Source of the DNA: Chiloscyllium plagiosum
Lineage: Eukaryota
NCBI RefSeq assembly: GCF_004010195.1
Contig: NC_057718.1
Span: 56,747,872-56,801,459 of the forward strand
Reading direction: 5' to 3'
Length of the DNA stretch: 53,588 nucleotides
Below, piece by piece: positions 1 through 53,588 of this stretch. Within the stretch, counting starts at the first letter, position 1. The number at the start of each line of letters is the position of its first letter. Under the pieces are notes generated by a model that saw nothing but the letters and a program-made list of their open reading frames with translations, was not told where the DNA came from and ran no database searches. The position numbers and the translations under genes are program-made.

Positions 1-229
1 AACAGGGTGACCTCATCTTTCCTATTCCTAACCTCAGCCCAAACTACCTCTGATGGCGAGTCTTCATCCATCGTCCTTTCCACAGCTGTAATACTATCTT
101 TGACAAGCAATGCCACACCTCCCCCTCTTTTGCCCCCACCTCTGACCCTACTAAAACATTTAAACCCTGGAACTTGCAACAGCCAATCCTGTCCCTGTTC
201 TACCCATGTCTCCGTAATAGCCACAACAT
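1..229 (-). mobile_element. CR1 LINE ORF2 APE-endonuclease fragment
   Basis: Minus-strand translation ...FKCFSRVRGGGKRGGGVALLVKDSITAVERTMDEDSPSEVVWAEVRNRK... contains the GGGVALLVK motif typical of CR1/L2 endonucleases. Confidence 0.8.
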
Positions 230-1249
230 TGTTGTTTGTTTATTGTTGTTGTTTTTGTTGTTATAAATGTTATATTTTTATACTTTTGTAATTTTGTAAA
301 GAAAAATCTTTTCAATGAAAATATTAAAAAAAAAAGAATTGAGGTCTGGGGCAAGCTTGAAAGGGGCTGAATGGCCATCCTGCTCCTACTTTCTATGCTT
401 TTAGAAAGTTTGCAAGTTTCTGGGAATCAAACAAAATTTCATGTTCCCTACTACCATTGACCTTAGGCATGGTGGGGTGAATGAATAGGACATTAAGGTA
501 AGCATCAGCTAAAAGCAGCCAGAAATGGCACAAAAGCTGGGCAGATCTATTGCGTTGTATCTGTACGGGACTCAAAACAATATCATATCGATCAACTGAT
601 TAACACTACACGTGTTAATGACAGGTAGGGTGATGAGGGGATGTTTTGACAGGTAATGAGAAACTAAGAACTTAATGCAAAAATGTTAAATGATTTGCGA
701 CTAAGCTGAGCAGACAGCCGAAAGTATAAAGAGAAGAGGTTAGGGATCAGGTAATTGTACACAGGGATGGAGGCAGAAATAGAACAGGTTGAGATGAGTG
801 TAGGAGATAAGGTCATGAAGGACATAGGATTTGAGCTATAATGGATAGGACATGATAATGTGATCATAATTAACGATACGTACACTGTTTCGACACAAAA
901 AGGGAAGATTATTGGAAACAATGATGACATCTGAAGCAAGTCACTAACCAATTTTTTTTAAACCTTTCATGGTGTAGGAAGCATGGTCTGATTTTCTGCC
1001 ACATCAAATGTTTAACACCTATAGAAGGCTAATGTGGAATTAGTTACACTTCATAATATGTTAATCGTCATTGTTCTGGAAATCTCACTTATACAAGTGC
1101 CAATACCAACTAAGACATTAAATAGAATAGGGAACATTGGGGTACTTAAGGGCAAATATAAGAAATACACTTTACTACCATATGCAGTAGAGAAATGAGA
1201 AACAAAGTTATTTAAAGTCCTCCAGAATCAGTCCCTCATAGCCCAAGAA

Positions 1250-1760
1250 TTTGAAGGCCACCCTCCTGCACCATTTTTCCAACTACACATTCATGTGTCC
1301 TATCCTCCTATTTTTGTGTTCACTTGCGCATGGTACTGGGAGCAATCTCGACAGAACTACTTTTGAGGTTCTCTTCGGTAATTTTCTATCTAGCTCCCCA
1401 AATTCTGATTGCAGGACTACATCATCCTTTCTACCTATAATCACTGACACTAATGTGGGCCTTGATCTCTGTCTGACCACCCTTTCTCAGAAGAATATTC
1501 TTTGCCATTCTGTGACATTACTGACCCGAGCACCAGGGAGGCAACATATCGTCACAGAAACTCATCTGTGGCAGCAGAAATAGCTGTTCCCCTAATTAAT
1601 GAATTTATCACTATTGCTCTTCCACTCTTCTTCCTGCCTCCTGTACAGCTGACCCATCAGTACGGTCAAAGGCTTGGAGCTTGTTGCAATCCTGTACTCT
1701 GAGAAACCAGTGTTCTCACAAATATCAAGACTGGAAAACAGATACTTAAGCGGGACTCTG
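1250..1760 (-). mobile_element. CR1 LINE ORF1 remnant (SGNH esterase-like domain)
   Basis: Minus strand gives CCLPGARV and IGRKDDVVLQSEFGELDRKLPKRTSKVVLSRLLPVPCASEHKNRRIGHMN, typical of the CR1 ORF1 esterase; frameshifted. Confidence 0.7.
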
Positions 1761-1804
1761 AACACAGAAATCTGTTCTTATGATGGTAAAATTGCATTTG
1801 TGTT

Positions 1805-1913
1805 GCAGCACTGTGGCTCAGTGGTTGGCACTACTGCCTCTCAGCGCCAGGGACCTGGGTTCAATTCCAGCTTTGGCCAACTGTCTGTGTGGAGTTTGCA
1901 CACTCTCCCTGTG
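1805..1913 (+). mobile_element. HE1-type V-SINE, 5' part only
   Basis: tRNA-like A box (TGGCTCAGTGG) and B box (GGTTCAATTCC) followed by the V-domain start TGTGTGGAGTTTGCAC. Confidence 0.75.
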
Positions 1914-1926
1914 TTTTAAAGAGTTT

Positions 1927-2297
1927 AGGGGAGGCAATAACCTAATGGTAGTTTTGCTAGACTATTAATCCAGAAACTCACTTAATGATCTGGGGATCAT
2001 GATTCAAATCCTGCCATGGCAAATGGTGAAATTTGAACTGAATAATAATCTGGAATTAAGAATCTACTGATGACCATGAAATCATTATCAAATGTGGAAA
2101 AGCCCATCTACTTCACTAATGTCCTTCAGTGAACACGCTAGCCTCACCTGGTCTGGCCTACATGTGACTCCAGATCCACAGCAATGTGGCTGACTCTCAA
2201 CTGCCCTCTGAATTGACCCAGCAACTAGCTTATAGGCAACCAGAGATAGGCGATAAATGCTGGCTAACCAGTGACACCCATGTCCTTCGAGTGAATA
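1927..2297 (+). mobile_element. tRNA-derived SINE (second family) whose 3' tail matches the LINE at 10.7-11.8 kb
   Basis: tRNA-like head (GATTCAAATCC B box), central CTGGTCTGGCCTACATGTGACTCCAGA, and tail GGCAACCAGAGATAGGCGATAAATGCTGGCT...GTGAAT resembling the LINE end at 11722-11790. A reverse partial copy lies at about 11815-12010. Confidence 0.7.
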
Positions 2298-2669
2298 GCA
2301 AGAAATATATGGAACACCTTTTCCATTAGGGAAAAAGGATGTTATGGTGACTGCCAATCTTTGTTGTATCCTCTTGGCAACACCCTGAAAAATCAAGAAT
2401 CTACCTGCTTGGTCTGACAACTAAATTGTAAGTTCCTGCTGCATTTGAGGTCAACAATGGCCAAACCAATCAACATCCTTTTTTATCCTGTGTAAATTGC
2501 ATTCGTCTTTTCAAGTCTGTTTCTTACATCCTAATCTTGATGTGTTGAAGACAAAAAGATTCAGCTTTTTATTTCCTTTAATCAACGTTTATATTCTGTA
2601 CCACATTTATCATGGCTAATCAGTTTGTGGATTTCACTCCACTTTGCAACTGTCCTCCATAACCCACAA

Positions 2670-3480
2670 TTCCACTGTCACTCAAAACTTGACTAACTCA
2701 ATTTTGACTATATTCAATGACCCAGTCTCTACTGCTCTCCAGGGAAAAGAAATCCAAAAAAATTTTTCTGATAGAATAAAAATCCTTCTCACATCAGCCT
2801 CGAATTGGAAGCATCTTGTTTTTAAACATTTATAGATTCCTCCATCCACTGCATCAAGCTGCCTCAGAGTCTTATGATTTAGTAAGATCAGTTCACTTTT
2901 TTGTAAACTGTTAATACATATAGATCCAACTTGTTCAATTTCTCCACAGTATTCAACACTTTCAAAGTAGGAACACACCTTGTGAAACTTCTCCGAACTG
3001 CTTCCATTAAGGAGAAAGTATGTTCTGACCAATGCTCTAGACAGAACAAGTTTGTCGCACTTTTCTGTGATTCAGGTACAAGGACACACAGACCCCTTTG
3101 CACTGATGCATGAAGCAGCCTATTTAAAGAATATTTTTGCCTTTTTATCTTCCTGCCAAAGTGGATAGCTTCACATATTCCCATACTGTAGTCCACTTAC
3201 TTAATTTGTCCATATCCTTTTGCAGAACTCTTTGCATCTGCTTGAGAACTTGCTCTCTCCTATCTAGCTTTTGCAGCCAAATACACTGATAATACAAATC
3301 AGTCAGATCATTAATGTTGATCGTAAATAGTCAAAAACTTAGTACTAATCCTAACAATACTTCATAGCTATAGTTTACTAATATGAAAACTATCCATTTA
3401 TTCCAACTGTGTTCCTGTTAGTTAGCTAACCCTCTATCCATTCCCCAATTTCACAAATTCTTATCTTAATCTTTGTACAA
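2670..3480 (-). mobile_element. Decayed CR1 LINE 3'/RT fragment
   Basis: Minus strand MDYSMGICEAIHFGRK...QRGLCVLVPESQK resembles the CR1 RT C-terminal MEYNVGKCEVIHFGRK...QRDLGVLV. Confidence 0.65.
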
Positions 3481-3943
3481 TTTAGATTCTTTAATTCTGT
3501 CATGCTACATAAGTAGGGTCAGCAGAAAAAAAATAGAAAGTAAACATTCTAAATTGCAGAGTTTTATTCCAGCATAGCATAAATTCCCTACTTTGTACTT
3601 GAGATCTCTATATTTATGAAGCTGAAGATTGCATTTGCTTTACTAACATCTGTTAGTAACACCTTCAATGCGAATGAATCCCTAGGCTGTCCTTGTACAC
3701 TTTTAGAATAGTGCTATTTAATTGTTTTGGGACTGCATCCAGTCAAAGTCACTATGCTTTAGGAAGGGTCCTTAAGATGATGCAGAGGAGAATGGTTCCA
3801 AAGATTGTGAATTTTAGCTATAACGGTATCAAGAAACTGGGGTTGTTCTTGGTCTGTGGGAAGTTGAGAAGAAATTTGAGAGAGGTGTACCAGATTATGG
3901 CAGGTTGAAATAAGGTAATCAATGAAAAGCTGTTGCTCATTGG

Positions 3944-4130
3944 GGTGGCATGATGACATATTGATTAGCACAGCTGCTTCACGTTGATCCGAGATTTGTT
4001 TCCAGCCTTGGGTGATTATCTGTGTTTGCACACTCTCCCAGTGTCTGCATGTGATTCTGTTTTACAGAGAGCAGCATGGTCTTGTTGGGCCAAAGGGCCT
4101 ACTTCTGGGTGTAATCTCTATGATTCTAAG
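3944..4130 (+). mobile_element. Degenerate HE1-type SINE
   Basis: GGGTGGCATG...TTAGCACAGCTGCTTCAC head, TTTGCACACTCTCCCAGTGTCTGC, and tail TTGTTGGGCCAAAGGGCCT...TCTATGATTCTA. Confidence 0.6.
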
Positions 4131-4827
4131 ATGTTCAAAAAAAACTTTACTTGCAAAGACATTTACTAGTTAACTATTAATATTTTCTCATTGGATCTGG
4201 AACCTATTAAGAAAATGGGTTTTTGACGCACTCCAAAGAGCTCATCCATTTGACCACAATTGTGTATCTATTTCAGTCTTCTTTAGTGAGTTAGATGATC
4301 ACATTGTCAAAACTCCATTAGTAAAGCAAACTTCTCCAAATTGCTTATAACTCTCATCCTTAATTTCTTGGTCACATTCTTTATATTAATTTAATTATTT
4401 GCAACTGATGGAATTAAGGAATTGTCCAAGGAGAAAATGTTGGATCTCTAATTGGAATTTAGAATAAGACATATTAATTACACACCTGAAACAGACAGAA
4501 CTTGAACTCAGGCCTCCTGGCTCAAAGATAGGTACACACTACTTATTGAAATATACAAGATCTTTAGTGAACTTAACAGATTGCCTACCAAAAGGATATT
4601 TCCCCTTTTGGGAGAAAGTAAGGGGACATAGATTAAAACCAAGAGCTATCCAATTTAAGATGAAAGTGAGAACAATCTTTTTCTCTCAGAAGTTTGGTAA
4701 GGCCAAGCTAGATTACTCCTTTGTAAATCAACAATCTAAGCGTAGACAGAAACATTGAGTTGAGGCCACAATTACATAGGCACGATCTTATCAAAATGGC
4801 ACAGAAGACTTGAGAAGCTGAAGCTAA

Positions 4828-4950
4828 ATCAAAGAACTGCAGATGCTGGAATTCAGAAACAAAAACAAATTGCTGGAAAAAATTAGCAGGTCTGGCAGCA
4901 TCTGCGGAGAGAAAACAGAGTTAGCATTCCAGGTCCAGAGATCCTTCTGT
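4828..4950 (-). mobile_element. Penelope-like terminal-repeat fragment (same family as 22862-22991)
   Basis: ACTGCAGATGCTGGAATTCAGAAACAAAA...GCAGGTCTGGCAGCATCTG is the reverse complement of the 22.9 kb repeat. Confidence 0.65.
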
Positions 4951-5146
4951 GTTTTTTTTTAAGTGTTTGGCCTTTGGTAAACTTTAACAATTAAGCAAAT
5001 GTTATTTTTTAGCAGGTTTTTAGTATGTTACACTTAAACACCAACTGTATGCAGGGGAGATGATTTTGCAAAATACAATGGCTGTTTATTTTATGTATCC
5101 ATGATCCAGTCAATTGATTAAGAAAGGTTAAAGAATTCACACCCAC

Positions 5147-5333
5147 CTCACATTGGTTGTTTAGTTTAGTGGAATTGATATCCAACTGTTGGTAACGTTC
5201 CTTCAGGTTTGCAAATTCAGCTTCCAATCGAGTATGCTCTAGTTTTGCAGCATTCAGCAAGCTTTTTAGATTCTTGTGGTCCACCTGCAATCCTTCATTT
5301 TCCTTTAACAAGTGGTTGTATATTTGGTTCAAT
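5147..5333 (-). CDS. CCDC88A: CCDC88A/Girdin coding exon (last in window), 187 bp, phase 2-0
   Basis: ttttgaag|A TTG AAC...TGT GAG|gtgggt. Encodes (R)LNQIYNHLLKENEGLQVDHKNLKSLLNAAKLEHTRLEAEFANLKERYQQLDINSTKLNNQCE. The next Girdin exon (LLSQLKGNLEEEN...) was not found before position 1, so the gene continues outside the window. Confidence 0.96.
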
Positions 5334-5565
5334 CTTCAAAACAGAAATAAATACTTAATTTTCTTGTAGAGCTAATGTTTTCTTTCTAAACCATAAGGCA
5401 CAGTGTACAACAAGGAAAGTCAATGATGAGGTGATGCTTTCAGTATTCTTCCTCTAACAACTTTAATTTTTATTGTAACCACCTCCTTTCTAACTCTTTA
5501 CGTTGACATTCAGCTTAGCAAGTGATTTTTATTAGTAGTCTGAGTCAGAAAATTGTGGAGGAGGG

Positions 5566-5669
5566 GCCCAGTGCGCACGTCCCTACCACTGGACAGACAG
5601 ACATGGATTCAAGTCCCATCTGCTTCAGAGATGTGCAGTAACATATCTGAACAGGTTGATTAGAAAAAA
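5566..5669 (+). mobile_element. Short tRNA-like SINE (~110 bp); reverse copies at about 46352-46460 and 4470-4560
   Basis: GGATTCAAGTCC B-box-like motif and end GAACAGGTTGATTAGAAAA. The reverse complement TTTTCTAATCAACCTGTTC...GGAACTTGAATCC occurs at 46.35-46.46 kb. Confidence 0.55.
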
Positions 5670-7089
5670 TAGATTAAATTGAAAAAAGCAACAACAAAAA
5701 AAAGGCTGTGGATTCAGGTTTGTCTCCAGTTTTGAGGAAATAATCCAGACACTTCAGTGTAGCAATAAAAGGATGTTACATTGTCTGACATATTTTTCAA
5801 ACAAGAATATTCAGGATTACAAATAGGCCTGACAGTGTAAAACTTATTTCCGCTAGTTAGGATATCCGGAATAAGATGAGCCCACTTTAAAAGATCAAGA
5901 ACCAACTATTTAGAACTGAGATGAAAAGTTTCATTTAACTTCAGTTAGCTGTCTATTCCCATACCTTGAGAACTTTGCTAACAAAAATCTACAAATGTCA
6001 GCCAGAAATTTTAAATAGGTCGAGACCTAGGTCAAGGGATGAATGTCTGTGGGAGGGACCCTTTCCTATAATGGCTATTGCGCTGCAGCTGCCAGCCCCA
6101 ATATGATGGCAAGCAGCTTTGACAGTTTTAAAATGAACTTTACTTAATCTCTCCCTCTCTAACTTAATGTTTGCTTCTTACCAGTGGGGCTGTTGATCAC
6201 TGACTGCTCTATGTTGGCCACTTGTCTGCTATCCTTCATTGAATAGTGAGCCTGCTCCCTGTAATTAATTGTTCAAGTCTTTTAAAAATCAAAGTGGTTG
6301 CATCTGGAAGATGCCAAGTGGGCTTGGGATCCAGAACAGAACCAATGGATAGGTTCTGAAGCCAGAAGCGAAAATCTTGGCCCTTAGTCTTGAAAATTTA
6401 AATTTCCAGATGCTCGGTGAACTTGTTTTGGTGGCATTGAGGGATCTATTATAAAGGAGGTTCCAGATTTTAACTAACCTATCCTACCAACTCTCTTTAT
6501 CACTTTAAATACCCGATTAGCTCATTCTCAAAAGTTCTAAAGTGACTGTGATCCACATCCATGCACCTGTACACCTAACTTAATCTTTTGAAGAATATCC
6601 TCAAGTGTCGTATATCTTAAACAGAATATAGTACTCTAGATGATGTCTGAACAAAATTGTACATCTAAAGTATCACCTCCACATTTTTGCATTCCAAAAC
6701 CCTTGCGGGAACAAAGACCAACATCTCCCAGTCCTTTTGATTACATTTTGGATCGGTACAACAGCGTTTAATGATTTAGTGTACATGGACATTAAATCAC
6801 TTTGCTCCTCTACTGCTCCCAGTCTTTCACCACTTGAACAAGATGGTGAGCAGCCTTCTATGTGTTACGCTAAGTATTAAACTAAAAATCCTATTCAAAT
6901 TTCCTGCTTTTGTACATGTAGGAGCAACCATCGTTTAGATTTGGTTTGTCTCAAAGGATAATTGAGCCACTGAAATAGTTCATGTTTAATTAGCCAAGTA
7001 AATACTAGAATACAGACACAAATTATACATAGAACACTTAATAGTTTCTAATCAGACAAAATAGAGCAGTACTGAGCGTGACATTAAAA

Positions 7090-7820
7090 TCTTTCCCGTA
7101 TCACCTTAACCCTATGACTTCTAGTTTTAGACTCCCCTACCCAGGAGAAAAGACCTTGGCTATTCACCCTATCCATGTCCCTCATGATTTTATAAAGGTT
7201 TCCCTCCGGCCTATTCAGCCTCTCCATATAACTCAAACTCTCTAATCCTGACAACATCCTTTCAGAAACCTTTTCTGAACCTTTTCAAGTTTCACAACAT
7301 CCTTCCTATAGCAGGAAGACCAGAATTGAATGCAGTATTCCAAAAGTGGCCTAACCAATATCCTGTGCAGCCACAACATGAACTCCAACGCCTACACTCA
7401 ATGCACTGATCAATAAAGGCAAGTGTACCAAACACTTTTTTCACTACCCTATTTACCTGCAACTCCACTTTGAAGGAACTATGAACTTGCACTCCAAGAT
7501 CTCTTTGTTCAGCAACACTCTCCAGGACCTTACGATTAAGAGTGTCATACCTGGCCTGATTTGCCTTACCAAAACATAGTACCTCATTTTTATCTAGATT
7601 TAACTCTCTGCCAAACCTCAGTCTATCTGATCAAAGTCCCATTGTATTCTGAGATAACCTTCTTTGCTGTCCACTACACCACCAATTTTGGTGTCATCTG
7701 CAAACTTACTATTCACACTGTCTAAATTAAAATCCAAATAATTTACATAAAAGACAAAAAACAGTGGACACAGCAGCAAACTGATTCTTGCTGCAAACCA
7801 TTGGTCACAAGCCTACAATC
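7090..7820 (-). mobile_element. CR1 LINE RT/3' fragment
   Basis: FADDTKIGG motif (plus strand CCACCAATTTTGGTGTCATCTGCAAA) and QVHSSFKVELQVNRVVKKVFGTLAFI. Confidence 0.8.
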
Positions 7821-7829
7821 TTTGTCCTA

Positions 7830-8750
7830 TCTGAGACAAGTTTTTGATCTATTTGGATTTCCAGGAGGTCTTTAACAAAGTGCTACATAGGAGTTACTAA
7901 ATAAGATAAGAATCCATGGTGTTACTGGCAATATACTGGCATGGATAGAAGATTGGTTGACTGGTAGAAGGCAGAGGATGGGGATAAAGATGTCTTTTTC
8001 AGGATGGCAGCTAATGAGTAGTAGAGTTTTGCAGGAACTATTGGAACCACAACTATTTTTGTTATACATTGATGATCTGGATGAAGGAACTGTTGCTAAG
8101 TTTGCAGTTGATACCAAGATAGGTGGAGGGACAGAAATGTTGAGGAACCAGGGAGGCTGCATAAGGACTTGACATACTAGGCGACTGGGAGAAGAAGTCG
8201 CAGATGGAATACAATGTGGCAAAGTTTGAGGTTATATATTTTAGTAGGAAGAAAAGCATCACTGACTATTTTCTAAAGATTCTGAAATTTGAAGCACAAA
8301 GGGGTTTGGGAGTCGTTGTTCATGATTCCCTAGAGGCTAACATGCAGGTTTAGTTGGCGATTAGGAAGGCAATTGCAAAGTTGGCATTCATTTCAAGAGG
8401 GGTAGAAAACAACAGCAGAGATGTACTGTTGAGGCTGTAAAAGGCTCTGGTCAGACTGCATTTAGAATATTGGGAACAGTTATGTGCCCCGGATCTAAGG
8501 AATGAAGTGCTAGCATTGCAGGGGGTCCTGAGGAAGTTTACTTGAATGATCCCTGGAATGCAGAGCTTATAATATGAGGAATGTTTGAGGATTTTGGGTG
8601 TGTACTTGATGGAGTTTAGAAGGATGAATCTGATTGAAACTTACAGGGTACCGAAAGGCCTGATAGAGTGGATGTGGAGAAAATGTTTCCACTAATAAAA
8701 GAGACTAGGACCAAAGAGCTCAATGGCCTACTTCTGCTCCTTTATCTTAT
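7830..8750 (+). mobile_element. CR1 LINE RT/3' fragment
   Basis: ORF 7957-8172 has RRQRMGIKMSFSGWQ...PQLFLLYIDDLDEGTVAKFAVDTKIGG (RT motifs B/C); degenerate. Confidence 0.8.
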
Positions 8751-8759
8751 GGACTAAAG

Positions 8760-9150
8760 AAGGGACCAAAATTATACACAGTACTCCAGGTCTGGTCTCA
8801 CGAATGCCTTATGTAATTGTAGAAACACTTCCCTATTTTCATACTCTATTCTGTTTGCAATAAATGTCAATGTTCCATTTGTCTTTGTTATTACCTGCTG
8901 TACCTGCACAGTGGATTTTCTACAATTCATGCACAAGGACACCCAGATCCCTGTGCACACCAACTTTTTTCACCATTTAGATATTCCTCTGCCCAAAATG
9001 GATAATCTCACACTTATCCATGTTAAATTTCATCAAATAACTTTTGACCCATGCACCTTTGACATCCACATCCTTCTGTAAATTTCTCATTTCTTCATTT
9101 CAACTTATTTCCATATTTATTTCAGAATTAGGATTTAGAATCAAAAGCAA
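8760..9150 (-). mobile_element. CR1 LINE RT C-terminal fragment
   Basis: QVQQVITKTNGTLTFIANRIEYENREVFLQLHKAFVRPDLEYCV (CR1 LVRPHLEYC motif). Confidence 0.75.
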
Positions 9151-9601
9151 AAGTGGTCATTTGGCTAAAAGTTGTCCATGCTCGTGTTTATGCTTCTGAC
9201 AAGTTTCTTTCCAGTATAATTTATTAATGCATATTCTTCTGTTTCGTTCTCTCCCATGTAATTTTTCTAGCTTCTCCCTTAATGGTGTCTGTTATCTGTC
9301 CCAACTAATCCTTAATCCACTGTTAGCAAGTTCCACATTCTCAGGAGTAAAAGAAAATTTATTCTGATTTGTATATGTTTGATACATAGTTTTGAACCTC
9401 ACACGCACAGACATCTTCCCTACCTATTCTATTGACAATCATAATTTTAAACAACTCCTATTAGTTTACTCCACCACCATCCAATTTCTAGATAAAAGAG
9501 CTCTGACAAATTCCATTCTCTGATAATTCTAACTTCTTAGTTCTGGTAACATTCTTATCATTTTTCTTTTGTATCTTTTTCTAGTGCTAGAGGCCACCAA
9601 C

Positions 9602-9745
9602 CTTTCATTTTCATTTTGAAGTTTCTGGAACTTGTACATCATAGTATCATGTTTCTCTACCTCCTGGTGCATTTTCTCTTGTTGCTTTTTCAAAATTGTC
9701 TCCAACTCCTCCAACTGGGCCTTTTGCTTCAACAGCTCATTATAC
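9602..9745 (-). CDS. CCDC88A: CCDC88A/Girdin coding exon, 144 bp, phase 2-2
   Basis: tctgcag|G TAT AAT...GAA AG|gttggt. Encodes (R)YNELLKQKAQLEELETILKKQQEKMHQEVEKHDTMMYKFQKLQNENE(R). Phases match both neighbouring exons. Confidence 0.95.
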
Positions 9746-10599
9746 CTGCAGACACAATTTAACTGGAATTAAATTTTCGTCATAATAATAATAATATAAT
9801 ATAGTCTATACCAAATTACAGAAAATGTACATCGTATTTTGAAAGACAAGAAGAAACTTTGTACAGCGTATTGTAAAGCATTTTAAAAAAAATACTTCCA
9901 CATACAATAGCACATTAGTAGTAGTGGTAAAGATTTACATGTTTATCTCCCAAATAAAGATGATAGGAGATCTGTTGAAAAATTATCTTTGTTAATAGCT
10001 GCAAGACATGTAGTTGCATTCCCTAAGCCCAAGCTTCTTTCTATATCCTTCTACATGGAAATCTCTTGTTTGAAAGGGAAATAGATGGGAATGGAGACTG
10101 CAGGTGCAATCCATAGTGTAAGTACCAATATCTCTTGACTGCAGCTTTTCAAAATAGCTACAAGAGATGATTATCTTTTTATAACAATGTTTGCTCTCAA
10201 AACATTACATCAGGATTTTTCTATTAGCTACATCACTGGAATCAACAATCCTACAATTGACATTTTAGCTCTTCCTGAAACTACTGAGTTCTAATATGGA
10301 AAATTTCAAAGATGATTAACTTGTATTTGTAATATAATACTTCAATATTGAATTCTCCAACTAGTTTTGCAAGTGATTACAAAACTCAGTTATCAATCCA
10401 AAAAGAGCGTGTTCTTGTTATTAAAAGCAAGCAGAGAAACTGAGAAACACTTTAAGATGAATTTCACACAGAAAAATAAACTTGAGTTCTTGTTAACACA
10501 TAACATCATTAATACCTCTCTGGAAGTAGCTCTTTCTTTCCCCTTCTTCCTTCCATGATGGTAGGAGCCTTCACTTGCATAGCAATAATTTGTTCATCG

Positions 10600-11792
10600 A
10601 TGGTCAGTTTGGATTCTGCCAGGGTCACTCAGTTTGTGGCTTCATTACAGTATTAGTTCAAATATAGACAAAAGAGCTGAACTCCCGTGGGAAGTTAGAG
10701 TGACTACTCTTGACAACAAGGCAGGTTTTAACCAACTGTGGCATCAAGGAGCCTTAGCAGGGAAGGAATCAACGTGAATAAAGGAGAAAATGCTCCCCTG
10801 GTTGGAATCATACCTTGCACAAATGAAGATGATTTCAGGAGTTCGTCAGGATAGTATCCTCAGACCAACCATCTTCAGTTGCTCAATCCTTCAGAGTCCT
10901 TCCTTCACAGAGTCAGAGTGGGAATGTTCAATGATGGGTATGCAATGTTCATGACATGTTCATTCACAACTCCTCAGATATTGAAGCACTCATGTCCAAA
11001 TGCAACAAGAGCTGGGCAGTAACCAGGTATGGGTTGACAAGCTGCAATTAACATTTGCACCACACGGTGTCAGGCATTGATCACATCCAACGAGAATCTA
11101 ACCAATGCCCCTTGACATTCAATGGCATTATCATCCTCAAGTCCCCCATTATCAACATCCTGGAGTTACCACTGACTGGAAACTGAACCAGAATGCCATG
11201 TTAACACTATGGCTACAAAATCAGAGGCAATGTCTTGACTCCCCAAAGCCTGCCCACCATCTACAAAGCACAAGGGAGGAATGTGATAGAATACTCTCAC
11301 TTGCCTGGATAAGTGCAGCTCTAACAACATTCAAGACACTTGACACCATTCAGGACCAAGCATCAGGCTTCTTGACTAGCACCACATCCACAAACATTCG
11401 TTCCTCTACCACTGACACACAGTAGCAGCAGTAAGTACCATCCTGAAGATGCATTTCAAAGTTTACAAGGCTACTTAGACAACCCCTTACAAACTCTCAA
11501 CCACTATAATTTAAAAAGACAAGGGCAGCAAACACATGGGAACACCAACAACTGCAGATTTTCCCCTCTAAGCCAATCACTATCCTGATTTGGAAATATA
11601 TTGCTGTTCCTTCAGTGTCACTGGGTAAAAATCCTGGAACACGCTCCCTGATAGCATCCGAGTATACATACGTGAAATAGGCTGCAGCAGTTCATGAAGG
11701 CAGCTCACCATCACCTTTCCAATGGCAACTAAGGATATGCAATAAAAGCTGGTCCAGCCATCAAACTCAATCCCATGAATAAATAAATAAAA
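10600..11792 (+). mobile_element. 5'-truncated LINE of a second family (CR1/L2 group), with 3' UTR
   Basis: RT remnants (DNKAGFNQLWHQG, GVRQDSILRPTIF), C-terminal LAWISAALTTFKTLDTIQDQA, and a tail ending CCCATGAATAAATAAATAAA. The same family recurs at 37200-38090 (-) and 41660-42250 (+). Confidence 0.7.
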
Positions 11793-12404
11793 GGATGAAA
11801 ATTCCATTGACAAGCCCAATATTTGTAGCCCCTCCCTAACTGTCCTTTAATTGAATAGCTCATTAAGCCATTTCAGAGGGCAGTTAATAAGCAACCATAT
11901 TGCTGGGGGACTGAAATCACATGTGGGCCATTCCAGGTAAAGGACAGATTTCCCTTCGAACCAGTTAGTTTTTAAGACAACTGAGGCTTGTTTAAAGGTT
12001 ACCATTACTAAGACTTGGGGCAAAATTTTCCCAGTCCTATAATGGCATGGGTAAGGCAGAAAAGTTGTGAATATACAGCAAGAACGAATTAAATCAGATT
12101 CCCCATCAATAAAACATTTTCTGATGTTTCCCTTGCCTTTCCCTCCCTTTAAGTAGAGACTTCTGAATCACACTGATGAATGGCAACTATTTTATTTCCA
12201 TGCGCTTCAATTCTATTAATGGCTAATTTCACCTCACTTTTATGCAGCTCTCCATCATCCCCCTCTCCTCTGAGAAAATGGATGGCATCAACTTCTAACA
12301 TGAAAGTCAGAGCAGTTACCTGGCTTTACAGTTCACTGCTAGCTTCTCGTGCCTTCAGCTCCAATATCACATAATTTTCCTGCATGCTCCATGGATCTCT
12401 TCCC

Positions 12405-12526
12405 TGAAATAACTCCAAGGGGCTGGTACCGCATCACCAAGTCACACATGGAGAGTTCTTGACACTGATCCAGTTCCTTCAGAGACAGTTCTCAGAATGG
12501 ACAGGACCGCTGACATTCCTGTTCTT
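12405..12526 (-). repeat. Distal half of the Gypsy 3' LTR (split by insertions)
   Basis: Ends ...GTTATTTCA on the minus strand. Shares the 14-bp junction ACATTCCTG(T/C)TCTT with the proximal LTR half at 16279-16394; joined they give a TG...CA unit of about 220 bp. Confidence 0.65.
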
Positions 12527-12762
12527 TTCTTCCTGGGTGAGGCCCAGGCTGCAGCACTAGAGGCAGGCCCAGGACTCAGAGCTCTCACCTCTTGCCTCCT
12601 CCTCTTCTTCTTCCCCTCAGAACACTGGATGTGGGCAGCTGGTCCAGAGTCAGTCCCCTCCCTCTGACACAATCAAGAGGAGAGGTCCTTCACTCTACAC
12701 TGATCCAGCTCCCTCAAGAGCCAGCTCTCAGAGTGAACGGGATCTCTGACACTTCTATTCTT

Positions 12763-15700
12763 TTTTTCTTATTACCCCCACACTACCGCATCACTGCGGT
12801 AGTGCTTATTTTTTCCCCAACACCCATGTTGTGTGTGTGCAGGTATGACACACAGTGAAAGACACAAGGTGCACAAATCTTTATTCAAATTTCCACCATC
12901 AGGAAGAAACGAAACACCCAAGTGGCCTGTGACAAGCAGTACCCTTCACATCAAAGGGCAATGCTGTGTGATCAAACAGAGAAGGGGAGGGCAAGGAATA
13001 AATCAAAATAGAGTTGGAGAGGGAAATTTTACACTCCACTCCCTGCGGCGCCCACCTCTCCCTGAACAACTCCAGGATGTTGGTGGATACCGCATGCTCC
13101 TTTTACAGAGACACCCGGGCTCTAATGTAACCGCAGAAGAGGGGCAGGCAGTCGGCCTTAACGACCCCCTCCACGGCCCGCTGCCCAGGAGCAGACCCAC
13201 AAGGTCTTCAGACCTGCCCTCCCCCTCCGTACTGGGTGCCCAAAGATCAGGAGCGTGCGACTGAAGTGCAACCAAAAGCAGAGGAGGAGGTTTTTGAGAA
13301 AATCAAAAAGGGAGTGCAAACGCCCACACCCAATATATACATGGTCCACAGCACCACAGAACAAGCAGTTGGGTTGGGAGTCCATGACCCACCGCAATCT
13401 GCGATTGCAGGGGACCGCTGCGTGCAGCACCCTCCACCCCAGATCCCCAAGAGAAAGGGGGAGGACTCCGTGTAGAGAGCCCTCCACTGGGGATCCCCAC
13501 AGCCCAGTGGCAAATGGGCACGCCAAGGCGTGTCCGGACGGTGGAGGTGGATGGTGTGCAGCAGCAGTCGATACAGAGCCCGCCTTCTTACTTCCTTAAA
13601 AGGGACAAATCTAAAATTCCGGAGGCGGCTCAGGTTGTGGGGCACAGGCTCCCGCGGGAAGTACGGGACCTTGGGGCCAATGTGAAATTCCATCTGGGGA
13701 GGGGTAAGCGCAGACAGGATTCCACCACACCACCAATGGGCGGCACGGTGACACAGTGGTTAGCAGTGCTGCCTCACAGCGCCAGAGACCCGGGTTCAAT
13801 TCCCGCCTCAGGCGGCTGTCTGTGTGGAGTTTGCACATTCTCCCAGTGTCTGCGTGGGTTTCCTCCGGGTACTCTGGTTTCCTCCCACAGTCCAAAAATG
13901 TGCAGGTTAGGTGAATTGGCCTTGCTAAATTGCTCGTAGTCTTAGGTGAAGGGGTAAATGTAGGGGAATGGGTCTGGGTGGGTTGCGGGTCGGTGTGGAC
14001 TTGTTGGGCATAAGGTCCTGTTTCCACACTGTTAGTAATCTAATCTAAACCTGAGCATCCTCCAACAGGTGTACTACGTCGGGTCCGAGAACCACCGTTT
14101 TAAGGTGTCGGATAGCGAGCAGGGCAGGGGTAGACATCCGGTACGTGGCCACCGCCATGTCCTGCGGCAGCGACCAGCCCAGGCCCCCACCACCCAGCTT
14201 GTCCCCGATCCTGGTCACCCTCGCCGCCACAGCCCTCCCCTCCGACAGCCACCCGAACCCGCGAGGACGGAGGTGCAGATTCCTGGGCAACGGCTCCCTG
14301 ACAATGCCACTTCTGCCGGAGGGTAGGCGCAACGCGATTTGACCATGTTCCAGACAGTGATCAGGTCCTGGTAAAAGACAGGCAGCGTCTTGAGGGTGAC
14401 CTCAAACCGTCACGGTCAACAAACAGGAGCTGCGTGTCGTAGTTGAGGTTACGCACCTGGCGGAAAAAATACGTCACCAGGGCGCACCACCTAGGAGGAG
14501 GCTCGACACAAAGGGATCACTGCAAGGTCTGAAGGTGGAACGTTGCGACCTGGGTGCGGACGCACACCAGCGACTGACCGCCCTCCTCAATAGGGAGACT
14601 CAGAACCTGCACAGTGACCCAGTGCATCTTTTTATCCAAGAAGTCGACCAACATTCTCTGGATGTCAGCGACAAAGCCAAGAGGAGGGACCAAAGTGACC
14701 AGCCGGTACCACAGCATGGCGGCCACCAGCTGGTTTATGAGCAGCACTTGACTCCTGTAAGATAGCACTCGGAACAGTCCTGTCCAGCAGCCTAGGCGAG
14801 CCAAGACTTTGGCTTCCAGCTCCTGCCAGTTCGCCGGCCAGGATTCCTCAGCCGGGCCGAGGTAGACCCCCAGGTAGAGGAGATGGGTGGTACTCCAGCT
14901 GAACCCCAGTAACTCCTCCGGCAGACAGTCCACCCGCCACGGACCGACCAGTAGTCCGGAACATTTGGCCCAGTTGACCCTGGCAAAAGACGCTGCAGAG
15001 TACACGGCCTGGCACTTGTGCATCCTCCCCAGGTCAGCCGGGTCGGTGAAAGTAAGGAGCACATCATCGGCGTAGGCAGAGAGGACCATCCCCGTGCCCG
15101 TGCCACACAGAACCAGCCCCAATAACCTCCTCCGTAAGAGGCGCAGAAAAGGCTCCACGCACAGGGAATACAGCTGGCCGGACGGTGGACAGCTTTGACG
15201 TACCCCTCTCCCAAAGCGAAGGGGCGCTGTCAGGGACCCGTTAACTTTAATCAGACACTCTGCGGCAGCGTACAAAAGTCGGATCCGGGTGATGAACTGC
15301 GTCCCGAACCCAGATGCCCGAGCAGGTACTCATGATCGACCCTGTCGAATGTCTTCTCCTGGTTGAGAGACAGGAAGGCACTCGGCAGACCAGCCCGTTG
15401 ACAGAAATGGATCAGGTCCCGGACCAGGTGGCTGTTGTCGTGTATCCTCTGACCCGGGACTGTATAGGACTGGTCCAGGTGAATCATGTGGGCCAGCATG
15501 GAAGCCAGGCGAGAAGACAACACCCTGGCGAAGATTTTGTAATCCGTGCTGAGGAGGGAGACCGGACGCCAGTTCTTTAAGGAACGAAGGTCCCCCTTCT
15601 TTGGCAGCAGGACGATGACCGCCCTGCGCCAAGAAAGGGGCAGCAGTCCGACATTTAGACACTCCCCCAGGACCTGTGCGTAGTCGATCTCTAGGACGTC

Positions 15701-15779
15701 CCAGAACGCCCTGAAGAACTCCTCAGTCAGCCCGGGGACTTGCCCCTCGAGAGCCAGTCAAGGGCACTGGTCAGCTCTG
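12763..15779 (-). mobile_element. Tx1-clade (L1 superfamily) non-LTR retrotransposon, 5'-truncated, with frameshifts
   Basis: RT motifs KNWRPVSLLSTDY, LSLNQEKTFDRVDHEYL, GRGVRQSCPPSGQLYSLCVEPFL, VLSAYADDVLL, close to Xenopus Tx1 ORF2. C-terminal CCHC knuckle CLFCGAVDHVYIGC. 3' UTR with AATAAA, a hairpin and an A-rich tail. High GC relative to flanks. Confidence 0.9.
13739..14049 (+). mobile_element. Full-length HE1-type V-SINE nested in the Tx1 element
   Basis: tRNA head GGCGGCACGGTGACACAGTGGTTAGC...GGGTTCAATTCCC, V-domain, and CR1-like tail CCTGTTTCCACACTG...TAATCTAATCTAAA. Interrupts Tx1 ORF2. Confidence 0.9.
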
Positions 15780-15791
15780 ACATTCCTTTTC

Positions 15792-16278
15792 TTTTTTTTT
15801 CTGTTTAAACAACAAATTTATTTTCAGAAGTTTAGACAGCAGGTTCTACATAATGATATCATATGATTTGTTGCAACCGTGTATGGTAAACTGCTTCATT
15901 TATTAAACATGCCATATAGAATCTGAATAAATAATGCTACAAAGCCCAAGCTATGTACAAATATCTTGGGCAAAGTTATGTTTACAAACTTATATACAGT
16001 AAAATAAACAAACCAGCCAATGTAATTGTCCAAATTATGCAACAAAACAAAATGTCACAAGTGATCGAGTTGATGCATAGAAACAAAAATCAATGCTGTA
16101 AATAGTTCAAAAGTTTGTTTATACAACTTCAGTATCTTTTTTTAAAAAACAAATCAATTTACACTTAATGCTTAAATATATCTTCATAAAATTTGACTTT
16201 AGAAAACAAGCAAAAATTGTACAGTTTGAGATAAAAATTACAGGAATTGGTGTTTTAAAATATCACCAAATCCAGACA
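15792..16278 (-). pseudogene. Putative retrocopied mRNA 3'-UTR fragment with poly(A)
   Basis: AT-rich and non-coding. Minus-strand AATAAA (15817-15822) lies 16 nt before an A9 tail (15792-15800). Flanked by copies of the LTR target motif at 15780-15793 and 16279-16292. Parent gene not identified. Confidence 0.55.
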
Positions 16279-16394
16279 ACATTCCTGCTCTTATCTGTCA
16301 GCCAGGACTCCCTGATTGGACCAGACTAACAGCTCTAATCAGGGAACTCATATCCTATGAGGCCCACCTGGCTGACCTCGTTACAATCACTACA
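16279..16394 (-). repeat. Proximal half of the Gypsy 3' LTR
   Basis: Starts TGTAGTGATTG on the minus strand immediately after a polypurine tract GGGGGGGAGGGA (16395-16406). Contains CCAAT and the imperfect inverted repeat TCCCTGATT...AATCAGGGA. Confidence 0.8.
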
Positions 16395-18137
16395 TCCCTC
16401 CCCCCCAAGTCAGAGAACATAGGCTGTTTTTTTTTTGTAGCTCTTTCTGGTACATTTTATCACTGAGTCAGCTGCCTCCAACTCTGCTCCAGGCTATGTG
16501 TAACACAGGTAGCTTGCCTCTTGCGCCTGGAGTGTCTCAGAAGAAATTCTTGCTCCTCTTCAGGTAGCAGAGATGTTGAGGCAGTGACATCTGCCGTGTC
16601 CATTTTAAATTCAGAGGTATCTTCAAAGCTGGTCAGAAACGGAGAACCCATGGATTCGCGAACAGTCGGAAAGACTGTCGAGGAGTTGGTCACGTTTTGC
16701 TCCTGCTCGGTTTGTGAGTTTGCAGCATTCATTTGGTCCACGTGCCTGTTCAGGATCATCTCACTAACTGAATGTTATACGTCACTGGACCTGACCTCAC
16801 ATCAACCATGTAGGGACATTCCCATGGCTCCAACAAGAAACTTTGTCTCCTGAAGTAAACAGTCTCTCTTGCTTACTGAAGTCACTTCTGACATTGTATT
16901 CCTGATGCTGTTTCACCCTTCCCCCTCCAGGTCCAAGATGATCAGATTTAACCTGGTGCAGAGTCTTCTTCCCATTAGCAACTCTGCTGGAGAAATCCCT
17001 TTACATGTGTGAGAGGTTGCCCTGTAAACAAATAGGAACCAGGACAATTTGGTGTCTCGTGAAGCTGCATGTGGTTTCTTTAAGCCTGCCTTCAAAGTTT
17101 GGACTGTTGGATGATATGGAGCTGTCCCTGTATGACGGATACCATTGGACTCTACGAAAAACTCAAATTTCCTGCTGATAAATGACAGTCCGTTATCTGT
17201 GACCAATACTTCTGAGAGTCTGTGTATTGCGAAAAATGCATACAGTTTTACAATCATCATCCCCATGTTTGACAACTGACCTCTCTGCATATCCAAACAA
17301 TTTGAGTGGGCATCCACAATGACTAAGAACATTGAGCCCATGAAAGGACCTGCATAGTTGATGTGCAACTGAGTCCAGGGTTTACCTGGTCATTCCCATG
17401 AATGTAGGGGAGCTGCTGATGCTAGTTTTTGTCCTAGTTGGTTCTGTACTCTAGGCAGCGACTCACCAACACAGTTATGTCTGTATTCAATCTTGATCAT
17501 AAGACATAACTCCTCAACATCTTCATTTTGGAAACCCTAGTAGGGTTCAGCCAGTATCTGGTTATGACTTTTACTTGAGACAATCACTTTTGCTCCCCAT
17601 AACAATATGCTGTCCTCTATTAGTCTCGTAGATTCAAAAAGGTTTCAATTCTGGTTGTGATGGCCCTTTGGATTCTCCGTTCATCGTCAGTTGTTTCAGT
17701 TTTACAGAGGCCAAATCTTTCTGCGTCTAAAGTCTGATATTGTCAGTTGTAATTGGAAGCGTGTCCTGAAAATTTAAAACCATTACTATCTCTTCCAGAG
17801 GCGGTACCACAGTGGTGTATCAGTCAGCGGAAGACAGCTCAATGTACCTGCATGTGTTATTTGGCCTCCGGATGGTGTTCCAACTTGTAATTAAATGCAG
17901 TATTAGAGCCCACTGCTGAATTCAGCCTGAAGCTATGGGCAGCACTGTTTTGTCCTATAAGTACACCGAGCAGAGTTCTGTGGTCCGTTATTACTACAAA
18001 TTTGTGTCCGTAAAGGTATCAGTGGAACTTCCTGACTCCAAATATGATTGCCAAACCTTCTTTTCTGTCTGGGCTTATTTATGCTCTGCATCAGCCAAAG
18101 TCCTGGATGCATACGCTACTGGATGTTCCTCTCCATT

Positions 18138-18318
18138 ATCAAATAGTGTGTCACTGGAAAAGCACAGCAGGTCAGGCAGCATCCAAGTAGAAGGAATTCC
18201 TGATGAAGGGCTTATGCCTGAAATGTCAACTCTCCTGCTCCTCAGATGCTGCCTGACCTGCTGTGCTTTTCCAGCGCCACACTTTTCGACTCTGATCTCC
18301 AGCCCTCGCTTCCTCTTA
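18138..18318 (+). mobile_element. Penelope-like terminal-repeat insertion with partial fold-back, inside the Gypsy
   Basis: 13-bp TSD GTTCCTCTCCATT (18125-18137 / 18319-18331), inverted arms, and degenerate hammerhead CTGATGAAGGGCTTATGCCTGAAATGTC from 18200. Confidence 0.75.
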
Positions 18319-19683
18319 GTTCCTCTCCATTGGGCTACCTATGAGCTAATATATCCCTCAGCCGTACAGCGAGGCAATGCTGGTCAATACCAGAATTCAT
18401 GAGAGATTATAATGTGCCGACACCTTAGAGGATGATAGCTGTTTTTTCATTTCCCTAAAAGCTATGGCTTGGCTATATGACTATTTCCAAGGCTGACCCT
18501 TTTTAAAGAATTGGCACAAAGTGCCAGGGTGGAGGCCAGGTTGTGTATAAACTGTCCATATTAATTCTCCGGCCCAAGGAAAGACCTAGGTTCCATTATA
18601 GACTCCGGAGTTAGGGCACCTTTAATTGCTTTTACTATCTTCAACGCATGTAAATCGGTCTTGTCGACTCTATAGCCTAAGCAGGTCACTTGGGAGTGCC
18701 TGGGCACACATTTTCCCCCTTCTAAGGTGCATACCTGCCTTGGAGAAGCATTTCAGGACTATGTCCAAGCTCTAAGTGCTCCTTATTGGTCTTCCTTGCT
18801 ATTAGTACATCTAGATAAATGGCAACCTGAAGCATGTCTTATAAAATGTTCTCCATCATCTGCTGAAAAATTGCACAAGCTGACAATCCCCAAAATGGCC
18901 CTTAAAGATATTAATTGTAGCATATTTCTGAAAATCCTCATTTAACTGGAACTGCATGTATAGATGGTTCATGTCCAGCTTCGTGAAAGGCAGCCATCCT
19001 AAAAACTTTGCATATAAATCCTCTATATGAGAGAACTGGGTATTTATCCAGCTGTGGAAAGCAGTTTACCATTTGTTTAAAATCCCCACAAAGGCCAACC
19101 AACCTGTTGGGCTTCACAATCAGCAAACTGGACAGGGTTTGATGATTCCTTCAGTTTCTAGCCTTCTGATTTCTGCCTCTATTTTTGCCCATAAGGCAAA
19201 TGGCACCAGGTGGGCATCACAGAATTGGGGAATTACTTTCTGGTCATCATGCAAGGTGGCGCTGCCTCCTTTGATAGTCTCTAGACCTTTCTGAAAAATT
19301 TTTGGATATTTAATTTGGGTTTCACTGAGGCAGCTATTTTCTAATCGAAGAATGTTGAGCCAATCTAGGTGAATTTTTCTCAATCAAATTTGCCCCATTA
19401 AGCTGGGGTCAAGCCTTTCACTCCAATCAGTGGTATTGAAAGAAATGTTTTTCAACAAGAGACCAGAACCGAAGTCATACCCTTAATCTGTAAAGGTTTT
19501 CTAGTTTAGGGTCTCAGTCTAGCAGAGGTCTTGTTTAAACTTAACAGTTGGAGTCCATAGCGAATTTTGTCAAAGACTGGTTCTGCGATCACTGAAATGG
19601 CCACAGTAGTACTGACCGCCGTTAGAACCTGGTGACCATTTCACCAGATGTTTATTTTGATTGCTTAGCAACATCCAAACAAG

Positions 19684-19821
19684 TAGGAGAAAGTGAGGGC
19701 TGCAGATGCTGGAGATCAGAGCTGAAAATGTGTTGCTGGAAAAGCGCAGGTCAGGCAGCATCCAAGGAACAGGAGAATCGACATTTCGGGCATAAGCCTT
19801 TTCCAGCAACACATTTTCAGC
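19684..19821 (-). mobile_element. Penelope-like terminal-repeat insertion with short fold-back, inside the Gypsy
   Basis: 15-bp TSD CAACATCCAAA(C/T)AAG (19669-19683 / 19822-19836). GCTGAAAATGTGTTGCTGGAAAAG is inverted at the right end. Confidence 0.75.
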
Positions 19822-20920
19822 CAACATCCAAATAAGAACCAATTTTACAGTTCCAAACCATATGTAGGTGAATTTTCCAGGTTATGCACTCGCCTGGATA
19901 CCCTCTGGTATCCAGGAGAGTGCATACGTTCACTTACCTAACTGAGATCTAGTTCGACTCTTTTGCTGTCTCGAGTCTGCATACTGGCAGCAAATACAAT
20001 GGCTTGCCAGACCAGATCTTGAAGAAACTTATAACCGTTTGGCCGAGGTTTGGCTTTGTTTTTGGATTTTGTTGTGGGCTGACCGAGAGTCTCTCTGTTC
20101 AGGCTATGTCCTGAGTGAGGCTATGCAATTGCCTTCACTCAAGTGGTATTCCCAAGCTCAGTTGGACTGGTGAGGGTATTCACTTCTATTGGAATACCCT
20201 GCAACTTATATTTTTCATTTGCTGTATTTTCCAATAATAACGCCAGTTATAGTACCTGTTTGAAGTCCAGTTGAACTTCAGCTAATAGGCATTTTTGCAT
20301 GGTTATCTCAATAATCTCAAATACCAAACAGACTCTCAGCATATCAGGATTAAACTGAGGTCACAAGCCTCTTTCAAAATAAGAGTAGCATCTGATACTG
20401 CATTGAGGAGAGAGTTTCACACGTTACCACCAGTTTGTCTGTTTTCAATGGGAGGGCAGTGAATTGCTCTAGTGGGTAAAGAAATGTGGTAAGCCATGAG
20501 CTGAAGGGTAAATTTGGGGAGATTTACAATCAAGTGAAAAGGTTGGATAGGAACTTGGAGATCCTGAAAGCTGATGGGATTTATGAGGACAACAACGTTA
20601 AATTGAAGATGGAGACTGGGAAGGTAAACTTGACAATTAGGTTAAGCCTATAACTCTCTCTCAATAGTACAAATCAGGCAGCATGCCAGCTTTGACCAAA
20701 TGCACAATAAAGAAGGAAAAATGGCTTTAAACATGTAAATTGTGGGTGAATTAAACTTTTTTGTCCCCTTCTATGAGGGTAGGGTGAACATGTTTGCAAT
20801 GTGAAGCCCTGCTAGGGCAATTCAGGCATCCACAGATTCAATGGCACTACATACCTTGCATCAAAGTGCAATTCATGTACAATTGACAAGCATCAAACAT
20901 TACAAATCTTGGTTTCAAGT

Positions 20921-21205
20921 AATTAGATTAGATTAGATTACTTACAGTGTGGAAACAGGTCTTTCAGCCCAAGCAGTCCACATCGACTCTCCGAAGAGTA
21001 ACCCTCCCAGACCCATTTCCCTCTAATGCACCTAACCTGCACATCTTTGGACTGTGGGAGGAAATTGGAGCTCCCAGAGGAAACCCACACAGACACAGGG
21101 AGTATGTGCAAACTCCACACAGGCAGTCACCCGAGGCTGGAATCGAACCTGGGACCCTGTTGTTGTGAGGCAGCAGTGCTAACCACTGAGCCACCGTGCC
21201 ACCCC
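20921..21205 (-). mobile_element. HE1-type V-SINE
   Basis: Reverse complement of the 13.7 kb SINE, with an (ATTAG)n tail at the left end. Confidence 0.88.
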
Positions 21206-22657
21206 TAATCATGATCATTCCATGGTTTATAATAAATAAATTCTTATAACCTCTGTAAAGTTGATTTAATCACATGAAAACTTAAGCGTCACCTGTGTTT
21301 GCTAACTCAAACACATTCCATAATTATCACTGCTGTAGAATGCCTCGGAGCTACTACCTTTAAATTCAGAACTGTAGGCTTGTAAAAACATTATCTGTTA
21401 TAATGAATTTCTTGGGTGATCCCCACTCTTACCCAACATAATGAGATGTAATCCAGCTACACTTAGAATCTGTCAATATTGCTCAAGTCATTTTTCCAAA
21501 CAAAATACACCTGAATTTGGCAAAATAACTCTTGAAATTCATGCAGAGGCATGGCATTTCCCTCTTTGTGGTTGGTCTCCATGTCATAGAGTATCAGGAC
21601 CCAAGATAAAGCTTAGGAATTAAGTCACAGAAAAATGATTCTGATTCTGATATTCCCAAATTAGTATCAGGGTGCATATATCAAAATGGGTGCAGCAAGG
21701 GCAAGTGCTGTCTTCACCACTGCAGCCCCACACAGACTGCACAGGAGGTGGTAGCATGTTACTTATAAGGGCAGTGGACTCCTCCAATCTTCAATCCAGT
21801 TTATTCAGTATTTCTGATGTACCTGCCTCATGTTCCTGTGCCTGTCTGTGCATTTGCATCAAGTTATTAATGGACAACATCTTGGGATCATCATGCCTGA
21901 ACATGGCAGTCCTCTGCATGCAAATGACATGTGGAGTTCCTTCTTATTCAGTTTTACAGTTGTGTCAATTATGTAGTCACCAGATTGTTCCTCAGAGTCT
22001 AATCAAAATAGGTATCCACTGATGTGAAAGTCTCTAAGATGGTGGAGGATGTAAGTGAAAGCCTTGCCAGTGCATGCTTTGAGGGTTCAGTGACTTCTTC
22101 CTCAGGTGGAGGAGGAGCTGACGGGCTCAAGTGGTGCCCTCTTTGGAACAGAGGGCCTATGCATGCCACATAAGAGGGGTTGTTAGTTGTGCAATAGGGG
22201 TAGAAGCTTTTGCAACTTAAGAATCAGTTAACACTTGTAAGGGGAAAGCTGTGCAGCACAGCTTTGTGAAGCTTACTAATTTAGCTAAACCGTGTTAATT
22301 TTCCCAGCTAAATCCAGGATTTTCTCCTCATAGGGAGTGAGAGGGCAGATATCATCTACCCACCCAGCCACCCACCTTCAGCCTGTTCTTGCACTTCTGG
22401 CCTGATTGTGTGACTGTTTCTCTTGTAATGAGACAAAAGGAGGAGTTGAGTGAGAGCTGTAGACCATTAGCCTTAGTAATATTACTGTAAAGTGGGCAAA
22501 ATTACAATGAGTGTAAGGCAGTTGACAAAAGATGGTGGCACTTACTCACATAGAGTGCACAAGATCACTGACCTCCTCCTTCACTGTTGGATGCTTGGTT
22601 TGTTTGAAAAATGCCTCAGGCTGTTATCGGAGCACAAGTTGGCTAGGTTTGGTGGTG

Positions 22658-22761
22658 GCTATTCCTGATGAAGGGCTTTTGCCCAATACGTCGATTTTCC
22701 TGCTCCTCGGATGCTGCCTGACCTGCTGTGCTTTTCCAGCACCACTCTAATCTAAACCCTG
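22658..22761 (+). mobile_element. Penelope-like terminal-repeat fragment
   Basis: 12-bp TSD GGTTTGGTGGTG (22646-22657 / 22762-22773). CTGATGAAGGGCTTTTGCCC followed by a mutated GAAA. Confidence 0.75.
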
Positions 22762-22861
22762 GGTTTGGTGGTGTAACCACCATTAGTCGGCTGCAAGACA
22801 AAACATTGTGCTCTGCTCCACCATCCATTCACCAATACCTCAAAGCCCATGTCCTAAAAGC

Positions 22862-22991
22862 TTTGACAAAGGGTCAGTTAGACTCAAAATATCACCTCTT
22901 TTCTCTCCTTACAGATGCTGCCTGACCTGCTGAGATTTCCCAGCATTTTCTCTTTTGGTTTCAGATTCCAGCATCCGCAGTAATTTGCTTT
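22862..22991 (+). mobile_element. Penelope-like terminal-repeat fragment (related subfamily)
   Basis: 12-bp TSD TGTCCTAAAAGC (22850-22861 / 22992-23003). Shares GATGCTGCCTGACCTGCTG...CCAGCATC with the other copies. Confidence 0.7.
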
Positions 22992-23262
22992 TGTCCTAAA
23001 AGCATGCTACTAAGCATACCTTCTGGGTCACGTTCTTAGTGATAACAGCCAGACATGACAGTGTAATGGGCAGTTTCGAAAGTATCATAGAGCTATGGTT
23101 GAATATGGTGCCAGCAATGTAAATGTCACAAAGTCCCGACAACAGCTAGCTCTGCCAAACCTGCTGAATAACTGCATGAGTTGACTGAACTGGACAAATG
23201 CATAACTAATAAGCAGATGACTGCGTGAAAAGTTGAAGGCATGGCAGACTATGCTCTATGAA

Positions 23263-23656
23263 TCTTTCTTTTCCCTGGAGCATCGGAGGCTGAGGGGTGA
23301 CCTTATAGAGGTTTACAAAATTATGAGGGGTCTGGATAGGATAAATAGCCAAAGTCTTTTCCCTGGAATCGGGGAGTCCAGAACTAGAGGGCATAGGTTT
23401 AGGGTGAGAGGGGAAAGATATAAAGGACAACCTTTTCACGCAGAGAGTGGTACGTGTATGGAATGACCTGCCCGAGGATGTGGTGAAGGCTGGTACAATT
23501 GCAACATTTAAGAGGCATTCAGATGGGTATATGAATAGGAAGAGTTTGGCGGGATATTGGCCGGGTGCTGGCAGGTGGGACTAGATTGAGTTGCGATATC
23601 TGATCAGGTTGGACCGAAGGGTCTGTTTTCATACTGTCCATCTCTATGACTCTATA
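23263..23656 (+). mobile_element. CR1 (HER1-like) LINE 3' end
   Basis: FSLEHRRLRGDLIEVYKIMRGLDR...SRTRGHRFRV, ending CTCTATGACTCTAT. Confidence 0.88.
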
Positions 23657-23932
23657 CCAATTTGCTAGAAAAAAAAGGGAAGATTCAGCCACAATTTCCA
23701 ATCCAGCTTCTGAACTATTTAAACAAAAGCAGAAATAGCTGGAGAAACTCAGTAGGTATGGCATTTGTAGACAGAGAGAAACAGTGTCCTTTCTTTAGAA
23801 CGCTGAATTACTTGTCAAGTGAAATTACCAACAGGCTACCATCTCCCTGCAACAAGCACATGATAATGGACATGTTTTAAAAATAACGCTAACTGATGAA
23901 ATATAAATTCAACCACATTTTAAAAAAATGCT

Positions 23933-24246
23933 TAATTAGATTCGATTACTTACAGTGTGAAAACAGGCCCTTTGGCCCAACAAGTCCACACCTACCCTCC
24001 GAAGTGCAACCCACTCAGACCCATTCCCCTACATTTACCCCTTCACCTAACACTACGGGCAATTTAGCATGGCCAATTCACCTAACCTGCACATCTTTGG
24101 ATTGGGGGAGGAAACCGCAGCACCCGGAGGAAACCCACACAGACACGGGGAGAACGTGCAAACTCCACACAGACAGTCGCCTGAGGCTGGAATCGAACGA
24201 GTGACCCTGGTCCTGTGAGGCAGCAGTGCTAACCACTGAGCCACCA
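23933..24246 (-). mobile_element. HE1-type V-SINE
   Basis: Reverse complement of the HE1 consensus seen at 13.7 kb. Confidence 0.88.
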
Positions 24247-24593
24247 TATAATCCTTCAACAAGGACTATTTAGATAAATAAGCAATTTAATGATAGAGAT
24301 TACAAGAATGTCGAGATTTGCCACATACTTAAATCATGTTATACTACATAGTTAGATACTAATAATACTAATTATAGAATCCCTACAGTGTGGAAGCTGG
24401 CCATTTGGCTTTTCAAGTCCACACCAACCCTTCGAAAAGCATCCCACCCAGACCCACCCTTATATCCCAGCATTTATCACAGTGTGAAAAAAAGTCACCA
24501 AAACTCTACGTTCTCAACCATTATAACTGTGCCACTTTATGTTGAGTTAAAATTTAGGAGAATCTTGGACAAAGCTGCTATTTCCAATTCAAC

Positions 24594-24945
24594 CATAGAA
24601 TCACAGAATCCCTAGTGTGGAGGCAGGCCATTCGGTCCACATCCAACTCTACGAAAAGCTTCCCATCCAGATCCAGACCCCTTACCCTATCCATATAACC
24701 CTGTATTTCCCAGGGCTAACCCATCTAGTCAGCACATTTCTGGACACTAAGGGCAATTTTGCATTGCCAATGCACCTAACCTGCACAACTTTGGACTATG
24801 GGAGGAAAACTGAACACCTGGAGAATACCCCGCAGACACAAGGAGAATGTGCAAACTCGACAGACAGTCGTTAAGAATGCAATTGAACCAGGGTCCCTGG
24901 CACTGTGAGGCAGCAGTGCTAACCATTCAGCCATTGTGCCACCCC
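24594..24945 (-). mobile_element. HE1-related V-SINE (older subfamily); a tail-only fragment lies at about 24375-24465
   Basis: GCACCTAACCTGCAC...GGGAGGAAA...GAATGTGCAAACT...GCAGCAGTGCTAACCA. Confidence 0.8.
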
Positions 24946-25294
24946 ATATACGAAGAACAGGGTCCTCAGACTCAAGGAAGCAGCCAAAAGCAGAGAAAAG
25001 AGGTTTGCAGGTGGAATGGAATTGGAAAAAAAAATGGTTGGGATCAAGAATGATAAAAGAATTAATCAGTTTTTCCAAAAGGAATGGGAATTAAGTCACT
25101 TCAATATTTCCTTGCTCTATTCACTTTTTGCTCGTTTCTTCCCTTATTTACCAGAAACGTTCCTCTTGCCCTTCCTTGCTAACCCACACTCCTCCTTTCT
25201 CCAAATTATCATATCTTTACTTCATCCCCTCATCTCCTTCAGAACAAACTCCTTCTTGTCTCCTCCGGCTTTTGTCCTCTCATCTGTCAATCCA

Positions 25295-25745
25295 TCCCCA
25301 GGATTAAGAAATGTTGGATAGACTAGCTTTGTTTTCACTGGAATGCAGGAGGGTGAGGGGCAACCTGATAGAAGTTTATAAGATTGTTAATGGCATGGAT
25401 AGAGTGGAAAGTATGAGGCTTTTTTCCCCAGGGTGGAAGGATCAATTATTAGGAGACAAGTTCAAGGTACAGGGTGGAAAGTTTAGAATAGATGTTTTGA
25501 GGCAAGTTTTTCACACAAAGGGTGCTAAATACCTGGAACGTGCTGCCAGAGGAGGTGGTGGATGTAGACTCAATAGCAGCAGTTAAGAGTCAACTGGACA
25601 AATACATGAATAGAAAGAGAATAGAGGTACATGGATCCTTTAAGTGAAGACAGCTTTAGTACGAAAGGGCAAAATGTGTCAGCACAGGCTTGGAGCACCA
25701 AAGGGCCTGTTCCTGTACTGTATTGTTCTTTGCACTTTTGTATTG
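25295..25745 (+). mobile_element. CR1 LINE 3' end
   Basis: LDRLALFSLECRRVRGNLIEVYKIVNGMDRV, plus 3' UTR AAGGGCCTGTTCCTGTACTGT. Confidence 0.8.
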
Positions 25746-25772
25746 TATTGGCTGAAAATACAGCGTAAAAGA

Positions 25773-26272
25773 NNNNNNNNNNNNNNNNNNNNNNNNNNNN
25801 NNNNNNNNNNNNNNNNNNNNNNNNNNNNNNNNNNNNNNNNNNNNNNNNNNNNNNNNNNNNNNNNNNNNNNNNNNNNNNNNNNNNNNNNNNNNNNNNNNNN
25901 NNNNNNNNNNNNNNNNNNNNNNNNNNNNNNNNNNNNNNNNNNNNNNNNNNNNNNNNNNNNNNNNNNNNNNNNNNNNNNNNNNNNNNNNNNNNNNNNNNNN
26001 NNNNNNNNNNNNNNNNNNNNNNNNNNNNNNNNNNNNNNNNNNNNNNNNNNNNNNNNNNNNNNNNNNNNNNNNNNNNNNNNNNNNNNNNNNNNNNNNNNNN
26101 NNNNNNNNNNNNNNNNNNNNNNNNNNNNNNNNNNNNNNNNNNNNNNNNNNNNNNNNNNNNNNNNNNNNNNNNNNNNNNNNNNNNNNNNNNNNNNNNNNNN
26201 NNNNNNNNNNNNNNNNNNNNNNNNNNNNNNNNNNNNNNNNNNNNNNNNNNNNNNNNNNNNNNNNNNNNNNNN
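25773..26272. other. Assembly gap (500 N)
   Basis: Run of exactly 500 N, so probably a fixed-size scaffold spacer. Confidence 0.99.
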
Positions 26273-26330
26273 GTGTGTGTGTATGTGTGAGCGTATGAGA
26301 GGGGGTCTGCATGAGTGTATGTATCTGTAG

Positions 26331-26374
<44 letters not shown>

Positions 26375-27103
26375 GAGTGTCTGTGTCTGTCTGTGTAGTG
26401 CAAAAGAGTCACCTGCAGTGTCACATGAACCCAAGGTCCCGGTTGAGGCCATCCCCATGGGTACCGAACTTGGCTATCAGCCTCTGCTTGGCCACTTTTC
26501 GCCTGTCCCGAAGTCGCCTTGGAGGATGGTCACCCGAAGGTTTGAGGTCAAATGTCCTGGACCGCTGAAGTGTTCTCCGACTGGGAGGGAACACTCCTGT
26601 CAGTTGATTGTTGTGGTGTCCATTCATCCATTGCCATAGCTTCTGCTTGGTCTTGCCAATGCACCATGCCTCAGGACATCCTTGACTGCAGCATATGAGA
26701 CAAATAGATGAGGCATGATACATTGGCGAGACCAAGCAGAGGCTATGGCAATGGATGAATGGACACCGCACAACAATCAGCAGACAGGAGTGTTCTCTCC
26801 CAGTTGTAGAACACTTCAACGGTTGGGACATTCGACCTGGGACCTTCAGGTGACCGTCCTCCAAGCTGGACTTCGGCATAGGCAACAACGAAAAGTAGGC
26901 GAAAGTGAGGACTGCAGATGCTGGAGATCAGAGTCAAGATTAGAGTGGTGCTGGAAAAGCACAGCAGGTCAGGCAGCATTCAAGGAGCAGGAAAATCGAC
27001 GTTTTGATGGTCGAGCAGAGGCTGAAAGCCAAGTTCAGTACCCATGGGGATGGCCTCAACTGGGATCTTGGGTTCACGTCACAATACAGGTGACCCCATT
27101 GCA

Positions 27104-27149
<46 letters not shown>

Positions 27150-27335
27150 CCCTCTCTCATACGCTCACACATACATTCCCATACACACATGCACACACTC
27201 ACAGAGTTATACCCTTTTACTTACACACACACACACTCAGACATTCATACCCTCCCCCACACGCACACATATAGGTTTGTGGGGTGAATTTCTACTTGCA
27301 GAATTTCACTTTATTTTGGTCAAAAACTGCATGAA
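26273..27335. mobile_element. Penelope-like element 3' region (GIY-YIG endonuclease) as a large inverted duplication with (GT)n/(CA)n
   Basis: Minus arm ICLICCSQGCPEAWCIGKTKQKLWQWMNGH...AKQRLIAKFGTHGDGLNRDLGF. Plus arm YIGETKQRLWQWMNGHR...EHFN...DLQVTVLQ...AEQRLKAKFSTHGDGLNWDLGF. Symmetry centre near 26700. A different Penelope repeat is nested at about 26897-27007. Confidence 0.85.
26333..26371 (+). repeat. (GT)n microsatellite; mirror (CA)n at about 27106-27147
   Basis: Seen directly; part of the Penelope 3' region. Confidence 0.95.
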
Positions 27336-27399
27336 CCATAGGAAAACCATAGGAAAACAAAATACTATTTGATCCATCTTTTGTCATCTTTTAGTAAAA

Positions 27400-30300
27400 T
27401 AGCACCCACACCAATGTAAACAGCCAGTCTGAATAGCTTTGCATAATTCAGTGCAAGGCACTTTTGACAGTTTGTGTCCATTCAAATTGTCTGTCTTGCT
27501 TTAACAAATTTGTTGAAGCAGCCACCACAGTGCTGAAGTTCAGAACAGGCTTGTGATAAAATTCACTCATGCTAATATATCATAAATTGTCATGTATTAG
27601 ACCTGAGAAAATCCAAAATAACCCTTGCTTTTGCTTCTCCAGGTGTAACTTGAGCTTGTCCAACAGTGCGGTCCAAATAAGTATCCTTTTCATTGGCAAA
27701 TTGACTTTTTGCCAGATTTATAACCAAATTGACTCTTTGTAACTGATCAAACAGCTTAGTCAGCTTGCTGGCGCATATTTCATTCTAAAATGCATGATGC
27801 TACAACAATAAAAAAATAATATTTCTTTGGCTGAATCAGTCAACAAATTTTGATAACATCTTTTTAGCAAGTCAATTATGGATTGAATGAATAAAGCCCA
27901 ATTTTTTCAACACACTTCTCTCATCTTGGAATAGGATGACAATCCATTTTTGTTACTGCGCTGACTCATGATAATCAAAACAGAATATTTGATGATAGGT
28001 GTGACAATGACTCAATTCAGCAACACTCCATCATTCTTCTCTCACTTGAGCTGACCTGTCTGGAATGAGTCTGAGAGGGTGTTTTTCATAGCTAACGCAT
28101 CCCCTACGTTAGCATTATGAACACTAAACACTTTTTCAAGTCCACTCATACAAATTGATTTATGAGTCCATGATAGCCTTTATAACGCACTTTAAAAAGT
28201 TTGCTGAAAGATAGTATATAATGCTAACATCTTTTTAAGCATCTCTGTACAATCTCATTTCTGCAGAATCAACTTTTAAAGTTCAAATTTCTAATTCATT
28301 CTCCAATTGTTTCTATATCTTAATTTCACTGCCCATTTCTTTCACTACCATAAATACATCTTTTTTCCGATTATCCTGATTTTCATAATATCTCTTTAGT
28401 ACATTAACAGAACGCATTACACTGACAATTCCTTCTGTCTGGAATACCCACTACATAATTTACATAATTGAATTGTTCTCGATTTCATAAAATCCAGTGA
28501 CCTTTGTACTTAATGGTCCAGAGAGACAGGTAACAATATTAATACCCTGTCACCAGCAACAACATTCTGAAGATCAGCTTCTTTTATCTTTTCTAGTTTT
28601 CATTGTTGAGTACTCTTCAAATGCTTTTTGGCAACTCATATTTTGGTTAGTATCTCCCTGAAACTCAAAACATAGGCTGGAAGCATAGTCGCTGAGCTTC
28701 GATTTTTCAAATTTTCTTTTATCAGTTTCAGTGGTCCTCTCACCTCATGTCCATTCAACACTTCAGAAGGATCAAATCTTAGACACACTGAGCGCATCCC
28801 TAATGGCAAACAGTAACAAGGGAATTCCATTATCCTAATCATTAACGTATAGCTTGACAATGGGCTCTAACTGTGGTCTTCGAAGTTTGATGCCATATTG
28901 CCAATGCACCTTGAGATTGTGGGTAATAATTGCAAGATGTAAATTGCTTTATTTCCAAACCAATTATTGTTACTTTGAAAATTTGTCAGATAAAATTTGA
29001 ACTTTGATCCGATTATGTTTCTTTGAGTAATCCACACCTTCACAAAACAAATTGAACCAATGTTTCCACTACTATTTTTGCACTAATTTTTCTAATAAGA
29101 CATTGGTTCAGGAAATCAATCAGAAACATTCATTATTGTTATGATACCAATTCCCATTCCTGGATTTAGGCTGGGGTTTTACACAATCTATTAAAGCTCT
29201 CAAATGCTTATTAAAACCTGGTATCAGGTTTAAAGGAGTGAACTTAATTCATAGTTGGGTTTTCCCTACTACCTCACATGCATGGTAAAACGTTACCACA
29301 TCTTTTAAGTAATCCTGGCCAATAAAAATGTTTTCATATTTTAGCTTTGGTTTGCTTAGTAGCTAAATGACCTACTACTGCAATTTCATGAGCAACTTGT
29401 AAAATGTACTTATACATTTGGATAAAATTATCATGGATCACTGCCCATTTTGAGTTCGTCTCTATTTCCTCATTCATACTTTCTTTGTCGAGTAATAACA
29501 GTGTGGTATTAGTCCTGATTCAATTTTTGAGCAGTCTGTTTGATATAATTCTCTCAATTCAGGATTTGTTGTTGCATTATCATTCACTTTTCCGTTCATC
29601 TCCATTATTTAAATATTGAGAATTCTGATAATCAAATTTCCAAGTGATCTTTCTGATTCAAAGATTCATCTTCCTGGGTCTGAGGACTAGTCACAACGTA
29701 GTCAGGAAAAGAAATCCAGGATGTCCTCCTGTAGCTTCTCTGTTTCTTTTACCTTTATTGGTTAAACCACCACTATTGGTGACGCCAATATTTTCGAACC
29801 AGTTATTTCCCAAGATAAAATCAATCCATTTCGACAATAATTGCTCCACCATGCCAACTACAACGTCTTCATTCACTAAGTCACTTTTTAACTTAACTCT
29901 GCATGATGGCTTTGATTTATTACTTCCATGTATGTCTTCATATTTTCTCTGTCATTACTTCCTTTGGAAGACAAAATAAACATCATCAGCCAGTATCAGT
30001 AATTGATTTGCTCCAGTGTTTCACCTCCTTGGTTTATTTTCTCGAGATCGAGCATAAGATTTTACCTCTTCTTTTGAGATACAATTCAGAGTCTCCAGCA
30101 GTTTCATTCTTCTTCATCATTGATAAAAAAGTTTCTTGACTGTCTTGAGTCATTTTTCCTTCTTGGTACATTCAAAGAAAATATATTTTTGGTTTTACTA
30201 CCACTGTAGTTTTAATACTGATGCTTTCCTGATATTCCCTTTTCTGGGGATTCCTTAGACATTCCTACTACTGCAATCAGTTTAACTATCTCCCATTTAA

Positions 30301-30530
30301 CTTCCAGCATATAAATTGACTTTAGCATGTTCAAATCTTATTGCAATAGCAGCATTCCTTCACACCACCTTTTGATTCTATTCTCCATTTGTTTCTGACT
30401 CCAGTCAGGTCTCCTTCAAAGGTGTCACAGCTTTCAATCTATGGGTTTTCTAAACTAATATCAATCCAAAATCATCTTGATCCAAAAACAAGATTATAGT
30501 CTTCACTATTTATCCCACTGCCGTAAGCCA
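27400..30530 (-). mobile_element. Highly decayed Gmr1-like Gypsy LTR retrotransposon internal region (gag ... IN then RT)
   Basis: Reading the minus strand: knuckle remnant CCYCNK (~30340); IN zinc finger AHEIAVVGHLATKQTKAKI*KHFYWPGL (~29396-29310); SDQSSNF; IKQFTSCNYYPQSQGALAIWHQT; GHEVRGPLKLIKE (~28750); then RT SAVTKMDCHPIPR*EKCVEKIG (~27960-27897) and MSEFYHKPVLNFSTVVAASTNLLK (~27570-27500). Confidence 0.75.
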
Positions 30531-31356
30531 CCATAATGAAAACAATCCATGAGCTCTCTGACACATACTTAATTAGGTCACTGTTCTAGAAGGAATGTCA
30601 AACGTAGTTATTTTCCTTTTAAAAGCCCTTCACAAAAATAACACATCCATATGCCATTATTACTAAATCGAAACTCTAAAACAGTATAAATATCACACAC
30701 CTCTCATCACAATAGTCATCTAACAGACACAGCAGTTGCCTGATTACACTTCGGAAGGTCAAACAATGTTATAAGATAGTATTAAGAGAAAACATATGAA
30801 TTTCTCACTGGCAAGAATCCACAAACAATTGAATCAAATTTTAAATCAGGCAGCAGGATTTGATCAATTGGAATTGATGTCACTAAGGTACATCATGCTA
30901 AGACTAGAAGAACAAATTGAGGCAACTTGAATTAATTGTTAAATGAAAATTAAACTCCCATCAAAACTCATAGAAGCTTTAAAACAATATCAAACTTTTG
31001 AAAGATTTGCATAGGACTTTCACTGTCACAATTTCCAATTAGAGTAACCAACTTCAAATTAAAATCAGCAAACTGGTAATAAATTAATCTAGTCTAATTT
31101 ATGTCAGGCAGGCAACAATGAAGACAGCTGCTAATGCTGATGTAAAGGAGCAGATGCTGTTATTCAGAATAAAAGTGTGTTTACATATAGAAGTGATATT
31201 TATTTGACCAAAAAATCTGCACAGTAGTGAAATCTCTTAAATGTCAATATTGCTCAATGATCTTATTTTTGAGCTCTTCACAAGACAACTCATTTTTCAT
31301 ATGCTTCTGAAGTTTAAAGGAGTGAAAATATTTTTGAAAAATCAAGAATTACATAC

Positions 31357-31634
31357 CTGTCCTCAAGTTCTTTATGTTCAACTTCTAAATTTTTATGAGC
31401 AAATTTCAAACTTCCATGTTTATTGATGAGGGCCTCATATTCAGTTGCCTGATGTTCATGTAATTTAGCTAGTTTTTCATGATCCTTGATAAGTGAATCA
31501 TACTGTAATTTCAACTCCTCTTTTTCCTTTATCAGTGATTCATTTTCATTCTCCAATGACAACTGCTGATTCTGAAGTTGAGAATTCTGAGTCATCAAGG
31601 ATGCACTTTGAGAACCAAGGGTAGAATGTTCCAC
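31357..31634 (-). CDS. CCDC88A: CCDC88A/Girdin coding exon, 278 bp, phase 0-2
   Basis: tgatag|GTG...GAC AG|gtatgt. Encodes VEHSTLGSQSASLMTQNSQLQNQQLSLENENESLIKEKEELKLQYDSLIKDHEKLAKLHEHQATEYEALINKHGSLKFAHKNLEVEHKELED(R). Confidence 0.96.
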
Positions 31635-31829
31635 CTATCAAGAAAAATGAATTAATGTTAACTTTAAACACTTCAATAAACATTAGACTGCTTTAAATAA
31701 GTCCAGGAAGACTTATTCCATTGCCCTGAGATTAAGCACCTTTGCAATTCTCATCTAAATTTACAAACTCTTTTTAGCCTAAATATAGCTTTACTAATTC
31801 ATTAGCCTTCTCCCGAGGTGAAATAAATG

Positions 31830-32045
31830 AAGAGGGTGGTTAGCTCGGTTGATCTTCTGGTTTACCATGCAGTGTGGTATCAACAGTGTACGTTCAATTC
31901 TGCACTAGCTGAGGTTACCATGAACAGCTCTCCTTCTCAACCTCTCCCCTTGCTTGATGCATGCTGTCGTTCCAGATTAAACCACCATCAGTCATCTCAC
32001 TTTAATGAGAGGGCAGCTTTCTCATCCTCAGATTATGGCTACGTT
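31830..32045 (+). mobile_element. Old tRNA-derived SINE (third family)
   Basis: GGTTAGCTCGGTTG A-box-like and GTTCAATTCT B-box-like head, then GCTGAGGTTACCATGAA...CTCAACCTCTCCCC body. Confidence 0.55.
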
Positions 32046-33110
32046 AACCCAGTGTGCATACTACCAATCCACTAGCAGTTTCAGCTAGTTGTCATCTCCC
32101 TACCTGATTTTGGCTCCAACTTTTTTCCTCCCACTTCTGAATATGTAACTCTCCCATGCCAGTCATCAGGAATTTCCAACAAATGCAACATATGCAACTA
32201 ATTTTAAAGTCATCCTACTGTCCACCAGGATTTTTCTAACTGCTTCTAACTTTCTATCCCTTAAAAACCTTTATTTTTCTTGCACACTCTATTCCTTTCT
32301 TCTTCCTCTGTCCTCTTTATTTCCCATCTCTTTTCCCCTTGCCTTATTTCAGGTACTTCTTCTAACCTTGCATCTGAATACTCCCACATGAAATTACATG
32401 GTATTTATTGAAAATGTTTAGGATTACACTAGATTGTTTCAATTCTACTTGGAAATGGAGTTTAAGGCACAGTCAACAAGCAAAGACAAAATCAATAAAG
32501 GCATCACAATTTTTGTCATTGTGGATATACTATTCTTTAGAATTTAGGTTTTAATTGATTTGAAAACTGATCTGAAAAGTTGGTTTTACGAGTATGAATT
32601 TATATAAAACAGCTACTTAGCATAAATCAGGAAACTTCAAGTACCGAGAGGGAAGTCATATTATTTTGTTCTTTCATGCTGTAAAAGTTGTCATTGATAT
32701 TATGCTTGCATATGCAAAATAGAAAAAATGTCAGATTGCTGTTTATTTTAAATGAGGTCTAGTAATGTTGTGAACCGGATTTCAGACACGTTTTTCAGAT
32801 TTGTAAATACATCTCTTCTGAAAATGTGTCCCATTGTATTATAGCAGAATGCTGGTGAATGCTTTGTGCTGTTTCTTATGGTAAACCTCTTACGCCCAAT
32901 TTCCATCAAGGAAAGCATTAATTCGAAAATATTGCTTGGATACAGATCGTGCGTTTTACAGAATATTTTAGAAATCTAGCATAGGTGAAAAGTATTGCAT
33001 ACTGTAACTTCATTGAAAAACCACTTTTGCTTTTGAATCAAGAAAAGTATTCTATTTCAGTAAATGATGCATCAACTTTGAAACTAAAAAACACCAACAC
33101 AAATTCTAAC

Positions 33111-33272
33111 CTGCAGCTTGGCATTCTGTGTTTGCAAGGTGGTATTGTGCTCCTGTAAAGATGCTGTCTGTCGCTGAAGTGCAAGGATTTGGGCTTGCAA
33201 GTTGTTATTTTGGGCTTCTAGCTGTTTCAGCTGAGTTTTCAAGGCTTGTTTCTCAGCCTGAAGAGTTGCATT
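33111..33272 (-). CDS. CCDC88A: CCDC88A/Girdin coding exon, 162 bp, phase 0-0 (absent from the ORF track)
   Basis: cacatag|AAT...CAG|gttaga. Encodes [54 protein letters not shown], continuing Girdin in frame. Confidence 0.96.
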
Positions 33273-33546
33273 CTATGTGACAGTAAAAGGGAAAGGAGAA
33301 CAGAAAATGTCAAAACATGTGCTATAATTAATAGTAAACATAACTGTAATGAAACAGAATCCCACTTCCATACTCCTCTTGTCAAAGTCCAGCACATATT
33401 TTAAGAAAATAATTTTAGTTTATAAATATTAGCTTTTTTTATACTTTCATTAATAAAAGTGTACAAGTTAATAACACTATCCAAAAAATATTTAGCAATA
33501 CTGTTGGGTACTGAGCATCAAATTATTCCTTGTGCTCGATCCTCTA

Positions 33547-33761
33547 CAGGGCGTCCTGGTAGAATGCTATGGTTGCGTTACTCGCACTATAGAAATTCAC
33601 TCTATGGAAAACCCATATACAAAATCGTGCTAAAGGGGTTGCAATAGAAAATCGCTACATCCATTCAGTAGAAAGTTTGGGTTATCCAAACAATGTCCAC
33701 TATTTGCCAATCGCATTGAGCTGATTCGCGTTGACAAAATGTGTTATACTAGAACGACCTG
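33547..33761. mobile_element. Tc1/mariner-superfamily (Tigger/pogo-like) MITE, 215 bp
   Basis: TA on both sides (33545-46, 33762-63). Imperfect TIRs CAGGGCGTCCTGGTAGAATGC versus CAGGTCGTTCTAGTATAACAC (15/21 match). Confidence 0.65.
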
Positions 33762-33967
33762 TATTAATTATTTGGACTGGAGGAGCACTAAGTGCATTCT
33801 TGCTAATGCAACACGTCATAAATAGATAACACCCTCTACTATATTAAGTAAGAATTCACATACCTCCCAGCAATCTATGCATTGCTGCTTAAATGTTCTA
33901 CATCTCTTGCTCCATAATACTTAGCGCATTCACAAGTTGTCATACGAAAACAGTCCTTTTGTGGCAT

Positions 33968-35130
33968 GACATAGAAACATTGGAAATAGGAGCAGCACTA
34001 GGCCATTCAGCCCTTTGAGCCTGCTCCACCATTCAATATGATCACAGCTGATCGATCTACTCAGTACGCTCTTCCTGCTTTCTCCCATATCCTATGATCC
34101 CTTTAGCTCCAAGAACTATATCTAACTCGTTAAAAAAAATTCAGTGTCTTTTTCCTCAACAACCTTCTATGGCAGAGAATTCCACAGGCTCACCACTCTC
34201 TGAAAAAAGAAAATTCTCTTCATCTGAATGGCCTATCCTGATTCCTTAGACTTGATTCCTAGTTCTGGACTCCAGGTTATTGGAAGCATCCTTCCGCACC
34301 TGCCCTGTTCATTCCTGTTAGAATTTTATCGGCTTCTATGAGATCCTCCCCCTCACTCTTCCAAACTCTAGTGAATATGGTCCTAACTGATCCATCATAC
34401 ATCATCCTACCATTCCAGGACTCAATCTGATACATCTTCATTGCACCCCTTCTATCACCAGGCCATCCATCCTCAGATCAAGGCAAAAACTGCATAAAAG
34501 TACTCCAGGTGTGGTTTCACCAAGGTTCTGTACAATTGCAGCACGACATCCCTGCGCCTGTACTTGAATCCTCTCACTATGAAGGCCAACATACCATTTG
34601 CCTTCTTCACCACCTGCAAGTTTACTTTCAACAACCTCTGGATGTAGGTTTGCTTGCTGAGCTGGAAGGTTCATTTTCAGAAGTTTCGTCACCATACTAA
34701 GTAACATCTTCAGTGAGCCGCCGAACGAAGCACTGCTGATGATTCCTGCGTTCTATTTATAGGTTTGGGAAACACCAGCAGTGCTTCTTCCGGAGGCTCA
34801 CTGAAGATGCTACCTAGTATGGTGATGAAATGTCTGAAAATGAACCTTCCAGCTCAGCAAGCAAATCTACATCCAGAACCTCAACCTGAGTTACAAATCT
34901 ACTCAAACCTCGCTTTCAACCTCTCAATTACTAACATTCTACTTCATTTGTCCTGCATTTGCCCACTCACTCAATTTGTCTAAAACACAGTGAAGCATTT
35001 TAACATCCTCCTCACAGTGCATCCTCTCACCCAGCTTTGTGTCATCTGCAAATTTGAATATAGTACATTTAGTTCCCTCATCTAAATAATTCAAAATGTG
35101 TTGTGAATTGCTGGCATCAGGCACTGATGC
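33968..35130 (-). mobile_element. CR1 LINE RT/3' fragment, interrupted by a Penelope fold-back
   Basis: NYLDEGTKCTIFKFADDTKLG (ORF 34939-35124); CR1 3' UTR at the left end. Confidence 0.8.
34633..34912. mobile_element. Penelope-like fold-back insertion (distinct family) with hammerhead cores
   Basis: Inverted arms 34637-34738 / 34776-34877. CTGAAGA-TGCTACC TAGTAT GGTGAT-GAAA-TGTC at 34801-34834 with a mirror copy at 34680-34713. Possible 8-bp TSD CTTTCAAC. Confidence 0.7.
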
Positions 35131-35170
35131 TTATGGTATGCCAATGGTTCCTGGCTGCTACTCAAAAAGG

Positions 35171-35354
35171 GCTGAAAATGTGTTGCTGGAACAGCGCAGC
35201 AGGTCAGGCAGCATCCAGGGAACAGGAGAATCAACATTTCGGGCATAAGCCCTTCAGGAAGACAGCTTCTTCAAGGAAGGCATCCTTGTAAGAGGATTCG
35301 CAGTAGGTTAAAATCTTTGAGGAGAAAGTGAGGTCTGCAGATGCAGACCTCACA
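35171..35354 (-). mobile_element. Penelope-like repeat insertion containing a permuted repeat junction
   Basis: 15-bp TSD TGCTACTCAAAAAGG (35156-35170 / 35355-35369). Another subfamily fragment follows at about 35377-35475. Confidence 0.75.
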
Positions 35355-36519
35355 TGCTACTCAAAAAGGACCAAGTAGTAGACAGGCAGGAGGCTGGAAA
35401 AACACAGCAAGCCAGGCAGCATCAGGAGGTGGAGAAGTCAATGTTTCGGGTATACCCTTTCTTCAGGGCTGGGGGAGTGGAAGATGTGAATGTTAACCGA
35501 GGCATCATATGGAGACAATCACTCGACAAACAGAAACCAAAATTTGATGGAGATCTGATTGCTCCCTGGTCATCATTTCATTATCAACTTACTGAAAGCT
35601 CAGTCAATAGAATCTCAGTTATAAGGATTAAGTGGATATTCCTTGGAGCCGACTGGAAGTAATTTGCATGCATCTATGTCTTCTAAAACCGGCTAAGATA
35701 CAGTCTCAAGTGTCTGTGATGTGAGGGAGAATGGAGTCTGCTTAAGTGAACTGACCAGTTACATCTTATTTATATTTCTTTGACTTTATCCCTTAATGAT
35801 GTCTGTTTGGTTTGTGGTGGTGGGAGCTAGAATCAAAGATTAGGTGTAAATCAAGACATTGTTGCTTAACTTTGTTTTGAAAAATTAATTTTTGACACAA
35901 TGAGCATGAACAGTTTGCAGCGTACAAGTATTTGTTTCTAATGTAGGCAACTAACTACAGGTATATTGATATTCAGTAAGAGGTAAAGAGAAGTACTGGA
36001 AAATCTAACCAAATTTAGTATGATGGTATCAATATTTTAATATATTTTGTGTAATACTTAACCACTGGAGTCTAACTAATTAATTTTACATCTCTTCTTG
36101 ATTGACCTATAGGCTGTAACCTGTATGGTGATGGATGAATCTAAACTATAAACAAAAAGCAACAAACAAGTTTTGGGAATTTATTGATGTCTATTAAATT
36201 GACTGTAGTAGTTAACATTTGCCTAAGAGTTCAGAGCATACACAAGAACATATATCACATGAACGGTTGTGTTTTAAGAGGTGGCTAACCACCATCTTCT
36301 CGAGGGCACTTGGGATGTTCAATGAACACTGACTTTACCTTTGATGAACAACATTTCTTTAAAAAGTAATTGTTTAATATAGATTTGGCTTTTTGATTGC
36401 AGAAATGGGGAGGGTTGCTAACAAAGTGGTAATGTTACTGGGCTATCAATCCAGTGACTAGGTCAATGCAGTACAGCATAGGTTTTGGAAGCTGTGGAAT
36501 TTCCTTTTTTAATTTTTGG

Positions 36520-36825
36520 GTGTTGCAATGGCACAGTGGTTAGCACTGTTGCGTCACAGTGCTAGGGGCTCTCTTTCAATTGCAGCCTTGGGTACAGTGT
36601 GTGATATTTGCATGTTTTCTGGTTTCCTCCCACAGTCCAAAGATGTGTTGGTTCTGTGTTGGCCATACTAAATTCCTCTGTAGCATCAAGGGATATTCAG
36701 GCTAGGTGGATTAGCTGTGCTAAATGTAAGGTTACAGGGATAGGTGGGATGCTCTTCAGAGGGTCAGTGCAGACTCAAATGGGCCAATTGGCCTCTTTGT
36801 GCACAGTAGGGATTCTATAAGTCTA
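36520..36825 (+). mobile_element. Degenerate HE1-type V-SINE
   Basis: TGGCACAGTGGTTAGCACTG head, GGTTTCCTCCCACAGTCCAAAGATGTG, and tail GCACAGTAGGGATTCTA. Confidence 0.75.
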
Positions 36826-37199
36826 TAAAGATGCTGTATTATTATTAAATTGTTAATTCCTTTCTTTAAGTTATAAACTTAGTATCTAGCATTGGTTATT
36901 CAGATACTCTAATACTGGTTATTCAAAAAGTCTGGCTTGAAACCATTGGGATCAACTTTGAGGATCGTTATATGTTCAGAGTTTATTGTGTTGCAAATGC
37001 TGTACAGGAATATGGAGGTTTATTTGACTTGGCTGTCTTTATGTCAAAATACATCTGAAAGTCCAAGTGAACCATATCCACTGGCTTACCCTTATCAACT
37101 CTACTAGTTAAATCCTCTAAAAATTCCAATATGTTTGTCAAGCATATCCCTTTTATAAATCCATGATGATTCTATCTTACAGGTGCTCTGCTTTCTTAA

Positions 37200-38090
37200 A
37201 TTCACTCATGGGACATAGGCGACACTGGCTAGGCCAGCATTTATTTTGCATTCCTAGTTGTCCTCAAGAATGTGGTAGTGAACTGTCTTCTTTGACTGCT
37301 GCAATTCATGTGCTATAGAAGGCCCCCAGTGCTGTTATGGAGGGAATTCCAGGAGTTTGATCTAGCAACATCGAAGGACTGACAATTTATTACCAAGTCA
37401 GGATGGTGAGTGGTTTGGAGGGTAACTTGCAGGTGGTGGTGTCCACTTGTATCTGCTGTACTTATTCTTCTAGATGGAAGTGGCTGTGGGTTTGGAAGGT
37501 ACTGTCAAAGGACCTTCAGCAAATTTCTTGTAGTAGAACACGCTGCTGGTTCAGAGTCTTGGTGGTGGAGGGAGTGCATGTTTAGGGATGTGGTGGCAAT
37601 CAAGCAGGCTGCTGTGTTCTGGATGGTGTGAAGCTTCTTGAACATTGTTTGAGCTGCATTCATTCAAGTAAGTGGGGATTTTTCCTTCACACTCATGACT
37701 TGTGCATTATGGATGGTAGATAGAATTTGGGGACTTTCTGCTATATTCCTAACCTCTGACCTGCTTTTGTAGTCAGTCTATTTATATGGCAAGTCTAGTT
37801 GAGTTTCTGGTCAATTATATTCCCCAGGGTGTTGATCGTGGAGGATCCCATGATAGGAACACCATTGAATGTCACGGGCCTGTGGCTAGAATATCATTTA
37901 TTGGAGATTGTTATTGTCTGGTATTTGTGCAGCACGAATGTTACTTCCACTTTTCAGTCCAAATATGTACATAATTCAGGTCTTGTTGCATTTGAATATG
38001 GACAGCTTAAGCATGAGGAGTCATGAACAGTGAGGACATTGTGTAATCATTGGCAAACATTCCTACTTATGACCTTATGATGGAGGGTTG
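37200..38090 (-). mobile_element. LINE of the 10.6-11.8 kb family, 3' part
   Basis: Starts with the reverse complement of that family's tail (TTCACTCATGGGAC...GCCAGCATTTATT) and continues into its RT C-terminus. Confidence 0.7.
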
Positions 38091-38383
38091 TCTACTAAAT
38101 TTGTTATAATGTTTTAGCATTTTCCCCATTACTGATGTCAGACAAATTGGTGTATAATTCCCTGTTTTCTCCCTACCTCCTTTTTTAAATAGGAGTTATA
38201 TTAGCAGACCTCCAATCCATGCTAACTGTTCCAGACATAGAATCTTAAAAGGTAACCAACAATGCATCCATTAATTCCAGGCCACTTCTTTAAATATTCT
38301 GGGACCTAGATCATCAGGCCCTGAGGTTTTATCAGCCTTCAATCTATCAACTTCCCCTACACGACTTACCTACTATTACAAGG

Positions 38384-40723
38384 AAATGTTCTGATTTAGT
38401 ATGTGGATGTACCTACGAGAGAAGGTGCAAAACTTGACCTACCGTTGGGAGAAGGCAGGGCATGTGACTGAGATAAGTGTCAGTGGGGGAGCACTTTGGG
38501 GTCAGTAACCATTTCTATTAGTGTTAAAATAGTGATGGAAAAAGATAGACCAGATCTAAATGTTGAAGTTCTAAATTGGAGAAAGGCCAATTTTGACAGT
38601 ATTAGGCAAGATCTTTCAAAAGCTGATTGGAGGCAGGTGTTCGCAGGTAAAGGTACGGCTGAAAAATGGGAAGCCTTCAGAAAGGAGATAATGAGAGTCC
38701 AGAGACAGTACATTACTTTAAAAATAGGAAAAGCTGGTAGATATAGGGAATGCTGAATGACTAAGTAAATTGAGGGTTTGGTTAAGAAAAAGAAGGAAGC
38801 ATATGTCAGGCATAGACAGGTTAGATCGAGTGAATCCTTAGAAGAGTGGAAAGGCAGTAGGAGTATACTTAAAAGGGAAATCAGAGGGGCAAAATAGGGA
38901 CATGAGATAGCTTTGGCAAACAGAGTTAAGGAGAATCCAAAGGGTCTTTACAAATACATTGAAGACAAAAGAGTAACTAGGGAGAGAATAGGTCCCTCAA
39001 AGATCAGCAAGGCAGCCTTTGTGTGGAGCCACAGGAGATGGGGGAGATACTGAACGAATATTTTCCATCAGTGTTTACTGTGGAAAAGGTCATGGAAGAT
39101 ATAGAGAGTAGAAAAATACATGGTGACATCTTGAAAAATGTCCATATTTCAGAGGAGGAAGTGCTGAATGTCTTGAAATGCACAAAAGTGGATAAATCCA
39201 CAGCACCTGATCAGGTGCACCCTAGAACTCTGTGGGAAGCTAGGGAAGTGATTGTTGGGCCTTTGCTGAGATATTTGTATCATTGATAGTCACAGTTGAG
39301 GTGCTGGAAGACTGGAAGTTGGCTAACGTGGTGCCACTGTTTAAGAAAGGTGGTAAGGATAAGCCAGAGAACTATAGACTAGTGAGCCTGACGTCGGTGG
39401 TGGGCAAGTTGTTGGAGGGAATCCGGAGGGACAGGATGTACGTGTATTTGGAAAGGCAAAGACTGATTAGGGATAGTCAACATGGCTTTGTGCGTGGGAA
39501 ATCATGTCTCACAAACTTGATTGAATTTTTTGAAGTAGTAACAAAGAGGATTGATGAGGGCAGAGCGGCAGACGTGATTTATATGTGATTTCAGTCAGGC
39601 GTTCCTCATGGGAGACTGGTTAGCAAGGTTACATCTCAAGGAATATGGGGAGAACTAGCCATTTGGATACAGAACTGGCTCAAAGGAAGACGACAGAGGG
39701 TGGTGGTGGACGGTTGTTTTTCAGACTGAAGGCCTGTGGCCAGTGGAGTGTCACAAGGATCGGTGCTGGGTCCATTACTTTTCATCATTTATATAAATGA
39801 TTTGGATGTGAGTATAAGAGGTAAAGTTAATAAGTTTGCAGGTGTAGTGGACAGTGAAGAAGGTTACCTCAGATACAACAGGATCTTGACCAGATGGACC
39901 AATGGGCTGAGGAGTGGCAGATGGAGTTTAATTTAAATTGTGTGGTGCTGCATTTTGGGAAAGTAAGTCTTAGCAGATCTTAAAAGCTTAATGGTAAGGT
40001 GCTAGGGAGTGTTGGTGAACAAAGAGACCATGGAGTGCAGGTTCATAGCTCCTTGAAAGTAGAGTCGCAGGTAGATAGGATAGTGAAGGTGACTTTTGGT
40101 ATGCTTTCCTTTAATGGTCAGTGTATTGAGTACAGGGACTGTGAGGTTATGTTGCGGCTGTACATGACATTGGTTAGGCAACTTCTGGAATATTGTGTGC
40201 AATTCTGGTCTCCTTCCAATTGGAAGGATGTTGTGAAACTTGAATGGGTTCAGAAAAGATTTACAAGGATGTTGCCAGGGTTGGAGGGTTGAGCTAGAGG
40301 GAGAGATTGAGTGGCTAGGGCTGTTTTTTTTCCCTGGATCATCGGAGGCTGAGAGGTGACCTTACAGCAGTTTAGAAAATCATGAGAGCATGGATAGGGC
40401 AACGAGACAAGGTTTTTTTCCCTGGGGTGGGGAGAGACCAGAACTAGAGGGCATAGGTTTAGGGCGAGAGGGAGAAAGGTATAAAGAGACCTAACGGGCA
40501 ACTTTTTCACGCAGAGGGTGGTGCGTGTGTGGAATGGGCTGCCAGAGGAAGTGGTGGAGGCTAGTACAATTGCACCATTTAAAAGGCATCTGGATGGGTA
40601 TATGAATAGGAAGGGTTTGGAGGGATATGGGCGGGTGCTGGCTGGTGGGATAAGATTGAGTTGGAATATCTGGTCGGCATGGACAAGTTGGACAGAAGGG
40701 TCTGTTACTTCTCTATGACTCTG
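38384..40723 (+). mobile_element. Relatively young 5'-truncated CR1 (HER1-like) LINE, ~2.3 kb
   Basis: Near-continuous ORF2 with stops: LNWRKANFDSIRQDL, DWKLANVVPLFKKGGKDKPENYRLVSLTSVVGKLLE, QHGFVRGKSCLTNL, SGVSQGSVLGPLLFIIYINDLD, LLEYCVQFWSP. Ends CTCTATGACTCT. Confidence 0.92.
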
Positions 40724-41659
40724 ACACATTTCCTTCATTTCTTCACTCTCACTAGATCCAGTACTCCCCAACATTTTATTGATATTATTTGTGTCCTCCT
40801 TCGTGAAGTCATAACAAAATTATGCACTTAGTTGGTCTGCCATCTCTTTGGTCCCCATTATAACTTGCCCTGTTTCTCACTGTAACGGACCTATGTTTGT
40901 CTCCACTAATCTTTTTCGCATCACATCATTACATTAGATTTTGCAGATAGTTTGTATGTCTCCTACAAGTTTACTCGCGTAGTCTATTTCCTCCCTCCTA
41001 ATCAATCCCTTTATCCTCCTTTGTTGAAATTTAAATTGCTCCCAATCTTCGGGGCTACTGCTTTTTTGGGATCAATCTGTGTGCTCCTTCCTTGAATGAA
41101 ATACTATCCCTAATTGCCCTTATTAGCCTTGGTCAGGCCACTTTTCCTGATTTGTTTCTGTGTCAAACCAGAACGAACAATTGCTGCAGTTCCTCCAAGC
41201 ACTCTTTAAATGTTTGCCATTACCTTCCTGCAATGTAATGTTCCCCAATTTATCAAAACCAGCTTGTGCCTCATATTTTCATAATTTCCCTTCACTTATA
41301 TTCAAGACCCTAGTCTCAACTATGTTACTCTTATCTTAATGAAAAATTCTATCACATTATGGTATTTCCCCAAAGCGCAGCTAGAATATCAATTATTGCT
41401 TTCTCATTACACAACACCCAGTCAAGAATGGCTGTTCTCTAGTTGATTCCTCAAAGTATTGATCAAGACAACCATTCCATTCATGCTCCAGGAATTCCTC
41501 CGCTCTGGTATTGTTATTGATTTAATTTGTCTAAACCACATGCAGACTAAAGTCACCCATAGTTATTGTGGTACCTTTCTTGCTTGTGTCTCTAATTTCC
41601 CGTTTAATGCCTTTCCTAACATTGCCAACACAGTAGTATATAGTTAACCCCCACCTGAA

Positions 41660-42250
41660 CATTCAGGCTTGGGTTGGTTAGTGGCAATCAACATTCACAC
41701 CAGGGTTTGACCATCTGAACAAGAGAGAATCTAACCATCTCCCTTGATATTCAATGTCATTACCACTTATGAAAATCTCATGGGTCATCACACAACACAA
41801 GTCAAAATGTGGTGGAATACTCTTCACTTCCCTGAAGGAGTAAAGCTCCAAAAATAGAAAAAAACCCACATCAAAGACAAAGCAGACCACTTGATCAGAA
41901 TCCCATCAACCAACATTCAACCCTTTCACCATTAAAGCACATGACAGCACTGTGTACAGAATATAAGATGCAATGCAATAATTTACAAATGCTTTTTCAA
42001 CACTAAATCTACATCCTCTAATACCTGGAAGAATAAGGGCAGCAGATGCATAAGAACTCAATCACCTGTAAGATCTCCTTCAAGCCTCTCTCCATCCTGA
42101 CCTGGAAGTATATCAATATTACTGAATCAAAACCTTGGAACATCCTTCCTTCCTAACAGCACTGTGGATGTTCTTATTTGAAAGGACTACAATGAGATTT
42201 AAGGTGGTGGTGAATCACAAGGGCAATTAGAGAACTGGCAACAAATGTCA
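41660..42250 (+). mobile_element. LINE of the 10.6-11.8 kb family, degenerate 3' part
   Basis: Collinear similarity with 11020-11760 (e.g. GAGAATCTAACCATCTCCCTTGATATTCAATG; AAGGGCAGCAGATGCA). Confidence 0.65.
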
Positions 42251-44471
42251 ATATGACTTTTACAAAATGACATTAAAGATGTTATATAAATCAAATAGTT
42301 GTTGCTGTCTGGGGTACTAATGTCACAACACAAATAGAAAATAAGGTGTGGGTATGGCTGAGATCTTACAGGGGCTTGGCTATGGTGAGAAATGTGGCAG
42401 AATCACATAAATGCAACAGGGCTATCTTGATATCAGAAACAACTGTTTGCACCTTTTAATTAAAATCTGGGCATTGAGACAAGATTCTCTCAAAGCTAAG
42501 GTAAGCTGTAAATTAAAGGAGATTACTCATTGCTCTCAACATTTTTAACTGCACATCTTGCCTCATTAATATACAATTCTTAGTCTATCATCTGCTACAA
42601 GCAAACTATTTGCTGTGAATTTTCAACTTGGCAGTCAGAATGGGTACCTGATGATTTCAGGTCAACACTGGCTTCGATCAGCCTGCATGTTTATCACCAT
42701 TATCTCATGGGAACCAGCCGTTTGAAACTTGTCCATGCACACTGGCATCTAATAATGGTCAGAGTCCTCATGGCACCTCCTCATTCTATGTACAGGATGT
42801 TTAGGAAATTGAATCCTGCATTTCAGGGCATAGTGACAACTAGCATTCAAAAGCTGCTGCAAGGACACTTTACATGTAGAAGAATCAAGGAAACAGAGTG
42901 CATCATTCAGCATCTCGAGGCTGCTTGCATGGTTTCCTTACATTCGCTAGAATCTACATAGCTTCTTGCACGATCAACGTCTTTCCTTACCATGCTGAGT
43001 TGTACTATGTCTGTTTGTGCATTGGTACTTTAGCCAGTGCTTATAAGTTATTAGAACTGACATAATGATGTGATCTTTGTGCAGGCAAACAGCCTATTGT
43101 TCAGTAGAAATCTGTTTGGGGAAACTGGGAGACTGTCTTCCTATATGGCACACAAACACCAATCTAATATCACATCTGCAGCAACGTGTCAGTAGCCTGT
43201 ACAACCAAACAGTCATGTCAGAAAGTACAAGGGGGCTAGTCCTCAGTCCAGTTAAATGGGGGAACATTGTTGTTCAGGGAATCCTGTACTGTCAGTCACA
43301 GGTTACAGGCGTGGCCACATCTGTTATCCCCAATGGCCAGTCTGTCAGAGAGATATCTCAAAGGATGGGCAATGGTCAGTCCTATAGGGGCATCGTATGC
43401 AGTCAGGAGAATCACATATCGCCAATCAGGATGATGCAAAGACACTGGTCAGAGGTCTTATCGTTCATGTCTAGGGGCTGTTCATCAAAATCGGTCAGAG
43501 GTCTGGATGAAATGCAGATGGAAGTTGCAGCAGTGGTATCAGCAGGGTTTCTTTAGTCAACTCAATTGAATTGAGAGCTTGAGCAGAGCCGATACTCAGC
43601 TGGATTTACTCAACTTCCCTTTTTGAGACTGCCTTTAACTAATGAGTCCATGCGTTAATTGGTGACATGGATGTATGTGGGGCGAGGTTAGAGCAGGCTT
43701 GGCTGGGTGAGGGACAAGTAGAAGTAGGGACATGGACCATAAGACCACATGAAATAGGAACAGGAGTAGGTAGTTTGGTCCTTCATGTCTACTCTGCCAT
43801 TCAACAGAATTATGGCTAATCTGACATCTGATTTTCTTGACTCTCCTGCCCTCTCCCTGCAAACTATTATTATGGATCTATCTATCTCAAACTTAATTAT
43901 ACACAAGGGTGCTGTTCCCCCAGCTCTTTGTAACAAAGAGTTCCAAAGACTCTTAACCCTCTATGAAAATAAATTCCTCATCATCTTAGTCTGAAATTCT
44001 GAGACTAGACTCTCCCATGAGGGGAAACCTCCAGTCAGCATTTACTCTATCAAGCCCATTAAGAATTCTATATGTTTCAATGAGATGATCTCTCATTCTT
44101 TTAAACTCCAGTCAATTAAGTCCCAACTTATCAACCTTTTCATCATAAGACAATCCCTCCATATCCAGGATTGTCCTAGTGAACATTCTCTGAAGTCCAG
44201 CTCACGAAATGCTATCTTTCCTTAAGTAAGGGTTCTAACCACACTACTCAAGATGTAGTCTCAGCAGTACCTTGTACAGATGCACTGAGACATCCCCACT
44301 CTGATACTCCAACCTCCTTGAAATAAAGGCCAACATTCCATAAGACTATAGACCACAAGATATCTGAACAGAATTAGACCTTTTGGCCAACTGAGCATGG
44401 CTAATCTGTTTCTCAACACTGTTCTCCAGCCTTCTCCTGAAACCCCTGATCCCTTTACCAATTAAGAAGTT

Positions 44472-44977
44472 GGAGGAGAAAGTGAGGACTGCAGATGCTG
44501 GAGATCAGAGCTGAAAATGTGTTGCTGGAAAAGCGCAGCAGGTCAGGCAGCATCCAAGGAACAGGAGAATCGACGTTTCGGGCATAAGCCCTTCTTCAGG
44601 AATGAGGAAAGTGTGCCTAGCAGGCTAAGATAAAAGGTAAAAGGAGGAGGGACTTGGGGGAGGGGCGTTGGAAATGCGATAGGTGGAAAGAGGTCAAGGT
44701 GAGGGTGATAGGTCAGACTGGGGTGGGGGCGGAGAGGTCAGGAAGAAGATTGCGGGTTAGGAAGGCGGACTCAGCACCGCCTTCCTAACTTGCAATCTTC
44801 TTCCTGACCTCTCCGTCCCCACTCCACTCCGACCTATCACCCTCACCTTGACCTCCTTCCACCTATCGCATTTCCAACGCCCCTCCCCCAAGTCCCTCCT
44901 CCCTACCTTTTATCTTAGCCTGCTGGGCACACTTTCCTCATTCCTGAAGAAGGGCTTATGCCCGAAACGTCGATTCT
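44472..44977. mobile_element. Young Penelope-like fold-back insertion, ~205-bp inverted arms
   Basis: 14-bp TSD CCAATTAAGAAGTT (44458-44471 / 44978-44991). Arms 44564-44768 and 44777-44979 with an 8-nt loop. Confidence 0.88.
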
Positions 44978-44979
44978 CC
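44937..44979 (+). ncRNA. Minimal type I hammerhead ribozyme motif; identical core on the minus strand at 44564-44603
   Basis: CTGAAGA (44944-50) A GGGC-TTAT-GCCC GAAA CGTC: intact CUGANGA and GAAA cores, 4-bp helix II, GUC cleavage triplet (cut after 44971), palindromic ACGT helix III. Helix I pairing is weak. Confidence 0.7.
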
Positions 44980-47426
44980 AATTAAGAAGTTATCTATCTT
45001 CATCTTAAAGACACCAACGATTTTGCCACAGAAGGCTGCGGAAGCTATGAGTTCCACAAATTTACCTGCTCGCTGAAAAAATTCCTCAACATCTCACTTC
45101 TAAAGTGCCATTCCTTCACTGAGGCTGTGCCCTTGGGTCCTAGTTTCTTTTACTAGTGGAAATATCTTCTCCATATCCACTCTATCCAGGTCTCTCAGTA
45201 TTCTCTAAGTTTCAGTGAGATCCCCTTCATGCTTCTCAATTCCAGTGATTAGCATTCCCCGATTTCCTACTGCACCTGTGTGCTAACTTCCTGCATTTTC
45301 ATCTCCAAGACACTTTGTGTTGTAGCTTTCCGCAGTTTTTCTCCATTTAAATAATACTCTTTTGTTCACTCTTCCAAGATGAATTACACATTTTGCCACA
45401 TTATACTCCATTTGATAACATTCTGCCAAGTTACTTAATCTATCAATATATCTCTAAACTGTTTGTATCCCTCTTGCACCTTGCCTTTCCACCTATTTAA
45501 GTGTTTTCTGCAAATTTGGCTGCAGTACATTCGCTTCCTTCCTCCAAGTCAATATATTGTAAATAGTTGCAATCCCAGCATGGATTGCTTTACAATCCCA
45601 CTGGTTAGAGATTGCTAACCTATCCATGCCGATATACCATCCATTACCTTATGACTTACAGCTCTTATCTTATGACTTAACCTTTTGTGAGGTAACTTGT
45701 TGCAAGCCTTATTGAAGTCCAAATACAACACATTTACTGGTTCCTCAGTATCCACTCTGATGAGTCTTCTTCAAAAACCTCTAATAAATTAGTCAGACAC
45801 TATTTCCCTTTCAAGAAGCTATGCTGACTCTGCTTGATTAGATTATAATTTTCCAAATATGACCATGATAGTAGGGGGCAGTTTGTCAAGATGTAAAGGA
45901 GGCAGACAGAATAGTATGAGAGGGCATGATCAGCTATAGGTCCGGGTTTTGTTTGCAGTTACCACCATTGGTTCCTCCACAAGCGGACCATTAGAAGACC
46001 ACACAGATCATCAGTAAGGCATATTGTCAGGGTGCTGGGAGCAAGGAGGAAAGTTGGAGGCAAAATTTGATAGTGAGTCTCCACATGGGAATAAGCTATC
46101 AGGGTAGTGCAATGTCAAATGTAACAGGGAAGCTCTGAGATGGTATCTGTCAGTCAGGCAGAGCCTGTTTTGACGGAAGCTGCCAGGAGTTGCTGAATGA
46201 CAAGGTTATATGGTCTTATATAATTAAGGGAATGTTACCCTCACAAGATACTTTCCGTGATTTACCCTTCTTGCTGATATCTTATACTATTTCCTTCAGT
46301 GAATCCAAGATTTCTGTTTGTGGCTGGACAATAATTGTAGAATCCAAATAGATGTTTTCTAATCAACCTGTTCATAGATGATTTTACATGACTCTGGAGC
46401 AGTTGGAACTTGAATCCAAGCCTTAGAGGTAGGAACCCTACCAATGTGCCACAAGAGTGCCCATGAATCCAAAGAAGCTATAGTGAATGCAGTTCTAGGC
46501 CAGTTGTCAAGCAACATACCACACCTATGTTGCTTATCCATTATAGGGAGCACATGGCCATCAACTACTGCTCTCCTTTAGCAATGTAAACAATCTAAGA
46601 TTTTTCTCGCTATTGCATGATATTATGTATTTATATTTCAACACCGCACTCAATTCAGTTTTCCATTTTTACTTCAAGTTATCTTTAAATTCTAAAATAG
46701 TTTTTCGCAAAGGAATAAAATTTGTGCCATCATTCTTTTAGTGAAAGGTTGAAATGTTATCAGGAACAGAGAGATTTTTTTTAAAATAGAGATTTTCAGC
46801 TCATGGAGGTTTATGGGGCAGGTTAACTCCTAATGCTGCTCTGATAATTAAACTCTCCAAATAGTTTCTTATCTTTGGCACACCACTACAAATGCTCTTA
46901 TAAAAAATCACAGATTACATCTATTTTAAGAAATTGATTGCAGGCTTTGATTTAGTTGGTGAAACAATCCGCCTCCAATGCTTTTCATGCTATCCAGTCA
47001 ATCTGGACTGGTATTGCCTTGGTCTACTTTTATTGTCCAGTCACAACCAGAAAGTTTCCTGTAATATTGATCTCATGCCAGCAGTGTTAAATCCTGAATA
47101 CCACAACGATCTACATCAGCCCTCTTATGATGGTCATTTGAATGCTGCTCCACAGCAACATCATCTGAAACATGATGCAAGGTTCCACATGTATATCACT
47201 ACATCACCAACTCTTGATCATCTACTTTGTTCAATGTCTGGCTTTTTGTCTGACATCCAGTGCTGGATGGAAAGAAATTGTTTTCTAATTCAATATTTGC
47301 AAGACACTATTTCTACTCCTGTCATAATCATCTGTTCTTTAACCACTCATTCCATTCCTCTTGCTGGACACTTTTGTGAAGACTGCTCATAGCCAGCTTA
47401 CTTGCAACCTGTGATTTATGTAACAC

Positions 47427-47642
47427 AGAGAAAGTGAGGACTGCAGATGCTGGAGACCAGAGTTGAAAAATGTGGTGCTGGAAAAACACAGCCTGGAAAA
47501 GCACAGCAGGTCAGGCAGCATCCAAGGAGCAGGAGAATCGACGTTTCGGGCAGGAAGAAGGGCTTATGCCCGAAACATCGATTCTCCTGCTCCTCGGATG
47601 CTGCCTGGCCTGCTGTGTTTTTCCAGCACCACATTTTTCAAC
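47427..47642. mobile_element. Penelope-like fold-back insertion
   Basis: 12-bp TSD TTTATGTAACAC (47415-47426 / 47643-47654). Arms about 47461-47551 and 47566-47643. Confidence 0.82.
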
Positions 47643-48279
47643 TTTATGTAACACTGAACCTAGTTTTTGATCACATCCTGTGAATTATTGACAACTACTT
47701 ACATTTGTCCAAGTTCAGCTGGTAAAACTCCACATAACTCCAACTTATATGTTTCTATTTCTGCAAACTCCTCTGGTTTTCTTCCAATTCTGTGTATTCT
47801 GCTTCTAGACATCCTTTGCCTCATTATCAATGTCATGGCTTTACCTATCTAGATTCCCAAAATTGTCATTCCCACCCTAATCCTCCTTCCCTTTTTCTTC
47901 CTGTCAGTAACACTTTAAAACTTCTGTCTTTGACCAACTTTCTGGTCATTTGATTTTCTTTTCTTTGAATAGTTTCCATCTTATCTTGTCTATATCTAAT
48001 TCTGTGCAGCATCATAGAAGGTTTTATAGAATCACAGAATTGCTGTGGTGCAGGCATTATTCTGCCCATCAAGCCCACACCAGCTTTTCAAATGAGCATC
48101 ATTACCTGTTCCAATCTCCTATTTCCTTGTAGTCTTTCAAACTATTGCTATCCAAATAATCACCAATGCCCTAGAGTGCCTCAACTGAACCTGCCTGCCT
48201 ATACCTCATTTCCAGGCAGTGTATTCCTTATTGTAATTATTCATTGTATGAAAAACTTCTTTCTCATATCACCTTCCTC

Positions 48280-48602
48280 AGAGTTAAACAGCACAGAAAC
48301 AGACCCTTCAGTCCAACCTAGATATCTGACCAGACATCCCAATCTGACTTAGTCCCATTTGTCAGCATTTGGCCATATCCCTCCAAACCCTTCCTATTCA
48401 TATACCTATTCAGATGCCTTTTAAATGGTGCAATTGTACGTGCTTCCAGCATTTCCTTTGGCAGCTCAATCCATACAAACACCACCCTCTGCGTGAAGAT
48501 GTTACCCCTCAGGTCCTTCTTAAATTTTTCATCTCTGACCTTGAAACTGTGCCATCTAGCTTTGGATTTCCATACCCAAGGAAAAGTACCTTGGCTATTC
48601 AC
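48280..48602 (-). mobile_element. CR1 (HER1-like) LINE 3' end
   Basis: [46 protein letters not shown]; reverse counterpart of the 23.3 and 40.4 kb copies. Confidence 0.85.
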
Positions 48603-48927
48603 CTCCTCCTTCTGCACATCATCAAGCTAAAGGTGCTATATAAATACAAATTATGCTTAATATCAACAGTATCTTTATACTAAAATATTTTGCTACAGAA
48701 ATCTACTCCAAATAAATATTTTGAAGGTGAAATTGTACTCAGCGGGGCCACAGATCGGATGGTAACTTTCTATAGAGAATAAATGAAAGTGTGATTTCAG
48801 TTGAAAGAAAACATATTTACATTAGTACCATTTAACCACTGTTCAGTGCACAACTCAAATAGTTTTATGTAACTTTTCAAGCACCACAGATTTCAGCTAC
48901 TTGTAGAAGAAATCCAACAAAACTCAC

Positions 48928-49104
48928 ATTCCTTTCAACCTCAATAAGTCTATCTTTAACCTTCAATAGTTCACGAGTTACTTCTTGGTTCTCTCGCTCC
49001 CATTTTCTTGTAGTCTGGTTTTCTTCACCAGGTTTACCTTGCAAACCCTGCACATTTTTTTCCTCTTCTTGTCTCTGCTTGAGAGCATTATAGTTTTTCT
49101 TCAC
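48928..49104 (-). CDS. CCDC88A: CCDC88A/Girdin internal coding exon (first in window), 177 bp, phase 0-0
   Basis: Minus strand ttacag|GTG...AAT|gtgagt. Encodes VKKNYNALKQRQEEEKNVQGLQGKPGEENQTTRKWERENQEVTRELLKVKDRLIEVERN, matching the recalled Girdin segment KKNYEALKQRQDEE...WERESQETTRELLKVKDRLIEVERN. Confidence 0.96.
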
Positions 49105-51554
49105 CTGTAATCACAGTTAATAAATATACTATTGTTTTTATAGATATAAAGTAATATTTTATATAGTCAACTTGGAACATTAAAACTGTAATTTTAAAAA
49201 AAAATCAGTATTTATCAATAATTCTGCTCTGTGGAATAGTAAAGCTTTGCTCCCAAGTTTGCAATCAAAATTCCTTATTTTCTTGCTGATTACTTATGGC
49301 AAATTGAATATGTCAAAGGTAACTCAGCCTGCTATATGCGCTGTAGTGATATCAGATTTTAATTAGGCAGAAAATTAATCTTCAAATTGCTTTCTGAGGA
49401 CTATATTCTATTTACTGCACAAGTCCTTTGAGAACTTAGTTATCAAAGGCTGACATAGCCCACATACCACGGCATTTATTACTTCAACAATGTTGCTAAT
49501 ACACCCTTTATAGTAATATCTAGCTATCATAATAACCAGCAAATAGCTGCAACAAATAAAAAACACTTCTAATCAACTTTTAGCTTTTTAGTTTCAAGAA
49601 AATATTACTCTGTGTTCTGATGGTGAGGCATCACTGCAATTTTGTCTTTCAAATATTCGAATGCTAAATTCCAGTTTGTTGGTAATAAGTAGGCAAAAGT
49701 GTTGATTAACATTTATTATGGATCATTTTCTCTTTATGTAAAGAAACAATTAATAGTAAAAAGACTGCTGAACACAACTTTGGAAACAGTACCACCAAAT
49801 TTGCAAACATCTAAGTGCCTAATGCTATATTGGAGCATAATTTATCAAAAAAACAAACCATTTTAGTTATGTCGGTGCCTCTTCTTGAGCCAAAACTAGT
49901 GAAAGGTCTTAGAGTTTCTAATTTGCATGTCTTGACCAAACATTATTGAATTGTCTTCATATGGTGGTACATTAAGCACATTGCAACACTGTGCTCCAAA
50001 ACAAAATCTGAAGGCCTTGGAGATTCATCAGCAATTTTTGCAGTACTTTAGTATAAGCTGGAGTTTGAAAGTTAAACAAATGAGGAAAGCTTGTGCTCTC
50101 AAGCATCGTATTGAGGGTTTTCATGGCACAAAGACTTCAGAAAGTTCTACTTTTCTGGGCAGGGAAATCTAAAGAGCTAGGTCATCCATTGACAACTCAA
50201 CCAGCAAGTTGAACTGGGGATCAGCCTCCGACAAATATTTTAGTGTCAAACCTGCCTCCACACTCTCAATATGCCCTGCAGCCATTTAATATTTGGACAG
50301 GCATTAATTAACTCAGGGCGAGTGTCAGTTCCCATCTCAGGAAGAAATACCACCTTTGAGAGCTGCAGCTCTCCGTCGTATCAGCATCATCATGAGTACT
50401 GGTCACTGCTCATCCAGTCCTCAGCAGACATTTTCACTTAGACCAGCTGAAGTACACTGGGCGACAGCTTTTGATGAGGCCAGGTCAGAAAGCTGGCCAA
50501 TATAATGCCCCCTGCCCACATGTCAACCCTGGCTCTCAGGGTCTGTGAAATTCTTCCCTACAAGTCAAAGTACCCACTTCACTATTGCCAAATTCATTCT
50601 CCCTGCAAAACATATGTGCATACTGGAATGGGTTAAGGGAAAACACACAAACTATTCATTCTCGATGATCATCTGGATATTACTGGTCAATGTGTTGCTA
50701 CTCTGCCCCTGCAGAAAATTCACAGTATTACATACATATAAACAGATGAATTAGAAACAGCAAGAGGCCATTTGGCCTATTATTGCAAACATCCAGAAGA
50801 ATAATATCTATGTCAATCACTGGTCTCAATAGCAATAGTAAGGCAGCAACTGGGCAAGAGGATTTTGATAGCTTGATGAATGCACACAATCATGGGAAAA
50901 ATTGGGCTGATGGATCAGATTTACACAGGCATGCCTTATTGTCATTTATTCTTTTGATTTAGTTCTCCACCACACAACCACATTGTAATGTGGGCTTATG
51001 ATCTTACCTCAATAATTTTAAAGGCCTACTTCACAGATACAATGGTGGAAATTGAGCGAAACAGAAAAGACTGTTTCTAGATTTGATGAGGTATGCTGAA
51101 TGTAGCGCTGAATGTAGCACTGAATGCAGTCAGTGAATAGAAGCTGCTGCTCTCCCTTCGCAATAGGGAGGAAAAACACACTTATCAAAACCTATGTATT
51201 GCTAGAACTAAGGGATCACCTAATCAGATTAAGAAAGTGAAAAGCTCCAGGTTAGTAACAATATTCTGTAGCACAGCTCGCTCTTCACTATGTTGCTAAT
51301 TGTATTTCATTCAGCATATATTTCTATTCAGAACTTATTCCATTCATTCACACCCAAGTTTCAGCAGGACGGTTGGAAATTGGGGTCCCCTCTAAAACTT
51401 AAATTATTTTAGTATTCCTTATTCAGTATTTACTGGGTAGCATGAGACCTCACTTAACCGTTACAATTGTAGCCTGCCTTCTATAAACATAAAACAAACT
51501 CTGACATGCGAAAACAAAGGAAAGGTCACAAGATTTATTGATGTCATGATGCTT

Positions 51555-52013
51555 GACAACTGAACAATCAGGAACACCACAGGCAACTACCCAGCCAATC
51601 CGACCAAAAAGCACACCATGAACTAAACACATTGATCAGGACTTTGGATCCAGTCCTTCAGAGTTCCCTACGCGTCCTCATACCACGTACTTCGCGTGTA
51701 GGCAACTTCTACTCCCTTCCAAAGATACATAAAGCCAAGATACTAGGGCGTCAGGCAATGAGACCCTGTTTGAGAACCTCTCAGGCTATGTCGAGGGCAT
51801 CTTGAAACCCATTGTACAGAGGACCCACAGTTTCTGTCGTGACACTACAGATTTCTTATAGAAACTCAGCAACCACGGACCAGTCGAACCGGGAACATGC
51901 CTCATCACAACGAACATTTCAGCACTCTACACTAATGACAGTACTGCTGCAACAGCCTCAGTACTCAAAACTAACAACGGCCTATCTCCCAGTACCGTCC
52001 TACAACTCATCCG
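51555..52013 (+). mobile_element. Penelope-like reverse transcriptase fragment
   Basis: LIPRTSRVGNFYSLPKIHKA...ENLSGYVEGILKPIV...FCRDTTDFL...LITTNISALYT matches PLE RT motifs 1, 2 and A (FYxLPKIHK; DVxALYT). Confidence 0.82.
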
Positions 52014-52875
52014 CTTTAAGGTGAGAGGGAAAAGATTTAAAAGAGATCTGAGGGGTAACTTTTCATGCAGAGGGTGGTGCTTGTAAGGAATGAGCTGCCA
52101 GAGGAAGTGGTGGAAGTGTGTACTATTACAACATTTGAAAGGCATCCAAATTTGCATGAAGATGGTTTTCTAAGATGACAAAGGGATCTTGATCAAATGG
52201 GTCAATGGGCTGAAAAATGGCAAATAGAGTTCAATCTGGATAAATGTGAAGTATTGGATTTCAATACAATGAGGTGGTTAGGGCTTATACAATAAATGGT
52301 ACAGCCATGGTTAGTGTTCAAGAACAGAGGGACCTAGGGGTGCAAATTCTTTGAAGTTTGCATCACATACAGACAGGGTGTTAGCCATGCCTTCTTTGCT
52401 CAGTCCTTTGAGTATAGGAGCTGGGAAGTCATGTTGACGCTATATATGACATTGCTGAGGCCTCGTCTGTAGTACTACGTCGAGTTATGATCGCCCAGTT
52501 GTAGGAAAGATATTTAAGCTGGAGAAGTTCAGTAGAGATTTAGCAGAATGTTGCCAGGTATGGAAGATTTGAGTTATAAAGGAAGTTTGGATAGACTGGG
52601 ACTTCTCTCATTGGAGAGGAGGCGGTTGAGAGGTGACCTTATAGAAGTTTATAAAATAATAGGGATATGGATAGCATTAATGGTAATTGCTTTTTCCCCT
52701 AGGATGGGTGGATTTCAAGACTGGAAAATACATTTTTAAGGTGAGAGGAGAGAGCTTTTAAAAAGACATAAAATGCAAATTTTTAATACATTGGACATTC
52801 ATTCCACACGCAAACCAGAGGAAATGGTGGATATTGGTACAATTACAGGATATTTGAATAACTACATGGATAAAA
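52014..52875 (+). mobile_element. Two CR1 LINE 3' fragments
   Basis: MLPGMEDLSYKGSLDRLGLLSLERRRLRGDLIEVYKII, and DQMGQWAEKWQIEFNLDKCEV. Confidence 0.8.
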
Positions 52876-52877
52876 AA

Positions 52878-53480
52878 GTTAAAAATCACACAACACCAGG
52901 TTATAGTCCAATGGGTTTATTTGAAAGCACTAGCTTTCGGAGTGCTGCTCCTTCATCAGTGGTTGTGGAGTACAAGATCGTAGGACACAGAATTTATAGC
53001 AAAAGTTTACAGTGTGAGAAATTATATATTGAAAAAGACCTGGATTGTTTGTTAAGTCTCTCATCTTTTAAAATGGACATGTTGGTTTCAATTCTTTCAT
53101 ATGTAAATCCCAAAACTTTCTTAAAGTTACATTCTCAAGTGAACTTTAACAATAGGTGCCATGTTGGCCCAGATAATGCACTGAGGGTGTGAGGTGCCCT
53201 GTGTGAGAACCCCAAATGTTCTGACTGATTCTAATTTAAAAAAGGGATTTACAGAATCTTACATGGATTCATGATTTGAGCAAAATTCTGCAAGTACAAG
53301 TTCACCCCACAAACTTATGTGCGTGTGTCATGTGAGTGTGCGCACACAGGGGGGCATGAGTTCTGTGAGAGAGTGTACGTATGTGTGTGCTTGTAAAGGG
53401 GTATAAGTCTGTGAGAGGGTGCGTATGAGTGTGAGATAGTGTATGTGTTAGCATACGAGAGAGAGCTTGTGTGTGAGAGG
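52878..53480 (-). mobile_element. Penelope-like terminal repeat (family of 26.3-27.3 kb) with hammerhead motif at ~52927-52963
   Basis: Minus strand CTGATGA A GGAG CAGCA CTCC GAAA GCTA GTG. TTCTGCAAGTACAAGTTCACCCCACAAAC at 53286 mirrors 27275-27304. GT-rich region follows. Confidence 0.78.
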
Positions 53481-53588
53481 GGGTGAGAGTGTATGGGTGA
53501 GGAAGAGTGGGCGAGGGAGGGAGGGCGAGGGAGGGAGGGCGAGGGAAAGAGGGAGAGTGAGGGAAAGAGGGAGTGAGTGAGTGAGTGA
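53480..53588 (+). repeat. Purine-rich low-complexity repeat (GGGCGAGGGAGGGA / GAGT)n
   Basis: Seen directly at the window end. Confidence 0.85.

Follow-up and report, generated by a model that had tools for sequence, protein, structure and literature searches.

The window analysed here is a 53,588-nt stretch of the genome of the shark Chiloscyllium plagiosum (contig NC_057718.1, positions 56,747,872 to 56,801,459); features lie on its minus strand unless stated otherwise. It contains a decayed Gypsy-type pol region (16928..19407), found by tblastn with P0110, which reads in the order RT, RNase H and integrase and is interrupted by stops, frameshifts and a SINE. Pfam RT_RNaseH and rve were matched in it, the integrase with an E-value of 3.4e-6, and the relatives of this integrase carry Ty3/Gypsy-type pol domains. 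A polypurine tract follows (16395..16408), and the same purine run precedes LTR copies after pol. The left (U3) part of the 3' LTR lies next to it (16279..16394), begins with TG, has CCAAT at 16314-16319 and matches positions 1-116 of the intact LTR L028 at 87%. The right part, with a target copy, the initiator-like site and R/U5, lies at 12405..12526, ends in CA and matches positions 106-187 of L028 at 83%. With this pol order, polypurine tract and TG...CA LTR, the host element is a Ty3/Gypsy LTR retrotransposon. A 5' LTR was looked for within the window and none was found, so that only the 3' LTR is present, and an Rfam search of 12300-16500 gave no match.

The two LTR parts are separated by several inserts, whose layout, order and coordinates are as the first-pass annotation gave them. 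Its claim that removing the inserts rebuilds a TG...CA LTR after the polypurine tract also holds: positions 1-116 of L028 align with 16394-16279 and positions 106-187 with 12523-12442, so the halves are contiguous. Many of 29 other LTR-left matches likewise run uninterrupted across the insertion site. The first target copy (16279..16294) begins inside the TATA-like box and is about 16 nt long, not 14 nt as had been proposed. After it comes a retrocopy that lacks its 5' part and derives from the 3' end of a polyadenylated host RNA (15801..16278; 98% to L102, with its source on C24). AATAAA stands 17 nt upstream of the retrocopy end, the genomic source has no A run, and the poly(A) tail (15792..15800) is missing from the source, which bears out the earlier reading of this AT-rich block as a polyadenylated RNA. 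Seven reading frames near the source gave no Pfam match above cut-off.

The second target copy (15775..15791) extends 5 nt beyond the usual end. In an alignment of 19 copies it joins the Tx1 sequence through GAG (other copies read AGGAGCTGACC, the window CAGAGCTGACC), and not through the TCAGAG microhomology claimed before. The 5'-truncated Tx1-clade LINE at 12763..15777, with RT, zinc finger, 3' UTR and A tail, corresponds to positions 4287-7040 of the full-length copy L035. A SINE in the opposite orientation (13731..14048, plus strand), recognized as a gap against other copies and repeated in the window, is a later insertion within Tx1 and is unrelated to the LTR target site. Position 2596 of the Tx1 copy in the window had looked like a start shared across loci, an artefact that a deletion in this copy produces. 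The third target copy is continuous with the LTR-derived head of a full-length Tx1 (12697..12762; 89% to LTR positions 106-167, with an extra T), and the Tx1 5' UTR follows with its initial ~165 nt at 12532..12696, which close with a short A-rich stretch. The first-pass annotation had taken these two blocks as a diverged 65-bp LTR copy and as 170 bp of unknown sequence. In L035 and most other matches ORF1 and ORF2 come next; since the 170 bp lead into ORF1, a separate element or a longer LTR subfamily was rejected.

The Tx1 family was placed in its clade by ORF2 identity percentages and domain content. Its ORF2 is 52% identical to that of Xenopus Tx1 over 622 aa from the endonuclease to RT; turtle proteins reach 53% and fish proteins 37-41%. 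Pfam domains of ORF2 are an N-terminal APE endonuclease (Exo_endo_phos, 1e-10), RVT_1 (1e-15) and a C-terminal zf-RVT (2.5e-4), and the motifs FLQETH, GGDFN, SRIDR and TDHH were found in most of 20 long copies. ORF1 has a zinc knuckle (zf-CCHC, E-value 0.007, weaker than the curated Pfam cut-off). Copies end in poly(A) tails and are flanked by target-site duplications of ~16 nt. The element is thus a Tx1-clade non-LTR retrotransposon.

The first-pass annotation had based LTR targeting on a motif present four times at junctions in the window. The positions are correct; the count is not above chance, because three matches with at most two mismatches compare with 1.67 expected, 24 of 100 shuffled windows have three or more, and the fourth copy (12749-12762) matches only when three mismatches are allowed. 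The evidence comes instead from the genome, where this Tx1 family targets one site in the ~238-bp Gypsy-type LTR. Among 30 LTRs sampled in genome order, eight hold the Tx1 family at the site, all in the orientation of the LTR and none in the opposite one, and 22 are without it. Where an LTR breaks at its positions 90-119 and Tx1 follows, the strands agree in 44 cases and differ in one. The 5' junctions lie 15-17 nt beyond the GATA of the TATA-like box in 28 of 37 cases. Beside Tx1 3' ends the motif was present with at most two mismatches in 15 of 30 cases, against 0.63 in shuffles, and exact AACAGGRRTGT stood 8-38 nt after 360 of 4738 exact 3'-end 20-mers, against none in the reversed control. 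Kojima's criterion for a target-specific Tx1 family, as given in PMC4494074, asks that a single type of sequence make up >20% of flanks. By this measure the shark family is target-specific, since the LTR holds 15 of its 17 3'-end clusters (against none of 32 control stretches) and also 21 of 39 long copies. The LTR and Tx1 samples behind these counts were drawn from first contigs or best matches, in an assembly with gaps, where C25 at least looks like a mosaic. The proposal that the Tx1 family targets a Gypsy LTR thus came through both of the checks named with it, since Tx1 flanks are non-random across the genome and intact LTRs are continuous across the site.

Neither LTR nor motif was found at 15 of the 39 long copies and one of the 17 clusters, so site choice is a strong preference and not strict specificity. 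This incompleteness had been overlooked earlier, as had the facts that the site is a TATA-like box and that the 65 + 170 bp block belongs to the element itself, as its 5' end. Off-target copies have duplications of ~12-18 nt, several of which resemble the target (TTAAACAGGGCT, TTAAACTGGCT and ATAAGGACTGGGG), and the endonuclease therefore seems to read sequence. Another idea is that the site is picked by tethering to LTR promoter proteins (TBP/TFIID) or by open chromatin. The nick within the TATA-like box, the sequence differences among occupied targets and off-target sites unlike the motif, such as that of L037, would suit it. We consider this improbable, however, because the target-like off-target duplications have no LTR around them and the junction is unchanged at internal array targets distant from U3 variants. 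Moreover, the purified Tx1L endonuclease of Xenopus is described in PMC1950540 as nicking almost exclusively its own target.

These observations suggest the following mechanism, to which we assign a probability of about 0.7. The Tx1 LINE would use target-primed reverse transcription to enter the Gypsy-type LTR at one site, be transcribed from the LTR promoter, and have its 5' joining guided by its head. The endonuclease would make its bottom-strand nick inside the TATA-like box (GA/TATAAAC, give or take one or two bases), and the top strand would be joined ~16 nt downstream to give the 16-nt duplication. Because this duplication keeps an intact upstream target, inserts would stack head to tail. 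The machinery would require little beyond poly(A), so that RNAs of the host, and Tx1 RNAs that are short or polyadenylated early, would also be placed at the site; it would thus put arbitrary poly(A) RNA right behind a promoter. Since the upstream target copy retains CCAAT and TATA and full-length Tx1 begins with the LTR sequence that normally comes next, the LTR promoter would start the Tx1 transcript at its usual initiator. The LTR-derived head may allow pairing between the end of the cDNA and the target, by which the 5' joint forms, and pairing with a resident Tx1 piece instead would make stacked inserts share their 5' start.

The window would have received an older Tx1 insert first and the younger host-RNA retrocopy later, in the upstream target copy. 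The older insert probably has, as 3' read-through, part of the head of a neighbouring Tx1. The third motif copy may have come in with Tx1 rather than by local duplication, and the window may therefore record two events, not three; the earlier claim of repeated use of one LTR site stands as to reuse. It is unlikely that the insert is a single retrocopy of the chimera in C25, since the two have exclusive variants in common only within the first 57 nt of Tx1 and at one site beyond. Those in the first 57 nt include CpG decay typical of the window copy.

Inserts form arrays. The comparison used 154 loci, after 31 had been dropped as self, as overlapping or as not Tx1. A common 5' start is seen in 88 of 419 pairs from one locus (21%), vs 533 of 31436 pairs between loci (1.7%). 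Within loci, rare shared variants number 9.5 per kb over the first 30 nt and 0.6 at 120-250 nt; over the first 30 nt, pairs from different loci with the same start have 0.7. These shared starts, with the TATA-to-initiator spacing that the head restores, would suggest that transcription is LTR-driven and that homology guides the 5' joining, and the gradient of locally copied sequence would be direct genomic evidence of pairing between cDNA and resident DNA. The alternative of few insertions, in which a Tx1-bearing Gypsy element or LTR was copied around and arrays arose by tandem DNA duplication or misassembly, could draw on the greater likeness and common starts of same-locus units, some exact duplications (L078 and L114) and the mosaic look of C25. 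It is nevertheless very improbable and largely refuted. Truncation points differ among loci (37 junctions across positions 5718-7003), units vary in 3' end and tail, duplicated targets have locus-private changes, and a host retrocopy diverged by 1.7% sits at the same site. Duplication of whole units was rejected as the source of shared starts, because the shared variants fade away from the start and are not unit-wide.

An LTR-like head is present at 30 of 34 Tx1 5' UTR starts, and the remaining four are head variants. The extra T occurs in 8 of 18 A-type heads and a microsatellite in 23 of 29 heads, vs none of 45 LTR right halves in both cases; the distal head is therefore inherited with the element. 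A second head type (11 of 29) includes Tx1 3' UTR sequence lying upstream. Ten loci had both ends: the window, L107, L113 and seven of 11 fetched head loci. At these, the stretch of 15 nt that runs from the duplication to the initiator-like site matches the LTR of its own locus. The numbers of 27 other LTRs that score as well are 0, 2, 4, 7, 2, 4, 0, 0, 8 and 19 per locus, the 19 making this test weak for the window. L188, L189 and L190, where the Tx1 end was not reached, and L191, which ends in another LTR subfamily, were dropped. The next 20 nt show no own-locus match (0, 23, 4, 0, 23, 20, 18, 14, 6 and 22 of 27 others).

CCAAT, GATATAAAC and a TTCACTC-like site keep the same spacing in 13 of 18 intact LTRs, and the head restores the TATA-to-initiator spacing. 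Since the Tx1 family lands at this LTR site and bears an LTR-derived head, it probably borrows the LTR promoter, as far as sequence can indicate. The TATA-like box is not constant: the window, like many occupied LTRs, has GATAAGAAC, and promoter activity may therefore be poor in many LTRs that carry an insert. The Tx1 5' UTR is 650 nt, long, GC-rich and repetitive, and could contain a promoter of its own. Tx1 might then show the same targeting with an internal promoter, the head being a relic of one old insertion that serves as a homology arm or has no function; this 5' UTR, the weak TATA variants and R1 elements, thought to own promoters (PMC2718515), are in line with that. We regard it as unlikely, however: none of the 34 5' UTR starts is without a head or a variant of one, local sequence gives way to element-borne sequence at the initiator-like site, and the second head type is expected if transcripts start upstream. 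Promoter borrowing may go as far as obligate parasitism, which we propose only tentatively and at somewhat less than even odds. A promoterless LINE would cut the TATA box and rebuild the core promoter with its own head, which would also be the homology arm for precise 5' joining. The second head would fit LTRs already occupied by 3' ends of the LINE itself, and at least a quarter of the host LTRs would be broken, possibly helping to end the activity of the host family.

Tx1-clade LINEs that aim at other transposons are known, and a preference for LTRs has been mentioned for crocodilians. Tx1-8_Crp and Tx1-4_AMi of the Tx1-Mar group are mentioned as LTR-preferring in PMC4494074, where the text on them gives neither LTR superfamily nor position. 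The Tx1-Mar group clusters with Keno, whereas the shark ORF2 is nearer in identity to Xenopus Tx1 than to fish proteins. According to PMC2718515, R1 in Drosophila 28S rDNA forms tandem arrays by re-insertion into the 14-bp duplication on its upstream side and also has copies off target, R2 in 28S rDNA is co-transcribed with its target, and target-derived 5' RNA anneals to give precise junctions. For R1 and R2, members of other clades, the target is rDNA and the polymerase Pol I, and the RNA taken from the target derives from upstream of the nick; in the shark Tx1 it derives from downstream and would rebuild a Pol II core promoter. The Pol II core promoter of another retroelement would join the known targets of site-specific LINEs, and thousands of natural insertions document how 5' joining, a step that is poorly understood, takes place. 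Among named relatives the best is Tx1L of Xenopus laevis (YTX2_XENLA ORF2), described as an APE-type Tx1-clade LINE with one site in another transposon (PMC1950540, PMC6719617). Both elements insert into another transposon, Tx1L into the Tx1D DNA transposon and the shark family into the Gypsy LTR promoter; unlike Tx1L, the shark family has an incomplete preference and thousands of copies in arrays. The endonuclease hairpin loop of the shark family (FVRPGVGVSR) is three residues shorter than that of Tx1L (YVRVRDGHVSQSR), and together with the new 16-nt target it offers a useful comparison for sequence reading by such enzymes.

The window is part of contig C9 in a genome of 3.56 Gb, probably that of a cartilaginous fish, judging by repeat types and a 62% protein match to a ray. 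On its minus strand, a decayed Gypsy-type pol with an rve match is located at 19407-16928 in the order RT, RNase H and integrase, and Ty3/Gypsy-type pol domains are present in relatives of the integrase. The LTR follows a polypurine tract downstream of pol, starting with TG at 16394 and ending with CA at 12405 on the same strand; no 5' LTR was found within the window. On re-inspection of the window sequence, the block arrangement and coordinates of the first-pass annotation held. Its count of motif copies is not evidence by itself, since the window contains three matches at ≤2 mismatches against 1.67 expected and 24 of 100 shuffles contain at least three. The two LTR halves (16279-16394 and 12405-12526), which had been assumed to be contiguous, are indeed so: the site is uninterrupted in intact copies, including the genomic piece L028, whose positions 1-116 match 16394-16279 and positions 106-187 match 12523-12442. 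With ≤1 mismatch allowed, the genome contains 2629 matches to a 30-nt LTR motif.

The Tx1-clade LINE in the window (12763-15777, minus strand) is 5'-truncated. Full-length copies of ~7 kb are composed of a 5' UTR, an ORF1 whose zinc knuckle match is weak, an ORF2 with an APE endonuclease, RT and a zinc finger, a 3' UTR and an A tail. Most of 20 long copies retain intact catalytic motifs. The best named match of ORF2 is Xenopus Tx1 ORF2 (52% identity over 622 aa); fish proteins show 37-41% identity. Divergence from the family majority at non-CpG sites is ~3% in long copies and 4.7% (66/1402) in the window copy.

We conclude, with a probability of about 95%, that this family targets the Gypsy-type LTR site. 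Among the first 30 LTR motif matches in genome order, 8 have a copy of the family inserted directly at the site, each in LTR orientation and none in the opposite one; one more has an apparently related 3' end and another an A run with a duplication. The exact 20-mer of the Tx1 3' end is found at 4738 places, 360 of which are followed by the exact target 11-mer (reversed control, 0). The motif at ≤2 mismatches follows 15 of the first 30 3' ends, compared with 0.63 in shuffles. The flanks of copies elsewhere are thus non-random, as had been proposed: 15 of 17 clusters of those 3' ends lie within an LTR, and none of 32 control stretches does. At the 5' end the junction is sharply defined, lying 15-17 nt past GATA in 28 of 37 loci, and occupied LTRs include 3' LTRs and one 5' LTR (L120). 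Specificity is not strict, because 15 of the 39 best-scoring long copies have neither LTR nor motif, while 21 are in the LTR and 3 at the motif only. The duplications at off-target copies are about as long; in several of these the core is TAAA-C-A/T-GG-like, in others it is not. One copy (L046, 6812-9000) is in Gypsy pol sequence, not in the LTR, with an adjoining SINE.

Other inserts were also seen at this site. More diverged 3'-end-like sequences (L132, 1542-1690; L005, 1627-1820; L113, 400-950) suggest that at least one related LINE family shares this target. A second LTR subfamily (target ...CAGGAGATT..., right half different) is occupied at the equivalent position in L164, L173, L064, L062 and L191. 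Inserts consisting only of an A run, with flanking LTR duplications of 10-70 nt (L137, 1530-1753; L031, L036, L060, L064 and L066, just after 8000), are read as cases in which 5' truncation was extreme and the target duplication long.

Intact LTRs contain, in order, CCAAT, GATATAAAC or its variants, and a TTCACTC-like site. In 13 of 18, the A of this site is 29 nt past the box's first T. The box and the TTCACTC-like site are a putative TATA box and initiator, as judged by textbook spacing rather than from data. Because the duplication starts inside the box, every insert is placed downstream of the box and ahead of the start site, and leaves U3 intact upstream. The block at 12532-12696, annotated as an unknown of 170 bp, is the Tx1 5' UTR: a search with 12530-12700 gave 40 scored places, and most of the 29 extracted continue into 5' UTR and ORF1. 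The adjoining 65-bp LTR copy is LTR-like as described, but is part of the Tx1 5' end, since such sequence precedes 30 of 34 UTR starts at all loci examined and a shortened variant the other 4. These LTR-derived heads differ from LTR right halves (0 of 45 in each case) in an extra T (8 of 18 plain heads) and a GT-type microsatellite (23 of 29). In a second type (11 of 29), the head is preceded by fused Tx1 3' UTR sequence; in L035 (880-984), L110, L120, L123, L099 and L087 the LTR-derived part is shortened and the fusion junction is common across loci. Such heads often start at the same position as neighbouring units.

In 10 two-ended loci, a small sample, the 15 nt from the duplication end to the initiator-like site resemble the LTR half of the same locus, a similarity that in most cases does not extend into the following 20 nt and that is absent at the window. 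Private deletions shared by head and own LTR half were seen in example loci. In the simplest reading of this sequence pattern, Tx1 RNA would start near the initiator, and the stretch ahead of it would be copied from the local target and joined to the RNA-derived part by homology. We regard such promoter borrowing with homology-guided 5' joining as reasonably probable.

A single LTR can contain ten or more inserts arranged head to tail. The 5' start is common within 3 nt in 88 of 419 within-locus unit pairs, versus 533 of 31436 between loci. Within loci, the density of rare shared variants is 9.5 per kb over the first 30 nt of a unit (0.7 in pairs from different loci that share the start); it falls to 2.2-2.7 up to 120 nt and to 0.6 up to 250 nt, with none further on. 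Such a gradient is consistent with pairing of a new cDNA with the unit that already occupies the position directly behind the upstream copy of the target. Duplication of whole units as the source of shared starts does not agree with this fading of shared variants with distance. An A-rich run follows 38 of 105 3'-truncated units, mostly ending near or past an internal AATAAA, which suggests early polyadenylation and a requirement for poly(A) only.

Xenopus Tx1L targets the DNA transposon Tx1D (PMC1950540, PMC6719617), and the shark family is a Tx1-clade member with comparable target choice. The endonuclease hairpin loop, which has a part in target choice in Tx1L (PMC1950540), is three residues shorter in the shark family. 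Some crocodilian Tx1 families prefer Mariner and Harbinger, and Tx1-8_Crp and Tx1-4_AMi prefer LTR retrotransposons; the supplement of that paper possibly gives the LTR position, and its text raises transcription from the flanking target as a possibility for SINEU (PMC4494074). The shark family resembles R1/R2 in its arrays and would probably do so in co-transcription: R1 forms tandem arrays via the upstream duplication, R2 is co-transcribed, and annealing takes place at 5' junctions (PMC2718515). New relative to Tx1L and R1/R2 are the promoter target and the downstream-derived head. The literature searched (outside Repbase, Dfam and subscription journals) yielded no paper on a Tx1 family in sharks or at the TATA box of a Gypsy element.

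In the window, the AT-rich insert (15801-16278, minus strand) had been taken for polyadenylated RNA, rightly: it represents the 3' end of a host RNA whose source is on contig C24, with AATAAA 17 nt ahead of its end and no genomic A run at the source. Over 478 nt, it differs from the source by 6 substitutions and 2 gaps of one base each, and it is joined to the target through ATG(T). Both its divergence, which is below that of Tx1, and its upstream position would follow if later insertions went into the upstream copy of the target. A G-to-A change is common to target copies 1 (16279-16294), 2 (15775-15791) and 4 (within 12405-12526), and is not in copy 3 (within 12697-12762). Copy 3, the head and the UTR piece therefore probably arrived together as read-through behind Tx1, a reading that we favour somewhat. 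The window would then record two insertion events, those of the host RNA and of Tx1, rather than three.

The same RNA occurs on contig C25 (15151300-15161200; L123, with L101). There, LTR-left and a full-length Tx1 5' half are joined through ATATC to 1000 nt of the C24 RNA, after which come the exact A-tail and target junction of the window and a Tx1 body with neither tail nor LTR right half. The upstream half of the RNA has 0 mismatches to C24 and the downstream half 1 to the window; the window-like part of Tx1 is 57 nt only. In our reading, this place is either a mosaic created by assembly or a chimera from several templates, which would be a rare event.

The window Tx1 copy also contains a 45-bp inversion (14114-14158) adjoining a SINE insertion. 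Near-perfect inverted repeats derived from dispersed repeats lie at 44564-44979, 34637-34877, 47493-47626 and 26612-26770, with arms of up to 126 nt, 8 nt apart, and outer arms of 76 nt.

Follow-up and report, generated by a model that had tools for sequence, protein, structure and literature searches.

A probable retrocopy of a host transcript end in the LTR target of a Tx1 retrotransposon within a shark girdin intron

How does an AT-rich segment of 478 nt come to lie at the target site of a Tx1 retrotransposon, inside the LTR of another element and inside a gene? The question was raised by a 53,588-nt stretch of the Chiloscyllium plagiosum genome, referred to here as the window (NC_057718.1, positions 56,747,872 to 56,801,459 of the forward strand). 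Five minus-strand exons in the window belong to girdin (CCDC88A) of this species, four of the five at 100% by tblastn. The segment lies in sense orientation in a 21.6-kb girdin intron (9750..31350, minus strand; GT donor, AG acceptor), bordered by the exons that encode residues 1111-1204 and 1203-1252 in the shark protein. An assembly gap (a run of N at ~25770-26285) in the same intron could conceal an exon or an insert. A sequence-only reading of the window had proposed that the segment is the end of a cellular transcript that was mobilized by the Tx1 enzyme. We consider it likely that the segment is a processed-pseudogene fragment, derived from the 3' end of a polyadenylated, low-copy RNA of the host and moved in trans by a Tx1 ORF2 protein.

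The LTR around the segment is of the Gypsy type and reads on the minus strand. Its 5' part (16279..16394) begins with TG after a purine tract (16395-16406), its 3' part (12405..12526) ends with CA, and an integrase piece is found at 16916-17389, in the same intron. By the purine tract and the integrase piece, it belongs to a decayed Gypsy element, as its 3' LTR, and is not a solo LTR. It is interrupted by inserts that total ~3.75 kb and all read on the minus strand. Among these is a 5'-truncated, decayed LINE (12763..15779) that retains ORF2 from about residue 453 of Xenopus Tx1 ORF2, a 3' UTR and a short A tail. It contains RVT_1 matches and frame breaks. A 270-aa piece of it showed 56% identity over 99% to the Xenopus laevis Tx1 149-kDa protein (E 1e-85), the named protein matches of this piece were Tx1/YTX2, and the element is assigned to the Tx1 clade by its closest reverse transcriptase. 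A SINE of the window's commonest family, which we take to be HE1-like, is nested in ORF2 on the plus strand at ~13740-14040. In its surroundings, the ORF2 homology lacks ~285 codons, either lost or not aligned (the tblastn gap runs from residue 917 to residue 1028). Elsewhere in the window, near-perfect inverted repeats with short spacers (44564-44979, 34637-34877, 47493-47626 and 26612-26770) are made up of a single repeat family, with arms of up to 126 nt at 94% that look like Penelope-type inverted ends.

Four copies of a 14-bp target motif, all in one register within this one LTR and all on the minus strand, border the inserts. T1 (16279..16292) stands directly after the TATA-like motif of the LTR and forms the 5' half of the target-site duplication of our segment. 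T2 (15780..15793), which matches T1 at 12/14 and T4 at 13/14, is both the 3' half of that duplication and the 5' flank of the Tx1 LINE. T3 (12749..12762) follows the Tx1 A tail and is the most divergent copy, at 10-11/14. T4 (12513..12526), at 13/14 to T1 and to T2, leads into the 3' part of the host LTR. In the whole window, only T2 and T4 match T1 at 12/14 or better, and 11/14 is reached at 14 other places. The likeness of T1 and T2 upholds the earlier description of a 14-bp duplication at the ends of the segment. Tx1 ORF2 homology begins directly after T2 in the tblastn map, with a 5' boundary blurred by up to 5 letters shared with the target. The segment and the Tx1 LINE are therefore head-to-tail at the same site, in the same orientation and in the same 14-bp duplication register. 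Other LTR copies were visible in two public DNA runs, in which 50 and 55 contigs left the window at 16292 without the insert, continuing with letters that resemble those behind T3 and T4, and 68 and 70 contigs left it beyond 16394.

A point against the account given below is that T3 diverges more than T1, T2 and T4, so that the insertion stack beneath the segment is only partly explained. On the minus strand, 12527-12762 holds, after the Tx1 tail, T3, ~70 bp of LTR sequence with only ~80% similarity to the 3' part of the host LTR itself, and ~150 bp of GA-rich sequence that reaches T4 without a clear A tail. This stretch may be an older insertion, or else Tx1 may have brought it along as a 3' transduction from the LTR of a donor site. 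A 50-codon open frame at 12523-12672 was considered as a second host passenger and rejected, since no protein was found at E ≤10 among 32 candidates, which is a weak test.

The segment itself (15801..16278, minus strand) resembles a 3' UTR. The G+C content of 15801-16279 is 27.6%, and U makes up 198 of the 479 letters on the minus strand (41%). When the window was divided into 480-base bins, the bin with the segment was the only one of 109 gap-free bins at or below 30% G+C and the only one with two Pumilio-type octamers on one strand. These octamers, TGTATATA (15991..15998, minus) and TGTACATA (15952..15959, minus), match the consensus of what we presume to be Pumilio elements, and no other letter was seen at either one in any of four sequencing runs. 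At least two such octamers occurred in 18 of 5000 dinucleotide shuffles of the segment, and at least 9 UGUA, the number it contains, in 70 of 5000, for motifs that were picked after the fact. A distal AATAAA (15817..15822, minus) is separated from 15801 by 15 letters, and a proximal one lies at 15899..15904 (minus). Thus, the AATAAA, the octamers and the AT and U richness described from sequence are all in place. The A tail described with them is present, but short: the copied remnant is 7 A (15794..15800, minus) plus 2 A common to the target copy, giving 7-9 A from 15792/4 to 15800. The copy holds no coding sequence or spliced junction. Rfam gave no match within the segment and one chance match outside it over 12300-16600, no Tx1 protein similarity below E 1 was found inside it, and no second copy was found in the window. 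Folding of the whole segment indicated no unusual structure (z -0.72). Complementary 7-mers flank the 3' octamer in a local hairpin (15945-15973, minus) that is predicted in both the minimum-energy and the centroid folds.

Public sequencing runs were then used to ask how many copies of this sequence exist and whether it is transcribed. Between 55 and 98% of the segment's words were present in 20 of the 24 listed runs (10 studies, three organism labels); the share expected from the parent's differences is 0.62-0.67. Four of the 24 runs were mapped onto 15600-16450: DNA runs X2 (organism A) and X6 (organism B), and RNA runs X19 and X23. X23 carries the same species label as the window and is a poly(A) single-cell run, of which ~2% was read, giving 205 reads over the stretch. 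In X2 and X6, a single contig each covered the segment, at a flat depth of 3.6 and 17.8; depth over the Tx1 and LTR on either side rose to 10^3-10^5. The sequence is low-copy, a term used in place of "exactly one" or "exactly two" because near-identical copies can merge into one contig. A high-copy repeat with no single parent, the finding that would have spoken against a transcript origin, was not what these contigs showed. A SINE or a non-autonomous LINE was also considered and rejected, given the low copy number, the lack of a 3' tail in common with Tx1 and the lack of a second copy in the window.

The RNA reads revealed a well-expressed transcript that matches 15801-16275 and extends beyond it. 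In X23, first mates over 15774-16266 were all on the plus strand; this orientation and the poly(T) ends together assign the RNA to the minus strand. Read depth fell from ~72 near the 3' end to ~9 at the 5' end. Poly(T) loose ends ran past the window's T run at 15801/15802 in 54 reads, marking the distal AATAAA as the parent's main poly(A) signal. Five further reads had such ends at 15884, 14 letters downstream of the proximal AATAAA, which is the parent's minor signal, and four ended at an internal A run (16137). A T was already present at 15801 in 38 of 58 reads. Parent cleavage thus falls mostly one base earlier, and the copy matches a minor position. At the other end, six reads continued past 16275 with one non-window sequence, the same 30 letters of which occur in an 887-nt contig of organism C; these 30 letters are what is visible of the upstream parent sequence. 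The 5' junction of the copy is placed at 16278 with one further substitution at 16276, or else at 16275 with 3 extra letters.

DNA contigs agreed with the position of the 3' end. Contigs from X2 and X6, as well as from RNA run X19, ceased to match exactly at 15801 and extended 1025, 456 and 115 letters further, respectively. The direction of minus-strand contig records, which count from the high coordinate, was inferred from two control records. Since a templated A tract would have lengthened the match, the stop at 15801 shows that the parent DNA has no A tail of its own. Together, the poly(T)-ended reads, the upstream continuation and the stop at 15801 point to a longer polyadenylated transcript that was copied from its tail for 478 nt. 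The proposal that the segment is a 5'-truncated processed transcript end is borne out in this respect: the parent's cleavage coincides with 15801/15802, the sequence is low-copy, and the transcript runs beyond the copy's 5' end.

The parent RNA is probably an mRNA 3' UTR. Instead, it could be a long non-coding RNA, or it could stem from a low-copy retroelement which travels with Tx1 as a passenger and whose 3' end was copied. Such a source would agree with the lack of visible coding sequence and the mere 30 letters of upstream sequence, and the close agreement of three related species, at 1-4 differences in 475, tells little about function. We consider it quite improbable given the one contig per DNA run, the wide presence of the sequence in small, transcriptome-sized assemblies, the use of both AATAAA, and the absence of an Rfam match or of a Tx1 protein match below E 1 in the segment.

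A host transcript end can also be copied by the machinery of an LTR element. In this case, the Gypsy reverse transcriptase would have switched template to a host RNA and back. The copy is indeed flanked by LTR sequence, there is a 4-letter similarity at the 5' junction, and this route is documented in fish, where it accounts for five of seven zebrafish cases (PMC5131818). In that paper, captures of this kind take the place of internal sequence of the element and have neither an A tail nor a duplication. At the present locus, no LTR sequence was lost, the A tail stands at a poly(A) site, and there is a 14-bp duplication, making template switching extremely unlikely. The locus instead carries the hallmarks of a retrocopy made by target-primed reverse transcription: a non-templated A tail at the parent's poly(A) site, a 14-bp target-site duplication (12/14), 5' truncation and a low-copy parent.

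Copy and parent can be told apart by sequence. The X23 transcript differs from the window at eight positions (15861, 15873, 16144, 16154, 16188, 16206, 16228 and 16230), and seven of these eight differences are also found in organisms B and C. Among three close species, the parent sequence varies by only 1-4 differences in 475. The simplest reading of the eight differences is that the retrocopy would have decayed by ~1.7% from its parent. At 15861 and 15873, the parent's letter was found in 75/75 and 77/77 X23 reads. In the 5' half there are five sites where the parent's letter was lacking in 1-2 of 7-12 reads; judging from the per-site counts, a single read derived from the copy would account for this, which favors the decay reading.

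Over all 475 bases, the contig from X2 agrees with the window, yet it extends beyond them into sequence that the window lacks. Two copies merged during assembly, with the better-covered one prevailing, would fit this pattern. A contig across the junction (16246-16312), free of differences, overlaps the X2 contig by 30 letters, as at a fork. The X2 contig also fits a parent that is identical to the copy in that animal. The eight differences would then be lineage differences, and the RNA sample would be a weaker test. The organism B contig (X6) has the copy's letter at 15861 and parent letters elsewhere, with no junction contig among the 8 pieces examined, and the copy's letter at 16227 is common to organism A only. 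The X6 contig ends three letters past 16275, where copy and parent would fork, which is a hint that organism B carries the insertion.

Next, the enzyme was considered. Given a retrocopy, Tx1 is very probably the enzyme that made it. The earlier claim of a transcript trans-mobilized by Tx1 thus stands for the truncated transcript end, while the part assigned to Tx1 is plausible from the shared site, register and orientation, with no shared tail. The segment showed no similarity to the Tx1 3' UTR (168 of 200 shuffles scored as well). The competing source is a non-specific L1-clade element that cut an A-rich site after the TATA-like motif of the LTR. The nick context (bottom strand TCTT/A) fits a loose L1 consensus, of which there are 22 sites per kb in the window. 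An A tail, a duplication and 5' truncation are L1 hallmarks too (PMC5131818), and only a single event is at hand. Against L1, both cuts fall in the same 14-bp register as those of the adjoining Tx1. By a hand estimate, a random retrocopy has a chance of 2-3 x 10^-4 of landing at an LTR target, based on ~1.5-2 x 10^4 LTR copies, a figure that is a ratio of summed depths and no true copy number, against ~7 x 10^7 loose L1-type sites in ~3 Gb. As a genome holds thousands of retrocopies, a single chance hit is possible somewhere; within the 178 windows surveyed, it is unlikely. For these reasons, an L1-clade origin of the retrocopy is unlikely, and Tx1 is the enzyme considered below.

The order of events would be as follows. 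As the RNA reads indicate, the parent RNA was cleaved and polyadenylated at a position matching 15801/15802. The ORF2 protein of an LTR-targeting Tx1 family would have bound this RNA in trans via its poly(A) tail, a role assigned to the tail because the RNA shares no 3' sequence with Tx1. From the anatomy of the site, the endonuclease would have nicked the bottom strand where the 14-bp target begins, after the TATA-like motif of the LTR. The T-rich 3' end at the nick would then have primed on the A tail in target-primed reverse transcription. Synthesis halted after ~478 nt, before the rest of the transcript was copied, and a second cut 14 bp away duplicated the target. Presumably Tx1 was already present in the LTR and the event struck the target copy furthest upstream, which would make the retrocopy the latest piece of the stack. 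Since then, ~8 changes seem to have accumulated in the retrocopy, with no sign of use.

The sequence-only reading had also suggested that the copy could serve as an intronic polyadenylation site of CCDC88A. Such a site would truncate girdin after ~residue 1204. The copy does lie in sense orientation in the girdin intron, it has an intact AATAAA with 9 upstream UGUA, and the 1-2 of 7-12 reads without the parent's letter at the five 5'-half sites fit one copy-derived read. Near the 3' end, the copy's letters were found in 0/75 and 0/77 reads of the one RNA sample (~2% of the run read), which sets a 95% upper bound of ~4% of the parent level in that sample, and other tissues may differ. In addition, the region downstream of the parent's site is absent from the copy, the 60 nt that follow it are only 17% U, and the girdin intron contains 12 minus-strand AATAAA. 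Therefore, use as a polyadenylation site is very doubtful, and the suggestion was not supported by these reads. The copy looks inert and is transcribed at most within the girdin intron.

Parts of this arrangement are familiar from other animals. Tx1 families that prefer LTR retrotransposons as targets are known in crocodilians, where target specificity was defined as a preference in >20% of copies (PMC4494074). Like the shark Tx1, the crocodilian Tx1-8_Crp and Tx1-4_AMi lie inside another transposon at a repeated short target (PMC4494074). The shark target is in a Gypsy LTR beside a TATA-like motif. In Xenopus, Tx1L targets Tx1D (as cited in PMC4494074), and the shark Tx1 ORF2 is 56% identical to Xenopus Tx1. 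SINEU was assigned to Tx1-Mar by its shared target and is often found in tandem around one duplication (PMC4494074). The same paper found no LINE with the 3' end of SINEU-1 and holds that Tx1-Mar likely mobilizes SINEU (PMC4494074). SINEU resembles the shark retrocopy in being a non-autonomous RNA tied to Tx1 by a common target, but SINEU are amplified families with snRNA heads (PMC4494074), whereas the shark retrocopy is present once and stems from the end of a low-copy Pol II transcript.

The closest likeness is to the processed pseudogenes made by mammalian L1. These share with the shark copy a poly(A) remnant at the cleavage site, a target-site duplication, 5' truncation and the lack of a tail in common with the LINE (PMC5131818; PMC5470649). 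Mammalian L1 retrocopies are found at dispersed TTTT/AA sites (PMC5131818; PMC5470649), whereas the shark copy occupies the fixed target of a site-specific Tx1. It also consists of a 3' end only, and coding-sequence-based surveys would presumably miss such copies. Mammalian L1 has been called the exception that is able to move any poly(A) RNA (Kojima 2020, PMC7245038), and some LINEs are unable to move host RNAs (Casola and Betran 2017, PMC5470649). Tx1 has been placed in the L1 group (Ohshima 2012, 2013; PMC3472496, PMC3747384), and no classing of Tx1 RNA recognition was found in the available text of those two papers. In cartilaginous fishes, 14,081 retrocopies have been reported, and CR1 or Tx1 is said to sustain retroduplication outside mammals by correlation with element content (bioRxiv 10.64898/2026.06.26.734816). 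The terms "target site" and "UTR" are absent from the main text of that preprint (10.64898/2026.06.26.734816). While that study links retrocopies to Tx1 by correlation, the shark case ties one retrocopy to it by site.

LTR targeting by Tx1 and the trans-mobilization of SINEU are thus already published. The present locus adds a Tx1 target that holds the end of a host transcript; a search of mostly open literature, Repbase not included, found no host transcript in a Tx1 target. The retrocopy is well documented as a single event. The idea that these LTRs act as a germline trap for mRNA ends, as a general rule, rests on one case. The "germline" part holds for any inherited insertion and was therefore not counted as evidence.

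The locus itself appears to have no function, and its interest lies in what it may say about the enzyme. We tentatively propose, as a possibility we would not yet bet on, that the LTR-targeting Tx1 of this shark recognizes RNA by the poly(A) tail alone, like mammalian L1, while keeping a fixed DNA target. If this were true, the target in ~10^4 LTR copies would hold tens to hundreds of host transcript ends, a scaling from one case in ~9 Mb (178 windows) that applies if the windows are representative. "Relaxed" RNA recognition in the Tx1 clade becomes testable by surveying one LTR position. The insertion site serves as an enzyme signature in a field where the makers of non-mammalian retrocopies are mostly argued from correlation (10.64898/2026.06.26.734816), and, under this proposal, the element behind retrocopies outside mammals could be identified from it directly. 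If the proposal is correct, Tx1 would be an enzyme that pairs site-specific insertion with free choice of RNA cargo, and the LTR targets of the shark genome would form an address-sorted archive of germline and early-embryo transcripts.
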